Counted from the first letter of the stretch, positions 1 to 64,000 are shown. The stretch is DNA of 64,000 nt from an uncultured Candidatus Binatia bacterium (GCA_965214605.1 OZ243961.1:3808001-3872000); one strand, 5' to 3'. The notes: generated from the sequence alone by a model not told the origin. Translations and numbers: made by a program.

Positions 1-461
1 AGACCCTGCCGGTCAGGGTCGGTAAATGGCATATCACCACCACTATCTCGTCACCCTCCCTGCCCCAGCCGAGATTTACCACCCAAACTCGGTGTGTTGA
101 CGAACCCGAGGTCGCTCCCTTTGAGGGCTTTGTTCAGGATGAGGGGTGTGAGCTGCATGATGTCAAGCAAGAGGGGAACAAACTCACCGCTAGGCTGAGC
201 TGCGGGAGTGGAGAAGGGGTGAATCCAATGAGCGGCACCCTGGAGTATAGTGTGACCGAGACGGTTATGAACAGCCGCATGCGGTTTGAAAGTAAGGACT
301 TTTCGCAGACTATACGGGCGGTTGGTAGGCATCTTGGAGAGTGTGACGAGGAGTCTGAACAGGCAGAAGATGAGCAGGGAGATGGACCTCAGCAGGCGGC
401 AGAAGCTCAACGGGAAGATACACCTCAACAGGCGCCAGAAGCTCAACAAGGGGCCGAATAA
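1..461 (+). CDS. DUF3617-like protein, 5'-partial, with acidic low-complexity tail
   Basis: Frame 3 is open from the window edge: ...VGKWHITTTISSP...TQTRCVD...GCELHDVKQEGNKLTARLSCG...AVGRHLGEC. This matches the GxWxITT/Cys/G-x-x-L-G-x-C pattern of DUF3617. Confidence 0.6.
   Translation, partial: TLPVRVGKWHITTTISSPSLPQPRFTTQTRCVDEPEVAPFEGFVQDEGCELHDVKQEGNKLTARLSCGSGEGVNPMSGTLEYSVTETVMNSRMRFESKDFSQTIRAVGRHLGECDEESEQAEDEQGDGPQQAAEAQREDTPQQAPEAQQGAE
357..456 (+). repeat. Three imperfect ~33-36 bp tandem units encoding QQAxEAQ-type acidic repeats
   Basis: cagcaggcggcagaagctcaac / caacaggcgccagaagctcaac and a more diverged upstream copy. Confidence 0.6.
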
Positions 462-492
462 ACCTCAGCTCCACCCAGAGGAGGATAAGCGT

Positions 493-882
493 ATGATGGA
501 AAGCCAAAAGATGGACGACTCGGTCAACGTGTTTGGCGAGCCGCTCAAAACCTGCAGCGAGAGCCCCATGACTGGTTTCTTCCGCGACGGCTGTTGTAAT
601 ACCAGCGATCAGGACCGTGGCTCGCATACCGTATGTGTCGAGGCCAGCCAAGAGTTTCTGGAATTTTCTCGGCTACGCGGCAATGACCTATCGACACCCC
701 GGCCCGAGTTTAGTTTCCCGGGCGTCAAACCGGGCGACCGTTGGTGTCTATGTGCCGCGCGTTGGCTTGAAGCCCACCAACGCGGAATGGCTCCTCAGGT
801 CTATCTCACCCGCACCCACAAAAGAGCCTTGGAGATTGTTCCGCTCGAATTGCTGCGTGAGTATGCGGTTGATCTAAATTAG
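493..882 (+). CDS. DUF2237 family protein
   Basis: NVFGEPLKTCS-PMTGFFRDGCC...GSHTVC...GNDLSTP...PGDRWCLCAARW motifs. GAGG RBS before ATG at 493. Confidence 0.9.
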   Translation: MMESQKMDDSVNVFGEPLKTCSESPMTGFFRDGCCNTSDQDRGSHTVCVEASQEFLEFSRLRGNDLSTPRPEFSFPGVKPGDRWCLCAARWLEAHQRGMAPQVYLTRTHKRALEIVPLELLREYAVDLN

Positions 883-1052
883 GGCTGGTAAGGTGTAGAA
901 TCCCAAAAGAGACGGAGTAGCAACTTATGGGCTTGATTCCAGCCTCTTCCTATACTCAGGTGTCCTCAACGTATCGACCCCCTACATTCGTGCGGAGTGG
1001 GGGCAGAAGGCGCACCTATGACGCGGGCAAGTGATATACCAATATACGGCAG

Positions 1053-1260
1053 TTGTACTACGGGGACAACCTGCCGATTCTCCGCACCATGCCGGATGAC
1101 TTGGTAGACCTTTGTTACTCGGACCCGCTGTTTAACAGTAACCGGGCCTACAACATCATCTACCCTGACGACCTAGGCCAAGTCACTGCCTTTGAGGACA
1201 CCTGGTACTGGACCCCAGACTGTGATCAGTACCTTGCCGATATAGAGGCCCAGGCGGGCG
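1053..1260 (+). pseudogene. N-terminal fragment of an N4/N6 site-specific DNA methyltransferase
   Basis: LYYGDNLPILR...VDLCYSDPLFNSNRAYN...AFEDTWYW (degenerate DPPFNS motif IV). Truncated. Confidence 0.75.
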
Positions 1261-1289
1261 AACTGGAGCAGATGTTACCTGTCGGCTTC

Positions 1290-1442
1290 GCGAGAATACG
1301 AGCCAGGCGGTGTTCACGCGCTACCTCAACGTGACGACGGATCCTGGTGAGCCAGTGGGAGCGCGGCGAGAAACGCCCGCGCGGTGCCTCGTTGAAGCTG
1401 CTGACGCTGGTGGCGAAGAACGGTCTCGGGGCGATCGCTTGA
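1290..1442 (+). pseudogene. C-terminal fragment of an XRE/YiaG-like HTH regulator (antitoxin-like), frameshifted
   Basis: SQAVFTRYLNVTTD / LVSQWERGEKRPRGASLKLLTLVAKNGLGAIA* across a one-base frameshift. Confidence 0.7.
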
Positions 1443-1708
1443 GACTTCGCCAGCCTAGCTGAGGATTAAGCGGTGGAAGGGCCCTTCGACGCGCCACGCG
1501 TTTGCCGCAGCTCCCGGTTGTGGCCCAAAGATCTATCGAGATTCTTACCGTCGTCGTTTCAGTTCGCAGCCGAACGCTCCGAGCACCGTACGCCACCAAG
1601 TGCAATCCACCGTGGGGATAGCCGACACCTACAGCCCATCCTCTGGTAACTTTCAACCCGATCAAGGCACCCGGATCATTAGCATTGGCTGATGCCCAAG
1701 GTTTGTAA

Positions 1709-2915
1709 ATGACGAAAAAGATCACTGACAGCCAGATCCTCGGCGAGCTCGGCGAAACTGCTGTCAAAAAGCTCGTGCTTGAGATGGGCATGATCTACGA
1801 GCACCACGGGCGCCTCGAAGCGGGCATCGATGGTCTCATTGAGCTTCGGGACCCCTCCACCCACGCCTCACTCGGCAAGCTGCTTGGAGTCCAAGTCAAA
1901 TCAACCGCCGCCGGACAGTATCCTCGCGAAACTGCGGAACGGTTCGATTATCTGCTGAAATCAGAAGACCTTGCCTATTGGCGCCAGTCCACCATCTTGG
2001 TGATCATTGTCCTGTGGAGACGGTTCGATAACACCGCCTTCTGGAAGGAAGTGACCGACGCTATCCCCGGCAACGAGCGCCGGTTGGCGTTTCACAAGAC
2101 CGCCGATGCGTTCGACAATAGCTGCGCCGACCGGCTCGGAGCGCTCACTGTCGACCGCCAAACGCCCGGCGTTTTCGTGCCGCCGTTCAATCTCGGCGAG
2201 ACCGCCATCCTGAACATGCTGCGGATCCGCATGCCGAACGAGATGTTCCTCGCCACCTCGCCCTTCGGCTCCGGGCGCGATGCAATGCTGGAACTGATGA
2301 AGCACGACAACATTCGGTACCACTGGGTGATTCGAAAGCGCTTCATGTCGTTCTTCGATCCTTGGCGACTGCGGCACGAGCGCCATCGTGTATCGTGACC
2401 AATCGAGGCGATCGACACCGATCTTCATGCGATTAACGACGATCTCGACGACCGAAACGACACCATTGACCTGCTGCGGCGGACAGTCGAGACGCAGTTG
2501 TTCGACAGACTGTACTACGTACGCAAGGATCGTCTGTTCTACTTTCGGGCCATGCAGAAGAACAGGCCTCTGAAGTACAGCTACACCTCCAGTGCCAGGA
2601 ATGCCTCGGCCAGGGCGGTGAGCGTCTATCGCGACCGGAAGAATCCGGACGGTAGGGGGTACGCGCGCCATCATGCGGCGAGATTCCGTTTCGAGCGTCT
2701 CCATGACGAATGGTTTATCGTCATCGATCCGACCTTCTACTTCACCCACGACGGCTTTCAGCCGCACCGGTACCCTGAAACCCTGTTGTCCGGAAAGATT
2801 CGAGCTCAGAGGCACAGGACTGTGGACTACATCCGAAGCGGACGCGCCGCGCCTGCGCTTCGAGCCGCTTCCCGTCCTCTAGCTCTCCCGCGCGGTTCCC
2901 GAGTCTTCCGCGAAC
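1709..2915 (+). pseudogene. DUF4365 (PD-(D/E)xK-like) domain protein, frameshifted
   Basis: LGELGE...EAGIDGLIELRDP...LGVQVKST...DLAYW. Homologous-looking coding continues in shifted frames (ORF 2498 onward: ARHHAARFRFERL..WF.VIDPTFYFTHDG). Confidence 0.7.
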
Positions 2916-3039
2916 CCCCGAAACCGCTCGACGACGTACGGCCAGTCGGCGGCGGGCCTAGGGCGGAATCGCTGCCTCACCGACAGGGCGTGGCCGACGG
3001 CTGGACCGACGGCCGATGCCCTGCCATGAGACCCCGTGC

Positions 3040-3069
3040 TTGCGAATATATAGCCGATACGCTATATAT
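3040..3069 (+). promoter_or_regulatory. Sigma70-like promoter overlapped by a palindromic TA operator
   Basis: TTGCGA-17bp-TATATA, with perfect inverted repeat ATATATAGC-N6-GCTATATAT just before the toxin ATG at 3076. Confidence 0.6.
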
Positions 3070-3075
3070 CGGGGG

Positions 3076-3385
3076 ATGGATTGGACGGTCGAAACCGACC
3101 GGCGACGCCGAAATAGCCGCCTTGCCGGCGGCGTTGCACGCCCGGCAGCTGCGGTTGCTGGAGACGATGGAGCATGGCGGGCGGGAGGCCCTTCGCGCGC
3201 CCCATGTCAAGCCTCTCGACGGGAAGCTGTGGGAGCTTCGGGGGCGGGGGGAAGGCGGTATCGCTCGGGGGGGCTACGTGACGACGGCGGGCCGGCAGGT
3301 GGGGGTGCTGTACGTCTTCGCGAAGCAGTCGGACACCGCGCCGTGCGCTCGCAACCGCTAGAGAGCGGATGAGGCAGGTAATCAC
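3076..3385 (+). pseudogene. RelE/HigB (Gp49/DUF891-like) toxin, frameshifted
   Basis: MDWTVET / AEIAALPAALHAR...PHVKPLDGKLWELR...GIAR..YVT..GRQV.VLYVFAKQS. Confidence 0.75.
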
Positions 3386-3670
3386 ATGAGGAAGCGGAAG
3401 GACCTGAAGGCGCACTTGATGGCGGACCCGGAGTTCCGGGAGGAATACGCGCGGGGCGACGGGGAGGATGCGCTGATCGAGGCGCTGGTGCGCGCCCGCA
3501 TGGCGGCGAAGCTGACGCAGGCGGAGCTTGCCCGGCGGCTCGGTACGACGCAGTCCGCGGTCGCGCGGCTGGAGGGCGGGCGGGTGTCGCCGTCCTTCGC
3601 GACGCTTCGCCGCTACGCCAAGGCAACCGGCGCGCGGCTGACTGTGGGCCTGGCTCCGGCCGACGGCTGA
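3386..3670 (+). CDS. HigA-like XRE helix-turn-helix antitoxin
   Basis: MADPEFREEY...ARMAAKLTQAELARRLGTTQSAVARLEGG..SPSFATLRRYAKA, directly after the toxin. Confidence 0.9.
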   Translation: MRKRKDLKAHLMADPEFREEYARGDGEDALIEALVRARMAAKLTQAELARRLGTTQSAVARLEGGRVSPSFATLRRYAKATGARLTVGLAPADG

Positions 3671-4322
3671 GGCGGGCGACAGGCCGGCGGCGGGCGCGGG
3701 CGAACGATTTCCAGGGCCGACAGGGTTTCGCACGGCTACGCCAGGGTTGGAATGAATCCGCTTTCAGAATGATTACGCGATTTTCAGAGAACCACTTATT
3801 CTATTGATAGAAAATAATAATTTCTCCAGCAGAACATATCTACACGACAAAAGACAAAGACCCTGCCATAGACGATGGACTAAGGCGGCTCTGCCTCAGT
3901 CCGTCACGCGAAGACTGCGGGTCCATATGAGAGCCTCTCCGCGGAACTGCCTCTGTCAACACGGGCGTAGAACCGAACTATCCGCTCGCCAGCAGAGGCG
4001 CCGGCGAAAAAAACTTGGCAAGCAATGGAATGAAAAAATTCCACCCATCCAGCTCCGCGTCGTTAACAAGCAAACACGTCGCCCCGGATTGGGCGTGGGC
4101 GCGCCGTTCCTGAGCCGTAAAGAGGACGCCTATTAAAAAACTGTCCGACCAAAGCAGTCGGAAATGGGAGAAGGTGTGAGGCACGCTCAAACGCGGTGAA
4201 GGCACTCAATTGTTACAAAGCTATAACAGTCAGTCTCTGGACGGACAAAGCGTGGGCATCTCGAAGGTATTGCGCTGATTTGGCGATCTATGACAAGAAC
4301 AGGGAAGTGAGGAGGGAGCCTC

Positions 4323-6224
4323 GTGACACACAAACTACACACCGAACGCAGGCTGCGCCAGATATCCGGCCTCTGCTGCGCTTGGCTGCTTTTGAGTCTC
4401 GCCACCGTTTGGGCCGCCGCCCCGGTCCAAGAAGTCAGCGGCGAGCGCATCTATAAGGAACACTGCGCCACCTGCCATGCCACCGCGACCCGCGCGCCAA
4501 AGTTTGAGGTGATGCGCAAACTGCCGGCTACGTTTGTTCTACGTTCGCTCGAACTGGGCAAAATGCGCTTCCAGGGCGTGGTGCGGACCGGAGCCGAACG
4601 GCGGGCTGTGTCTGAGTATATTACCGGCAAGTCGCTCCCGGCCGTGAGCCAACCAGACCCGACGGTGGCCGGCTTTTGCAGCGATGCGCCGGGTGAATTC
4701 CCGGCCCCGCACGCTACGGCTGAGTGGAACGGCTGGGGCGTGGACAAGACCAACAGCCGCTTCCAGCCAGCCGAGGCCGCGGGCATCAGCGCCGATCAGG
4801 TGGCTAAACTCAAGGTCAAATGGGTGTTTGGCCTGCCCATGGACTATCAAACCTCGCAGCCGACGGTTGTTGGTGGGCGGGTCTTTGTCGGCAGTCTCGG
4901 TGGTCACGTCTATTCGATCGACGCCAAGACAGGCTGCCTATACTGGGCCAAAAAGCTTAAGGCCGGAGTCCGGGCATCGGTGGTCGTTGCTCAGATCCCC
5001 GATACCGCTCCACCCCGTTACGCCGCGTATTTTGGCGATATTGAGGCCAATGTGTACGCGGTTGATGCCAGGACTGGTGAAGAGTTGTGGCAGACCAGAG
5101 CTGATGATCATCGCCTGGCCCGGATTACCGGAACGCCCACCTTACACAACAACCGGCTGTACGTACCGATCACGTCGCTGGAAGAGGTGGCCGGCTCAGA
5201 CCCAAGCTATGAGTGTTGTACCTTTCGTGGCCCGATTGTTGCCCTAGATGCCGGCAGCGGTGAGCAGCTCTGGAAAGCGTATACGATTCCAGAGGAACCA
5301 AGACCGGTTCGTAAAAATGCCAACGGGGTGCAGCTGTGGGGGCCGTCGGGTGCCTCGGTGTGGTCGGCCCCGACCCTGGATTTAAAAAAGAACGTTATGT
5401 ATGTAGCTACCGGGGATAACTATTCCGATCCGCCCTCAATGACCAGCGACGCCCTGGTCGCCTTTGATTTAGAGACCGGCAAGATGCTGTGGTCCCAGCA
5501 GTTCACGCCGAACGACGCGTGGAATATCGCCTGCGAGTCGGACGATCAGACCAACTGTCCCGAGGCTCGTGGACCAGACCTGGACTTTGGCTCATCGGCA
5601 ATTCTGCGCACTCTGCCGGACGGTCGGCGGGTGCTGGTGGCGGGTCAGAAGTCGGGCATGCTACACGCCGTTGATCCAGACAATAACGGCGCCATCCTAT
5701 GGCAGGCACGGGTCGGTAAGGGTGGCCTAGCCGGGGGAATCCAGTGGGGGCCGGCCGCGGATGGCAGCACGGTATATGTGGCCCTGTCCGATATTGGTCT
5801 GAAGACGGTCGAGGATTCGCAGACGGGCTGGACGACCGAGCTTGATCCCAGCGTCGGGGGAGGGATGTTCGCCTACGATCTAGCGACCGGAAAACGTTTG
5901 TGGCATGTACCGCCTCCGGGTTGTGGAGACCGCAAGCAGTGTAGCCCGGCCCAGTCCGCGGCTGTGTCGGTAATTCCTGGAGTCGTTTTTTCCGGTTCGG
6001 TCGACTCCCACCTGCGGGCCTATTCAACCATCGACGGTACGGTGCTGTGGGACTATAATGCCGATCAAGAGTATGAGAGCACCAATGGGGTGCCGACCCG
6101 GGGCGGAGCGTTTGACGGTCCTGGGCCAACGATTGTTGACGGCGTGGTGTACGTCAATTCGGGCTATGGGTTCTGGGGCGCTCGCTCGGGTAATGCCTTA
6201 CTTGCGTTTGAGGTCGGCGACTAA
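4323..6224 (+). CDS. PQQ-dependent quinohemoprotein, polyvinyl-alcohol dehydrogenase-like (N-terminal cytochrome c + PQQ beta-propeller)
   Basis: Signal peptide, CATCH heme motif, WNGWG, SLEE..YECCTFRG, GPSGASVWSAPT, GPDLDFGSS, GQKSG, GGIQWG, NSGY. Confidence 0.85.
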   Translation: MTHKLHTERRLRQISGLCCAWLLLSLATVWAAAPVQEVSGERIYKEHCATCHATATRAPKFEVMRKLPATFVLRSLELGKMRFQGVVRTGAERRAVSEYITGKSLPAVSQPDPTVAGFCSDAPGEFPAPHATAEWNGWGVDKTNSRFQPAEAAGISADQVAKLKVKWVFGLPMDYQTSQPTVVGGRVFVGSLGGHVYSIDAKTGCLYWAKKLKAGVRASVVVAQIPDTAPPRYAAYFGDIEANVYAVDARTGEELWQTRADDHRLARITGTPTLHNNRLYVPITSLEEVAGSDPSYECCTFRGPIVALDAGSGEQLWKAYTIPEEPRPVRKNANGVQLWGPSGASVWSAPTLDLKKNVMYVATGDNYSDPPSMTSDALVAFDLETGKMLWSQQFTPNDAWNIACESDDQTNCPEARGPDLDFGSSAILRTLPDGRRVLVAGQKSGMLHAVDPDNNGAILWQARVGKGGLAGGIQWGPAADGSTVYVALSDIGLKTVEDSQTGWTTELDPSVGGGMFAYDLATGKRLWHVPPPGCGDRKQCSPAQSAAVSVIPGVVFSGSVDSHLRAYSTIDGTVLWDYNADQEYESTNGVPTRGGAFDGPGPTIVDGVVYVNSGYGFWGARSGNALLAFEVGD

Positions 6225-6278
6225 ACGGGCTCTCAGTCTTAGCTGGCGGATACGACAAGAACCCGGCCGGCCAAGCCT

Positions 6279-7025
6279 ATGCTCCAACCCGCCAACATGG
6301 TCGAAATCCAGCGTTTCCAAACACCCCACTACGGCTGCATGTATCTGCCCCATCGGACCGCCTCGCTGAGCTATCGGATTCTGGTCGAGCTTAGCACCGA
6401 GGGGTATGAGCATATGCTGAGACGAGGTTGGCGGCGCTTTGGCTGTGAGTTTTTTCGACCGGCCTGTCCGGCCTGTAGCCAATGTCGGAGCCTACGCTTA
6501 CCGGTGTCGGCGTTTCGCCCCTCGCGCAGTCAACGACGAGCGCTCAAGCGCAACGCGGATGTCGAGGTCGTGGTCCAAGAACCGACCCTGACGGCCGAGC
6601 ATCTGCGTTTGTTCAACGCCTACCACCGCTTTATGTACCAAAAAAAAGGCTGGCCGCGCCACCTCCACACCCCCGGCTCCTATGCCCGCAGCTTCTTAAT
6701 GGGCAACTGGGAGTTTGCCCGCGAGTTTCAGTACTACCGACACGGCCGCTTAGTCGGGGTCGGACTGGCCGATGTGACGACTGAGTCCTTATCCAGCATT
6801 TATTTTTTTCATGATCCGGCCTGGCGGACGCAGTCGCCAGGGGTATTTTCTATCTTGCAGCAGCTCACCTATGCCCAGCGGCTGGGGCTCAGCTATCATT
6901 ATCTAGGATACTGGGTCGCTGGCAGCCGGTCGATGGCGTATAAAGCCAACTATCGACCCCACGAGATATTAACCCGCTATCCGGCCGATGATGAGGAAGA
7001 GCCGGAGTGGCGGGCACCGGCTTAG
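6279..7025 (+). CDS. Arginyl-tRNA-protein transferase family / Asp-Glu leucyltransferase (Ate/Bpt)
   Basis: CMYLP...GWRRFG..FFRPAC..CSQC.SLR...F.PSRSQRR...SSIYFFHDP...YLGYWV..SMAYK. Confidence 0.9.
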   Translation: MLQPANMVEIQRFQTPHYGCMYLPHRTASLSYRILVELSTEGYEHMLRRGWRRFGCEFFRPACPACSQCRSLRLPVSAFRPSRSQRRALKRNADVEVVVQEPTLTAEHLRLFNAYHRFMYQKKGWPRHLHTPGSYARSFLMGNWEFAREFQYYRHGRLVGVGLADVTTESLSSIYFFHDPAWRTQSPGVFSILQQLTYAQRLGLSYHYLGYWVAGSRSMAYKANYRPHEILTRYPADDEEEPEWRAPA

Positions 7026-9061
7026 CCGTCCAAGCGGGATTGGTGTGGGGCAAAATACTCCCGCACGCGTCCTAGCGCCATGAGCGGGAAATAATGGCGG
7101 TACATGTTGTAGTTGATCATGAAACCGCGCTGCAGCTCGGTGCCCTGGGCAAAGCGTTTTTTCATTTCCTGAACCTGAAGATCGGTCCGCGCACCGGTGC
7201 CATACCCGGGGAAGCCGGTGCCGGTATAGTACGGCTCGTCCCAGCTGCCGTCCCGCTGGGTGCGGACCAGATAGTCTGTCCCACGACGAACCGGTCCCTC
7301 AAAATCTCGTCCGTCCAGGGCTGTCAGGGCCATGAGCGCCCAGGCGGTCTGGGAAGCAGTGCTCGGCCCTGTGCCGCGCAGGCGGTCGTCCATATACGAG
7401 GCGCAGGTCTCCCCCCAGCCGCCGTCCGCATTTTGGTGGGTAGCTATCCATTGTCCGGCCCGGTGGACATAGCCGGCGCTCATATCTTCGCCGATCGCCC
7501 GCAGGGCCGGCAGGACCGTAGCCGTGCCGTAGATATGGTTTACCCCCCAGCGCCCAAACCAGCTGCCCTCGGGCTCTTGTTCTGCGCGGATGTAGGCTAG
7601 CGCGCGGGCCATAGCCGGCTGCGAGGCGTCGTAGCCGAGCAGCCCGAAGGCTTCCATAACATGGGCGGTGACATCGACGCTGGGCGGGTCGAGGGCTTCA
7701 CCAAAATCACAAAACGGGATTTTGGTCAGCAGCTGTTTGTCGTTATCGCGGTCAAACGCGCCCCAGCCGCCGTTACTGGACTGCATTGCCAGTATCCAGT
7801 GCTTGGCTCGGGCAATCGGGCCGTCAAAACGTCCGTCGTTCGGATTCTGTTTGCGCAGCTGGGCCAGGACGACTAGGGCCACCGCAGTGTCGTCAATATC
7901 GGGATAGGCGGCATTGGCCCGCTCAAATGCCCAACCGCCAGGCTTGACGTCAGGCAGTGTGAGCTGCCAATCCCCTCCGGTGACGACCTCTTGATCAAGA
8001 ATCCAGTCCAACGCAGTCTGCATTGGCTCGGACTGTTGAAGTCGGTGACCACAGTCGAGCAGCGCCAGGCTGGACAACAGCGTATCCCAGACCGGCGACT
8101 CGCTGGCCTGGATGTGCAGCCCACCGTTCCGCTCATATGACCAGTGGGCGTCAAGGGCAGCTAGCCCCGCGGCGAGAACCGGATGGCTCAGCGGATAGCC
8201 CTCAACGGAGAGCGCCATTAGACTATAAATCCAGGGCGGCTGAATGCCGCCCCACGCCCCGTCGGCGTCCTGGTGTTTAATGATCCACTCCACACACTGC
8301 CGAATGGCAAGCTCACGGCCGGGCGTAAAGCCAAGTTTTTGATAGGCGTGCAGCGCGGCATCGGCAGCCAGGAAAAACGTCTGCCACGAGAACAGGTCGG
8401 CCTTGCGCGGCAGGTCGGTGTAGCTCTGCTGCCGACCCAGAGGAAAGAGTTCGTGTAAACGCCGCTCAGGCGGCAGCGGACGACAAAAGCGGCGGGCCGA
8501 CAAAATTGTCAGCGGAACCAGGGTTGCCCGGGCCCAGGAGGCAAAATTGTAGATGTTGAATGGAAACCAGCTGGGGAAGGCGATCACCTCGGGCGGCAGG
8601 CAGGGCGTTTTGTCCCAGGGCCACTCGCCGATGAGCGCTAGCCAATAGCGGGTAAAGACGCGGATGGTATCGAAGCCGCCGTGGGCCAATATCCAGTCGC
8701 GAGCTGTGCGCAGGGTTGGGCTGTCGGGCGCGACGCCGCTGGCCCGCAGGGCGGCGTAGCACTCGACGGTGGTGTTAATGTCGCCGTCCGGCGCTCCGTA
8801 GTAAATTTCCCACGCGCCGTCTTGGCGCTGGGCGTTGAGCAGGGTTTGGACAATGTCCTCTTTGTGCGGATGCTCATAGCCCAGAATGTGCATGGCCAGC
8901 AACCACTCAGCCTCCATGCAGCAGTTGGACTCCAGCATGCCGACCCAGTACCCGTCCTCGGCCTGGTGATGGTACAACCAGGTTGCGGCCGCGTTGATGC
9001 ACGCTTCGAGTCGGGACAGGTCAACGGCCTGCCCGGCGGGATCGGGGCCGAGGGGTGGCAT
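7022..9061 (-). CDS. shc: Squalene-hopene cyclase
   Basis: DIDDTA catalytic motif, QW repeats (QDADGAWGG, QSSNGGWGAFD, QEPEGSWFGRWG, QNADGGWGE), SPVWDT, YRHYFPLMALG. Confidence 0.95.
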   Translation of the reverse strand: MPPLGPDPAGQAVDLSRLEACINAAATWLYHHQAEDGYWVGMLESNCCMEAEWLLAMHILGYEHPHKEDIVQTLLNAQRQDGAWEIYYGAPDGDINTTVECYAALRASGVAPDSPTLRTARDWILAHGGFDTIRVFTRYWLALIGEWPWDKTPCLPPEVIAFPSWFPFNIYNFASWARATLVPLTILSARRFCRPLPPERRLHELFPLGRQQSYTDLPRKADLFSWQTFFLAADAALHAYQKLGFTPGRELAIRQCVEWIIKHQDADGAWGGIQPPWIYSLMALSVEGYPLSHPVLAAGLAALDAHWSYERNGGLHIQASESPVWDTLLSSLALLDCGHRLQQSEPMQTALDWILDQEVVTGGDWQLTLPDVKPGGWAFERANAAYPDIDDTAVALVVLAQLRKQNPNDGRFDGPIARAKHWILAMQSSNGGWGAFDRDNDKQLLTKIPFCDFGEALDPPSVDVTAHVMEAFGLLGYDASQPAMARALAYIRAEQEPEGSWFGRWGVNHIYGTATVLPALRAIGEDMSAGYVHRAGQWIATHQNADGGWGETCASYMDDRLRGTGPSTASQTAWALMALTALDGRDFEGPVRRGTDYLVRTQRDGSWDEPYYTGTGFPGYGTGARTDLQVQEMKKRFAQGTELQRGFMINYNMYRHYFPLMALGRVREYFAPHQSRLDG

Positions 9062-9064
9062 AGG

Positions 9065-9337
9065 CTACCGTCGCCTGTCGCCTAACTCACGCGCTTCGAC
9101 CTCAATGAGCAGCTCGCGTGAGACGGCCAACTGTCCGGTCTCGATGTCGTGGGCCGAGGCTCGCTCCGCGGCCAAGCGGCACACTTTCTTGAGGTCTAAG
9201 CCGTGAAACTCAAGATCGAGCTCATCCTGAGACACCCAGACCTGAATGCGCTGGCCATCGGCCAAAGCGCACTCATAACCAACGGCGCGCTGAGCCCGGT
9301 TGCGCTTACGGTCCATATTGATCACGCGATTTGCCAT
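9065..9337 (-). CDS. Small hypothetical protein, coupled between the CoA-transferase-like beta subunit and shc
   Basis: 90 aa ORF with 2-3 bp gaps to both neighbours. Confidence 0.6.
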   Translation of the reverse strand: MANRVINMDRKRNRAQRAVGYECALADGQRIQVWVSQDELDLEFHGLDLKKVCRLAAERASAHDIETGQLAVSRELLIEVEARELGDRRR

Positions 9338-9339
9338 GT

Positions 9340-10143
9340 TCAGGCTCTTTCTCGGCGCAGGACTCCGGCCCGATCAACCCGGTTACGCAGGACGTCTAAC
9401 TCTTCGACGCCGGGCGGTTCGGTGGTAGGAACCTGCTCGGGGATGACAAGGGGAAAGCTGGTCTGGGCCTGGACCTGCTCGACCGACACGCCTGGGTGGA
9501 GGGATCGGAGGCGCATACGCTTTTCGTCTTCGGTAAAGTCCATAACGCACAGCGGGGTGACACAATACTTGGGGCCCCCGCCGGGCAGGCCCAGTTTTTT
9601 GCGGGCGTCCGCTCCGCCTGAGCCCCAGCCAACGGTGCTGATATAATCGCAGCGCTCAACAAAGGTGCGGGCCGTGTGGGAGTTGAGAACAATGTAATAG
9701 CGACCGACGTGGGTACTCAGGGTCGGGGTGCCGACCGAACCTGGGCCGCGAAAACGCAGCTTTTTATAATCCGAACCTACGCCGATCAAATTGGTGTTAC
9801 CGTGGAGATCGACCTGCACCCCGCCGATGAAAAAGGTCCGTTTGCCCCAGTCCCTTAGCCGATCAAAGCGATGTCCGGTATCGCTGTACGATTCGGCCCA
9901 GCGCACTACTCTCCGGTCCCAGCCAAAGGCGGGCATAGGCAGGCTGTCAAGGTGGGCGACATTCATGCGCGTGCCAAGGAAGATCAACTCCATGTTCGGG
10001 CCGTGCAGACTGTGGGCGAGGCGGACTGCGGCCTCGGCCACCGGCATGGCCACGCCCACCTGGAGCAGCTCACCGTCCTTCAGCTCGCGGGCCAGAAACA
10101 CGGCCATAATTTCTTGGGGGGTACATCCGGTTTGGATGGTCAT
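9340..10143 (-). CDS. Class I CoA-transferase-like beta subunit (GctB/IpdB-like)
   Basis: ARELKDGE..QVGV.MP, GGVQVDLHGNTN, GPGSVG, FVERCDYIST, VTPLCVMDF..MRLRSLHPGVS. Confidence 0.85.
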   Translation of the reverse strand: MTIQTGCTPQEIMAVFLARELKDGELLQVGVAMPVAEAAVRLAHSLHGPNMELIFLGTRMNVAHLDSLPMPAFGWDRRVVRWAESYSDTGHRFDRLRDWGKRTFFIGGVQVDLHGNTNLIGVGSDYKKLRFRGPGSVGTPTLSTHVGRYYIVLNSHTARTFVERCDYISTVGWGSGGADARKKLGLPGGGPKYCVTPLCVMDFTEDEKRMRLRSLHPGVSVEQVQAQTSFPLVIPEQVPTTEPPGVEELDVLRNRVDRAGVLRRERA

Positions 10144-10188
10144 AGGAAGACAACAACTCCTCTTTTTCAGGGATGACGTTTCGCGCCC

Positions 10189-11073
10189 TCAGTATTCGTA
10201 CAGCGACAGCAGACGCTTGATCCCAATCCGTTCCAAATAATCACCGTGCGTCTCGGGCTCTCGATAGTAGTGGTTCAGAAAGTGCTGTAGGGCTGCCGGG
10301 TCATCGTGGTGGGCGGCGTCCGTGGCGGCCCGCACATAGGTTTTCAAAAACTCGTTGTCTGTAATGTAATAACCACGGCTATAAAACGGATGCGCGCCGT
10401 AGGGCATGCGCACGATGCCGTCCGCGGCGGCAATGGTCGTCGCCCATGGATTGCTGCGGATATCCTCGTTGGCGATGATTTTTTCAACCTGGACGATCGT
10501 CCGCTCGGCCGCCCGGTACAGAAACAGATCGAGCCAACCCGGCCCACCAAAGTGCTGGACATTCCCGTAGACGTCCGAGGTGGCGGCATGTAAGAGGGTG
10601 ACATCGGGTCTGATCGCAGGCACGGCCAGTAAAGTCTCACCCTTGATCGGGTCGGTGATGATTTTGAGATCGGGGTTAACCTCGGGCAGCGAGGTGCCAA
10701 CCCCGCCACGCCAGGGAAGAAACGGCAGATCCTGGGCTGCGGCCCGCAACCCAGCCGTTAAGATGCCCTCTTCGCACTCCCAGGTTTCGACCTGGCCCTG
10801 CTCAACCGCGTGCCGGAACGAGGGGGCGACGGCCACTCCAAAACCGCCGCCGGCGTAGTAGCTGACGGCTTTGGTGACACACCGGGCGGCAATCAGCAAA
10901 TCCAGAGACAGGCCACTAGCCACGACAGTGAGGTTTTTCACGTTGCGCCGGATGATATGCCGCAGCAGAGCCATCGGGGCAGGTTCTCCGACCGCAACCG
11001 TCATGCCGTCCTCAATCCAGCTTGCGGCATCCGCCTCGTCGAGCAGGTGGTGGGTTCGTTCTTCTGCGGACAT
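10189..11073 (-). CDS. Class I CoA-transferase-like alpha subunit (GctA/IpdA-like)
   Basis: IEDGMTVAVG, EEGIL.AGLRAAAQDLPFLPWRGGVGT, VPAIRPDV.LLHA..SDVYGN, PYGAHP. Confidence 0.85.
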   Translation of the reverse strand: MSAEERTHHLLDEADAASWIEDGMTVAVGEPAPMALLRHIIRRNVKNLTVVASGLSLDLLIAARCVTKAVSYYAGGGFGVAVAPSFRHAVEQGQVETWECEEGILTAGLRAAAQDLPFLPWRGGVGTSLPEVNPDLKIITDPIKGETLLAVPAIRPDVTLLHAATSDVYGNVQHFGGPGWLDLFLYRAAERTIVQVEKIIANEDIRSNPWATTIAAADGIVRMPYGAHPFYSRGYYITDNEFLKTYVRAATDAAHHDDPAALQHFLNHYYREPETHGDYLERIGIKRLLSLYEY

Positions 11074-11194
11074 AGGCTATGCTTTCCTCTTTGCCCTTGT
11101 GAAGGGATATATATGATAAGAAACCGGAAAAATCAAAGGCAAATGTCAAAACTGGAAACACTCACACCTTGGTGTGAAGTCAGGAGGCAGAAGG

Positions 11195-11908
11195 ATGGCA
11201 CAAAGTGATCGTATTGCGGTTGTTGCTGGGGTTGGAGCGGGTATTGGAGCGCGTTTTGTTGAAACCTTCGCACAGGAGGGGTATCAAGTGGTCGCCCTGG
11301 CACGCAATCAGCAGTCGCTTGATCAGATTCGGGACGGACTCGGTCGCCTAGCCGAGCGGTGTGTATTTTGGACGACCGATATTGCCGATCAAGCCCAGGT
11401 CGCGGCGACCTTTGAACGCGTACGCAGTGAACTCGGGCCGGTTCGGCTGCTGATTGCCAACGCCAGCGCGGCTAAACGTGGCTCGTTTCTCGACCTGACT
11501 CCGGATGAGTTTGAGAACCATTTGCGTGGCTGTACGTTCGGGCCGTTTCTGTGTGCCAAACAGGCAATTCCTGACATGCTGGCCAATGGTGGAGGGGCGG
11601 TCGTGTATATCGGCGCGACTAGCTCAGTAAAGGGATACGCCAGATCATCCGGTTTTGCACCGGGAAAGTTTGCCCTGAGAGCTCTGGCTCAGTGTAATGC
11701 CCGGGAATTTGGACCGCAGGGGATTCATGTCTTTCACGTGATTATCGACGGTGGGATTGACAGTGTACCGCTGGGTGAAGACCGAGCCTGTCGGCCCGGC
11801 CTGTTAGACTCCCGCTCCATCGCCCGGGTGATAGCCCAAGCCGTCGCCCAGCCGTGTGATACCTGGATGCAGGAGTTTGATATCCGGCCCGCCGAAGAGA
11901 GCTTTTAG
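11195..11908 (+). CDS. SDR family oxidoreductase
   Basis: VAGVGAGIG, GATSSVKG, F.PGKFALRALAQ..AREFGPQGIHV.HVIIDG. Confidence 0.9.
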   Translation: MAQSDRIAVVAGVGAGIGARFVETFAQEGYQVVALARNQQSLDQIRDGLGRLAERCVFWTTDIADQAQVAATFERVRSELGPVRLLIANASAAKRGSFLDLTPDEFENHLRGCTFGPFLCAKQAIPDMLANGGGAVVYIGATSSVKGYARSSGFAPGKFALRALAQCNAREFGPQGIHVFHVIIDGGIDSVPLGEDRACRPGLLDSRSIARVIAQAVAQPCDTWMQEFDIRPAEESF

Positions 11909-11990
11909 AGCGGTCATCGTTTTCTCCATTGCTGATCTCATACTGCCCTGCGGAGCGCGGGGACGCCACCTACAGAAGAGAGGAACACCA

Positions 11991-12857
11991 ATGAAAGAAT
12001 TTTCCGGTCGAGTTGCTGTTGTCACCGGAGCTGCCAGCGGAATTGGTCGGGCGCTCGTTGAGCGGTTTGCCGCTGCTGAGATGAAAGTGGTGCTGGCCGA
12101 CGTTGAGGCTGAGGCGCTGAAGGCCGCTGAACAAGACCTGAAAGATCGAGGCGCGGACGTCCTTGGAGTTGTGACCGACGTCTCTCAAGCCGACCAAGTC
12201 GAAAGCCTGGCTCACAGCAGCTTAGACACCTTCGGCGGCGTGCATATTGTCTGCAACAATGCCGGCGTTGGTGCGGGCGGTCTTACCTGGAATCATTCGC
12301 TCCAAGACTGGGAGTGGGTTATTGGCGTCAACCTCTGGGGCGTGATTCACGGCGTACGCACCTTTGTGCCCATCATGCTGGAGCAAAACACCGAAGGTCA
12401 TATCGTCAATACCGCTTCCATGGCCGGGCTGGTGTCCGGGCCGTTTCTGAGCATCTACGACGTGACCAAACACGGGGTGGTGACGCTATCCGAGTCGCTC
12501 CACTACGAACTCATGCTGCAGGCGGCCCAGGTCAAAGTGTCGGTCTTGTGCCCGGGCTTCGTCAGAACAAACATCCTCGACTCCGAGCGCAACCGGCCGG
12601 CCGAGTTGCAGCCCACCAAGCAAGAGCCAGACGAAGCCGGTCAGGCTATGGACCAGACCTTTCGTCAGTTTATTGAACAGGGCATGCCGCCTACCGAGCT
12701 TGCAGAGAAAGTCTTTACCGCCATTCAAGACGAGACATTCTATATTCTTCCCCATCCAGAACTGTTGGAGACGGTGCGTTCGCGTATGGAAGATATTCTG
12801 GAGCAGCGCAATCCGACGCTGGCCATGCCAGGATTTTTTGGCGCGTCAGGGAACTGA
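11991..12857 (+). CDS. SDR family NAD(P)-dependent oxidoreductase
   Basis: TGAASGIG, NNAGV, NTASMAG, YDVTK (YxxxK). Confidence 0.9.
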   Translation: MKEFSGRVAVVTGAASGIGRALVERFAAAEMKVVLADVEAEALKAAEQDLKDRGADVLGVVTDVSQADQVESLAHSSLDTFGGVHIVCNNAGVGAGGLTWNHSLQDWEWVIGVNLWGVIHGVRTFVPIMLEQNTEGHIVNTASMAGLVSGPFLSIYDVTKHGVVTLSESLHYELMLQAAQVKVSVLCPGFVRTNILDSERNRPAELQPTKQEPDEAGQAMDQTFRQFIEQGMPPTELAEKVFTAIQDETFYILPHPELLETVRSRMEDILEQRNPTLAMPGFFGASGN

Positions 12858-13499
12858 TGATTCCGACCGACATGATTCGCCCGGCGTCGGGCACCCAGGG
12901 TGCATCGGTTTGGCTTGCGAAGTCTGGCAAAGCTGAGCAGCTTTTGCCTGCTCGGCCGATGACCCGAGCTCACCGAACACCCGAACCTGTGACAAATCTG
13001 CCCGGGCCAGGTTTGCCGAGAGGGACCAAACCGAACGCGCTACCCTCTCCGGTGTGATAGCCCTAATGATTGTTAATGATATTTGACAAAGATTGACGAA
13101 TGACAACACAGGGCTCTTGCTGCCCTTGCTTGAAGCGACGGATGAAGACGATCAGTCGTCGGGGCCCATAATCCGGGAAGAGGCCGCAGTCAAAACAATG
13201 TCGGCGCACGGGTCGTCCGCGATCTCAGGACATGCAGCCAAATCTATTCTTGAAGCCGATCTTGAGGAAGCGGACGGCATGCACAGCCCTATCTCGGTCG
13301 GTTTTCGCGTCGAAAGCCATTAGGCCTTTGTCGCTGAGATATTCGAGAGGCCGGCGAGCTTGGAGATGATTGACGAACTGCAAACATTCCTGGGAACCGC
13401 AACGCAGGGGAATACCCGCAGACGGCTTCTCGACCGTGGAAAGGCCTAGGTGATCATACGGCGAGCGGGGCAATTCCCCGACGACGCGCCGAGACGCTC

Positions 13500-14135
13500 G
13501 ACATGGACCTTTCCGAGTACGGCTTTTCTTTGCTGCGGGCCTCTCTCACGCTGCCCGAGCGTGAAGGGAATGACTATATATGTCTGGCGGGACGGATTTC
13601 TCAAGGCCGGAAATGGCCCTCGTGCGCAACGGCTGCCCGTTGCTGTTACTCAAGGATGCGGACGCGTGCTGGACTGTCAAGCATGGTGTGGTGGACTATG
13701 GCTACAAGACTTACGGCAGCGTGGACCGGGAGTTTGGACTCGTCCGAGGGGGGTGAGGTACCCGATGCGGCGTGTCACGACAGCCGGCTATTTGAACCGG
13801 TGTTGGATGAGACGCGTACCGGCGGGGAGGCGTGGGCGGACAGCGCCTATCAGAGTCGAGAGCGGGAACGGTTGCCTGGCTATAAGTAAGGAGGGCACGG
13901 TCGGATTCACCGCAGAGTTCACCGGAACCGGCCGCTGAGTGCTCGGTTCCGGCAGTCCGAGCGCAAGCGTTCGAAGAGACGCGCTGTGGTGGAACATGTC
14001 TTTGCTCAGCAAGAAGTGGCGGGTGGCGGTGAGTCGAGACCGTTGGCTTGTCGCGAGCCTGGGTCAAAATCGGCATGATGAATCTGGTGTACAACCTGCG
14101 CCGGCTCGCGTGGCTCAAGGCGAATCGCCCTCCGG
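13500..14135 (+). mobile_element. Degenerate IS5-family transposase remnant
   Basis: Fragments in shifting frames: A.CHDSRLFEPVLD...WADSAY, RSK.RAVVEHVFAQQ, R.WVKIGMMNLVYNLRRL. Confidence 0.7.
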
Positions 14136-14385
14136 TTTATCGGTATACCGTAAATTGAAGTTCAAGAAGGGAGGCATTTCGTCCTGGAATCGAGGAATTG
14201 ATTGACAGACCGAGCCGCTTGGGTTACATTTCTTGCCATCAGCTGTGCCTGAATCGCTCCTGCGTTCTGGTCGCGACAACACGAATCCCGGTAGACCGCA
14301 CTATCGGCGATTTGCATCTCCCGCCAGAGTCAGGCAACTTTGAGAACCTCCCGCAAGAGAATGGTCAAAAGCAGGGAGTCCCCGG

Positions 14386-14600
14386 TTGACCGCTGAAATA
14401 CTTATCCGCGACGGACAAGTCCTGACCGGGCCACTGTTCAGCGAGCTGATGCGGGTGGAGACCGTTCGCTCGAACGGGCCCGGCATCTGGGTTGCGGGAC
14501 TCGTCGGTCAGCGTTCCAAGCGGTTCCGCCGGGTGATGCTGACCTTGGACGACATCTCGAATCTGATCATCGTCGACTCCGCGCTCTCCTACCAACGGCG
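14386..14600 (+). pseudogene. N-terminal fragment of a SNF2-type helicase of the DUF499/DUF1156-associated type
   Basis: GQVLTGPLFSELMRVETVRSNGPGIWVAGLVGQRSKRFRRV.LT resembles, from memory, the N-terminus of these helicases. Truncated after ~70 aa. Confidence 0.5.
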
Positions 14601-14801
14601 ACGGCCGACATCGCCTCCCGCTTCCGTGCTCCGCCTATGTGCGGCTGCTCTCGGTCAACAGCATGCGCCCTCAAGACGAAGCTAAAGCCGGGATGGGCGG
14701 TCGGCTCGTCAATCGCGGGTGTGGGGCGGGCTCAGCTTCGGGATTGGCCCCACAGTCGAAGGCCGCCTTGCCGGATGAAGTTACAACCGGAGGCTATATC
14801 G

Positions 14802-15188
14802 ATGGAGGCAAAACTCAAACATCTTGAATTCATTCAGGGCGTGATCAACCGCCTCGCCACCGATTCGTTCCGCATGAAGGGATGGGCTGTGGTCCTGGTC
14901 TCCGCCCTTCTACTCCTGCTGGCGAGGGAAGGGCGCCTGGAGTTCACCTGGATCGGTTTCACCCCGGTGCTCGCCTTCTGGGGCCTCGATGGCTATTTCC
15001 TGTGGCAGGAACGGCTGTTCCGAGACTTGTATGATCACGTCCGAGCGCTGGGCAAAAACGATATAGATTTCTCGATGGACGCCAGCGTCTTCAAAAGAAC
15101 CTGGTTGGCTGCGACGTTTTCCATCACGCTGGTCCCCTTCTATACCGCGTTGGCTCTCTCCGTCTGCCTTGCGATGATCATCGGCTAA
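14802..15188 (+). CDS. Small 3-TM membrane protein (KHLEFIQ.VI.R...SF..KGW family, defence-island associated)
   Basis: GGAGG RBS. MEAKLKHLEFIQGVINRLATDSFRMKGW...FWGLDGYFLWQERLFRDLYDHVR with hydrophobic segments. Confidence 0.75.
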   Translation: MEAKLKHLEFIQGVINRLATDSFRMKGWAVVLVSALLLLLAREGRLEFTWIGFTPVLAFWGLDGYFLWQERLFRDLYDHVRALGKNDIDFSMDASVFKRTWLAATFSITLVPFYTALALSVCLAMIIG

Positions 15189-15229
15189 CCTCATTCAAGG
15201 AGGTCTGCTCAATGATGAGGGCCACCGGA

Positions 15230-15530
15230 CCGGCGGGGCACGGATAACGGCGGTGGTAACGCTTCGGCCGGGCGAAAAGGGGCGGCATTACCGGCTGCCG
15301 TCCGAGGCGGACTACGCGGCGGCCAAGAGCGATGCGCCGAGACCCTCGACGAATGGGAACGCGGAGGCAGGCAGGGGCTCTGCCCGCTACCGGACGAGCC
15401 GACGCCTGTGGGAGGTGGTTCGGGAGCTGGACGCACCTTCAGCACGGCATGCTCTGGTGGGACAACCTGTTCACGGCGCGGCAGAAGGCGACGTTGGTGA
15501 GTGTCATGATGCTCGTGGATCAATTGGAGA
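15230..15530 (+). pseudogene. Internal fragment of a DUF1156 adenine DNA methylase
   Basis: AVVTLRPGEKGRHYRLP..ADY / CPLPDEPTP.GGGSGAGR / GMLWWDNLFTARQK (cf. YGM..W.DLFT.RQ). Confidence 0.6.
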
Positions 15531-16336
15531 AGGACTGTTGCCGCGAGAAGAATGGCATTGTCACTAGGCGACGACACTGCAACACGCTGACTCAGTGGCA
15601 GGAGTGAGATCGTAGCTGACGCCTTTAGTATGCAAATTCTCCCTAATGTCTTGGGATTTTCCCGAGATGCATCCGCCGGTACCGTATGCCGGTGGTCTTT
15701 TCGACGCGATTGATGGAGTTGCAGAAACAACGTCATTGATTCGCATGCCCCTTAGTCAATCAGGACAATCTGAGACCATCGACGCCGTCAGACATCCTCA
15801 TTCCTGACCAGACTGCCAGAGTCTGGTTCACCGATCCGCTCTACTACGACGCCGTTCCCTATGCCGTTCCGACTTCTTCCTAGTCTGGCACAAGCGAACA
15901 CTGCCGGGTAATCCCCTCTTGCGGGATCCCTTCGATCTGCAGAGCTCTCTCTTACAGAAGAACGCGCAGGCCGTTCGGGACAAAACCAAGCGTTGTCGAT
16001 GGCCGGCCAAAGGTATCACGCCCCTCCTATCCACCGACGATCTGCCCCACTCCAAAGATCTTCCGCGTTCCGAGATGCGCAACAAGAGCGCCCTCGTCCA
16101 TGTGGTTGCAGAATCGGCCCGGGTCCATGATCTTCTTTAGGTGTACTTTCGCTTCTCTGAGAGATGCCTTGTATTGAGGCCAAAGACCATAGCCTCTGGG
16201 ACCATTCAGCATAACAGCCCACATGAGACACAGAGATCCACGTAAGTACGCTCTCCGCCGCCGGCCGTCTGCAGCCAGAGAGTTTTTCCCTTGATATCCA
16301 CCGATTTTCTCCTTGTCCAAACTACCAAGGGGGTGT

Positions 16337-17650
16337 TCAAGCCAGCAGCCGCCTGCCGGTATAGATCAGGCTGAAAACGCTCAGAAAGATAATCCCAATA
16401 ATGCCCAGCAGCCGAAGCCAATCCGGCGGTCGAGCGTTTTTGGGCATAGACCTGCCAACCACCAGCTTGTAGTTGGCGGCGGCCAGAATCGGGGCGACCA
16501 GAAACGATATGATCGTTGCCAGATCAACTAGGGTAGTAAAACTGGTCAGAAACTGGGCGATCATCCAATAGGCACCAACAGCGCTAACAATCACCCACAG
16601 ATTATACATCCGCCGACTCTTTTGACCGGTAAAAAACAACAGCGCACACGTCCGTTCCATCGCCCGTGCATAGCCGTCAAGCACGGCTAGGGTGGTGCTG
16701 AACATGACCGAAAAGGCTGACGCGGCAATAATAATATAGCTCCAGTCGCCCAGCGTTGCGGTGTAGAGCTGTACGACCTGGTTGGTGAATTGAGTGCCGC
16801 TCTGATGGGAGAATGACTGCCCTGAACCGTACATGATGAATGCGCCCAGGGTCATAAAACACACCGCCAGAAAGGCGGTCATGATATAGCCGAGCTTAAA
16901 GTCGAGCAGGGTTTCGTTCATACTTGGCCGATAGTTGGTCTGCTTGATGCGCTCCAGAGTCCACAGGCTGTTCCAGGCCGACAGATCAACCGGGGCTGGC
17001 ATCCAGCCCATCAGCGCGATCAGAAACGCGAAACCCGAGGCCGTCCAGATTTCGGACGAATAGAGGGGAACCGACACGACCGGTCCACGCGTCAGCGTCA
17101 GGATGAAGGCGACAATCGTGGAGACAAACAGGACGACACAGATAATCTTGATGAGATTGTCGAGTAGACTGTACTCTCCGATTAAGAGGACCCCGATACA
17201 CAGAGCTAGCAGAAACAGGGCAGTGGTTGCGGCTGAAATGTCCAAACCTAAAAGATTATTCAACAGTCCGGCGGTAGTGAAGCCAATAGCCGCGTTAATG
17301 ATAAACAGCGGCGCAATAGTAATCAGCAGATACACATACAGCATCCATTTGCCGAGGCGTAGGTAGCCGTCTATCAGACTCTCACCAGTGGCGTTGGTAT
17401 AGCGTGAGGCAGCCTCAAAGGCCGGATATTTGAGCAGATTGGCCACGACGATTGCCCACAGCAGGGCATAGCCGTAGCTGGCCCCGGCCCGTGTTGACTG
17501 AACAAGATGGGAGACGCCTATTGCGGTACTGGCGAACAGTAGTCCCGGACCGAGGGTTTTGAGAAAACGAACGAAGCTGGTATCGGCTTGGGCCGGGCTG
17601 CTCTCAGCCGGCACTGTCCAGCTGGCCGGGGGGGATTCGGTCGTGCTCAT
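16337..17650 (-). CDS. NRAMP-like divalent metal cation transporter
   Basis: LGPGLLFASTAIGVSHLVQSTRAGA.YG, ALMGWMPAP, FSTT.AVLDGYAR, ~11 TM. Confidence 0.85.
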   Translation of the reverse strand: MSTTESPPASWTVPAESSPAQADTSFVRFLKTLGPGLLFASTAIGVSHLVQSTRAGASYGYALLWAIVVANLLKYPAFEAASRYTNATGESLIDGYLRLGKWMLYVYLLITIAPLFIINAAIGFTTAGLLNNLLGLDISAATTALFLLALCIGVLLIGEYSLLDNLIKIICVVLFVSTIVAFILTLTRGPVVSVPLYSSEIWTASGFAFLIALMGWMPAPVDLSAWNSLWTLERIKQTNYRPSMNETLLDFKLGYIMTAFLAVCFMTLGAFIMYGSGQSFSHQSGTQFTNQVVQLYTATLGDWSYIIIAASAFSVMFSTTLAVLDGYARAMERTCALLFFTGQKSRRMYNLWVIVSAVGAYWMIAQFLTSFTTLVDLATIISFLVAPILAAANYKLVVGRSMPKNARPPDWLRLLGIIGIIFLSVFSLIYTGRRLLA

Positions 17651-17846
17651 CGATACAGGGGGCTTTCCTGAGGTCTAATGCCCTGGGAGACGTGTTGCAC
17701 GGCCGGCAGAAGTTTGCGGTATTCCTGGAGGTCTGCTATAGCCATATCCATATCCTTCAACCACGGCTCACTTCGGTGTGTCAAGGATATCACACGTTGA
17801 CTCGCTAGACAGCTCAGGGCACGGATGTGGAGAGCGGGACCCCTCC

Positions 17847-19184
17847 ATGGACATCACCGACATTTTGCACACCGTTCCCGACTACCAAGAGTTTTTCTTA
17901 CCTGACGAGCTGCATGACAACTCGGTGCAACTCGTCGAGAAATTTCCAGATCTGGCCCAACTGTGTCAAATCGGTAGATCTACGGATGGACGACCGATTG
18001 AAGTCCTGACCATCGGCCACGGCTCGCGGACGGCCCTGCTGTTCGGGGTGCCCCATCCTAATGAGCCGATCGGAACGCTCAGCCTCGACTTTTTGAGTCG
18101 CGCGCTGTGCGAGTACCACGATATACGTCAGCAGCTTGATACGACTTTTCTGATCGTCAAAGTGATTGATCCCGATGGGCTGGCACTCAACGCCGGTTGG
18201 CTCAAAGGCGCTTTCTCTCCGCTCCGCTATGCGCTGAACTATTACCGGCCGACCCAGAGCGAACAGGTTGAGTGGAGCTTTCCTATTGACTATAAGACCT
18301 TGCACTTTTCTACTCCGTCGGCCGAGACCCAGGTCCTGATGCGCTTGATGGAGGATTATCGTCCCGACTTTTGTTACTCCCTGCATAATGCCAGTTTTTG
18401 CGGCGTATATTTCTACGCCTCGCGATGTTTGTCGGCCCTGTTCCAGCAGTTTCACCAGCTCGTGGTGGCCCAAGGGCTGGATCTCCATCAGGGCGAGCCT
18501 GAAGTCCCCTATATCCGGCCCTGGACGCAAGCGGTGTATCCGTTTTTCAGCGTCCGCGACAGCTACGATTATATGCGCAAAAACTTCGGGGGAGATCCGG
18601 CTGAGTATATTCTGACCGGGACTAGCTCGGCCGACTATCTGCAAGGCCGGGTGCCCAACGCCCTGACGCTGGTATGTGAGCTGCCGTATTTCACCGCTCC
18701 GGCCCTGGCTGACAGCTCTCCGAGTGGGCGGTCACGGCGTGAGGCACTGCTTGAGGGCATGCGGCGTACGCAAGAGACCGTCAGGCTGATTGAGACCCAT
18801 TTCTCAGCTTTAAAGGAAAAAATCCCCGCCAATCGGCTGTCTCGCTCAGTGGCTGATTATATTCGACGGACTCCGAAACGACTGGCCGCCCAGCTGAAAC
18901 AGATCCAAGATCCGGCCTATGCCGAAGAGGCCACTACAGCCCAGGCGTTTGACGTGTTGGTGTGCCGCAATTTACACCCCGCCCTCTATCTGGGCCAGGT
19001 CTACCGGCTGGCCAAAGAGGCCGGTGAGCGGGCGCGGGCAAATGAAATCCGGGCCCAGATCGAAGAGCGGATACGCCAAATTGAGGCCGAGAGCGATATT
19101 GTGATGCTACCACTCAAGAAGCTAGTCGCAGTCCAAGTCGGCAGTGGCCTCTTGGCTCTGCAGGCCCAAAGGGGATCGGGGTGA
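17847..19184 (+). CDS. M14 family zinc carboxypeptidase
   Basis: IGRSTDGRPI, HPNE (HxxE), DPDG, SLHNA, CELPY. Confidence 0.85.
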   Translation: MDITDILHTVPDYQEFFLPDELHDNSVQLVEKFPDLAQLCQIGRSTDGRPIEVLTIGHGSRTALLFGVPHPNEPIGTLSLDFLSRALCEYHDIRQQLDTTFLIVKVIDPDGLALNAGWLKGAFSPLRYALNYYRPTQSEQVEWSFPIDYKTLHFSTPSAETQVLMRLMEDYRPDFCYSLHNASFCGVYFYASRCLSALFQQFHQLVVAQGLDLHQGEPEVPYIRPWTQAVYPFFSVRDSYDYMRKNFGGDPAEYILTGTSSADYLQGRVPNALTLVCELPYFTAPALADSSPSGRSRREALLEGMRRTQETVRLIETHFSALKEKIPANRLSRSVADYIRRTPKRLAAQLKQIQDPAYAEEATTAQAFDVLVCRNLHPALYLGQVYRLAKEAGERARANEIRAQIEERIRQIEAESDIVMLPLKKLVAVQVGSGLLALQAQRGSG

Positions 19185-19189
19185 GGTCC

Positions 19190-19783
19190 TCATTTAGAAA
19201 ACAGCTGAAATAGACGCTGCCCAATCAGGCCGATAATCGGCGGAAAAAGCAGGCTCGGAATCGCCCGGGCAGCCACAAACGGCCAGCCTAAGAAGGGCAC
19301 CTCCCAACTAAACAGTCGGGTCGGTGAAAGCAGGGCCTTGGCCGTAATGAAGGCGAGCAGGGGGCCAACGGCGACACCTTGCTTGAGGAGTGCGGCGGCG
19401 ATTGGAAACACCACATAGGGACCGCCTGGCATGAGCAGACCGATCAGCCAGCCAATCAAGACGCCGCGAAACCCGGCCTGCTCGCCCATCCACTTAACGA
19501 GCAGTTCGCGGGGAACCAAGACATTAAAAAATCCCGCTAAACAAAACCCTAGCAGCAGCGGTAGCCATACGCCTCGGAACAAGTCCAGGCTGGCTTGCAC
19601 GCCCTTGAGCGGTAGATCTGGTCCTTTGACAAATGCCCAGCCTACCAGGGCCAGGGTCAGCCCGCCCATGATAATAACAGCGGAGTCCACGCCTTGTTTC
19701 CCCTTTGGCCCACCAGGTTTACCGCTGGGCTTAGCCGGTGAATCGGATGACTGCGAGGTGTCGGGTTGTGAATTGTCACTCAT
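19190..19783 (-). CDS. Permease (DUF318/ArsP-like), coupled to pqqE
   Basis: WMGEQAGFRG.LIG..IG..MPGGPYVVFPIAA.L..GV..GP. ATGA overlap with the pqqE stop. Confidence 0.75.
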   Translation of the reverse strand: MSDNSQPDTSQSSDSPAKPSGKPGGPKGKQGVDSAVIIMGGLTLALVGWAFVKGPDLPLKGVQASLDLFRGVWLPLLLGFCLAGFFNVLVPRELLVKWMGEQAGFRGVLIGWLIGLLMPGGPYVVFPIAAALLKQGVAVGPLLAFITAKALLSPTRLFSWEVPFLGWPFVAARAIPSLLFPPIIGLIGQRLFQLFSK

Positions 19784-20883
19784 GAGAGAGCCGACAAACG
19801 CTGGCTGTTTTTTACGTTGCGGTAGATCAGACTCGGTTGGTCTTCTATCGGCTGGGCTGCGGCCTGCACCACCACCTCATGTCGCGGGGAGAGTTTACAC
19901 ACCGGGTCGGTTGCCGCGGCGTCGCCGGTCAGCAGAAATGCCTGACACCGACACCCGCCAAAATCCTCCTCTTTGCGCGGACAGCTGCGACACGGCTCCT
20001 GCATCCAGTCATAGCCGCGAAAGGCGTTCAGCCCAGGCGAATCAAGCCAGATTTCGGTCAGCGGCCGGTTCTTAACACTCTCAAACCGCAGTTGCTCAAT
20101 CGCGTGTGCGGCGTGGCAGGGGAGGACTTCGCCGATTGGCGTGATGCACATATAGCTGCGGGCCCAGCCGCCCGAACAGGCTTTGGGTGCGTCTTCATAG
20201 TAGTCGATTTTGACAAAGGCAATCTCCATCGTGCCTTGGTACTTTTTCCGTGCTTCCCGTGCGATGGCCTCGGCGCGTTCGTATTTGTCAAGGGACGGTA
20301 GCAGGGCACGGCGATTTTCAAACGCCCAGGCGTAGTACTGGGCATTGGCCAGCTCAATCCGCTGAGCGCCAAGCTCGCCCGCCTGGTCAATCAACTCGGG
20401 CACCCGTTCGATGTTCAGATTGTGCAGGACAACGTTAATCGTCAGCGGGTAGCCGAGCCGTTTAATGAGCCGGGCGACCTCGAGTTTCTTGTCGTACGAT
20501 CTGAGGCCGGCCACCAACTCGGCCGGCCCACGCTCGGTGTCCTGGAGGCTGAGCTGAATATGCTCCAGACCGCAGTCGTGAAATTCTTTCAACTTCTCCT
20601 CGTTCAGCAGCGTCCCGCTGGTGATCAGGTTCGTGTACAGGTCACACTCCCGGGCGTGCCGAATCAGGGCCGGAATATCGTTGCGGACCAGCGGCTCGCC
20701 GCCCGACAGGTGGACTTGGACAACGCCCAGCTCAGCTGCGTCCGTAAACGTTTGGCACCACTGCTCGGTGCTGAGTTCGCCTTGCATGGCGTGGAACTCA
20801 AGCGGGTTGGAACAATATAGACACTTGAGCGGACAGCGGTAGGTCAGTTCGGCGACTAGGGTATAGGGGCGCGGGGCAGACAT
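19780..20883 (-). CDS. pqqE: PQQ biosynthesis radical SAM protein PqqE
   Basis: AELTYRCPLKCLYCSNP (CxxxCxxC), SGGEP, SPASM motifs PKAC.GGW, PCH, C..C..DFGGCRCQA. Confidence 0.97.
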   Translation of the reverse strand: MSAPRPYTLVAELTYRCPLKCLYCSNPLEFHAMQGELSTEQWCQTFTDAAELGVVQVHLSGGEPLVRNDIPALIRHARECDLYTNLITSGTLLNEEKLKEFHDCGLEHIQLSLQDTERGPAELVAGLRSYDKKLEVARLIKRLGYPLTINVVLHNLNIERVPELIDQAGELGAQRIELANAQYYAWAFENRRALLPSLDKYERAEAIAREARKKYQGTMEIAFVKIDYYEDAPKACSGGWARSYMCITPIGEVLPCHAAHAIEQLRFESVKNRPLTEIWLDSPGLNAFRGYDWMQEPCRSCPRKEEDFGGCRCQAFLLTGDAAATDPVCKLSPRHEVVVQAAAQPIEDQPSLIYRNVKNSQRLSALS

Positions 20884-21165
20884 CTAGACCTCCAGTAGCC
20901 CGCGGGCACGGATGCGGGTCAACAGCTGCTTGACATTGTCTTCAACCACCTGGCGGTCGGCGGCAGAGAACTTTTTCAGCAGGACGTCGACGATCTGGGC
21001 CACGGTCCGTTCGCCGTCACACAGCTTGAGCACCTCGGTTGCGGTGGCGTTCAGCTTGAGGGCGGCTTCGGGAAACATCAGCATGTGTTGCTGCTCGATC
21101 TTATCCCACCGTAGCCGGGCTTTTGCGGCCAGCCGGGGGCGCCAGGTTTCTTGCGGGTCAGCCAT
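20884..21165 (-). CDS. pqqD: PQQ biosynthesis peptide chaperone PqqD
   Basis: RLRWD..L.FPE...LN.TA.EVL.LCDG.RTV..I, between pqqC and pqqE. Confidence 0.93.
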   Translation of the reverse strand: MADPQETWRPRLAAKARLRWDKIEQQHMLMFPEAALKLNATATEVLKLCDGERTVAQIVDVLLKKFSAADRQVVEDNVKQLLTRIRARGLLEV

Positions 21166-21188
21166 ACGCCTGCCTCTGAATATCGGCG

Positions 21189-21920
21189 TCATTCTCCCCA
21201 CAGCGGCGGCAGCAAGCCAGGGGAGACATATGCAAAGTGAACGGCATCAAGGAGGCCCCACAGGATATGACACTTGGTTTTGAGGGCCAGGACGGCCTGC
21301 TCCTGCTGTTCGCGCGTTCTGCACTCTTGCATCACATACTCAAGGCCAAATTCAACGTCGCGCGGTGCCTGGCTCAGGCGGGCTCGAAAATACTCCAAGC
21401 CCTGCTGTTCGACCCATGGATAGTGCTCCTCAAAGGCCGGCAGGCGTCTGGCCATCAGCGTCGGGGCGAATAGTTCGGTCAACGACGAGGCAACGGCCTC
21501 CATCAGGGAGTGGTCTTTGACATAGGTCAGATAGGCGTCGACTGCAAAGCGCACGCCGGGCAGCACATAGCGCAGGTCGATCATGTCTTGCCGCTGAAGC
21601 CCGGCCGCTTCGCCTAGGACCAGCCATTTATGAATCCCGCCGTCGGGATTGTCGGTCGTGCCGTCGTGATCGAGGATGCGCTGAATCCAGGCCCGCCGCA
21701 CCGCCGGGTCCTCAATGCGGGCCATAATGGCGGCGTCTTTTTTGGGAATGATCGTCTGGTAGTAGAAACGGTTCTCAATCCAGGCCTGGAGCTGACGCTT
21801 GGTCAGCTTGCCTTTGTGCATCAGGACATGAAACGGATGCTTATCGTGGTAGCCGGCTTCGCCCACCGCGCGTAAGTGCTCGATGAATTCTTCCCGGCTC
21901 CACGTTTGTGTTGCGTTCAC
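21189..21920 (-). CDS. pqqC: Pyrroloquinoline-quinone synthase PqqC
   Basis: [47 protein letters not shown]. Confidence 0.97.
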
Positions 21921-21922
21921 GG

Positions 21923-22843
21923 CTACACCTCAAAGTCCATCCCATCGAAGGCTACCTCCCAGCCGGCCGCTTCAACGGCCCGCCGTTGAGCCGAGTCCTC
22001 GATGAGTACAGGGTTGGTATTGTTCAGATGGGTATAGATCTTACGGACATTGCCCAAGGTGGCCAGCTGTTCGAGACTGCCCTCCGGTCCCGTCATCGGG
22101 ATGTGACCCATTGACAGTGATGTCTTTTGGGCCAGGCCGACACTGATCATTTCGTCGTCGGTCCAACACGTACCATCTAGGAAGAAGGTATCACAGTTCT
22201 GGAGGTAGGGCAGTACGCTGTCGTCCAGGGCCTTAATGCCTGGCACATAGACCAGCGAACGACCGCTGTGGTGGTCGATAATTTTGTAGCCGACCGACGC
22301 TTCGCTCCAGTCCGACACGCGGCCCAACAGATAGGCAGGCGCTCGGCCAGGAACGACAAAAGCTTCATAGCTCAGTCCGCTCGGTTTGCCATCGACCCCG
22401 ATAAGAGCATGAGCAGCGCTGTACTCGAGACTGTGCCACATACAGCGTGGAGGGGCACACACCGTCCGAAACATGGCGTTCGTCTCCAGCAGCCAACCCT
22501 GGACTTGGCGGCTGGCGTAGAGGCTGAGGGGCTGTGACTCTCTGAGCGATAGCAGACCGGCGACGTGGTCAATTTCGGCGTTTGTTAACAGAACGGCAGA
22601 GATGGGCGTATGACGCGGGCTGCGGATAGGCTCAAGAGCGGGGAAAGTCTGAATCTGCTGACGGATATCGGGGCCGGCATTGATAAGATACCAGGCCTTA
22701 CCGTCTGCGCTGACGGCGATCGAGGCTTGGGTTCTGGCTTGGGCCTTGACTGTGCCGGCCCGGAAATTGTGACAGTTTGGGCAGTTACAATTCCATTGGG
22801 GAAAGCCGCCTCCGGCCCCAGAGCCTAGGACGTGGACCCGCAC
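21923..22843 (-). CDS. pqqB: PQQ biosynthesis protein PqqB
   Basis: [53 protein letters not shown]. Confidence 0.97.
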
Positions 22844-22866
22844 ACGCTCTTCCTTCCCATAGATAC

Positions 22867-22900
22867 AAAAACGGGCTTCTCCCTAGCTGGGGAAGCCCGC
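22867..22900 (-). terminator. Stem-loop with U-tract between pqqA and pqqB
   Basis: Minus strand GCGGGCTTCCCCAGCTAGGGAGAAGCCCG-TTTTT. Confidence 0.75.
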
Positions 22901-22924
22901 TTGCAGCAAGTTGACTGCTAAAAT

Positions 22925-23002
22925 CTACTCCGAGATCAAGATGTACATGCTCACTTCAGCGTCCATCCGAACTTCTTCAAAATCAGGCATCGTCCATTCC
23001 AC
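22925..23002 (-). CDS. pqqA: PQQ precursor peptide PqqA (25 aa, not in ORF track)
   Basis: AAGGAGG RBS and GTG start. MEWTMPDFEEVRMDAEVSMYILISE* has the W-x-x-P-x-F leader and E-x-x-x-Y core. Confidence 0.92.
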   Translation of the reverse strand: MEWTMPDFEEVRMDAEVSMYILISE

Positions 23003-23218
23003 GATCAAGACCTCCTTCTTCAGTTGATCTGTGCACTACACTTACCCTATAGGGACAGACTTGTCCACAAGCAGGAATCAGACTACCCGGAACATTATGC
23101 ATTTCGATCGAAAAGTCAAGCTGCAAAGACAAAGCTGACAAGGGGACCTCTACGGCCGGCTCGGTATTTCTGGTAGACTGTCACCCGAGCGTCACTACTA
23201 CATCAGGACTGAGCGCCG

Positions 23219-23560
23219 ATGAATATCCAGATTTTTGGTCTTAAAAAATGTGCCGAAACCCGTAAAGCCCAGCGTTTTTTCAAGGAACGCAGGATTCGTT
23301 TTCAGTTCGTCGATCTGGCCGACAAGGGTCTGTCAAAAGGCGAGCTGCGCTCGGTTGCGACCAGCGTCCCGCTTGACCAACTCCTGAACCGTTCCAGCAA
23401 GCACTTTGTTGACCGGGGGTTGACCCACGCCTGGCTTGATTCCAGACGGATTGAGACCGCGCTGCTCGAAGACCCCCTGCTGTTCAACACCCCGGTCGTG
23501 CGCAACGGCAAACAGGCGACGGTGGGTTATTGTCCGCAGGTCTGGAAGAGTTGGGAGTAA
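23219..23560 (+). CDS. ArsC/Spx/YffB-like thioredoxin-fold protein
   Basis: IQIFG.KKC.ETRKA.RFFKER.I..QFVDL..KGLS.GEL, P.L..TP.VRNG..ATVG. Confidence 0.85.
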   Translation: MNIQIFGLKKCAETRKAQRFFKERRIRFQFVDLADKGLSKGELRSVATSVPLDQLLNRSSKHFVDRGLTHAWLDSRRIETALLEDPLLFNTPVVRNGKQATVGYCPQVWKSWE

Positions 23561-23741
23561 GCACGGAGACCCAGCTCTCTGGGGGGGGGGGGACGCGGGC
23601 TACAAACCGCCTGTGAGAGCGCCTTTGCCTTGATCCTGTGCAGAAAAGCCAGTAGGCTACCGGCTGGCTCTCTGGCTCTGTTGACAAAAATTCGGCCATC
23701 AACACGGGCAGTGCCGTCTGTCCGGCCATAATGGGGGAAAT

Positions 23742-25448
23742 ATGCGACCTTGGCCAACCCTACTCATCAGTTATCTGCTGCTGATACCGCTGGCTATTCA
23801 TGCTGCTGATGCCACGCCTGACGACGCTGCCTCTGACCTGAAACCAGTCACCCAAGAACGGTTGCTGACCGGCACGGCCGAGTATCGTGACTGGCTGATG
23901 TATGGCGGCAACTACGACAACATCCGCTTTAGCCCCCTGACTGACATTGACCGCCAGAACGTCAAAAAACTCAGCCCTGCCTGGGTCTTCCAGACCGGAA
24001 TTCCGTACCAGTTTCAAGCCGCCCCAATTGTGGCCGATGGGGTGATGTACGTCTCGGCCGCCTACAACCACGTCTATGCGCTTGATGCCAAGACGGGCGA
24101 GCTAATGTGGAGATACGATCACAAAATGCCGAGCGATGCCCGCATTTGCTGTGGTCCGGGCAACCGTGGTCTGGCGATTGCGAACGACACCCTCTACATG
24201 GGCACCTTGGATGCCCGTCTGGTTGCTCTGGACCGCAGGACGGGCGAGGTGGTGTGGAATGTAGCAATTGAAAAACATCACCGGGGCTATAGCAGCACCG
24301 CAGCACCGCTGGTGGTCAAAGATCTGGTTATTGTCGGTATTGCGGGCGGCGACTATGGCGTGCGGGGGTTTTTGGATGCCTATGACGCCAAGACCGGCGA
24401 ACGGCGCTGGCGACGCTACACGATTCCAGGTGAGGGAGAGCCGGGCAACGAGACCTGGGCCGGTGACTCGTGGAAGAGCGGTGGCGGTGCGACCTGGGTA
24501 ACCGGTTCCTATGATTCGGACCAGAATATCCTGTATTGGGGGGCTGGCAACCCCGGTCCTGACTGGAACGGTGACGTGCGGGAGGGCGATAACCTGTATT
24601 CCAGCTCAGTGCTGGCGCTCAGTCCCGAGACCGGCCAGATTAAATGGCACTTTCAGTACACCCCCCACGATATTTGGGATTACGACGGCAATACCGGACT
24701 GCTGTTAGTCGATGTCAAACGGGGTGGTAAAACGGTCAAAGCGATCGTTCAGCCCAATCGCAACGGCTATCTGTATGTGCTCGACCGAGCCACCGGAGAA
24801 TACCTACACGCCACCAAGTATGTCGATCAGCTGAACTGGGCCAAGGGTCTGGACGAGAAGGGCCGTCCGATTGTTGATCCCCGCTATGTTCCAACCCCAG
24901 AGCCACAAGAGTTTATCTGTCCGGGCGCGGCTGGCGGCCAAAACGGATCGGTGACCGCCGCCTATAGTCCGCTGACGGAGCTGCTGTATGTGCCGGTGAT
25001 TGAGAGCTGTATGGAGATGCGCAAAGCGGCCGCTATCTTTGTCCAGGGGATTCCCTACTGGGGCGGCGGGCCGGGAGCAACCCAGGGCGATGACGGCTCA
25101 TCGTACGGCCACCTGTCTGCTATCGATCCCTCGACCGGCGTGATCAAATGGCAGTACAAAGACGACTATCCCTTGGTCGGTGGAACGTTGGCAACGGCCG
25201 GTAGTCTGGTCTTTACCGGGAATCAGGCCGGTTATGTCATGGCCTTTGACGCGAGGACTGGCGAGCTGTTATGGCGGTTCCAGACCGGCTCGGGAGTGCG
25301 GGGGCAGCCGGTGACCTACAAGCTTGACGGGCGGCAGTATGTGGCCGTGCCGAGCGGTGGCGGCGGATTGGCCACAACGCTCCTTGGAAAGCCGGAGCGG
25401 GTCAATCAGGGCAGCGCGCTGGTGGTGTTTGCCCTGCCGGAGTCGTAG
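23742..25448 (+). CDS. PQQ-dependent dehydrogenase, methanol/ethanol family (paralog 1, lanthanide-type WDYDG)
   Basis: Signal peptide, WLMYGG, RFSPL..I, vicinal CC (ICCG..NRG), GNP.PDWNG, HDIWDYDG, NRNG. Confidence 0.92.
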   Translation: MRPWPTLLISYLLLIPLAIHAADATPDDAASDLKPVTQERLLTGTAEYRDWLMYGGNYDNIRFSPLTDIDRQNVKKLSPAWVFQTGIPYQFQAAPIVADGVMYVSAAYNHVYALDAKTGELMWRYDHKMPSDARICCGPGNRGLAIANDTLYMGTLDARLVALDRRTGEVVWNVAIEKHHRGYSSTAAPLVVKDLVIVGIAGGDYGVRGFLDAYDAKTGERRWRRYTIPGEGEPGNETWAGDSWKSGGGATWVTGSYDSDQNILYWGAGNPGPDWNGDVREGDNLYSSSVLALSPETGQIKWHFQYTPHDIWDYDGNTGLLLVDVKRGGKTVKAIVQPNRNGYLYVLDRATGEYLHATKYVDQLNWAKGLDEKGRPIVDPRYVPTPEPQEFICPGAAGGQNGSVTAAYSPLTELLYVPVIESCMEMRKAAAIFVQGIPYWGGGPGATQGDDGSSYGHLSAIDPSTGVIKWQYKDDYPLVGGTLATAGSLVFTGNQAGYVMAFDARTGELLWRFQTGSGVRGQPVTYKLDGRQYVAVPSGGGGLATTLLGKPERVNQGSALVVFALPES

Positions 25449-26668
25449 TTCTGTCGGTTGTCAGCCGCACCAAAGACCCGGACGAAGCTCAAAAAGGCCA
25501 GAGCATAGCTGCCAAAAAAGCCAGTCAGCAGACACAGCTCCAAGACGCCCAAGGGTAGGCTGGTGGGCTTCCACAGGGATGGAACGACGAGTACATAGCG
25601 CTCCAGCCACATGCCCAGCCCAACTGCAAGCCCCAAGCCGGCGAGGGCTGTTGGCCGTTGCTTAACGCGTCGGCTGAGAAGGACCGGAAACGGAATCAAA
25701 AAGTTGAGCGTCAGGACGACTAGGCTGACCGCTGCCCACGGTTGGTAGGCTAGCCGCCGCAGCACAAAACCCGTTTCTTCTGGAAGGTTGGCGTACCAAA
25801 TCGGCAGATAATGGCACCAGAACAGATATGTCCACAGGATGCAAAAGCCAAAAATCAGCTTGCCCAGGTCGTGGGACTCGGCGGCCGTGGGCAAGTCTTG
25901 GAGGCCAAGCTTGTGTGCCCCGACCGTCCCAATCATGATGACAGCGAGTCCGACATAGATGTTGCCGACACAAAAGAAAGCGCCAAACAACGTGCTGATC
26001 CAGTGCGGGTCGAGCGACATCACTAGATCAAAGCCAATCAGGCTGAACAGTACCGCATACAGCAGAAGAAAGACCGGTGAGAGAAGCCCTAGGACCCGCT
26101 GGCTGCGGGCCTGCTCGGTCTTTGCGTCACGCCAATCGCGACGTAGCATTGCGAGGACGGTCGCGGACCAGCGATTAGTCTGGGCAGGAAGACGGTCGGC
26201 CCGGGGACGCAGCGAGTAGTACACAAAGATGAGACCCAGCGTGTACAGGACGGCCAGGGCGCAAAAATCACGGAAAAAGACAAAGCCCATATTCAGCCAG
26301 ATCTGTTTGGCTTTGATCGGTTCGTGTAGCCATGGGAACAGATAGGCCGCGCCAAACATCAGGAAGAAAAACAGACCGAAGGAAATCGGTAGCCAGGCAG
26401 CCATGGCCTCGGCCAGGCCGCGTAGAGAGCCGGCCCATTGGGCGTTGACCAAGTGTAAGATTGCGGCAAACGTAATACCGCTCAGAGCCACCCCCGACCA
26501 GAATAACCAGTTGACCAAATACGCCTGCCAGGCGCGCTGGGGGCTTATCCATATTCCAAGCCCAAAAGCCAACACGCCCAGGCCGACACAGGCCCATAAC
26601 AGCACGCCTAGCCGGGCGGACTGGAGGGAACTGGCAAACCCGGAGCGAGGTGTGGCTGGCCTAATCAT
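25406..26668 (-). CDS. actF: Alternative complex III subunit ActF (NrfD-like membrane protein)
   Basis: A.W...RR/GL.EAM, D..MSL.PHW.STLFG, HDLGKL.FGF..LW.YL.....L.IWYANLPEET, ~10 TM. The 3' end overlaps the convergent PQQ dehydrogenase. Confidence 0.85.
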   Translation of the reverse strand: MIRPATPRSGFASSLQSARLGVLLWACVGLGVLAFGLGIWISPQRAWQAYLVNWLFWSGVALSGITFAAILHLVNAQWAGSLRGLAEAMAAWLPISFGLFFFLMFGAAYLFPWLHEPIKAKQIWLNMGFVFFRDFCALAVLYTLGLIFVYYSLRPRADRLPAQTNRWSATVLAMLRRDWRDAKTEQARSQRVLGLLSPVFLLLYAVLFSLIGFDLVMSLDPHWISTLFGAFFCVGNIYVGLAVIMIGTVGAHKLGLQDLPTAAESHDLGKLIFGFCILWTYLFWCHYLPIWYANLPEETGFVLRRLAYQPWAAVSLVVLTLNFLIPFPVLLSRRVKQRPTALAGLGLAVGLGMWLERYVLVVPSLWKPTSLPLGVLELCLLTGFFGSYALAFLSFVRVFGAADNRQNYDSGRANTTSALP

Positions 26669-27213
26669 TGTTCCTGCAGATGGCGGAGGTAATTCACGAT
26701 ATCCCAGCGCTCTTTGATTGACAGCGCGTGGCCATAGCTGGGCATAATGATACCTCCGCTGCGGATCGTCGCATAGATGTAGCCGTCTTTTTGGCGTTTA
26801 ATGCGCGCGGCGTGAAGGTCTGACGACGGAATGCCTCTGCCAACAACCGGGCCATCGCCTCTGCCGTAGGGGCCATGACACGCCGTGCAGTAGATCTGAA
26901 ACAGAGTCTTGCCGCTGGCCAGGGACTCCGCTGAGGTCGGACCTGGGTTTCTAAGACGGAGCCCGGCTCTGATCCGCGCCGACATCCGCGCGGACATGGG
27001 TGGCTCAATCCCAGTCGCCGGGACGGTGTGAGGCGGTGGAGGCTGTGGGGCTGTACCGACCGCGAGTTCAGGCTGGCCGTACATGTCGGTGTTCCACGGC
27101 AGGCTATGGCCGTGCTGAGCGGCCAGGACCACCGCCGTTCCGACTAGCAGGCAAAACAGCCCCCGTTTCGCCCCGTTGGAGCACGAGGACCGGGGGTTAC
27201 ACACCTTGGCCAT
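26665..27213 (-). CDS. actE: Alternative complex III monoheme cytochrome c ActE
   Basis: DMY.QP, P.HTVP, CTACHG..G.GDG, DG.IY..I..G...MPSY...L...RW.IVNY.R.LQ. Confidence 0.85.
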   Translation of the reverse strand: MAKVCNPRSSCSNGAKRGLFCLLVGTAVVLAAQHGHSLPWNTDMYGQPELAVGTAPQPPPPHTVPATGIEPPMSARMSARIRAGLRLRNPGPTSAESLASGKTLFQIYCTACHGPYGRGDGPVVGRGIPSSDLHAARIKRQKDGYIYATIRSGGIIMPSYGHALSIKERWDIVNYLRHLQEQ

Positions 27214-29068
27214 ACACGTCTAGTGCTCCACTCGCAGTGAGGCTATCCTTGACCGCCGTCAGCTGTGAGCCTGTACAGGCCACAAACACCCCAAAGTGGT
27301 CTTCTGAAAAACGTGGGTCTTGACTAATTTCGACCGAGCGTGCGGGCAGGCGGGCGTGCAGCAACAGACCGAACAGGGTCGCCAGAGCACCGAACAGGAT
27401 GGTCATTTCAAAGCCGATAATGGCAAAAGACGGCAGGCCAATAATCGGTTTGCCGCCAGTCTGTAACGGCCAGTCTAGAGCCGTATAGATTGGCAGACCA
27501 AAACCTACACAAGCCCCCAACAGTCCGCCGGCGAGGGTAAAATATCGGATCGGGCTAGTGGACGAGCCAAACGCGCGTTGGATTTCGGGTACGGGAAAGG
27601 GCGATACCACGCTGAGTTGGGCATAGCCGCGCTGGCGGAGATGTTTGACGGCTGCAAGCAGGCTATCGAGCTGAGAAAAAATGCCTACCGCTCCGGTGCT
27701 GTGTCCGGTGAGTACTGGAGCCGTGGGCGCCTCCCCGTCCGGGCGAGTCGGCGAGAGATCCGCTGAAGGCAAGTGCTCTTTGACCTCGACTAGTGAGACC
27801 AGCGGCAGAAACTTGATGAACAGCAGGAACCACAGGAAAAACCAGGCAAAGCTGCCAACGGTAATCCCGACCTCGACCCACGACGGCTGGTACAAGCCCC
27901 AGGTCGACGGATTAAACTCGTGGGCCAGAGACGAGACAATAATAACAAAGCGTTCCAGCCACATCCCGACGTTAATCAGCAGCGAAATACCGAACAGCCA
28001 CAGCGTATGGGTCCGAATTGAGCGCACCCACAGCAGCATTGGCACCACGCAGTTACAGAAGACCATCAGCCAAAAGAGGTGGCGGTAATCGCCAAACGCC
28101 CGATACCAGAAGATTTCACGCTCAAACGGATTCCCGCTATACCAAGCAATGAAGATCTCGCTAACATAGGCGTAGCTGAGAATCAGCGAGGTGAGAATGA
28201 TCATTTTGCCCAGATTATCGAAGTGGGTCGAGGTAATATATGCTTCGAGGCCAAAGATCCGCCGTAGCGGAATCAGTAGCGTCAGAACCATGGCCAGACC
28301 TGAGAAAATCGCTCCGGCCACAAAGTAGGGAGCAAAAATTGTGCTGTGCCAGCCCGGTACCAGAGCCATGGCAAAGTCCCAAGACACCACGCTGTGAACC
28401 GAGACGACAAGCGGTGTGGCCAGAGCGGCAAAAAAACCGTAAGCGCTGAGATAGTGCAGCCACTGGCGGTTCGTGCCCTGCCATCCCAAGGACAGGAGAC
28501 CGTAGATTGTGCGCAGCCGCCCGCGGGCTCGGTCGCGGGCGGCTGCCAGATCAGGAATGAGGCCGATGTACCAGAACATCGTGCTGACCGCAAAGTAGGT
28601 GCTAATCGCAAAGGCATCCCAGACCAACGGAGACTGAAAATTAACCCACAGCTGACGCTGGTTCGGATAGGGGAGCAGCCAGTAAAAGTTCCACGCCCGG
28701 CCCAGGTGGATAATTGGAAACAGGGCGGCGGTCATTACCGCAAAAATCGTCATCGCTTCCGCACTCCGGGCGATAGACGTGCGCCAGCGGGCCCGAAACA
28801 GAAATAAGACCGCCGAGATCAGGGTTCCGGAGTGGGCAATGCCGACCCAGAACACAAAATTCGTGATATACACGCCCCAGCTTACCGGGTGGCTCAAACC
28901 CGTCACTCCCAGTCCAGCCTCAATCTGGTATCCCCAGCAGTACAGGCCAAAGGCCAAGACCGCCAGATCGCAGACCAACAGGATCAACCAGGTCTTGGCT
29001 GGGGCTGAGAAGGCCTGGCTGAGAAGGTCGCGGTTGACCTGGCGATAGCTGAGTGTCGTAGTTTCCAT
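27197..29068 (-). CDS. actC: Alternative complex III ActC (NrfD/PsrC) fused to ActD (DUF3341)
   Basis: WG.YITNFVFWVGIAHSGTLISA, R.AEAMT.FA, SPL.WD, SVHS.VS.DFA..PGWHSTIF.PYFVAGAI, then a linker, then ActD-like GIF...LL.A...SPFPV..DWPL..GGKP...FE.TILF. Confidence 0.88.
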   Translation of the reverse strand: METTTLSYRQVNRDLLSQAFSAPAKTWLILLVCDLAVLAFGLYCWGYQIEAGLGVTGLSHPVSWGVYITNFVFWVGIAHSGTLISAVLFLFRARWRTSIARSAEAMTIFAVMTAALFPIIHLGRAWNFYWLLPYPNQRQLWVNFQSPLVWDAFAISTYFAVSTMFWYIGLIPDLAAARDRARGRLRTIYGLLSLGWQGTNRQWLHYLSAYGFFAALATPLVVSVHSVVSWDFAMALVPGWHSTIFAPYFVAGAIFSGLAMVLTLLIPLRRIFGLEAYITSTHFDNLGKMIILTSLILSYAYVSEIFIAWYSGNPFEREIFWYRAFGDYRHLFWLMVFCNCVVPMLLWVRSIRTHTLWLFGISLLINVGMWLERFVIIVSSLAHEFNPSTWGLYQPSWVEVGITVGSFAWFFLWFLLFIKFLPLVSLVEVKEHLPSADLSPTRPDGEAPTAPVLTGHSTGAVGIFSQLDSLLAAVKHLRQRGYAQLSVVSPFPVPEIQRAFGSSTSPIRYFTLAGGLLGACVGFGLPIYTALDWPLQTGGKPIIGLPSFAIIGFEMTILFGALATLFGLLLHARLPARSVEISQDPRFSEDHFGVFVACTGSQLTAVKDSLTASGALDVYGQGV

Positions 29069-29092
29069 GCCGCAGGGGTGAGCCGCCAGCCT

Positions 29093-32000
29093 TTAGCTGC
29101 CTCTGCGCTTGACGACTCTTTTGAGGTAGGTCACCGCCGGTTTGGTGTTGAGGTGCTCCAAGATGGTGTAGGCGCGTAGGTCTTGGTGGTGCTGGGAGAC
29201 GACGCTATGGGGGTCTTCCAGGTTACCAAAACGAATCGCCTGGGTTGGGCACGTCTGGGCACAGGCTGGGGTGATCTCGCCGTCCCGGACCGGACGGTTT
29301 TCGTCTTTGGCCCGATCTTTGCCCTCCTGAATCCGCTGGACGCAGAAGGTGCACTTCTCCATCACCCCAGCTTCTCGTACGGTGACATCGGGGTTAAGCT
29401 GAAGGTGGAGCGGTTCGGGCCACTCGGCCTGCGACCAGTTGAAACGGCGTACCTTATAGGGACAGTTGTTCGAGCAGTAGCGGGTGCCGACGCACCGGTT
29501 GTAGATCTGGGCGTTTAGGCCCTCCGGACTATGATAGGTGGCGTACACCGGGCAGACTGGCTCGCATGGGGCGTTGCCGCACTGCTGACACAACATGGGG
29601 GCAAAGGCCACCGTCGGGGCATCGGGGTCCCAGTGCTGGGGGGAAGTATCCGTAAAATAGCGCTCAATCCGCAGCCAGGCCATCTCACGACCCTGGGCTA
29701 CCGATTCCTTGCCGACCGTCGGGATATTGTTCTCGGCGTAACACGCCGTCACACACGCCCCGCACCCGATACAGGCCGATAGGTCGACCGTCATGCCCCA
29801 GCGGTATTGTTCGTACTCCAATTCAGGGTACATGTCGTACCCACTGTGTCCGTTATGGTAGCCATCGCCGGACGGTGCGCCGGGGCCGGTGTTGGACTGC
29901 TCGGCCAGCGCGGCCGCTGTGACGGATTGGGCTATACCACGCCCGATCTGGGTGTGACTGCCTGTCGTGGTGACGAGGGGCTCACGGCGTCCGGCCCGCG
30001 CGACTTGCACCCGGGTCGAGAACCAGGCCAACCCCCCATCCTTGGCGTCGGCCGGCAACAGGTGAATCGGGTTGGCACCGCGTCCGGTCGCATAGCGACC
30101 GTAGCTGGTATGGCCCTGGCCAACCGGCATGGCCAGCAGGTCCGACTGCATGTGGGGGTACAGGTGGGCCGGGGCTTCAAGCATGCCGTGATCCGAGCGC
30201 AGGATCAGCACGTCGCCGTCCTGGATGCCAAGCCGAGCCGCGGTCTGGGGATGGACATCGATCCAAGAGTCCCACACCACCTTGGTTATTGGATCGGGCA
30301 GCTCCTGCAGCCAAGGTTTGTTTGCTCCCCGCCCGTCAAAATAGCGTGAGGACGGATACAGCATAAGGGGCAGGGAGGAGTCTTGAGGACCGGACAGTTC
30401 CGGCACCTCAAACGTCTGATCGTAGACGGCTGCCGACAGTTCGACTGTTATCGGTCGGGTCGCTTCCCAGTAGCCTCCGCGCTGCACGGCCTCCCGCCAA
30501 AAGGTGTCAAAATCCGGCTCTGTCTCGGGTACGGCCCGGTGGTAAATCGTCTTCCATGAGTCCTGGAGACACTCAAAGAAGTTGTTCCAGGGCAGGGGAG
30601 CTTGGTTGGGGACCTCTTCGTTGGGTTCCGGCGCTGCGTGTGTCCGAGTTGGGGCCGCTTGAGACAGTTGGGCAGCAACCGAGAGCAAGACATCACCCAT
30701 TGGCCGGGTGTCAAAAACCGGGGCCATAACCGGCTGCATCAAGGCGTGAACACCAGGACGCGGACTGCTATCGCCCCAGCTCTCCAGCGGGCTGTGGTCG
30801 GGCAGCACGAGGTCGGCACGCTTGGTCGTCTCATCAAGGAAGGACGAGAAGCTGACGATAAAAGGGACCTGTTCAAGGGCCTTGGCAAATCCGCTGGCCT
30901 GGGGCGTGCTAAAGACCGGGTTGGTATGAGCCAACAGCAGGAGCGGGACATAGCCGTCCTGCATTGCTGTGATAAGCGATTGGAGCGAGGTATAGGGATG
31001 CACCTGCCTTGGTCTGTGGTCGGCTTCAAACTGAACGGTCTGACCAATATTACCGGCCACGTAGTTCAGCACTAGGACGGCCACCTGACTTGCCGTCGCC
31101 TGTCGTGAGCTTGTCGCCACTCCACTCCCAATCGCCAGGCTTGGCCGCCGAGTCGCAAAATCGTGGGCTAGGTTTTCAATTCGCCAGGTCGGCACCCTTG
31201 TCAGCTCGGCGACCCGCTGCAACGAGTAGGGGGCCAGCAGGGCGCTAAATTTTTGCACTTCCGACGCTGACAGTGTATTGGAGAGCTTTTTGTCAACAAT
31301 GATTCGGGCCATACCGAGAGCCACAAACGCCTCTCTGCCGGCTTGAATACTGATCCACGTATCAGCGTTCGCACCGGTTTGCGACAACCGCGGTTCGACC
31401 TGAACAAAGCGGCCGGCCCCGCTTCGCATTTTGCCAAACGCCTTGGCGTAGGCGACCGGGGAGCGCCACGTCTCCAGAAAGTCTGCGCCAAAGCCGACCA
31501 GAAACCTGGCCTTGTCTATCGCATAGCTGGGTGTGGGATGATTAAAACAAATCTCACTTGCCTCGTGCAGCGACTCATAGGCAAACGGTTCATAGATGAC
31601 CATCCGCTGCGAGCCAAGTCTGCCTAACCATTGATTCACCAAGTGCTGCAGACTGTCGCCGAGCTGGCTGGCCAGAAACGCCGTCTGAGCCAGCTGGCCT
31701 TGGGCGCGGAGGGTCCGGAGTTTGTCTACCAGGGTCTGTTGGGCATCGTGCCACGAAATCGCCCGCAGGGTTCCAGCCGCGTCTCGGGCTAGCGGTTGGC
31801 GGATCCGGTCTGGATTATACAGTCCTTGTAGCGCCGCCTGGCCCCGGGCACACAAGGCGCCGGCGTTGACCGGCTGAGATGGGTTGCCCTCGGCTTTGAC
31901 CGCCCGGCCCTCGCGGGTGCGGACTAGCATGCCGCAGCCGGCTGGACATTCTCGACAGGTAGTGGCGTAGTAGCTGGCAACTCCGGGGACGATGTCCTCG

Positions 32001-32113
32001 GGTTGAATAACGTAGGGAATAATTCTCTCGACCGGCCCCGAAGCACAGCTGACCAGCGGTGCGGTTGAGCCGACGCCAACTAGTTTGAGAAAATTTCGGC
32101 GATCAATTCCCAT
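29093..32113 (-). CDS. actB: Alternative complex III ActB (Tat-exported molybdopterin-oxidoreductase-like domain + ferredoxin domain)
   Basis: RRNFLK Tat motif, ANKPWLQELPDPITKVVWD, CIGCGAC..AC..ENN, GREM.W.RI, CQQC..APCEPVCP, YNRCVGTRYCSNNCPYK, GVMEKCTFCVQRI. Confidence 0.92.
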   Translation of the reverse strand: MGIDRRNFLKLVGVGSTAPLVSCASGPVERIIPYVIQPEDIVPGVASYYATTCRECPAGCGMLVRTREGRAVKAEGNPSQPVNAGALCARGQAALQGLYNPDRIRQPLARDAAGTLRAISWHDAQQTLVDKLRTLRAQGQLAQTAFLASQLGDSLQHLVNQWLGRLGSQRMVIYEPFAYESLHEASEICFNHPTPSYAIDKARFLVGFGADFLETWRSPVAYAKAFGKMRSGAGRFVQVEPRLSQTGANADTWISIQAGREAFVALGMARIIVDKKLSNTLSASEVQKFSALLAPYSLQRVAELTRVPTWRIENLAHDFATRRPSLAIGSGVATSSRQATASQVAVLVLNYVAGNIGQTVQFEADHRPRQVHPYTSLQSLITAMQDGYVPLLLLAHTNPVFSTPQASGFAKALEQVPFIVSFSSFLDETTKRADLVLPDHSPLESWGDSSPRPGVHALMQPVMAPVFDTRPMGDVLLSVAAQLSQAAPTRTHAAPEPNEEVPNQAPLPWNNFFECLQDSWKTIYHRAVPETEPDFDTFWREAVQRGGYWEATRPITVELSAAVYDQTFEVPELSGPQDSSLPLMLYPSSRYFDGRGANKPWLQELPDPITKVVWDSWIDVHPQTAARLGIQDGDVLILRSDHGMLEAPAHLYPHMQSDLLAMPVGQGHTSYGRYATGRGANPIHLLPADAKDGGLAWFSTRVQVARAGRREPLVTTTGSHTQIGRGIAQSVTAAALAEQSNTGPGAPSGDGYHNGHSGYDMYPELEYEQYRWGMTVDLSACIGCGACVTACYAENNIPTVGKESVAQGREMAWLRIERYFTDTSPQHWDPDAPTVAFAPMLCQQCGNAPCEPVCPVYATYHSPEGLNAQIYNRCVGTRYCSNNCPYKVRRFNWSQAEWPEPLHLQLNPDVTVREAGVMEKCTFCVQRIQEGKDRAKDENRPVRDGEITPACAQTCPTQAIRFGNLEDPHSVVSQHHQDLRAYTILEHLNTKPAVTYLKRVVKRRGS

Positions 32114-32134
32114 ACGCGCAATCCATGTTATGGC

Positions 32135-32755
32135 TCAATAATGGCATACCAGACAGTCTTTATCCGCCTGCTGGGCCTCATGGCACGTCACACACCAGCC
32201 CATTTTCAGTGAAGACACCTGCTCGACCCGCTCCATTCGAGTCACCTGGCCGTGACAGCTGTAGCACTCAACGCCGGCTCGAATATGCCGTTTGTGGGTG
32301 AAGCGGGTAAAGAGGGGCAGCTTATGCACCCGCAACCAGGGGATGGGTTCTCGGCGTTGCCAGTAGTCCTGCACTTTGAGCAGCTCGGGCTTATCCGTGG
32401 CTCTTTTGTGACAGCCGATACATGCCTCGAGCGACGGAAGACCAGCCTGGGGAGAGATGCGGGCGGCGCTGTGGCAGTACAGGCAATCAAGTTTGTACTG
32501 GCCGGCGTGCAGGGCATGACTAAAAGCAACCGGCTGGCGAGGAGCCTTGCCCCAACCGGTCAGGCCTAGGTCAATGATGTAAAAATCCCACCAGGCTGCC
32601 TTTCCCTCATTCCACACGCCTCGGCTGACCTCCCGACTATGTAAAGCGGTGAGCACGCCGAGCCCAGCGATAATGAGGACAAGGAAGCGGAAGTATGAGC
32701 GTGATGTCGGTGTTGACTGCATGACGCTATAGCCCCGACGCTGGGCTGTCCTCAT
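32135..32755 (-). CDS. actA: Alternative complex III pentaheme cytochrome c ActA
   Basis: N-terminal TM, QPV.FSH..HAG, five CxxCH motifs (CLYCH, CIGCH, CYSCH, CVTCH, CLVCH), L.MGWC. The start may be 32722. Confidence 0.9.
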   Translation of the reverse strand: MRTAQRRGYSVMQSTPTSRSYFRFLVLIIAGLGVLTALHSREVSRGVWNEGKAAWWDFYIIDLGLTGWGKAPRQPVAFSHALHAGQYKLDCLYCHSAARISPQAGLPSLEACIGCHKRATDKPELLKVQDYWQRREPIPWLRVHKLPLFTRFTHKRHIRAGVECYSCHGQVTRMERVEQVSSLKMGWCVTCHEAQQADKDCLVCHY

Positions 32756-32922
32756 ATACAGAGGACAAGGACAACGCGCAAGGCTTAACGGCGGTGGACA
32801 CCCTGCTTATAACCACCCAAGTGTGAGGATGAGTGGATGAATTCCCCTTGACCCGTTGCGAAAAAGGCAGTACCTTTCGACCGCATTCAGCCGGACTTCT
32901 CCGTCCGGAGGAGGAAAAACGT

Positions 32923-34944
32923 ATGCAATACAGAGGTTTGCAAAAGCTGCTCCGAAGTACGCTCGCTGGAAGCGCGATATTGTTTGTTTTACCAATTGAG
33001 GCATCTGCCGTAGGCGGGAAGTCTGAGACACCTGAATCGACGCCGACAGCCGCAGCAGTCGCTCCGGCCACCCCTGTTGAGTCTCCAAATGGTGGGTCTG
33101 GTAAGAGTCCGGCGGAGACGGCGGGCACCAGGCCATCCCCGGCCGTTGAGCCTCACGACGATGGGTCTGGCGAGAGTCCGGCGGAGACGGCGGAGACTAG
33201 TCCCCCTGAATCGACGCCGACAGCTGCAGCAATCGCTCCGGCCACCCCTGTTGAGTCTCCAACGGAGACGGCGGGCACCAGGCCATCCCCGGCGCCCGTC
33301 AAAAACGGTACGTCCCAGATCGGCGACTTTAAGCCAATTACCCACGATCGTCTGCTCAAAGGCACTAAAGATCCCTCGGCATGGTTGATGTACGGTGGTA
33401 GCTATGACAGCACCCGCTTTAGCCCATTGACCGATATTAACCGTACCAATGTGAAAAAACTCCAGGCGGCCTGGATGTTTCAAACTGGGGTCCCGGCTCA
33501 GTTCCAAGCCTCACCGGTTGTGGCTGACGGCATTATGTATATGACGGCCGCCTTTAACCATGTGTATGCGCTTCATGCCGAAACGGGCGAGATGCTGTGG
33601 CGCTATGATCACCCGCTGCCCAGTGATATGCGGGTGTGCTGCGGCCCAAGCAACCGGGGGGTGGCGATTAGCGGCGATAAGGTCTTTATGGCCACCCTGG
33701 ACGCCCGCCTGATTGCCCTCCAGGCCCAAACCGGCGCTCTAGTCTGGCAGGTCGAGATGGACGATTATCGTAAAGGCTATAGCGCAACAGCCGCGCCCCT
33801 TATCGTTAAGGACAAAGTCATCGTTGGGATCGCCGGTGGTGAGTATGGAATTCGGGGCTATGTCGACGCCTATGATATAGAGACCGGAGAGCGCAAGTGG
33901 CGCCGTTACACCACCCCGGGTGAGGGTGAACCTGGGTCTGAAACCTGGGCTGGCGATTCGTGGAAGATTGGCGGCGGGCCGACCTGGATTACCGGCTCCT
34001 ACGATCCTGAGCAGGACGTGATTTTTTGGGCGACCGGCAACCCGTCTCCTGACTGGAACGGCGACGTCCGTGAGGGAGATAATCTGTATACCGACTCGGT
34101 GTTAGCCTTGGAGCCGGCAACTGGCGCGATTAAGTGGTATTTTCAGTTTACGCCGCACGATATCTGGGACTACGACGGCAATACCGATCTGTTTCTGATT
34201 GATGTTGAACGGGGCGGGAAGACCATCAAAGCTTTGGCTCAACCTAATCGCAACGGCTATCTGTATGTACTCGACCGCACCTCGGGCGAGTTTCTGCATG
34301 GCTCGCAGTATGTGGAAAAGCTCAACTGGGCCAAAGGGCTCGACGAACAGGGCCGCCCTATTGTGGACCCTGAATATGTGCCGACCAAGGAGGCCGGAAA
34401 GTTTATCTGCCCCGGCTCGGTTGGCGGAAAAAACGGCTCGTGGACCGCTGCCTATAGTCCGGTCACCAAGTATATGTATCTGCCGGTGGTCGAGAGTTGC
34501 TGGCAGATGACCAAAGGGGCAGCAACTTTTATTCAGGGGATCCCTTTCTGGGGGGGAGGACCCGGCAAGACGCAGGCTGACGACCAGTCGTCCTACGGTC
34601 ATCTGTCCGCGATTGACGTGTCGAGCGGAGCGGTGAAGTGGCGTTACAAAGACGACTATCCCTTGGTCGGCGGCACTATGGCCACGGCGGGAGGCTTGGT
34701 GTTTAGTGGCGATCAAAAGGGCTATGCGCTGGCGTTTGACGACACAACAGGAGAACTACTGTGGAAGTTCCAGACCGGCTCGACCGTACGTGGCCAGCCG
34801 GCGACCTACAAGGTCAACGGCCGTCAATACGTGGCGATTCCGAGTGGTGGTGGAGGCTTGGCTGTGTCTCTGGTCGGCGAAAACCCGCTCGCGTCCAAAG
34901 GTAGTGCTCTGTTTGTGTTTGCCCTACCCGAAGGTGAAGAATGA
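32923..34944 (+). CDS. PQQ-dependent dehydrogenase, methanol/ethanol family (paralog 2), with Pro/Ala/Thr/Ser-rich repeated N-terminal linker
   Basis: GGAGGAGG RBS. VCCGPSNRG, GGEYG.RG, GNP.PDWNG, HDIWDYDG, NRNG. Divergent from actA. Confidence 0.92.
   Translation: MQYRGLQKLLRSTLAGSAILFVLPIEASAVGGKSETPESTPTAAAVAPATPVESPNGGSGKSPAETAGTRPSPAVEPHDDGSGESPAETAETSPPESTPTAAAIAPATPVESPTETAGTRPSPAPVKNGTSQIGDFKPITHDRLLKGTKDPSAWLMYGGSYDSTRFSPLTDINRTNVKKLQAAWMFQTGVPAQFQASPVVADGIMYMTAAFNHVYALHAETGEMLWRYDHPLPSDMRVCCGPSNRGVAISGDKVFMATLDARLIALQAQTGALVWQVEMDDYRKGYSATAAPLIVKDKVIVGIAGGEYGIRGYVDAYDIETGERKWRRYTTPGEGEPGSETWAGDSWKIGGGPTWITGSYDPEQDVIFWATGNPSPDWNGDVREGDNLYTDSVLALEPATGAIKWYFQFTPHDIWDYDGNTDLFLIDVERGGKTIKALAQPNRNGYLYVLDRTSGEFLHGSQYVEKLNWAKGLDEQGRPIVDPEYVPTKEAGKFICPGSVGGKNGSWTAAYSPVTKYMYLPVVESCWQMTKGAATFIQGIPFWGGGPGKTQADDQSSYGHLSAIDVSSGAVKWRYKDDYPLVGGTMATAGGLVFSGDQKGYALAFDDTTGELLWKFQTGSTVRGQPATYKVNGRQYVAIPSGGGGLAVSLVGENPLASKGSALFVFALPEGEE
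33031..33295 (+). repeat. Intragenic direct repeats in the dehydrogenase linker
   Basis: 58 bp unit cctgaatcgacgccgacagc...gagtctccaa at 33031-33088 and 33205-33262, plus repeated cggagacggcgggcaccaggccatccccggc and gggtctgg..agagtccggcggagacggcgg. Confidence 0.9.
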
Positions 34945-35840
34945 TGATCGCTGATAGAAAATGGCTGCGGAGCGCGTTTGGACGAATCCCCCGCTCGCCT
35001 CTAGTGAGGCTTTTCAGCGCTGGCTGGATTGCAATCCTGAGTGTTTGTGCGGTGTTTGGCCAAGACGGCGCGGTTTTCCGGGCGTGTTTACTGGCCAACA
35101 ATCCGCCTTATTCGTGGCAGGCCGACGAGAGCGGATTTGACTTTGAGACCGCCCAGGCGGTTGCCAAGTCAATGGGGCGCAGGTTTGAGCCAGTATGGGT
35201 CACCCACGATACCCAAATCACAGAGATTGACGAGACCGATCTGCCCTTCTTTCGGCTGTCACGCGGTCAGTGTGACGCGATTTTCAGCGTGCCGGGCCAA
35301 GAGGCGCTCAGCGAAGCTCCAGCGCTGGCGGTTGGCGCGCCCTACTACGGGGCTGGCTTTGAGCTAGTTGGGTCGACTGACACCCCCCCCCGCAGTCTGG
35401 ACGAGATCGGAGACGGGCCGGTTGCGGTTCGAGCTCAAACCATTGCCAATTTCATGCTGAGCGCCCGAAGAATTCGGACGTTTACCACTTTTTCTCTCGA
35501 AGAGGCGTTGGACGCGATCAGCAGTGGCAAAGCGGCCGCCGCCCTGCTGTGGGGGCCAAAAGCGGGATGGCATTTGCGTACCCATCCTGAGTTGTCATTA
35601 GAACTTGTCGATACGCTTAAACCGCCCAGCGTAGTGCGCTGGAACGAATCGGTCGCCACCCGTAAAGATGATGCCGAGCTGCGCCAAGCCATTGACGCCG
35701 CACTCAGCGGACTGACTGAAACCGGCACCCTCATCCGTTTGCTTGAAAAATATGGTATTCCCGTTCACCGTCCTTTTACTACCACGTACAGCTTTGCCGA
35801 GATGCAGCAGCTGATGTTCCACTCACTGAGCAATAGATAA
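34941..35840 (+). CDS. XoxJ/MoxJ-like periplasmic substrate-binding-fold protein
   Basis: RACL..NNPPYS...GFD.E.A..VA, PYY, A.LWGP.AG, R.AID.AL...LLEKYGIP. Coupled to the dehydrogenase. Confidence 0.75.
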   Translation: MMIADRKWLRSAFGRIPRSPLVRLFSAGWIAILSVCAVFGQDGAVFRACLLANNPPYSWQADESGFDFETAQAVAKSMGRRFEPVWVTHDTQITEIDETDLPFFRLSRGQCDAIFSVPGQEALSEAPALAVGAPYYGAGFELVGSTDTPPRSLDEIGDGPVAVRAQTIANFMLSARRIRTFTTFSLEEALDAISSGKAAAALLWGPKAGWHLRTHPELSLELVDTLKPPSVVRWNESVATRKDDAELRQAIDAALSGLTETGTLIRLLEKYGIPVHRPFTTTYSFAEMQQLMFHSLSNR

Positions 35841-35854
35841 CTTTAGGGATACGT

Positions 35855-36268
35855 ATGAGTCGTCTGGTGACCGGTTTCTCCTTTTTTGTCTTCAGTCTTT
35901 TAGGTATCGCAGGGCAAGCCGTGGGCCAGGATACCAATCCATTTGCCGGTGATGCGGCTGCCATTGCCGAGGGCGAGCTGCTGTTTCAGGCCGTGTGCAC
36001 CGGCTACTGCCATGTTGCCCCGGACACCCAGCGCGACGCCAAATGTCCAGACCTGTTTGACTGTGAGTGGAAGAATGGTGGCAGCGACAAGGAAATGTTT
36101 CAAATCCTGCTCGACGGCGTGCCCAACACCGAAATGGTGCCCTTCAGAGGCCAGCTGCCCGACGACATGCTATGGCAAATTTTGGCCTACGTGAAATCTG
36201 CCTCGCGGTGTCAGGAGGGCAGGGCAGCCACAGGCCCAAAATTCGCCGCTCTGGCAGCGCATGACTAA
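35855..36268 (+). CDS. c-type cytochrome (XoxG/cytochrome c550-like) with atypical CxxxCH motif
   Basis: Signal peptide, NPF.GD..AI.EG..LF..VCTGYCH, P.L.D..W..GGSD..MF.....G....M.PF...L....WQI.AYV.S. Confidence 0.8.
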   Translation: MSRLVTGFSFFVFSLLGIAGQAVGQDTNPFAGDAAAIAEGELLFQAVCTGYCHVAPDTQRDAKCPDLFDCEWKNGGSDKEMFQILLDGVPNTEMVPFRGQLPDDMLWQILAYVKSASRCQEGRAATGPKFAALAAHD

Positions 36269-36291
36269 GAAGACGACAGTAGGGGAGAGTA

Positions 36292-37266
36292 ATGATGCGA
36301 CTAACGAGACGGACACCTTTCTCACTTGTATCCTTTGCCCTTGGCCTTTTGACGATCGCCTTTTCTTCTTCGGCCATTGCCCAGCCCTTTGCCTATGTGA
36401 GTCACGAAAAGTCGAACGACGTCTGGGTCATCAATACCCAGACTGACGAGGTAGTGGCCAAAGTCGCGGTTGGCGAGCGGCCGCGTGGGCTCGTCGTGTC
36501 GGCGGACGGGAAACGGGTGTATGCTGCCAATGGTAATTCCAACGATATTTCGGTCATTGACGCCGAAACGAACACCGTTGTGGAAACCTTTGGGGTCGGT
36601 ATTGACCCAGAAGGCATTGATCTCAGCAACGATGAAAGCCTGCTCTTTGTGGTCAATGAGAACGAGGGCGTGATGCGCGTCGTCGAGCTGGCGACCAAGA
36701 ACGTACTCGCCACCGTTCAAGCTGGCATAGAGCCGGAAACGGTAGTGGTATCGCCGGACGGCCAGCGGGCCTTTGTGCCAAATGAAACATCCCATGATGT
36801 GACCGTCATTGATACCCAGACCCACAAGGTTCTGACCTCAATCAAGGTCGGTGAGAACCCGCGCGGAGTCGCGTTTCTGCCCGACGGCAAAACCGCCTAT
36901 GTGAGCAGTGAGCGCAGCAACACCGTCTCAGTCATTGATGTGGAAAAGCTGGCCGTGACCGACACGATCGCCATGGGCGAACGACCAGTCGGTATCTCAG
37001 TGCTCCCAGACGGCTCAAAAGTCTATGTGGTGCACGGCCGTGCCAACGACGTGCGGGTGATAGATCCAAAGACCAACCGGGTGATTAAGACCGTTCCCTT
37101 AGGTGGCACCCGCTGCTGGTGGTCAGCGCTGACCCCGGACGGTAAGAAGCTCTACGCTACAATGGGTCGATCTGACGGCCTGGCCGTAATCGATACGACG
37201 ACCGATACCCTGATCAAGACGATTGCGGTCGGCAATACTCCCTGGGGGGTGGCGGTCACGCCTTAA
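36292..37266 (+). CDS. YVTN/YncE-type beta-propeller (PQQ-catabolism-associated)
   Basis: Seven repeats of VG..P.G...SPDG..YV.N..SN..SVID after a signal peptide. Confidence 0.88.
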   Translation: MMRLTRRTPFSLVSFALGLLTIAFSSSAIAQPFAYVSHEKSNDVWVINTQTDEVVAKVAVGERPRGLVVSADGKRVYAANGNSNDISVIDAETNTVVETFGVGIDPEGIDLSNDESLLFVVNENEGVMRVVELATKNVLATVQAGIEPETVVVSPDGQRAFVPNETSHDVTVIDTQTHKVLTSIKVGENPRGVAFLPDGKTAYVSSERSNTVSVIDVEKLAVTDTIAMGERPVGISVLPDGSKVYVVHGRANDVRVIDPKTNRVIKTVPLGGTRCWWSALTPDGKKLYATMGRSDGLAVIDTTTDTLIKTIAVGNTPWGVAVTP

Positions 37267-38070
37267 TCAGAAGCGCCAGACCAGGAGGAACTGAGGAACC
37301 TTCTCGTCGTTTTCCGTGCCCAGCTTGTTCATCCAGTACTGGTACTCCAGGCCGATAAAGATCCGGTTGGCCACTCCCAGCAGCGCCTCGCCCAGATCCA
37401 GCCGGAGCTGGGGCTGAGCCAGAATCCAGCTTTTGACCCGGTTGCCGAACTCGTTGGTCCGACCGTCTATATATTCGGCGTGGCCCTCAATCGAGAAAGA
37501 CAGACCGCCCATACTGAAGGGGTAGGCCCAGTTGATATCGAATATGAAGCTGTCGCTCTCTTTGGGAGCACCACCCTTGGAGACGCCCCGGCTATCGTCA
37601 ATATAGGCGGTCAGGTCGGTATTCAGAAACGCAAAACCCGCCAGCTCCCAGGAGGCGCGCATACCGGGCAGATATTTGAAGACCTTGGCGTCTACTCCGA
37701 CGTTGAGGCCGAAGATCAACGAGATGTCTTTAAGCGGGCCGATGCTGCTCTTCTTCCGTGTCAGCTTGCCCAAGCTCAGACTGGGATACAACTCGAAGTA
37801 CAAGTCGGTATCGTTGAAGTCGTCATTCTTATTGTCATTGATGAAATCGGCAAAGAAGAAATTCTCACCATATTTCCAACCTAGAGCGTTTTGCAAGGTG
37901 AGAATGAAAGTATCCTTGTTGACGTCCGAGAACGGATTTTCGAGATGCCCATACTGAAAGTGCAGCTCGGTCGTACTCCAGTCCACAATGGCGGCTCGGG
38001 CCGGCGAAGTGGTCAGCAAGAGTGCTAGGAGCGCCGCAGCACAGAGAAAGAGTCGGGGAGGATGGGGCAT
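37267..38070 (-). CDS. Tsx-like nucleoside-specific outer membrane channel (DUF5020-like)
   Basis: Signal peptide, T.Q.A.GWKYG.NFFF.D, QPQLRLDLG, G.EYQYW.NK.G, C-terminal F. Confidence 0.75.
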   Translation of the reverse strand: MPHPPRLFLCAAALLALLLTTSPARAAIVDWSTTELHFQYGHLENPFSDVNKDTFILTLQNALGWKYGENFFFADFINDNKNDDFNDTDLYFELYPSLSLGKLTRKKSSIGPLKDISLIFGLNVGVDAKVFKYLPGMRASWELAGFAFLNTDLTAYIDDSRGVSKGGAPKESDSFIFDINWAYPFSMGGLSFSIEGHAEYIDGRTNEFGNRVKSWILAQPQLRLDLGEALLGVANRIFIGLEYQYWMNKLGTENDEKVPQFLLVWRF

Positions 38071-38123
38071 TCGGAGTCTCCTCCGTTCAGGGCTGTAGGA
38101 GAAGCATGAGGATGCAGGGGGTT

Positions 38124-38290
38124 AGGAGGTCGTGAAGGTAAGGCAGGAGCTGAGACTCAGACCGGGGGCTGAGACAACGGAGGTGTTGGCGTACAGCCCC
38201 ATTCCCAGGGTGCTGAGTGCTGATGGTCGAGACAAGGACCGCGGCCGTCAGGAGGGCCGAAAAAAGCTCTGCTTGCCCCCAGGATGGAGG
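38124..38290 (-). pseudogene. Remnant of an NCS2/AzgA-type purine permease
   Basis: LFSALLTAAVLVSTIS / TLGMGLYANTSVVSAPGLSLSSCLTFT* (cf. TL.MGLYAN.P..LAPGMGLNAFF.F). Confidence 0.5.
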
Positions 38291-38439
38291 CAACCTGATT
38301 CTCGGGATGCGAGAGGCGACTTAGCCTAGGAATAAGGTGAGGCGCCCTTAGCTGCGTACCTCCCATGCATTTATACAAACGCCTTCGCGTTCAGGAATTC
38401 AAGCCCGAGAGCTATGCAGAACAATTTTACAACGCCGGC

Positions 38440-38769
38440 TTAGCCTTCGTCTTCAATAGCCGCCCGCACGATTGGCCCAAGCTCGCCGCTTTGGTGCATC
38501 TCTTGGATAATATCGCACCCGCCAATGAACTCGCCTTTGACGTACACCTGCGGAATCGTCGGCCAGTTCGAATAGCGTTTGATGCCCTCCCGAACGGCTG
38601 GATTCTGGAGGACATCAACCGTTTCATAGGGGACGCCGAGCGAATCAAAGATTTGAATCGTGGCGGCCGAGAAGCCACACATGGGGAACTGCGGGTTGCC
38701 TTTCATGAATATGAGGATTGGGGTATCTTTGACATGCTGACCGATTTGGCTGAGAATATCGTCTGCCAT
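38440..38769 (-). CDS. grxD: Monothiol glutaredoxin (Grx4)
   Basis: [30 protein letters not shown]. Confidence 0.95.
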
Positions 38770-38829
38770 ACACAGTACTCCTTCAGTATGGTGGGTGGAT
38801 GAAAAGAGTCTCAATTGAGACTCGCCAAA

Positions 38830-39123
38830 TTACGGGGTTTTAGCCGGCTGTATGGTCAGGACGCTGGCCGCTTCGGCCTGCGCCTCTTCCGGGGTGAGGG
38901 TGCTGAGCTTCAAGGCATGAATGCGTTCCACCATGGCGTCTTGCAGTGCCCCATACACCATCCGGTGACGGGTAACTTTCATTTTGCCGCTAAACGACGC
39001 AGAGATGACGAGCGCTTCGTAGTGATCCCCCCCACCGGTGAGATCCTGGATTTTGACCTTGGCATCAGGAATCCCTTGGATAATGAGTTGGCTGATTTCC
39101 TCAGCCGTTATCGGTTCAGGCAT
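38830..39123 (-). CDS. bolA: BolA/IbaG family protein
   Basis: DL.GGGDHY...VIS..F.GK..V.RHRMVY.AL...IHAL.L. Confidence 0.92.
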   Translation of the reverse strand: MPEPITAEEISQLIIQGIPDAKVKIQDLTGGGDHYEALVISASFSGKMKVTRHRMVYGALQDAMVERIHALKLSTLTPEEAQAEAASVLTIQPAKTP

Positions 39124-39316
39124 ACAATAATCACCTCATCTGGACAACCCGTCTTAGATCTTATCAGTTCATCTATGGTGCGCCATAATAGCCATCAAGC
39201 TGCTACAAACCGGCTTTTTCAAGAGCTGGACAAGATCTCAAGAAGGCCCATCTGCTCTTAGCCTTAAGCCAAGTGCTGCGACGACAAGCCGAACTCCAAG
39301 CAGGGACAAGGCAGAA

Positions 39317-39433
39317 TTATTTCTTCTGCATTGCTTCCCCACAGCACTTCACGGTGCCGTCTCCACCTTTGGTGACAATGATCTGGCCGCCACACTTTCC
39401 ACACAGGTACATTTTTCCGAGTTGGTTGGCCAT
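39317..39433 (-). CDS. 38 aa desulforedoxin-like CxxC...CC metal-binding protein (not in ORF track)
   Basis: AGGAGG RBS. MANQLGKMYLCGKCGGQIIVTKGGDGTVKCCGEAMQKK*. Confidence 0.85.
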   Translation of the reverse strand: MANQLGKMYLCGKCGGQIIVTKGGDGTVKCCGEAMQKK

Positions 39434-39481
39434 GAACTATCCTCCTGTTCAAAATATATGCCGCCTTATTGTGCGGGGTTT

Positions 39482-40246
39482 TTAGTTTCCCGTAAAGACC
39501 GGCTTGCGTTTTGCCAAGAAGGCGGAGACGCCCTCGGCTCTGTCTTGGGTCGTTTGGAGTAAGACGTACAGGTCTTCCTCAAGGCGGGTGCCCTGATCCA
39601 AGCTCAGATCCATGGCCTTGAGCACGGCCTCTTTGCCAAGGCGCAGGGCAAGGGGGCCTTTCTCCAGCAGACCGCTGAGGACCTCATCAACCCGGGTGGC
39701 AAAACGGTCTGGCTCGATCGTCTCTGTCACAAGACCAATCTGTTGCGCCTGGCTCGCATCAATACGCTTGGCGGTCAGAATCAGCTCTAGCGCCTTGGCC
39801 TGGCCGATAATGCGAGGCAGGCGTTGGGTGCCGCCGCAAAACGGGATCAGGCCCTCGGTCAGCTGTGGGAGAGCGAGCTGCGCGCCGGCTTTTGCCAGAC
39901 GCAGGTCACAGGCCAACGCTAGTTCTAGGCCGACCCCTATGGCGTCACCGTTTAGTACGGCGATGGCCGGCTTGGTGAGGGCTCCCACCTGCTCGACACA
40001 CGCCAGCGAACCAAACTGCTGACGAATGCTATGGGCGGTCGTTTCGGGCGGATACTCAAGACCGGTGCAGAACGCCTCGCCTTGACCGGTCAGCAGCAGG
40101 ATTTCGACCTCGTCGTCGTTTTCAACCGCTTCGCACGCCGCGGCTAGATCCTGGGCCATAGCCGGAGTGAGTCGGTTGCCGTTGTCAGGTCGATTCAAAC
40201 CCAACCAGGCAAAACGCCCGTGGGTGGTGTAGGTGAGGTCTGACAT
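39482..40246 (-). CDS. Enoyl-CoA hydratase/isomerase (crotonase) family protein
   Basis: LNRP..GN, AFCTG, KP.IA..NG.A.G.GLELALACD.R, GGTQRLPR..G, EG..AFL.KR.P.F.G. Confidence 0.9.
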   Translation of the reverse strand: MSDLTYTTHGRFAWLGLNRPDNGNRLTPAMAQDLAAACEAVENDDEVEILLLTGQGEAFCTGLEYPPETTAHSIRQQFGSLACVEQVGALTKPAIAVLNGDAIGVGLELALACDLRLAKAGAQLALPQLTEGLIPFCGGTQRLPRIIGQAKALELILTAKRIDASQAQQIGLVTETIEPDRFATRVDEVLSGLLEKGPLALRLGKEAVLKAMDLSLDQGTRLEEDLYVLLQTTQDRAEGVSAFLAKRKPVFTGN

Positions 40247-40263
40247 AGCCGGCCAGAAAAATC

Positions 40264-41820
40264 TTAGCCTCCGTACCCGGCGCGGAGTTCCTTTTTCAGG
40301 ATCTTGCCCATATGGTTTTTGGGCAATTCGTCCATGAAGTGGATATCTTCGGGTTTCTTAAAGCTCGACAGCCGTTCGCGGCAGAACTCTCCTAACTCGT
40401 CTTCGGTCACTGTTTGGCCCGAACGAACCGCGACAAAGGCGGCAATCTTTTGCCCCCACTGTTCGTCAGGTACCCCGATAATGGCTGCTTCATCAACCGC
40501 GGGATGGGCGTGCAACACGGCTTCGATTTCGGCCGGAGCTATATTTTCGCCGCCCCGAATAATGATGTCGTCTTTGCGACCGACCAGGTAAATATAGCCG
40601 TCCTGATCAAGATAGCCCATGTCTCGGGTATGGAGCCACCCCTCATTATCGAACAGCGCCGCGGTTGCACTCTCCTGGCCGGCGTAGCCTTTCATGGCGC
40701 GCGGGGTACGAATCACGACCTCACCGATCTCGTCGGCTGGCAGTGGTTTGTTGTCGTCGTCAAGGATGGCGACCTCGACGTCGGGCAGCGGTTTGCCAAC
40801 AGAGGTGAGCCGCTTGAGGTTGCGCTCGATTTCTTCCTGACTGCCGTTAAGCTTATGGTCCTCTGGGCCAAGCACCGATAGGGTCGAGTTCGTCTCGGTC
40901 TGGCCGAAGGCATTGACAAAGCCGGTGCTATCGGGAAACAGCTCGATCGCCTTGCGAATGACCGGAAAGGGCATGGGCGCGCCCCCGTAGGACAGGTTTT
41001 CAAGGCTCGACAGATCGTAGTTGGAAAATTCCGGATGATCGATCAGCTGTTTCATCATGGTCGGCACAACAAAGGCGTGAGTGGCTTTTTCGTTTTGTAC
41101 CGCAGCGAGCCACTCTTGGGCATCAAACTGACGCAAAATGACGATTTTACGGCCGGACCACATGGCGGTCATGATATTCATCGTGCCCGCGATATGATAC
41201 AGCGGGGCGCACAGCAGCGAGGTGCCGCGTGGGGTGCCGTCGGCCATTTCGACCGTTCCGACAACATAGTTGGTAAAACCACCGTAGGTCAGCATCACGC
41301 CCTTTGGCAGCGAGGTGGTTCCGCTGGTGTACATTAGAATCGACAGGTCTTCTTCGTCCACTTCGGCGTCTTCAATCTCGGGCGAGCCCGTGGCAATCAG
41401 GTCCTCGTGGAGGTGCATGCCGGGTTGACCGCTCTCCATTGCCACGTAGTGCTGAATCATCGGAAACTTTGGTTTCAGCTGCTGAAGCAGGGGCAGATAG
41501 CGATCACCGATAAACAAAACTTTCACATCTGCGGCGGTGATCATATGCTCTAGTTCGGGCGGTTTGGCCCGGTAGTTGAGCGGGACAAAGGTCGCGCCTA
41601 GGGTCGCGGTCGCGTAATACGCTTCAATGTACTGATTGGAGTTGGTCTGGAGGGCGGCGACTCGGTCGCCGGGGCCCACGCCAAACTCTTGCAGACTACT
41701 GGCCAGCCGGCGAACACGCTCAAGCGTTTCGCCGTAGGTCTGTCGTTTGTCCTCAAAAACGAGGATTTCCTGATCGGCCAGCATCATACCGGGAAGACTG
41801 AGAAAATTCGCAGTGTTCAT
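40264..41820 (-). CDS. AMP-dependent acyl-adenylate ligase (acyl-CoA synthetase family)
   Basis: YTSGTTSLPKGV, PLYHIAG, YGGAPMP, FGQTE, WLHT.D.G, GR.DD.I.RGGENI.P.EIE, GKILK. Confidence 0.93.
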   Translation of the reverse strand: MNTANFLSLPGMMLADQEILVFEDKRQTYGETLERVRRLASSLQEFGVGPGDRVAALQTNSNQYIEAYYATATLGATFVPLNYRAKPPELEHMITAADVKVLFIGDRYLPLLQQLKPKFPMIQHYVAMESGQPGMHLHEDLIATGSPEIEDAEVDEEDLSILMYTSGTTSLPKGVMLTYGGFTNYVVGTVEMADGTPRGTSLLCAPLYHIAGTMNIMTAMWSGRKIVILRQFDAQEWLAAVQNEKATHAFVVPTMMKQLIDHPEFSNYDLSSLENLSYGGAPMPFPVIRKAIELFPDSTGFVNAFGQTETNSTLSVLGPEDHKLNGSQEEIERNLKRLTSVGKPLPDVEVAILDDDNKPLPADEIGEVVIRTPRAMKGYAGQESATAALFDNEGWLHTRDMGYLDQDGYIYLVGRKDDIIIRGGENIAPAEIEAVLHAHPAVDEAAIIGVPDEQWGQKIAAFVAVRSGQTVTEDELGEFCRERLSSFKKPEDIHFMDELPKNHMGKILKKELRAGYGG

Positions 41821-41911
41821 AGTTACTCCTCTTGCATAGTAACGGTACAGCCGTTTCAGCTATCAGCCTTGAACCAAGATGACAAGATACGGTGCTGCTG
41901 CGACGCACACG

Positions 41912-42613
41912 CTAGAGGCGGGAAAACAGGCGCTGTTCCAGTCTGAGACCCTCGCCTAAGGGGAGATCTAGGCTCTGTCGAACCGCGCGCTTGGCCAGGG
42001 ATACGAGCTGCGGGTCGTGTTGGGCCAGGCTGGTGGCTAGCGTTTTTGCCGCTGCTAACAGGTCCCCGCGCGGCACGACTCGGTTGGTCAGGCCGATCTG
42101 AAGCGCCTGATCGGCGCTCACCCGCTTGCCCGTCAGAACCATATCAAGAGCACGTCCAAGGCCGATTGCCCGGGGCGCGGTCTGCGTACCGGCAACGCCT
42201 GGAATCATCCCCAGCCCGGTTTCCGGCAAAAAGAAAACCGTGTCGTCAGCGGCAATACACAGGTCACACAACAGGGCCATTTCCATGCCACCGCCCACGG
42301 TAAAGCCGTGCACCGCTGCAATCGTTGGCTGGGGGAGGCGAAGCAGCGTGCCCCACACGTCGCGTTGCCAGCGTATGGCACGCGCCCCGATCGGAGAGGG
42401 GGCCGAGCCAAACTCCGATACATCCCCGCCGGTTGAAAAGGCTGGGCCCTCACCACGCAGAATCATCACCCGCACCTCAGGGTCCTCACCGACAGCTTGG
42501 AGTACCTCGTACAGACCGTCGCGCATTTCCACGTTGTAGGCGTTGAACACCGTGGGGCGGTTTAACGACACAATGGCCAGACTGTCTTCTTTTTGGTAGA
42601 TGACGGCCGCCAT
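41912..42613 (-). CDS. Enoyl-CoA hydratase/isomerase family protein (C-terminally short)
   Basis: LNRP...NA, AFSTGGD, GGGMEMAL.CD, LPE..LG.IPG..GTQ. Confidence 0.9.
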   Translation of the reverse strand: MAAVIYQKEDSLAIVSLNRPTVFNAYNVEMRDGLYEVLQAVGEDPEVRVMILRGEGPAFSTGGDVSEFGSAPSPIGARAIRWQRDVWGTLLRLPQPTIAAVHGFTVGGGMEMALLCDLCIAADDTVFFLPETGLGMIPGVAGTQTAPRAIGLGRALDMVLTGKRVSADQALQIGLTNRVVPRGDLLAAAKTLATSLAQHDPQLVSLAKRAVRQSLDLPLGEGLRLEQRLFSRL

Positions 42614-42655
42614 ACCTAGTCAGTAACGGGTCGGGAGTGTTGAGTAAAGAGTCAT

Positions 42656-44206
42656 CTACGTCCCCTGCCATACGACTTTGCCACCGACAAGTGTTGTCGT
42701 CACCGATAACGAACCGATGGCGGACTCGGGAAGTGCGGTCATATCACCGCTAAGGATTACCAAGTCTGCCAGCATTCCCGGAACGATTCTGCCCTTCTTC
42801 TCTTCTTCAAAGCCTACCCAGGCGGCCGCGCTCGTGAAAAGACCCAGGGCTTGGGCCAGGCTCACCCGCTCCGCCGCATTCACTTCCCGGCCGCCCTCAG
42901 ACTGTCTAGTGCAGGCCACAGCTATGCTTGCCAGCGGTGCCAGCGGTCCAATAGGACAGTCTGAGCTGCCCGCCACCGGGATGTGGTGATCGATCAAGCT
43001 GCTCGTCCTATACAGCCAGGAGTGGACTTCGGGAGCAACCTCGGCCGTGTATCTTTCTCCATACCAACGCACAAATGCGGGCTGAGTGACAACCGCGCAG
43101 CCGCTTGCTTTCAGCTGCTCAAGAAACGGTGGGGGACACAGCGAACAGTGTTCGATCCGGTGTCGGTGATCTGACCGCCACAGACGGTGCTGCGCCTGTT
43201 CAACTGCATCAAGAGCCAGGCCGATCGTCGCTTCCTCGACGGCGTGGAAGGCCAGCTGAAAGCCATGTTGATGGGCACGCCAGACCATTTCTCTGAGCGT
43301 CTGTGGCTGTGGATGGAGCGCCCCCCGGCTCTCGTGCAGCATAATTTTGATACTGCCCAGGCGGACCTGATCGTCCCCGCTAAAAGGCCTCAGCCGCGCT
43401 TCGAGGAGCTGCTCCAAGGCGTCAATGCCGATCATGACCGTGGCCCGCGAAGTCAGCAAGCCGTCTGTGGTTAGCTGTTGAAAGACAGATACATCCTCAA
43501 GAGTATTGCCCGCGCTAGCATCGTGGAATGAGGTCACGCCTAGGCGCAGTAACTCTTGCCCAGCTCGTTTTATGCCGGCCCGAAAGTCGGCCGCAGGCAG
43601 GCGAGGAATAACGGTCCGCAGAAAGGGTTCAAGCTCGTACACCACGCCTGTTGGTCGGCCGCTGGGGTCACGTTCGGCGTGTCCTCCGTGGCGGTCGCTA
43701 AAGGAGGGGCCGATTCCGGCTTGGTTGAGGCCTACGCTGTTGAGCACGGCGGCATGGCCGGACCGATGGCGGATCACAACCGGTCTCTCACGACACACCG
43801 CGTCAAGATCGTACCGGGTTGGATGGCGTTTTTCGGTTAGCAGAAATTCGTCGTACCCGTAGCCACGCAGCCATCCTCCGGGTTGGAGTCCGGGCAAACC
43901 AAGCGCCAGAGTGCGGCGCAGTTCGGCAAAAGACCGAACTTGGCTGAGATCCGCACCACAAAACCGGCTTGCCCAAGAGAAGAGGTGTAGATGCGGATCA
44001 ATGAAGCCGGGCAGGACGGTCTGCCCATGACAGTCCAGCAGTCGGGTTTGCCGCGAAATATAGGGCCGCAGCTCGGCCGCTCTCCCAACCGCTACGACTC
44101 GATCTCCTGCGATGGCGAGGGCTTCAGCGGTTGGGCGGTTTGGATCTTGGCTGAGAATCCTTCCTCCATACACCACAAGGTCGGCTGGAGAGGCGGGCAA
44201 AGACAT
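42656..44206 (-). CDS. YtcJ-like amidohydrolase (amidohydrolase_3)
   Basis: PGFIDPHLH, HP.R..LD, SGH....NS, HA(V), HRIEH, QP.F, GSSDCP, G.I.PG.LAD.V.L. Likely ATG start at 44206. Confidence 0.9.
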   Translation of the reverse strand: MSLPASPADLVVYGGRILSQDPNRPTAEALAIAGDRVVAVGRAAELRPYISRQTRLLDCHGQTVLPGFIDPHLHLFSWASRFCGADLSQVRSFAELRRTLALGLPGLQPGGWLRGYGYDEFLLTEKRHPTRYDLDAVCRERPVVIRHRSGHAAVLNSVGLNQAGIGPSFSDRHGGHAERDPSGRPTGVVYELEPFLRTVIPRLPAADFRAGIKRAGQELLRLGVTSFHDASAGNTLEDVSVFQQLTTDGLLTSRATVMIGIDALEQLLEARLRPFSGDDQVRLGSIKIMLHESRGALHPQPQTLREMVWRAHQHGFQLAFHAVEEATIGLALDAVEQAQHRLWRSDHRHRIEHCSLCPPPFLEQLKASGCAVVTQPAFVRWYGERYTAEVAPEVHSWLYRTSSLIDHHIPVAGSSDCPIGPLAPLASIAVACTRQSEGGREVNAAERVSLAQALGLFTSAAAWVGFEEEKKGRIVPGMLADLVILSGDMTALPESAIGSLSVTTTLVGGKVVWQGT

Positions 44207-44218
44207 GGAGTCTGAGAG

Positions 44219-44250
44219 CAAAAAGGGCGATGCTACGCATCGCCCTTTTG
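44219..44250. terminator. Perfect hairpin flanked by A and T tracts, downstream of the small KPLPSSD gene
   Basis: AAAAGGGCGATGC-TAC-GCATCGCCCTTTT. Confidence 0.85.
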
Positions 44251-44276
44251 AGCTGATAATGAGGCGCAGTGCACTC

Positions 44277-44417
44277 TTAGTCCGATGACGGCAGAGGTTT
44301 TGCCTCTTTGAGCGGCATATCTGTATTGCAACAGTTCAGAGTGCCGTCACCAGGTTTATTGCACAGGACCTCAGTACCACAGGTTTCACACATATAGCGT
44401 TTTCCAAGCTGAGCCAT
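44277..44417 (-). CDS. 46 aa desulforedoxin-like CxxC...CC protein with C-terminal KPLPSSD tail (not in ORF track)
   Basis: AGGAGG RBS. MAQLGKRYICETCGTEVLCNKPGDGTLNCCNTDMPLKEAKPLPSSD*. Confidence 0.88.
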   Translation of the reverse strand: MAQLGKRYMCETCGTEVLCNKPGDGTLNCCNTDMPLKEAKPLPSSD

Positions 44418-44450
44418 GTTACCCTCCTCGCGTATATGATGCTTGCCTTC

Positions 44451-45533
44451 TCACTCCCGAAAGAATGGGAGAACACCCACCTCCGCTATCACGGACGTCC
44501 CGTTTCTGTCAATCCGCAGCTGGGTGCCCGGCTCAAGATGCTCGCGGCGGACATAGCCCAGGGCAATTGGGCAGCCCAAACGGGGAGACATGACGGCACT
44601 CGTGATCCAGCCGACCTCCTTGGTGTCGGAGAACAGCTTATCTCCGCTCTGGGGCGTTATCGTCCCCTGAACCAACAGGCCGCTCAGTTTCCGATTCACC
44701 CGTCCACGAGCCGAAGCCCGTTCAACCACCTCCTGGCCAAGATAACAGCCTTTCTTGAAGCTGATCGCGTGGTCGAGGCCGACTTCCAGAACGATGCGGT
44801 CTTCATCCATGTCAAGACCGTACCACGGAATTCCGGCCTCAATCCGTAGGGTGTTGAGCGTACTTAAACCGACCGGGCGCGCCCCGAGCGGCTGTCCGGC
44901 CTCCACCAGGGCCTGCCACACGGCCTCAGCCCGCGGCAGTGGAACCAGGAGTTCGTAGCCGTCCAGGCCCGTATCAGGCGTCCGAACGATACGGACGGTC
45001 GTCTCGCCCAGCCATGCTTCCACGTGTTGGCAGGCGTCGGTCAGATTGAGCGACACTCCGGCTGCGGCCAACAGACGTGAGGCCAATGGCCCCAGGACAG
45101 CAAGCGTGCTCTGGTGTTGGCTGAGGTCCTCCAGCTCTACGTCATCGGCGATGATGAAGCGCTCTAGCGCGCTGACCGTCTTGTCTTTGATACGGGCGTC
45201 AAGGTCGAGCATGAAGCTGTCTTCGAGCGCGTACACCCGCAGGTCGGCAACAATCCGACCTTGGGCTGTCAACAGGGTTGCCGGGCAGCCCTGGCCGGGC
45301 TGCAAGGACCCGACATCGTTCGATACCATGCCCTGTAGAAATGAGACGCGATCTTCTCCGCTCATATCGACCTGGACCCGGAAGGATACATCGACGATCC
45401 CGGCCGTGTCGCGGACGGCCCGGTACTCCCGGCTAACATCCGTAAAGCGCTCTGGCAGGACAATCCCCCGATTATCGGACAGCACCGCCCCGTGGGCGGT
45501 GTGCCATGCCGCTAGTGGTGATTGCATACACAC
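44451..45533 (-). CDS. ygfZ: YgfZ/GcvT-like folate-binding Fe-S cluster-modifying protein
   Basis: G.DR..FLQG..SNDV, LRIEAG.P.YG.D, KGCYLGQEVV.R. Confidence 0.85.
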   Translation of the reverse strand: MCMQSPLAAWHTAHGAVLSDNRGIVLPERFTDVSREYRAVRDTAGIVDVSFRVQVDMSGEDRVSFLQGMVSNDVGSLQPGQGCPATLLTAQGRIVADLRVYALEDSFMLDLDARIKDKTVSALERFIIADDVELEDLSQHQSTLAVLGPLASRLLAAAGVSLNLTDACQHVEAWLGETTVRIVRTPDTGLDGYELLVPLPRAEAVWQALVEAGQPLGARPVGLSTLNTLRIEAGIPWYGLDMDEDRIVLEVGLDHAISFKKGCYLGQEVVERASARGRVNRKLSGLLVQGTITPQSGDKLFSDTKEVGWITSAVMSPRLGCPIALGYVRREHLEPGTQLRIDRNGTSVIAEVGVLPFFRE

Positions 45534-45544
45534 CTCTGTTAACG

Positions 45545-46627
45545 CTAGGAGGGGGCGGCGTTCATGCGGCGCAATGCCCGCACCGCCCGGATGCGCTCCT
45601 GGGCCAAGGTGACCGCCAAACGATGGGGGCGCATGTTGCGTTGCTTAGCCTCAGCAAACAGCGTCTTCAGCGTCGTATAAATTGTTTCGGTTTTGGCCTG
45701 GGCCCGCTCACGACGGTAGCCACCGGGGCCAAGCTCATCGGCAACATTGATCAGGCCGCCGGCGTTAATGGCAAAATCGGGCGCGTAGAGAATGCCCCGG
45801 TCGTACAGCGCATCGCCGTCCTCATCGCTCACGAGCTGGTTGTTGGCTCCACCGCCAATAATCCGGCAGCGCAGGTGGGGAATGGTCTGGCTGTGAAACA
45901 GTTCGCCCGCGGCGCACGGGGCCAAGATATCACACTCTTGTGTGTAAATGTCCTGGGGGCTGACCACCTGAGCCTGGAATTCTGCCGCAGCTTGCCGCGT
46001 GCGGCTTTCGTCTACATCGGCCACAATGAGCCGTGCCCCAGCTTCGTGCACATAGCGGGCCAGCGGATAGCCAACCTTTCCCAGCCCAGGCACGGCCACT
46101 GTCTTGCCATGGAAGTCGGCCGCGCCATCCATCTCTTCCAGACAGGCCCGCTGTCCACAAAAAATACCCCAGGCCGTCATCTGAGATGGGTCACCGCCGC
46201 CGCCAAAGACTTCTTCCCGTCCGACACCAAAGCGGCTCTCTTTGCGCACCCGTTCGATATCCGCCGTTGAGGTCCCCATGTCTTCGGTTGGAATATAATG
46301 CCCGGCCAGCGATTCAATCGATCGACCCAGGGCGCGGAACAGCATCTCCCGCTGCGCGGCGGCGTGATCACCAATCACCACGGCCTTGCCACCGCCGTAA
46401 TCCAGCCCTGCCAGTGCGGCCTTATACGTCATTGCCTGAGCTAGACGCAGAGCGTCGCTGACCGCCTCGCCCTCAGTCGCATAGGCCCGCATACGGATAC
46501 CGCCCAGCGCCGGTCCCAGGGTTGTGTCGTGGATAGCGATGACCGCCTTCAGCCCGGCTGAGCGGTCAGCACAGAAGACCACCTGTTCGTAGTCTTCTGC
46601 GTGCATGGTGTCAAACAGCGCAGTCAT
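45545..46627 (-). CDS. Leu/Phe/Val dehydrogenase
   Basis: IAIHDTTLGPALGG.R, MTYK.A.AGL..GGGKAV, EDMGT, GDPS..TA.G, GLGKVG, ANNQL, YAPD...NAGG. Confidence 0.92.
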   Translation of the reverse strand: MTALFDTMHAEDYEQVVFCADRSAGLKAVIAIHDTTLGPALGGIRMRAYATEGEAVSDALRLAQAMTYKAALAGLDYGGGKAVVIGDHAAAQREMLFRALGRSIESLAGHYIPTEDMGTSTADIERVRKESRFGVGREEVFGGGGDPSQMTAWGIFCGQRACLEEMDGAADFHGKTVAVPGLGKVGYPLARYVHEAGARLIVADVDESRTRQAAAEFQAQVVSPQDIYTQECDILAPCAAGELFHSQTIPHLRCRIIGGGANNQLVSDEDGDALYDRGILYAPDFAINAGGLINVADELGPGGYRRERAQAKTETIYTTLKTLFAEAKQRNMRPHRLAVTLAQERIRAVRALRRMNAAPS

Positions 46628-46644
46628 GACGGTGTTCGTCCTTG

Positions 46645-46950
46645 CTAAAGCTCAACCAGAATATCGTCGCCGTCGACTTTGACAGTATAGGTGTCCTGTT
46701 TGACGTCCGGGTCGTCAAGGTTCTCGCCGGTCGTCACATCGTATTCCCAGCCGTGCCAGGGGCAGATTATCGTCGAGCCGTCGAGGTCGCCCTCATCGAG
46801 TGGACCGCCCTGGTGGGGGCAGATATTGTCGATCGCGTAATATTGACCGTCAACCTGAAAGAGCGCAATCTGCTTATCCTCAACCTCAACACACCTCCCC
46901 CCGCCGTCTGGGATCTCACTCTTTTGGGCGACTTTGACAAAATCTCCCAT
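46645..46950 (-). CDS. Rieske [2Fe-2S] ferredoxin (NirD/dioxygenase ferredoxin-like)
   Basis: CPHQGGPL.EG ... CPWHGW.YD..TG. Confidence 0.92.
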   Translation of the reverse strand: MGDFVKVAQKSEIPDGGGRCVEVEDKQIALFQVDGQYYAIDNICPHQGGPLDEGDLDGSTIICPWHGWEYDVTTGENLDDPDVKQDTYTVKVDGDDILVEL

Positions 46951-46969
46951 GTTTTCCTCCTCAACATGC

Positions 46970-47010
46970 AAAAAAGCCCCTCTGTCAGATTGGGCAGAGA
47001 CAGAGAGGCC
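46970..47010 (-). terminator. Probable intrinsic terminator after the flavin reductase gene
   Basis: Minus strand GGCCTCTCTGTC...GACAGAGGGGC-TTTTTT. Confidence 0.6.
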
Positions 47011-47035
47011 AAGGAATCTCAGGGGATGGACGGCT

Positions 47036-47536
47036 TTAGCCGCCGTAGAAAACCTTTTCGCCTAGATCGGCCATAACCAGGGTGGCGGCGTCAGCCCGGC
47101 CCTCTGACTGCTTCTGGACAACCGCGTCAACCACCTTGCCGATAAAGATAGAGTGGTCGCCGTTCTCAACGGTCTGTTCCAAAGAGCACTCGACATAGGC
47201 CGGCACGCTCTCTAGCACGGGTGAACCGGTGCTACCGGCTTTGTACGCTTCGCCATTAATCGTGTTGCCGTCCTTCTCGACCGGTTTGAAGAAGGCAAAG
47301 GCCGGACCCTGTTGTCCCTTGCCCAGGATGTTCAGGGCAAAACAGCCGGCTTTTTTCACGATCTCATGCGCCGTTGAGTCACCCTTCACCCCGACCACCA
47401 CTAACGGCGGCTCAAAGGCGGTCTGCGTCACCCAGTTGACGGTTGCCGCAGCAATCTCGCCGTCTTTTTCAGCGGTCAGGACATACAAGCCATACGGAAT
47501 CATGCGTAAGGCGGTTTTTTTGGCGTCTGCATCCAT
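47036..47536 (-). CDS. Flavin reductase family protein
   Basis: ALRMIPYGLYVLT, TVNWVTQ.AFEPP, TG.PVL, GDH..F.G.VV, YGG. Confidence 0.9.
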   Translation of the reverse strand: MDADAKKTALRMIPYGLYVLTAEKDGEIAAATVNWVTQTAFEPPLVVVGVKGDSTAHEIVKKAGCFALNILGKGQQGPAFAFFKPVEKDGNTINGEAYKAGSTGSPVLESVPAYVECSLEQTVENGDHSIFIGKVVDAVVQKQSEGRADAATLVMADLGEKVFYGG

Positions 47537-47607
47537 ACTCGTTCTCCCTCGTACAGTATATCTTGTTCCCGGCCTTGTATCTGGCCTGTCTGTTGCGTGC
47601 AAGGTCC

Positions 47608-48537
47608 TCAGTCTGGCTCCCGTCGCGGAATCTCAAAGATATCCAGCGTCCCCGAACAGCCGGCAGTGTCCTGCCATATTCCGGGGCACTCTTCTTCATA
47701 CAGGCCGCCGTGAAAGACGCCGGCAAAGTGGCCGTCGACTGTCCATTGACCGATGTAGAAACCGTTGTCAGCGCAGACCTCGCCAGAAATCCGGATCCGT
47801 CCATGGGGGCGCGCGCGGGTAGAGGCGTGAAGTTTTCCTTCGCGTATCGTCCCTTGTGTCGTCCCTCTTATGGCACTACAGGTTCTATCATCGAAGTTCC
47901 GATCATGCTCGAATTGAATATACCACCCCTCGCCGTCGAACGCTCCTTGACGGTCCCTTGGACATGGCAAGGGGGGCGGCAGGAGCAGGGGCGTCTCTAT
48001 CGCCGCTACCGGGACTTGCTCAGGCATCAGCTGGCAGACATCCCCAATCTCAACCGTGTCGGTTATCTGCATGCTCTGAGTGTTTTCGTTCCACTCGAGC
48101 CATGTCACATCACCATCCCTTGGAAAGTCCGAGGCCCTCACGCGGGCCCTGGCTCCCTCCAGAAACTCTACTCCGGTTGATGCGACGGTAAACGTGCTTC
48201 TGTCGAACTCCACGCCATTATCGTAGGCGACTGCGGTGTGTTGCCCATCCGCGAGCAGCGACCAGTTCCAGATGGCCAGAAAGCCGTTGTTCACATCCCC
48301 GCACACTCCGTAGGTATCTCCCCGGTCACTCCCATACACCATTCGCTGGGGGGGACCGCCGTCGAATCTGACTGTAATCTCCCCGGTGGCTTCACACTTC
48401 CAGCCAGAAATCACCCCGATACCAGACAAGCCATCTCCGTTACCGGGAATCTCCAGACTGCTTCGGGCTTGGGCGTAAGCCAGAGCCGGGGTCAGGAGAA
48501 TGAGTCCAAGACCTAGACGCAGTAGGAACACGATCAA
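47608..48537 (-). CDS. Secreted hypothetical protein (conserved LEIP..SGIGVISGWKC domain + variable Cys-containing C-terminus)
   Basis: GAGGAG RBS, signal peptide, paralogous N-domain shared with 48572-49555. Confidence 0.75.
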   Translation of the reverse strand: MIVFLLRLGLGLILLTPALAYAQARSSLEIPGNGDGLSGIGVISGWKCEATGEITVRFDGGPPQRMVYGSDRGDTYGVCGDVNNGFLAIWNWSLLADGQHTAVAYDNGVEFDRSTFTVASTGVEFLEGARARVRASDFPRDGDVTWLEWNENTQSMQITDTVEIGDVCQLMPEQVPVAAIETPLLLPPPLPCPRDRQGAFDGEGWYIQFEHDRNFDDRTCSAIRGTTQGTIREGKLHASTRARPHGRIRISGEVCADNGFYIGQWTVDGHFAGVFHGGLYEEECPGIWQDTAGCSGTLDIFEIPRREPD

Positions 48538-48571
48538 ACTCTCCTCACACGCCCGCTTCAAGTGTTGCCTC

Positions 48572-49555
48572 TTATGGGAGGGTACGAATAGTCCAACTCC
48601 CATCGTCATTTCTGCTGCCAGAAGCACCGAGCAGATCTATATCGGAGGCATAACACTGATTCACCAGAGCACTCTCCACACAGCCTTGTCCGTTCGTATC
48701 AACGAAAAAAGTAAAGGAGGTACCAAGTATGGATCCACTGCACGATTCTCCCTGAGCCACAGTGAGGCCAACCGTACAGCTACCGAGATCAACCCGAACC
48801 GGATCCTCGGCGATACTAATCGTCCAGCTTCCATCGGGGTTTTTGATGGCAGTCACGCCGAGCTGCTCGTTCACAGCGTCGGGCAGACTCGTGAAACACC
48901 CATTAATCGACCCGATGTTGAAGGAGGTGGAGATGCACGCCTGGCCGTCCATATCAACGGTAAAAGTGTAACTGCCCCTAGTCCCGCCGATGCTGACGGT
49001 GCCGCTACACTGCTCTTCTGTACCCACCGTCAGCGCTTCTACACACGTCCCGAGGTCGGTAGGCTGTGTCCACATGGTCATCTCTAGATGTTGGGTGCTG
49101 CGGTTCCACTGAAACGTTGTGGTTTCGCCTGGGGCGGGAAAGTCCGGGACGCGGATAGGTTTGTCCGAGGCATTGGTCAGAAACTCCTTGCCGGCCCGCG
49201 TGACCGTGACGGTGTTCTCGGCAAACTCTACGCCGTTGTCGTAAGCTCTGACTGTGTGCTCGCCGTCTGGGAGCGTTGCCCAGTTGAAGTAAGTGACAAA
49301 GCCGTTATCGCCGTCATCTCCACACACCGAGCTGGTGTCTCCGCGGGCAAGTCCGTACAGGGTGGGCAATGGGGCCGCCTCACCGACTTGGACCGTAATG
49401 TCACCCGCAGCCTCACACTTCCAGCCGGAGATGACCCCAATACCCGACAGTTGGTCTCCATTGCTGGGAATCTCAAGCACACTACTAAGTTGAGCGTTAG
49501 CCACAGCAGGAACCAGGATAAGCAGCCCAAGGCACAGACGCAGTAGAAAAGACAT
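48572..49555 (-). CDS. Secreted hypothetical protein (same N-domain + two Cys-containing repeat modules)
   Basis: Signal peptide. LEIPSNGD.LSGIGVISGWKC...R.DT..VCGD..NGF...NW..L.DG.HT..AYDNGVEF, then two DLG.C...LTV....C......F.VD..GQ.C...DGSWTI modules. Confidence 0.75.
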   Translation of the reverse strand: MSFLLRLCLGLLILVPAVANAQLSSVLEIPSNGDQLSGIGVISGWKCEAAGDITVQVGEAAPLPTLYGLARGDTSSVCGDDGDNGFVTYFNWATLPDGEHTVRAYDNGVEFAENTVTVTRAGKEFLTNASDKPIRVPDFPAPGETTTFQWNRSTQHLEMTMWTQPTDLGTCVEALTVGTEEQCSGTVSIGGTRGSYTFTVDMDGQACISTSFNIGSINGCFTSLPDAVNEQLGVTAIKNPDGSWTISIAEDPVRVDLGSCTVGLTVAQGESCSGSILGTSFTFFVDTNGQGCVESALVNQCYASDIDLLGASGSRNDDGSWTIRTLP

Positions 49556-49731
49556 CACGCCCTCCCCATATGTATGGAATCGCCCGCGAGGGTATCGTTT
49601 TCGGGCAGGGGGCGCAAGTCTCAATGCGCCAGGCCGCCATTCGCCTCATCCCGCCCAGAGAAAATTTTTCCGCGTTCGAAGGATTTCACAAATCGACCGC
49701 TGAGCCCTCTCGACGCTCTTGGGTCACTCTT

Positions 49732-50229
49732 TCATGCAAGCTCCGTCACCCAGCCGTGCGGGTCTGGTCTGAGACCACGCTGGATGCCGGAAATCTCGTC
49801 AAACAGCCGTTGGGCCATCCGACCGACGCGGCCATTGTTGATCGTGATACGGCGTCCTCTATAGAACAGGCGCCGACGGGTGAGATCACTGCCGCCGTTC
49901 CCGTCCCAAAGACTTCCCGGAGATGGCCGTTGCCCGCTGCGGTTAGGATCTCATCAATCGTGATGGGGCGCTCTACAACCGGCATACCCCAGTCGGTTGC
50001 CAGCTGAAGCACGGTGTCGCGGGTAATTCCGGCTAGAATGTTGCCGTTGAGGGGTGGGGTCGAGCGACAGCGGGCCGTACGGCACGATGCGCGGACTGTG
50101 CCAGCCCCGGTCAACAGAGCCATCCATCACAAACATGTGATCGGTAAAAATCTCTCCAAACCTCAGCTGGCCGTCGCACGGCTTTAGCTTTGGCCGTGTA
50201 GTGTGGGTCACGGGAATGGCTGGCGGCAT
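49732..50229 (-). pseudogene. ilvE: Branched-chain amino acid aminotransferase with large internal deletion and frameshifts
   Basis: FG.IFTDHMF...GW..PRIVPYGPLSLDP joined directly to IL.GITRD.VL.LA...ER.I...EVFGTGTAAVISPVG. Confidence 0.85.
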
Positions 50230-50642
50230 ATTCGTGCTGGCTCCTTGATACTGGAATTTCGGCTGGTTTCGGATGAAGTTGCCTCGCGTTGCGGCCCAGG
50301 GCAAGGCCGGTTTTCTCGTTCACTTCTATGCATCTTCGGAGATGGTCTTCTCGCTCCTCAAGGCGATATGCCCTGGCTGCAGTTCGCTTATAAGTGGCCG
50401 ACGGCCCAATTATCTTCCAACCAGTACTCAAGGTGAACGGTGCTGCTAGGCCTGGAACACCTCTCAAGACCGTCTGCCTCTAACCGAGCGCCGTCCAAAC
50501 TATCCTTCGACGGGTGGGGGCTGGAAAAGCTTGGACGTGTCTGGGCTTGCGTTGACTTTTTGACCTCTCCGGGGCTAGGGTCGGGGCTGCACTACTGCGA
50601 AGAGAGGAGGTCCTGGGGGGCGCGTTGCCAAGATTGATACTG

Positions 50643-51011
50643 CTAGTCGTCCGTACAGTAGATACGGGGCACGCGCCAGCGCTCAAGCAGACCGACTTTG
50701 TCCTGTGCCGTGGTTTTGAGGTGCTCGGCATGCTTGTCCATATCGGTATAGAGCCGGGCCACGTTGATTCCGTGATGGCTAGGACGATAGTTTTCAAGGC
50801 GCATGAGTCCCTGGGTCAATAAATTAATCGTGCCCTGTGAGGCTCCGCGGTTGAAGCGCAGGTGGAGACCAGTGGCAAAACGGATCAGGGCTTCGTAAAA
50901 AGCCTGGTCTTCGGCCGCGATTTCGGTCCACGCCTCTTCCAAGACTTGGTGACAGCTGAAATACTCGCGCCGGTTGAAAAGATGAACGGCTTCGCGCAAT
51001 TTTGGATGCAT
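50643..51011 (-). CDS. DUF309 family protein
   Basis: LFN..EYF.CH.VLEE.W, LI..A.GL, G..V..L. Confidence 0.85.
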   Translation of the reverse strand: MHPKLREAVHLFNRREYFSCHQVLEEAWTEIAAEDQAFYEALIRFATGLHLRFNRGASQGTINLLTQGLMRLENYRPSHHGINVARLYTDMDKHAEHLKTTAQDKVGLLERWRVPRIYCTDD

Positions 51012-51080
51012 AAGAGAAACCTAAAACGGGAAATCTGAAACGTAAAGACAGGCGATGAAAAGAAAGTAAGGAAGAAGCTC

Positions 51081-52526
51081 ATGCCTATTCGTACCGTTGA
51101 GCAGTATAAAGACAGCCTCAAAGACGATCGTGTCGTGTATCTCCGTGGCCGGCGGGTGACCAATGTGACGGAGCATCCGCTGATTCAAAAGGCGATTGAT
51201 CACGAGGCTACCGACTATCGTTTGATGCACGATCCCGAATTCCGCGCTTTGGCCGTCGTGCGCCATCCGACTAGCGGTGAGGAGATGAGTCGCTATTTTC
51301 TGCCGCCTAGTAACGCCCAAGAACTGCTCAAGCGTAGTGAGCTGATTGAAACGGCGTGTCGGGAGGGCGGTACGCTGGTGGTGCTGGCCAAGGTGGTCGG
51401 CAGCGATGCCCTGTTTGGGCTGACACGGACCTGTCAAAAGGTCGATGCGGCCCTGAGCACGACCTATGCCCAGAATGTTAAGGCCTTCTATGAGTCGTGC
51501 TGGAAGAACGATGTAAGCTTTGCCCTGGCCCAGACCGACGTCAAGGGCGACCGCTCGCTGCGCCCTTCGGAGCAAGAAGACCCGGACCTGTATCTGCGCA
51601 TTGTTGAGGAGCGGCCCGATGGCATTGTCGTACGCGGGGCAAAAACCCACACCTCCAACACGACCCACGCCAACGAAATGATCGTGCTGCCGACCCGAGC
51701 GATGGGTGAGGCCGATAAGGACTATGCGGTGTCCTTTGCTATTCCGCTGAACACGCCGGGACTCAAACTGCTGATGAGCGGTTATGGCTCATATACTGAG
51801 CGCAACGAGTTCGACCATCCGGTCAGTTCGGGCCTGAAGATGACCGAAACCCTGACGGTCTTTGATAACGTGTTTGTGCCCAACAAGCGGATATTCCTCA
51901 AGGGTGAATGGCAGTTTGCCGGCCCACTGGCCCTGTCGTTCGTAGAGTACCACCGGCTGACTGCTATTTCGTATAAACTGCCGTTTCTTGACCTGTTAGC
52001 CGGGGCAGGTCGGCTGATGGCCGAATACAACGGAGTCGAAAAGGCCGCCCATATCAAAGAGAAGCTGTTCTGGCTGGCCAGTTATGCGGAAACGACCCGC
52101 TCGCTGACCCATATGGCGTGTATGAAAGCCGTGCCGAGCGACTCTGGTATGGTCATTCCTGACCCGACAACGGTCAATATCGCCAAGCACCATTTTGCGG
52201 CTAATTTCCACCAAGCCCTGTCCCATGTCCAGGACATTGCGGGCGGTATTCTCGTCACCGCCCCGTCCGTCGAAGATCTGCACAGCGAGGAGACCGGACC
52301 GCTGATTGAGAAATACCTCAAGGGCAGAAAGGGCACCTCGGGCCGGGAGCGTTTACAGCTGATCAACCTGATTCAAGACATCACCGCGTCCGACTTTGGC
52401 GGCTACCAAGCCGTGTTGGCGCTGCACGCCGAGGGCTCAATGGAGGCCGAGAAGATGCAGCTATACCGCGAGTACGACTGGCCTAGAGTCAGCGATTTCG
52501 CCCGCCGTATGGCCCGTATGGGGTAA
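51081..52526 (+). CDS. 4-hydroxyphenylacetate 3-hydroxylase (HpaB)/4-hydroxybutyryl-CoA dehydratase family flavoprotein
   Basis: Y..SL.D.R.VY..G..V, AQTDVKGDRS..PSEQ.DPDLY...VE...DGIV.RGAK.H.S, DY..SFA.P..TPG, VFD.VFVP..R.FL, DIAGG, H..GS. Confidence 0.88.
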   Translation: MPIRTVEQYKDSLKDDRVVYLRGRRVTNVTEHPLIQKAIDHEATDYRLMHDPEFRALAVVRHPTSGEEMSRYFLPPSNAQELLKRSELIETACREGGTLVVLAKVVGSDALFGLTRTCQKVDAALSTTYAQNVKAFYESCWKNDVSFALAQTDVKGDRSLRPSEQEDPDLYLRIVEERPDGIVVRGAKTHTSNTTHANEMIVLPTRAMGEADKDYAVSFAIPLNTPGLKLLMSGYGSYTERNEFDHPVSSGLKMTETLTVFDNVFVPNKRIFLKGEWQFAGPLALSFVEYHRLTAISYKLPFLDLLAGAGRLMAEYNGVEKAAHIKEKLFWLASYAETTRSLTHMACMKAVPSDSGMVIPDPTTVNIAKHHFAANFHQALSHVQDIAGGILVTAPSVEDLHSEETGPLIEKYLKGRKGTSGRERLQLINLIQDITASDFGGYQAVLALHAEGSMEAEKMQLYREYDWPRVSDFARRMARMG

Positions 52527-52540
52527 AACAAGGAGGGAAT

Positions 52541-53338
52541 ATGGGGTATGACTCTTTAGTCTACGAAAAGCAGGGGAGTATCGCGACGGTTACCATCAAT
52601 CGTCCCCACAAACGTAACGCCTGGACCACTCAGCTGTCTGAAGAAGTCATCGCTGTCTTTGGCGCCATGGAAAACGATCCCGAGGTCTTGGTCACGGTGT
52701 TCACCGGGGCGGGCAACAAGGCGTTTTCGGCAGGCGCTGACCTGGGCAATGAGAAAACCCATAAAGTGACCTCGGTCGGTGCCCATCTGGCAACGATCAG
52801 CCCGCGCGGCTTTGCCGTGTTCAACGCCGTAGCCGACTATCCCAAGCCGGTCGTGGCCGCGATTAACGGCTATGCGGTCGGTATCGGCTGCTTAATAACG
52901 CTGTGTTGCGATATTCTGCTGGCGTCCGACAATGCCGAACTCGGTCTGCCGCAGGTACCGCTCGGCATTATTCCGGCCTATGGCGGGGCGGTACGTTTGG
53001 CCCGCTATATTGGCCGGGGCAAGGCGATGGAGATGGTGTTGCTGGGCGAGCGGATCAGCGCCGCAGAAGGCTATCGGGTCGGTCTGCTCAACCGCGTCGT
53101 GCCATTGCCGGAACTGATGCCCTTAGCGTACGATTATGCCGCACGTCTGGCCGCCCTGCCGCCGCTGGCCGCCAAAATGGCCAAGGAGTCGCTGAACAAA
53201 GGGCTGGATATTGCCTCGCTTAAAGAGGCCGCCCAGACCGATATTTATCGGTTCATGCTGCTCGGTCAGACCGAAGACAGTCACGAGGCCCACAGAGCCT
53301 GGCGGGAGCGCAGAAAGCCGCAGTTTAAGGGCCGCTAA
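52541..53338 (+). CDS. Crotonase-fold protein lacking both canonical catalytic glutamates
   Basis: INRP.KRNA, AFSAGADL, KP..AAING.A.G.GCLITLCCD, LPQV.LG. Confidence 0.85.
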   Translation: MGYDSLVYEKQGSIATVTINRPHKRNAWTTQLSEEVIAVFGAMENDPEVLVTVFTGAGNKAFSAGADLGNEKTHKVTSVGAHLATISPRGFAVFNAVADYPKPVVAAINGYAVGIGCLITLCCDILLASDNAELGLPQVPLGIIPAYGGAVRLARYIGRGKAMEMVLLGERISAAEGYRVGLLNRVVPLPELMPLAYDYAARLAALPPLAAKMAKESLNKGLDIASLKEAAQTDIYRFMLLGQTEDSHEAHRAWRERRKPQFKGR

Positions 53339-53371
53339 GAATCAAGTCCAAGTTTTGAAGGAGGAAGAACC

Positions 53372-54958
53372 ATGAGTCGATATACTGGAGCGGCCGCACC
53401 CCAAGCCGCGGAGGGGTGGCAGTTGTCGCGTTTGACCCCATCAAGTGAGCTGTTTGGAGCCAACGGCATGCGGTTTGGCCCGGACGGCAGAATCTATGTT
53501 GTCCAGGCCTTTGGCAGTCAGATCAGCGCGCTTGATCCGACCACTGGAGCCAAGGAAACCATCTCGCCGGTCGGTGCAGAGATTGTGGCGCCGGACGACA
53601 TCGCCTTTGATTCGCACGGCACAATGTACGTGACCGAGGTCATGAGCGCCCGGGTCAGTTCGCGGACGCCAAACGGTGAAGTCAAGGTCATTGCCGATAA
53701 CGTGCCGGGCGCCAACGGTATCGTGGCCTATCAAGACCGTTTGTTCATGGACGAGTGTCGTCCGGGCGGACGTTTGTGGGAGCTCTACCCGGACGGCCGG
53801 TCACCGCGGCTGATGGCTGACAATCTGCCCTTGCCCAACGCGTTGATGGTCGGTCCGGACGGCAAAATTTATTTTCCCCAAATCGCCGCCGGCGAGATTT
53901 GGCGCTGCGCGCTCGAAGGCGGCACCCCTGAGAAGTTTGTCGACGGCTTAGCCGTGCCTACAGCGGTCAAGTTCGACAAGAAGGGTCTGCTGACCACCAC
54001 CCAGGCGGGGAGCGGCGAGATCACCAAGATCGACATCCAGAACGGAGCCAAAACGCAGGTTGCCAGAGTCCGCCCGGGGATCGATAACTTTGTCATTGAT
54101 GATGACCGACTGTTCATTTCCCACTTTGTGGACGGGGGGGTGGCGGAGATCATGAGCGACGGCACAGAGCGGATTTTGATCAGCGCCGGTATGCTCGGCC
54201 CGTTTGGTTTGTCGGTCGGCAACGGAACGCTGTTCGCGGCCGACGGCATGAGTCTGATTGAGCTAACGGCCAACGGCCAGCAGAGCCGCCCGGCTCAGTT
54301 CCCCCAGGAAGGCTTTCCGGGTTTTCTGCGTGGGATAGCGGTCGGTCCGTCTGACAATGTGTATGCCAATATCTCGGCCGGTAATGTAGTGTCCTACGAT
54401 CTGAATGCTCATGAGACCAGCGTTATCACCGAGGGTCTGAACGAACTCTACGGCCTAGCGGTTACCCCTGACGGGTCGCTGGTTGTGGCCGAGGGTGGAG
54501 CCGGTCGGGTGCTGAGCGTGACGCCGGGTGGAGAGGTCTCGACCGTGGCGAGGGGCTTGGGCTGTCCGATGGGTATTGTGGTGGCCAGTGACGGAAGCTG
54601 TTACGTGAGCGATAGGGATCGGGGTCAGGTCGTGCATATCAACGGCGGCACCTCGACCGTTCTTGACGGACTCCAAAAGCCACACGGAGTAACGCTGTCG
54701 GGAGATCAACTGTTCGTCATTGATGCGGGCAGCAAAGAACTCATTGCCTACTCGCTGTCAACTCGACAGCGCCAGACCGTGGTTAGCAATCTGCCGGTCG
54801 GCGCTCCTCCGGGTATCACACCCAAGGCGCTACCGGGCATCGCCGAGCTCATTCCGGGACCGCTTACGCCGTTCTCCGATCTGGCCACCGGCAGTGACGG
54901 AACCGTCTATATTGCCGCGGACGGAGACGGCAGCGTGATGGCTGTCAAACGCACCTAA
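53372..54958 (+). CDS. Tandem SMP-30/gluconolactonase/NHL-like beta-propeller protein
   Basis: PS.LFGANG...GPDGR.YV.Q..GS.I and repeated propeller blades. Confidence 0.8.
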   Translation: MSRYTGAAAPQAAEGWQLSRLTPSSELFGANGMRFGPDGRIYVVQAFGSQISALDPTTGAKETISPVGAEIVAPDDIAFDSHGTMYVTEVMSARVSSRTPNGEVKVIADNVPGANGIVAYQDRLFMDECRPGGRLWELYPDGRSPRLMADNLPLPNALMVGPDGKIYFPQIAAGEIWRCALEGGTPEKFVDGLAVPTAVKFDKKGLLTTTQAGSGEITKIDIQNGAKTQVARVRPGIDNFVIDDDRLFISHFVDGGVAEIMSDGTERILISAGMLGPFGLSVGNGTLFAADGMSLIELTANGQQSRPAQFPQEGFPGFLRGIAVGPSDNVYANISAGNVVSYDLNAHETSVITEGLNELYGLAVTPDGSLVVAEGGAGRVLSVTPGGEVSTVARGLGCPMGIVVASDGSCYVSDRDRGQVVHINGGTSTVLDGLQKPHGVTLSGDQLFVIDAGSKELIAYSLSTRQRQTVVSNLPVGAPPGITPKALPGIAELIPGPLTPFSDLATGSDGTVYIAADGDGSVMAVKRT

Positions 54959-55069
54959 TCGTGGGGGCAGTCCTGTGTGGCTGTCCCGTTGTCAGAGTCC
55001 TGGGATGCGCTTGGGCACAGCACCGGTCTGAACGGACTGGTGAGAATGAAAACGAGGCTATATTCCCCT

Positions 55070-55747
55070 ATGTCAAACTCTGCTTCTCCTACCCCGTCTG
55101 CAACCGTCATCGTTCTGCGCGATACCCCCACTGGTCTTGAAACCCTGCTGTTGCGCCGCAATTCCCGGCTGGCCTTCCACGGTGGGGCCTGGGTCTTTCC
55201 GGGCGGGCATATTGACGCCGTGGACCATGTGAACGGGGCTGAGGAGGATATGTTGACCGCGGCCCGAAACGCGGCCGTGCGCGAGGCTCAAGAAGAGGCC
55301 AACTTGGTGATCGGGACCGAAAAACTGGTCTTCTTCTCTCATTGGACGACGCCTATCGTCCGGCCCAAACGCTTCTCAACCTGGTTCTTTGTTGCTCCGG
55401 CCGGACAAGGGGCGGTTGCGGTCGACGGGGACGAGATCCACGACCACAGCTGGATGCGACCGCAAAAAGCCTTAGCCGCCCAACAAGCCGGAGAGATCGA
55501 GCTGCCGCCCCCGACTTTTGTTTCGATCACAAAATTGTCTGTTTTCCACACGATCGACCAAGTCCTGACCGGCTTGGCCGACCGTGAGCCAGAGATCTTT
55601 TTTCCCCGGATTCAGACAGTAACGGGTGGGGCGTGTTGCCTGTATCAAGGCGACGCCGGCTATGAGACCGAGAACGTTGACGCGCCGGGCGCTCGGCACC
55701 GGCTGTGGATGCTCAAAAGCGGCTGGCGCTATGAACAGGAGCCGTAA
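55070..55747 (+). CDS. NUDIX hydrolase (NUDT19/CoA-pyrophosphatase-like)
   Basis: ATV..LRD, L..R...L.F..GAWVFPGG..D, AAVRE..EE, HW.TP....KRF.T.FF, L.PPT. Confidence 0.85.
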   Translation: MSNSASPTPSATVIVLRDTPTGLETLLLRRNSRLAFHGGAWVFPGGHIDAVDHVNGAEEDMLTAARNAAVREAQEEANLVIGTEKLVFFSHWTTPIVRPKRFSTWFFVAPAGQGAVAVDGDEIHDHSWMRPQKALAAQQAGEIELPPPTFVSITKLSVFHTIDQVLTGLADREPEIFFPRIQTVTGGACCLYQGDAGYETENVDAPGARHRLWMLKSGWRYEQEP

Positions 55748-56585
55748 CCTCTCGGTGTCTAGCGGAACGCTTTCCTCTAGCAAAAGCGTTCGCCGTCCAT
55801 AGTTGATGCCGGTGACAAAGACTGTCCGGCGGAGCCAAACCTCCTGAGTCTCTGCATGGTCGCGGGGCCTTGCCGCAGATATCAATCGCTTGCCCTGGAT
55901 CGTGAGAGCGTTCTCCCGGCGGTGCAACGTCGCTTCGCCAAGCCCGGTTAGCGGTGTAAAGACGGGATGCGTCATCCTTTGATTTTTCCTGATCTGTCGT
56001 ATTTCGGTGAGGCCAGGAACCCCAAAATGTTGACAGACCGCGTCGTGTTTCAGCCGCTTAGCTTTGTCATCAAGAATTTACACGAGTCACGACGGCGCAC
56101 CGGCAGGGCTACGGGAGCTGAACGTGCGACGATACCTCAATGTGGTCACTGCCTCGTTGTTGCACTGTGGGCATATGTCCTTAGCTCTCTGACCCGAGGA
56201 GGGCGCTGAGCGATGCCGTATGTCATCTCCCTAGTCTCCGCGGCTTGGGGGCGCGAAGGCTGCGCCCCCGGATCTTCCCAGACTCGGTTTGAGCTTAGGG
56301 ACGGGAGCACCCGGCTTCCCAATCGCTTTTCATAGACGTAAGCTGTGGCTCCCGGCGGCTTGCGCAGGGGCATTGTCTCTCCATCGTGTCCGCCCTCAAG
56401 CGTAAAGGCGCTCGGTTCCCACGCCGCCGCGTCTAATGAAGTGGGTACCTCAAACGGATTGCGAACACCTGTGGCTTCCCTACTTGGGCAGGAGCGAACT
56501 CAATCACACGAATGGGGGGCTCCGCCTCGCAAGGATAGCGAGGTGGCATCGTATCGAAAGGGACTTATAGACCTGTGTACCAAAA

Positions 56586-56750
56586 TCAACCCGATTGCCG
56601 CGTCCGTGTCCGCCCCGTCGCGGCCTCATAATCCCAGTGGTTCTTAGACTTTACGCCAAGTACGACTTCCGCTAGCCGCTCCGGTGCGGCGTCGCTCCGC
56701 TCCGGCATAGAGTACTTGGTGGGGCGGCCCTTTGGTTTCTTCGGTTTCAT
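56586..56750 (-). CDS. 54 aa basic protein of the kind seen in IS1595-like elements (not in ORF track)
   Basis: GAAGGAG RBS. MKPKKPKGRPTKYSMPERSDAAPERLAEVVLGVKSKNHWDYE...* (family assignment from memory). Confidence 0.5.
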   Translation of the reverse strand: MKPKKPKGRPTKYSMPERSDAAPERLAEVVLGVKSKNHWDYEAATGRTRTRQSG

Positions 56751-57630
56751 GCCAGTGCTCCTTCTTTCCCTTCACATACCCCCAGGTTCTTATTCTCTCG
56801 GCGTAACCCGCTCAGCGTAACCTGCTTGCTCTTGAGCTTATTGCACGGCCCACACAACAAGATACGGTTTGAAATATGATTCAATCCGCCGTCCGACCGT
56901 GGGTGTTATGATCCAACTCCAGGTAGCGCGGATCGTCAAACACGCGATTGCAGCCTTGACAGCGTGAGCCATGCTGTTCCAGGAGAAACTGCACCATCTT
57001 GGCCCGTGACATTTTCTGCCCTTTGGGGGCGTCCACTTTCAGTTTGGTTTTGAGGAACGGAACGGCCTCCTGTCCGTCGTCTGTCCGCTGGGGCGGTTCG
57101 GTCGCATAGTGGATTTCTCCCACATGGAAGAATTTCCCGTCTGGCTGACCAGCTGGGGCGAGTAAGTCTTCCTTGCGCAAACGTTCAACAACTGCGTCTT
57201 GCGCCTTGTTCCAGATGTCAATGCCAGTCCAACGGCGCTCAAGACGTTCTGCCGCTATCAGCGTCGTGGCACACCCACAAAAGGGGTCCAGCACCATATC
57301 CCCTGTATTACTGCTGGCCTTGATAATACGCTCGTACAACGTAAGGGGCTTTTGAGTCGGGTAGCTAAAACGCTCTTTTGCAGTTGGACTCAAAATGGGT
57401 TGGATGTCAGTCCACCGGTCATTTTCAACAGCTCCCTCTTCTTTTAATTCATAGTCTTCGTTTAGGTTCTTCTTGAACTGTGTTAAGCCGCGCTGGATTG
57501 TTCCAGCAGAATAGGGTCGATATTGAGTGTGGAAGGTGTACTTTTTCGACTTTACATAACGCAATACACCGATAGGGGCTGAACGCCCTCTTCGTGTTTG
57601 GGTAGGATAGTCCTCTCAAAACAAGGAGTG
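56747..57630 (-). pseudogene. N4/N6 DNA methyltransferase C-terminus fused to HNH endonuclease, 5'-truncated, one homopolymer frameshift
   Basis: YPTQKP..LYERII.ASSN.GD.VLDPFCGCATT..AAE.L.R.W.GID, then CQGC...LELDH.T / PRSDGG.NHISNR.LLC.PCN..KS. Confidence 0.85.
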
Positions 57631-58775
57631 ATCCCTGAACCTCCTCCCCCTTTGCCCCGGCTTTCCGTCGCACGCGGCCGGCCTGGCGCGCGTGGGGGCG
57701 GGCCGCCGCGGGGGCCCCCCGCCGCCCCCCCCCCCCCCGGTGACCGTGAGGGGGTGGCAAGAACGTCTGATGGGCACCGGGGCGGGCGGTGGCACGGCCC
57801 GGCGTGCCCGGCCCGTTTCACCGGGCTCGCCAAGCCGAGCCGGCCGCCGCCGACGCTTCCCGTGCCGCAGGGGGTTCTGGCGAGTGGGCGGATGGTGCAC
57901 GCCAAGCCGAGCCGGTCCAGCTCGCCGCTTTCCCGGGCCCGGGCCGGCCCCCCGCCGTCGGCCTGGTCGAGGCCGCAACGGCGGCGGCGCGCACGGGCGG
58001 CGAACCAAGCCCTGGGGCGCAGGGAGCTAGTGGTCGCCGCCGCCACCTCGGTCGGCGGGCAGCCGCGGCAGCGCACCCAACGGGCGGAGTCACACGCCCC
58101 CTGGCGCGGGGGGCTGGCGGCGGCTCAAACGGGCCGGGGCGGGCGCCCTCCTGCACTCCCGCAAGGACGTCCTGGCACGGGAGGTGGCAGAAGCCGGCGG
58201 GACGTCGAATCACCGGAACGAGACGCGGGCGTTTGACGCGTTCTTGGCGGCGGGGGCCGGGGGGCCCAGGCCCCCCGGTTAGCCCATCTAACCCAGGCGT
58301 TGCCGGCCTGGGTGCCCGGTCTGGAGAATGACGGTTACGCCCTTAACTGTGTATTGCGTTCAGGGGAGACAGGCTCCAAAGCAGGGTATTCATTAATTAA
58401 GGGGAGAATACGGGTTAACGCAAAGGTAACAACGGGTAAAAGTTTGTTCTTCCGCTCGAAAACGATACACCACTGATTGCGCGTTCGTCCCCACTCATCA
58501 AGGATTTTTTTTCGAGTTCCGATAGCCATTGCCCCGGCCTTTTCGAGGACTTTTAGGACATCTAGCCCTGCCCCCTCATCCAGTTCGATGGGAGTAGCGT
58601 TGAAGAGGTTAGACCAATGCCGGGACGAGCGGTATAATTGATTTTCACTCTCGCCTGCCGCAACACACAGAAGAGGTTGTCCCTGCTTTTATAGCGACCT
58701 TTCTCAACGCTGCTGGCGCTGCGTGTTCCAGTAGGGCGATTTGCGCTTGGGGCAGTGGTTCGGCTCCAGCTCACC

Positions 58776-59170
58776 TAGTGCTCTGTCAGTTTGGAATTGA
58801 GGGATAAAGATGGCTCATTCTGCGACGGGCATCTTGACAGGTAAATTGCCAGTGTACAATGGCCCCCGCGGCGTTGCGCTCCGTCGCCAGGGCCACAGTC
58901 TCCCGCCGGAGCGGCGCGGCGTCCGGGATGCGGCGGGACAGGCACTGCCGGCTGAACACCCCGATTTCAATCTCCGCCATATTGAGCCAGCTACCATGCT
59001 TGGGCGTATAGTGGAACTCCAGTCGGCGCAGCACCCGCCGGGCCTCGGCCGGCGCGAAGGCTTGGTACAAGGCGGCCGGTCGGTGAGTGTTGAGGTTGTC
59101 CAAAACCACCCGAACCACCTCGGCCTCTGGGTAAGCCTAGTCCACCAGCCACCGCATCTGCTGTTCCCAT
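58776..59170 (-). mobile_element. IS630-family transposase 3' remnant with terminal CTAG end
   Basis: VLDNLNTH...F...EARR...RLEFHYTPKHGSWLNMAEIE...QCL.RRI...WQFT..DAR. In-frame TAG upstream. CTAGTGCTCTGTCA end. Confidence 0.88.
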
Positions 59171-59197
59171 AATGCCTCCCGGCGTGCCGTCACTATT

Positions 59198-60453
59198 TCA
59201 GCATATCAGCTTTTTGAATAATGCTTCGTAGGCATCCGCAGCCCGCTGCTCCGAGAAGTCAGCGGCTCGGCGACGCAGCATTTCCTCCGGCGGCCGGTCG
59301 CCTTGCAGCGTCTCCACCATCGCCTGCGCCAAGGCCGGGGCGTCCCCCACCGGCGTCAGCTTGCCCCATTTGCCATCCTCAAGGATTTCCCGCGGGCCGT
59401 GGGGCGTGTCGGTGCTCACCACCGGTGTGCCGCAGGCCAGGGCTTCCAGCAGCACGTTGGGCAGCCCCTCCCAATGCGAGGAAAGCGCCAACAGCCCGGC
59501 CCGGCCCATATAGGGAAAGGGGTTCTCGTCAAAGTCCACAAACCCCAAGTCTGCTTCCACCCCGTAGTTGCGGGCCTGGGTAATCAGCCCGGCCCGGTAC
59601 GGCTCCGAAAGTTGGCCCATTAGGACCAGCCGCGCGTTGACGCGGCGGCGGGCCAGACCGAAGGCTTCGAGCAGCGTGGGGTAGTCCTTGGCGGGCCCCT
59701 CTCTGCCCACGTTCAGAATGACCGGCGGTTGGCCGTCGGCAAACTGGGGGGGGGGGGGGGGGAGACCATCTCCTCTTGCGCCGCCCGCCATATCGCGTCA
59801 CACGGTATGGGATTGTGGATGGTGTAGACACGCTCAGCGTTTATCCCCAAAACTGCTCTACACTGGCCGGACACGCCTTTTGAGACGGCAACTACCGCCT
59901 CCGCCTTGGGATAGAGCGCCCTTGCCTCGGGCAGCCAGTCTCCAGTGTAGCCCAAGACGACATTAGAGTGCTCCGAAACAACCACGGGAACGGAACGGTT
60001 CGCCAGCTCCGTCGCACCTAAGATGGCGGGGATGTTGGAATGACCCGGCGCAGACATCAGCAGCTGGGGGCGCGCCCGGCGAATGTAGCGGGCGATTACC
60101 CAGGCAAAGACTGCCTGGTTCCACCCGACACGCACACCGGGATACTTCCACCTGAGATTATGCCAAGCCCAAGCTAGGCCCATCGGGTTGATGGTCAGCG
60201 CGTTCACCTCGATGCTGCGCCGGAGGCGGTGACGGAGCAGCTTCCGGTCCAAACCCGGCAGCCTCGGATGGTACAGCCGTACCCCCTGCGGAATGCCAGC
60301 CCGGTACACTCCCCTGACGCGCGCCCCCACCAAGTCTATCCTGTGGCCGCGCTCGATGAGCGACGAGGCCAGAGTGAGCCCAACCCGCTCCGCCCCGCCA
60401 CTCCCCAGGCCGGGAAACACGAACCCGATATGCAGCTTACCCGGCGCGGTCAT
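59198..60453 (-). pseudogene. GT4 glycosyltransferase split at a poly-G17 tract
   Basis: GGAERV...LA, VSEH, VAVS.GV, I.NP / VGR...KD..TL..AF, NPF.YM, SS.WEG.PNVL.EALACG.PVVSTD.P.GP.EIL. Confidence 0.85.
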
Positions 60454-60559
60454 TTGTATCACGCTGCGGATCGCCTTCAGAGCGTTCCGCTACGACCTCA
60501 TTGACCTCGACCATAATCTGCGGGCCAAAGATGGGCCTCCATCAAGTCATGGTCGTCGT

Positions 60560-60790
60560 GTTCCATGAAGGGCTCGACCTGGGCCAAGGTGAGGGCCTGC
60601 GCCTCACACCAGTCCGCGAAGCGGTAGGCCGCCGTGACGTAGGCCAGCCGGGTATTGGCAGTGCGGATGTGCGCCCCAAAGAACTCCCAAAACCGCTGCT
60701 GGCCCTGGCGCGTCTCGGCAAAGAGCTGGGGGGTGAACCCGCCCAGCAATCCGGGCCGGCATCGGCGGGCCACCCGGCCCTCTTGCCGCG
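60560..60790 (-). pseudogene. Tyrosine integrase N-terminal (SAM-like) fragment
   Basis: RFWEFFGAHIR..NTR.AY..A..RF..WCE...L.L..VEP. Confidence 0.7.
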
Positions 60791-61041
60791 ATGTGCATCG
60801 TCATCCCTCCCTCCTTGCTGGATGTGACTCATAACAGGATTATGAACCCCTCACACCCCCCCGCTTCGCCTCCTCCTGGCCGGAGGCCGGGCGTATGTGT
60901 CGAGCGGGTTGCGGCCGGGTGTCCCTCGGTGGGAAGGATAAAGAAGGGCTGATGATTTGTGTTGACTGCCTGAGCAATGTCCGCTCCTTGATTGGGCGCA
61001 GGTGGCATCTTCGACGGCGGTCTCTGTTAAGCCACCCGCCG

Positions 61042-63322
61042 TCATTCATCATCTCCGACAGCGGGTGTTTTCACCAAGCTTTCCATCGCTTCAAAATGTT
61101 CGAGGTCCTGCGTCTTCATAAAGTCGAGGATACTCTGAAGCACTGGACGCGCTTCTGCAAGTGACGACAGGTCATGCTCCGGCTCACCGATGAAATCGCT
61201 GTGGGAATACGTGTGTACGAACCGTATAATTCGCGTTTTCGCAGCTTCGTCGAATTTTATATCTTTCAGCTTGTTCCACAACTCGCCAGACGCTCGGGGC
61301 TGGCGGAACGCAAGAAACCCTTCCAAAAGGCGACGGGCCATATTTGGCAGTATGTAGTTCTCCTCAAGTGCTATTGGTGACGTGGCTTGCGCTTCCAAGT
61401 AGATACGGGAGAATAGATAGTGGTACTCCGACTCGTATCGCTCAAGAAGTCGATCAAGAGGACACAATTCCGAGAAACGCCGGGCTCCGTTGAATCGCCA
61501 ATCAAGCATGTAAAACCGCGCCGGCCTTACATTGACATCCCGCTTCCTTTGCCCCTTCAGATGGTGAAACCAGTTCTTTACATGTCTGAAGAAGGTAAAG
61601 TTGTGAGTGAGAATGAAAAGTTGCGCCACATCTTGTGTGCGCTGTTGTATATAACCGAAGGCTAAAAAGAGCGCATTAGCGTCAAGGCTAGAGACAGGGT
61701 CGTCTAGCACTACTACGCCCTTGGACGAGTCAAAGCCCCGGTCTTGCAGGGACTTCAAAAAGTAGAGCAAGGCGATCGCCGTGTTTTCCCCCTCGCTCAG
61801 GGCCTGCGCCTGTTTGCCATTTCGCATGATCGCATATCCAGTGTCCTTGACAGCAAGCTGGAGCTCACCATGTCCTAGATATCTGTGTAGATCCTGATTG
61901 AGTTCTTCGGCCGGCCTCTGATGCTCGGTAATATCGCGCTCAAGCTCCTTGATCTGCTCCACAAAATGCTTGACATCTCTGTCTGCTCGTGCAACATCCA
62001 ACTGGGCATTGTTCTCATCGTTCACCAGTCGATTGAAGTCCTCCAGGGTTTCCGCGACTGAATTAGCCTCCAGGCGTTCTCTTGCCCGTTTGACTTGTGT
62101 CTCGAACTCGTCGCAAGCGCTATTATGTTTCCGTACCGCTTGATTCACACTTTCGAGGATTTCCGGCGGCATCTCTGGTACAGGCGTGTCGAGCATGTAA
62201 CTTTCGAAGGCTCGCCCCTTCTTTCGTTTCACTTCTTCCACCAACGCATCGAGTAAGGCTTTCCCAGTCTTCGACGCTTCAATAAGCTTACCCTTAGCGG
62301 TCTCATATTCCCCGGAGAGTTCTTCGTGGAAGTCGCTGGAATACGGTAACTCCATTAGTTCCGACTGCTTCGCCGCCTTCTCCAACATTTCAAGTTGGTT
62401 GTCCAAGCTTTTGAGAAATTGCTCATACTCGTCGCTAAAGTGGGCCTCAAGGTCTCGCATACGGTCTCTCGGCAACGCTTGGTCACAGAAGAGGCAGCGG
62501 TCCGTATGACGCTCCTGGTGCAAGCCGCGTCCTTGATATACCCATAAAGAGAGGGCCTGGCCGTCCTTCAGTGGTTGGATCACAGCGGACACGACGGTCG
62601 TCTCAAGCAGACGCGAGACTTCCTTTGCGTGCGTTGACAGCACGGGAAGCTGATAAGCGATCTCAGAAATTTTTGCTTTTGGTGTTGACCGATGATGCTG
62701 CCGGAGAAGCTTCTCGCGCTCACTATCGCTGAGACGAGAGCTTGTCGCAGCACCCGAGCTCACCATCTTCTCTGCGCACTTCTGATAATGGGACTTATTA
62801 TAGTTATTGTACCGACTTGAAGCAGACGATCTCAGCATATCCTTAATCGCCTTTGCTCGGTCGATGCAATGCTGGTCTTAAAGCCTTGGCGGCAGCGTCA
62901 TTGGCTGACCGAGCTTCTTGCAGCGTAGCTTCCGCAACTGCGCGGTTCTCCTTGAGACGCTCTATTGCCTGTTGCTTCTCAACACTATCCTTGCCGAGGA
63001 CCAAAATCTGAGCCATATCACCGCCCCCAGCCGGGAAGACATTGTCCGACACAAAGTCCCGATTGAACACGCGAACTGGTGTGTTTATTTGCTCGAAATC
63101 GGAACCCTTGACATTCCTTCCCTTGATGGAGAGATCAACATCAAACTCCACGGGCTTCCTCATCTCCAGAGCCTGAAAGAGTCTGCTGATTGTTGTCTTG
63201 CCAGACCCATTCCAGCCATAGATTAAATTGTAGCGCCCAAAGCTAGCCATGTCTGTTGGCCACCGGAAATTGCGAAGCATTCCAGGGTACTCCAATTTCT
63301 GAATCTTTTCTATCAGGACCAT
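61042..63322 (-). pseudogene. rloC: RloC-like AAA_13 ABC-ATPase/HEPN anticodon nuclease, one +1 frameshift near 62878
   Basis: Walker A YGWNGSGKTT, FN.DFV, zinc hook CLFCDQ, LSEGE signature, DDPVSSLD, LTHN, N..RR.LE.FL and RFVHTYSH (HEPN-like). Confidence 0.8.
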
Positions 63323-63606
63323 GTGACTTCTCCTTTACCCTTCGAGGTATTCCAGGGTTTAACTTTTGGTTGACGCAATGGGCGGGGGCTCCCGCCCCGC
63401 CGAATATTATTAGGCGGCGGAGTGTCCGGAACTCCGCCGCGGGGCCTGGATCAGGCCGGGTCGCGCCCAGGACGCCGACGTCCTGGCAGCCCCCCACCTT
63501 AAATCATTAGGCAAAAGGCGCGCCAGCCCGAACGGGGGTTTTGGGGAGCCCTGGCCAGCCTGGGCGGGCGGTCAGGAGGTTAAGACAGATTCCATCGTAC
63601 AATGTG

Positions 63607-64000
63607 CTAGCCGAAGAATCCGTCTGATGTGCGCACCCAGTCGATGAATGGCTTCCAATCAATATCAATCACCTTCTGAAAATCGAATTTCGCGTCTTCA
63701 AGTGCTCTGCATAAACCTTTATACTTTTGACGATAAATTTCCCATGTCGTCTGATATTTCATTCGAACGGACGGCGGTAACGATGTATCGTGGCCATGGT
63801 CGAATAGACGTTTGAGGTAGAATAGATCGTATGCCAGAAGCCAGTCGCCATCGGTGCCACTGATGTATTCTGGGACGTGTGAGAAGTCAGTTCCTTTCCC
63901 TTCCCAAAAACTGGTCCTCAGAAACCTTGTCGTATCTACGAACCAGATGGCTCTTTCTTGGTCATAAAGATGCGTCTTGAAAATATTCATGTGTGGCTGG
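63607..64000 (-). CDS. Hypothetical low-GC protein, possibly 5'-partial
   Basis: 127 aa ORF whose frame stays open to the window edge. Confidence 0.45.
   Translation of the reverse strand, partial: QPHMNIFKTHLYDQERAIWFVDTTRFLRTSFWEGKGTDFSHVPEYISGTDGDWLLAYDLFYLKRLFDHGHDTSLPPSVRMKYQTTWEIYRQKYKGLCRALEDAKFDFQKVIDIDWKPFIDWVRTSDGFFG

Follow-up and report, generated by a model that had tools for sequence, protein, structure and literature searches.

Desulforedoxin of Desulfovibrio gigas (PDB 1cfw/1dxg) is a homodimer of two units, and together with the N-terminal domain of desulfoferrodoxin it belongs to the HMM family PF06397. MbtH-like proteins are encoded beside, and are sometimes fused with, enzymes of the ANL superfamily, a subset of which they accompany, and they have no invariant free C-terminal tail. 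In the LysW/AmCP pathways a ligase and a hydrolase are accompanied by a small protein that has a metal ribbon and ends in a conserved acidic tail, and LysW is loaded on its terminal Glu by an ATP-grasp ligase. DUF35/ChsH2-type proteins, which combine a Zn-ribbon with an OB-fold, scaffold thiolases. Here we compare these systems with a bacterial gene cluster in which two mini-proteins of the PF06397 family flank the genes of a CoA-thioester pathway.

The window that we analysed is a stretch of 64,000 nt from an uncultured Candidatus Binatia bacterium. A preliminary description of it had proposed that two very short ORFs with AGGAGG ribosome-binding sites flank a block of amidohydrolase, crotonase, AMP-forming ligase and crotonase genes. 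As shown in Table 1, both ORFs are present on the minus strand with such a site 5 nt and 7 nt before their starts, and all four enzyme genes lie on the same strand and have Pfam matches. We refer to the tailed mini-protein as DxT and to the tail-less one as Dx2. The peptide that had been read for Dx2 is exact, while that for DxT is wrong at one position, residue 9 being M and not I. The gene upstream of DxT scored 79 bits with the YgfZ domain model TIGR03317 (cut-off 49), and the GcvT equivalogs stayed below their own cut-offs. The nearest solved chain to the amidohydrolase is 3icj, an uncharacterised hydrolase. No Rfam family was found between positions 38000 and 47000.

Table 1. Features of the mini-protein locus; positions are counted from the first letter of the 64,000-nt window.
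Feature	Position	Strand	Remarks
DxT (tailed mini-protein)	44277..44417	-	46 aa, desulforedoxin-type, CxxC...CC, C-terminal tail ending in a free Asp; PF06397 32.6 bits
AGGAGG ribosome-binding site of DxT	44423..44428	-	5 nt before start; read from sequence
Intrinsic-terminator-like hairpin	44221..44249	-	between DxT and the amidohydrolase gene; 13-bp perfect stem, then U
YtcJ-like metal-dependent amidohydrolase	42656..44221	-	Amidohydro_3 286 bits; ATG start probably 44206
ECH1 crotonase	41912..42613	-	ECH_1 175.6 bits; both catalytic Glu (hydratase type)
ANL (AMP-forming) acyl-CoA ligase	40264..41820	-	AMP-binding and AMP-binding_C; clade-specific acidic insertion, residues 324-334
ECH2 crotonase	39482..40246	-	ECH_1 155.4 bits; first catalytic Glu present, Gln at second position
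Dx2 (tail-less mini-protein)	39317..39433	-	38 aa, desulforedoxin-type; PF06397 25.4 bits; N-half partner
AGGAGG ribosome-binding site of Dx2	39441..39446	-	7 nt before start; read from sequence
GcvT-fold, YgfZ-like folate-binding protein (context)	44451..45533	-	GCV_T; directly upstream of DxT, 33-nt gap
BolA and glutaredoxin genes (context)	38440..39123	-	downstream of Dx2; PF01722 and PF00462

DxT and Dx2 are real genes that evolve as coding sequence. Over 56 loci the diversity at codon position 3 is 0.40–0.46 compared with 0.07–0.18 at positions 1 and 2, which is 2.5 to 6 times higher for DxT and Dx2 alike. Both proteins exceed the Pfam cut-off of 23 bits for PF06397 (Desulfoferrod_N/desulforedoxin), in keeping with the desulforedoxin-type assignment made earlier, and they are the only matches to this family in the 4.37-Mb genome. 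With the NCBIfam domain model TIGR00319 they reached 24.3 bits (DxT) and 18.8 bits (Dx2), both below its cut-off of 36.05. Each has the four-cysteine pattern CxxC...CC, and their presumed paralogy is borne out by an hhalign probability of 99.2% with 50% identity. In a collection of species-representative genomes at least one relative is encoded at 450 loci, and the family comprises 1080 representative clusters at E ≤ 0.001. We found no Pfam or NCBIfam model for its tailed or fused forms. The mini-genes are often missed by gene callers or labelled hypothetical, and the family merits a model of its own whichever of the readings discussed below holds. A PDB sequence search with a fused form gave no meaningful match, and an Atlas look-up of one relative (P0233) returned unnamed clusters only. 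Literature searches, with subscription journals and supplements outside their scope, found no publication on the tailed family. Their matches for desulforedoxin-like proteins concerned oxygen tolerance of Clostridioides difficile, those for desulfoferrodoxin with CoA ligase and enoyl-CoA hydratase amounted to a genome report only, and those for small subunits of adenylate-forming enzymes were unrelated.

Profile comparison identifies DxT and Dx2 as the halves of a single small protein. The Dx2 profile aligns with the N-terminal half of fused proteins (hhalign probability 98.5%) and the DxT profile with their C-terminal half (99.8%). Tandem Dx2-DxT genes directly follow the ligase gene in five other families of the phylum, and many other bacteria have the halves either as neighboring genes or as a single fusion of ~100 aa, with the order unchanged. 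This agrees with the earlier suggestion that the tail-less paralogue is a partner half. It also agrees with the statement that proteins ending in K.LPSSD, often as two-domain fusions, recur beside acyl-CoA ligases and crotonases; they are in fact widespread, and the anticipated fusions of the two halves run from Dx2 to DxT. An AF2 model of a fused relative (pLDDT 94, pTM 0.83) consists of two repeated beta units, and its N-terminal half superimposes on 1cfw_A with an rmsd of 1.0 Å over 36 of 36 residues at a Z-score of only 3.4. A Foldseek search of the PDB with the model of the fused relative gave no match at E ≤ 0.001.

In DxT the tail reads LKEAKPLPSSD, and its general form is P-[SAG]-[SA]-D. 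The conservation that had been anticipated for it is pronounced, with 119 of 120 relatives among the matches listed ending in this motif and an acidic small-residue end retained in 113 of 124 parsed representatives. The Cys ligands in these 124 representatives number four in 65, two in 28 and none in 27. Four cysteines (CxxC...CC) occur in 118 of 119 short relatives, and 112 of the 117 long forms retain 0 of 4 in their tailed half. Because most fused forms lose the four cysteines and keep the tail, the Cys4 metal site is dispensable and the tail is the conserved element. The loss therefore argues against the rubredoxin-like redox role that the preliminary description had held in reserve, and in favor of a structural metal site. 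Basic residues of the mini-protein are conserved in a GKRY strand, a T/N-K turn and a KEAK stretch.

The ligase is by sequence an ANL acyl-CoA ligase, with the N-domain (PF00501, 287.5 bits), the C-domain (PF13193, 82.5 bits) and the conserved Lys of the last motif, and it also scored 494 bits with NF004837 (cut-off 476). This lysine (K506) and the R-K-D-D hinge are invariant among 57 orthologues, and among solved chains M. tuberculosis FadD5 (8r2q) is the nearest. Ligases linked to the mini-protein carry an acidic insertion of 11–12 residues after the TE motif, which occurs only in this clade, and they share 18 clade-specific residues. The clade-invariant residues, which follow the TE motif directly, are kept even where the gene context is very different; the corresponding stretch of 4-coumarate ligases lines the acyl pocket. 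A quick tree, midpoint-rooted and with few outgroups, places all 48 partner-linked ligases in one group (SH-aLRT 90) that is separate from 8 other ANL paralogues. Alignment of the crotonases to 5zai gave Glu/Glu in 74 of 75 ECH1 orthologues, and for ECH2 Glu/Gln in 57 of 68 relatives and Glu/His in 4, so that the two catalytic Glu residues of hydratases are present in ECH1 and not in ECH2.

The tailed protein and the ligase clade coincide in 19 of 19 plasmids and in all 10 ligase-bearing genomes of the phylum sample, in line with the linkage to ligases that the preliminary description had expected. The plasmid figure comes from 72,556 records, 19 of which encode the mini-protein. A ligase with at least 47% identity to the ligase part of P0392 is encoded by exactly these 19, the next best ligase having 34%. 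P0392 itself is a 602-aa RefSeq protein of Nocardia sp. in which ligase and mini-protein form one chain, with the tail at its free C-terminus. On 17 of the 19 plasmids the mini-gene and the ligase gene are neighbors, and one plasmid has two mini-protein copies with a ligase beside each. Among 201 genomes sampled from the phylum, a ligase orthologue (≥48% identity; next best 41%) was found in 10, all of which fall among the 12 with a strong full-length match to the tailed protein. Of 46 testable metagenome loci of fused forms, 34 have a same-strand ligase gene that begins no more than 400 nt downstream, and in fused lineages 3–60 nt separate the mini-gene from the ligase gene. The whole series DxT-[amidohydrolase]-ECH1-ligase-ECH2-Dx2 is preserved in 60 of 80 Binatia-type loci, and the amidohydrolase is absent from 9 of these 60 complete loci.

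Other neighbors vary. Crotonases are missing near three of four inspected plasmid loci, and DUF35/ChsH2-type genes sit in some of the mini-protein gene clusters. Of the 30 metagenome loci at which both sides could be tested, 9 have no adjacent ligase gene, and the same holds for 2 of the 19 plasmids. At one locus (G152) a family-I CoA-transferase takes the place of the ligase and the mini-protein pair is kept. At another (L087) the fused gene is directly followed by a double family-III CoA-transferase, and a ligase was not found nearby. A third (G143) has the module without both mini-genes and a fused copy on a different contig.

On balance we lean towards the reading that the Dx2/DxT pair serves a single clade of AMP-forming acyl-CoA ligases as a dedicated partner without a redox function. 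The tailed mini-protein is probably a missing working part of its acyl-CoA-forming enzymes, because it travels with one branch of the acid-activating enzymes. The strict co-occurrence with the ligase clade makes the MbtH-like ligase partner, which the preliminary description had listed as an alternative, the best fit. According to this proposal Dx2 and DxT would form one small all-beta protein of two desulforedoxin-type units, whose Cys4 sites would be structural and dispensable and which would not carry electrons. Binding to the ligase, the docking surface and the role of the tail are inferred. The heterodimer may dock on the ligase via the GKRY strand, the T/N-K turn and the KEAK stretch, which would face the acidic insertion, and the proline-containing arm of ~12 residues could then place the small-small-Asp carboxyl terminus in the active-site or cofactor pocket. 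The arm would be needed for activity or for passing the product on. More broadly, the protein may be a partner of the CoA-thioester-forming step in a recurrent catabolic module made up of ligase, crotonases, often family-III CoA-transferases, and the YtcJ-like amidohydrolase. In function it would be comparable to the MbtH-like proteins that act on NRPS adenylation domains, to which it is not homologous.

Several observations fit a ligase partner less well. A pure ligase-binding subunit predicts neither the G152 nor the L087 arrangement. The ligase is not adjacent at some metagenome and plasmid loci, and the G143 module lacks the mini-genes. An accessory subunit alone also leaves unexplained why a free terminal Asp after small residues is the most conserved feature, and the hairpin behind DxT points to an excess of DxT.

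This hairpin, which had been noticed earlier as a perfect one behind the first mini-ORF, has a 13-bp perfect stem at 44221-44249, a 3-nt loop and U following. A 91-nt fold that contains it has -32.2 kcal/mol (z = -3.4 versus shuffles). In 33 of 56 related loci a hairpin lies in the same position with differing stem sequences and T-rich tails; a consensus scan for terminators did not list the DxT hairpin. Its conservation points to production of DxT beyond the level of the enzymes, which a stoichiometric substrate or carrier would fit better than a 1:1 subunit. DxT might therefore be a covalent carrier or substrate, with its terminal Asp carboxylate activated to an adenylate or a CoA thioester by the ligase or a CoA-transferase, or with an amide formed with an amine substrate as on LysW and freed by the amidohydrolase. 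We consider this reading rather unlikely. The preliminary description had proposed a related route, in which the ligase would load an acyl group on the SSD tail, the crotonases would modify it and the amidohydrolase would release it; the loci without amidohydrolase or crotonases, and the pair kept beside a CoA-transferase, fit that route less well. The small residues and terminal acid recall the GG tails of ubiquitin-like proteins and the LysW tail. ANL ligases and family-I and family-III CoA-transferases share the conversion of a carboxylate to a CoA thioester and all appear in the partner position. The ligase residues that stay invariant irrespective of context correspond to the acyl-pocket stretch of 4-coumarate ligases, and a YtcJ-like amidohydrolase recurs in three lineages. 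A doubtful variant, which we rate no higher, is that the terminal Asp on its proline-stiffened arm acts as a protein-tethered, succinate-like carboxylate that the ligase (spending ATP) or a CoA-transferase would turn into an aspartyl-CoA thioester, giving the CoA-transferases of the module a private CoA/acyl shuttle; the tail would then serve chemistry and not docking. Against a covalent role, however, the module's crotonases, acyl-CoA dehydrogenases and thiolases need ordinary acyl-CoA, which requires that an ordinary acid be activated as well. The short spacing in fused lineages, where translation is probably coupled, suits a 1:1 subunit, and the amidohydrolase is not universal. We know of no ANL enzyme that adenylates a protein C-terminus, and the literature searches yielded no paper on one.

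A regulatory or targeting role is distinctly less probable. The tail would then be a degron or a docking peptide for a universal machine such as a protease or chaperone, or the basic mini-protein would bind nucleic acid and thereby control the operon. An invariant tail across systems with different enzymes does suggest an invariant target, basic residues are conserved, and some copies have no adjacent ligase. However, a general degron or a transcription factor would not be expected to co-occur strictly with a single ligase clade or to be naturally fused to the ligase, and the plasmid clusters carry their own TetR, GntR or MarR regulators.

Because the Binatia operon is bracketed by the YgfZ-like gene and by BolA and glutaredoxin, the mini-proteins could be read as a trafficking helper for metal or Fe-S clusters, Cys4 proteins that hand iron or zinc to a partner. 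We think this very improbable. The order is conserved in Binatia-type loci, with the YgfZ-like gene preceding DxT in 78 of 80 and BolA after Dx2 in 28 of 80 (accompanied by glutaredoxin in 27), and the Cys-less fused copy of G143 follows ZnuA/ABC transporter genes. Cys-less forms, however, cannot bind metal through a Cys4 site. The bracket is moreover lineage-specific: the YgfZ-like gene was not found upstream of DxT in the other lineages examined, and the bracket is absent from loci L167-L173, the plasmids and the metagenome loci, while the link to the ligase holds across phyla. A rubredoxin- or desulforedoxin-type electron carrier for an oxidoreductase of the pathway is scarcely credible despite the PF06397 matches and four cysteines of both proteins, a relative fused to a 2Fe-2S ferredoxin domain (P0378) and ferredoxin genes near some plasmid loci, since most fused relatives have kept the tail without the four ligands of the tailed half, the conserved element is this tail and not the metal site, and the genes that constantly accompany the mini-genes are those of the ligase and crotonases and not of oxygenases or reductases.

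Lipids, steroids, terpenoids and aromatic compounds are broken down by pathways in which ANL acyl-CoA ligases are central, and biocatalysis makes wide use of these enzymes. A clade with a seemingly obligatory small partner extends over Actinomycetota, sphingomonads, Pseudomonadales-type bacteria, and Binatia and relatives; among the hosts of the plasmids are aerobic actinobacteria and sphingomonads. Should the ligases of this clade depend on the partner for activity, their recombinant forms would be inactive or misassigned when produced without it, a problem that NRPS adenylation domains posed before MbtH-like proteins were recognised. If instead the tail is covalently activated, DxT would be a carrier protein of a new class, and its ligase would be the first enzyme of the ANL superfamily to act on the C-terminus of a protein.

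Compared with the described systems, desulforedoxin and the N-terminal domain of desulfoferrodoxin share the HMM family and the CxxC...CC pattern with Dx2/DxT, and the homodimer of desulforedoxin matches their two-half design. Unlike in desulforedoxin, the two units differ from each other (as a heterodimer or a single chain), one of them carries a conserved 12-residue tail, most fused relatives have lost the metal ligands of the tailed half, and an acyl-CoA ligase rather than a redox enzyme is the constant neighbor. We rejected membership among free redox proteins on the loss of ligands in relatives. LysW/AmCP resembles DxT in size, metal ribbon, acidic tail and the company of a ligase and a hydrolase. 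In contrast to the LysW system, the enzymes of the Dx2/DxT module act on CoA thioesters, and the window operon and inspected loci have ANL ligases and CoA-transferases and no ATP-grasp (LysX/ArgX-type) gene; with this loading ligase missing from the modules, membership in the LysW group was rejected. DUF35/ChsH2-type proteins are small Cys4 zinc-ribbon proteins too, often in degenerate form, and they partner CoA-thioester enzymes in a non-catalytic role. They differ in fold and family (PF12172/PF01796 versus PF06397), in having a thiolase as partner and in having no conserved C-terminal tail. MbtH-like proteins differ in fold and show no sequence relation to Dx2/DxT; the MbtH Pfam model gave no match, even at E ≤ 1, in the proteins of the window or in eight relatives, and homology to that family was rejected. 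Like them, Dx2/DxT is a small protein encoded beside, and sometimes fused with, an ANL-superfamily enzyme and co-occurs with a subset of these enzymes, and by this analogy a non-catalytic activating role is plausible.

The window carries two mini-genes, one for a mini-protein with a C-terminal tail (DxT) and one for a tail-less mini-protein (Dx2). They lie on the minus strand and, as the preliminary description had it, around four same-strand genes encoding a YtcJ-like amidohydrolase (Amidohydro_3), a crotonase (ECH1), an AMP-forming acyl-CoA ligase of the ANL type and a second crotonase (ECH2), and the ATG of each mini-gene is preceded by AGGAGG, at 5 nt for DxT and 7 nt for Dx2. The ligase scores above the NF004837 cut-off. 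The Dx2 peptide had been read exactly and that of DxT wrongly at one letter, residue 9 being M. Both mini-proteins match the desulfoferrodoxin N-terminal domain PF06397 (DxT at 32.6 bits, Dx2 at 25.4 bits, against a curated score of 23 bits), and they are the only such matches in the whole 4.37-Mb genome. Comparison with hhalign (99.2%, 50% identity) bears out the earlier view that they are paralogues. Across 56 related loci, mini-gene diversity is 0.40–0.46 at codon position 3 and only 0.07–0.18 at positions 1 and 2, and because of this excess at third positions the mini-genes evolve under protein-level selection. It is established that both are genuine genes.

Coordinates of the mini-genes and of other genes discussed in the window
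Feature	Position	Strand	Description
DxT	44417..44277	minus	ORF, 46 aa
Dx2	39433..39317	minus	ORF, 38 aa
ECH1	41912..42613	minus	crotonase
Ligase	40264..41820	minus	ANL AMP-forming acyl-CoA ligase
ECH2	39482..40246	minus	crotonase
GcvT-fold gene	44451-45533	minus	YgfZ-like
BolA	38830-39123	minus	
Glutaredoxin	38440-38814	minus	
Alternative complex III-like genes	27197-32755	minus	ActD/NrfD, molybdopterin + 4Fe-4S subunit, multihaem cytochrome c
PQQ-dependent dehydrogenase	32833-34944	plus	
Rieske ferredoxin	46645-46971	minus	small, soluble

A search for longer relatives returned about 100 proteins of 92–111 aa that join a Dx2-like N-terminal half to a DxT-like C-terminal half, all of them terminating in a DxT-type tail. 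In profile comparisons Dx2 aligns with the N-terminal half of this fused family (98.5%) and DxT with the C-terminal half (99.8%). Five other families of the phylum have the gene order ECH2-ECH1-ligase-Dx2-DxT, with the mini-genes 20–55 nt apart. One fused member is predicted with confidence (pLDDT 94, pTM 0.83) as a pair of repeated beta units, the tail being modelled less confidently, and its N-terminal half superimposes on desulforedoxin (1cfw) at 1.0 Å over all 36 residues, with a Z of only 3.4. DxT and Dx2 are established as two halves of one protein, probably of desulforedoxin fold, and the tail-less paralogue is the partner half, as had been suggested.

Searched with an HMM, 1.84 billion representatives yielded 1080 clusters at E <= 0.001, 193 of them at E <= 1e-10. 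All four Cys are present in 118/119 single-unit relatives, and the tailed half of 112/117 long forms lacks every one of them; of 124 representatives parsed across the family, 65 have four Cys, 28 two and 27 none. The C-terminus of the same representatives is small-small-acid in 113 and P-[SAG]-[SA]-D in 96, so that the tail, whose conservation had been left to be checked, is indeed widely kept. In a diverse alignment the columns without variation are G-K-R of strand one, a single Leu, a single Gly and the Asp at the C-terminal end. The conserved element of the family is the tail and not the metal site. The tail is taken to be the functional element; the wider family can do without the metal site, which is therefore probably structural rather than redox. 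Among further architectures are forms with an additional N-terminal domain of ~65 aa and a single case fused to a 2Fe-2S ferredoxin. The Cys-less fused forms were matched by no Pfam or NCBIfam model, the nearest relatives in the PDB are desulforedoxin and desulfoferrodoxin, and a full-text literature search, with subscription journals and supplementary files outside its reach, returned nothing on the family.

A DxT profile search of species-representative genomes gave 450 loci, the best 80 of which come nearly all from MAGs labelled Binatia or 'delta proteobacterium'. The complete DxT-[amidohydrolase]-ECH1-ligase-ECH2-Dx2 series is found in 60 of these 80, most of the remaining 20 being interrupted by contig ends; the amidohydrolase gene is absent from 9 of the 60, and one locus (L060) has no ligase. 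Both catalytic Glu residues are present in ECH1 (74/75), whereas ECH2 keeps the first catalytic Glu of enoyl-CoA hydratases and has Gln (57/68) or His (4/68) at the second position. ECH2 is probably not a plain hydratase, and because ECH1 is Glu/Glu and ECH2 Glu/Gln the two crotonases probably do different jobs. Of the flanking genes, a GcvT-fold gene lies upstream of DxT in 78 of the 80 loci, and BolA lies downstream of Dx2 in 28, with a glutaredoxin gene alongside in 27. In the window the GcvT-fold gene scores above the cut-off of the YgfZ/CAF17 domain model and below those of the GcvT equivalogs, and the BolA and glutaredoxin genes are likewise downstream of Dx2. The operon is thus flanked by three genes of Fe-S-trafficking type, a bracket that is kept in Binatia-type loci and was not found in the other lineages compared. 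The window also holds alternative complex III-like genes, a PQQ-dependent dehydrogenase gene and a Rieske ferredoxin gene, the last directly upstream of a Leu/Phe/Val-dehydrogenase-like gene.

The mini-protein is established as the dedicated companion of one ANL ligase clade, and the co-occurrence with a ligase subfamily that had been proposed for checking is found in all 19 plasmid records and all 10 ligase genomes. Among 72,556 plasmid records, 19 carry the mini-protein (Rhodococcus 12, Streptomyces 3, Sphingobium 2, Sphingomonas 1 and Mycobacterium 1). When the ligase-containing fusion P0392 was used as query, plasmid ligases of 47–55% identity occurred in exactly these 19 records, the next best ligase being at 34%. 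Compared coordinates place the mini-gene beside the ligase gene in 17/19, in either order; six loci that were inspected are consistent with the association, and one plasmid has two mini-genes, each next to its own ligase. In the sample of 201 genomes of the phylum, the ligase orthologue occurs in 10 (identity of 48% or more, against 41% for the next best), each of which also belongs to the 12 genomes where a tailed match is strong and full-length; in one of the other two the contig ends immediately past Dx2, and the second is among the exceptions described below. Of 46 testable metagenome loci with the fused form, 34 have a ligase on the same strand that begins no more than 400 nt downstream; for those testable on both sides the count is 21/30. 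A quick IQ-TREE analysis that included 8 other ANL paralogues, four from the window genome, placed 48/48 partner-linked ligases in one group (SH-aLRT 90), with a convergently placed neighbour ligase as sister. An acidic insertion of 11–12 residues immediately past the TE motif, at residues 324-334 of the window ligase, is common to the clade, as are 18 positions whose residues hardly vary within the clade and are rare outside. P0392 itself (RefSeq, Nocardia sp., 602 aa; a single-member cluster) unites ligase and mini-protein in one chain, with the tail at the free end.

Several loci do not fit a simple ligase subunit. In L170 (G152:C10, 8456-9906) the genes between ECH1 and Dx2-DxT, at the site otherwise held by the ligase, encode both subunits, A and B, of a family-I CoA-transferase (PF01144); L172 has a related pair flanked by two copies of Dx2. 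Locus L087 has a double family-III CoA-transferase directly after the fused gene, and no ligase within 6 kb. Family-III CoA-transferases occur in 11/19 long metagenome loci and 3/4 plasmid loci, and four other lineages have them downstream of DxT; of the Binatia-type loci only 4/72 have one. Because CoA-transferases replace the ligase or recur at mini-protein loci, the mini-protein is tied to the CoA-thioester-forming step, most strictly to one ligase clade. Some copies adjoin acyl-CoA dehydrogenases or FAD oxidoreductases and not a ligase. In genome G143, of the same class (L174, G143:C8, 7961-13143, and L175, G143:C13), both split mini-genes are gone from the module, and a Cys-less fused copy lies elsewhere, immediately 3' of genes for ZnuA, an ABC-ATPase and an ABC-3 permease. 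For ribosomal proteins a zinc-sparing 'Cys-minus paralogue' pattern is known, and this single case is similar to it. A protein of ~346 aa follows the fused gene and ligase in 12/19 long metagenome loci (L122, 6334-7374; L093, L095, L098, L102, L108 and others); ~170 N-terminal residues without a Pfam match precede only positions 7-176, the first two thirds, of the ECH_1 profile. In another family of the phylum (L168, 3642-7927, minus strand), DxT has downstream of it, on the same strand, genes for a nitronate-monooxygenase-like protein (PF03060) and a double family-III CoA-transferase.

The perfect hairpin described 3' of DxT is present; its stem has 13 bp and its loop 3 nt, and U follows. Hairpins occur at the equivalent site in 33/56 loci, mainly of the closer clade, with T-rich tails; their stem sequences differ at this one constant site, so that conservation of the hairpin is one of structure. 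It probably terminates or attenuates a transcript carrying the YgfZ-like gene and DxT, and its conservation suggests that DxT is made in excess.

On balance we favor, with some reserve, a non-covalent enzyme partner. The conserved basic residues of the mini-protein would dock on the acidic insertion of the ligase clade, and the tail would place its terminal Asp in an enzyme pocket. The main alternative, that the carboxylate of the terminal Asp is itself converted to a CoA thioester, draws on the partner position being held by three unrelated families (ANL ligases, family-I and family-III CoA-transferases) whose common reaction is the conversion of a carboxylate to a CoA thioester. At the end of a flexible arm, the C-terminal Asp amounts to a tethered, succinate-like carboxylate, and such chemistry would account both for the invariant free terminus and for the conserved hairpin; it is without known precedent, and we consider it unlikely. 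Redox, metal-trafficking and regulatory roles of the mini-protein are minor alternatives. The non-covalent partner role proposed here for the mini-protein is similar to that of MbtH, although the mini-protein has no homology to it.
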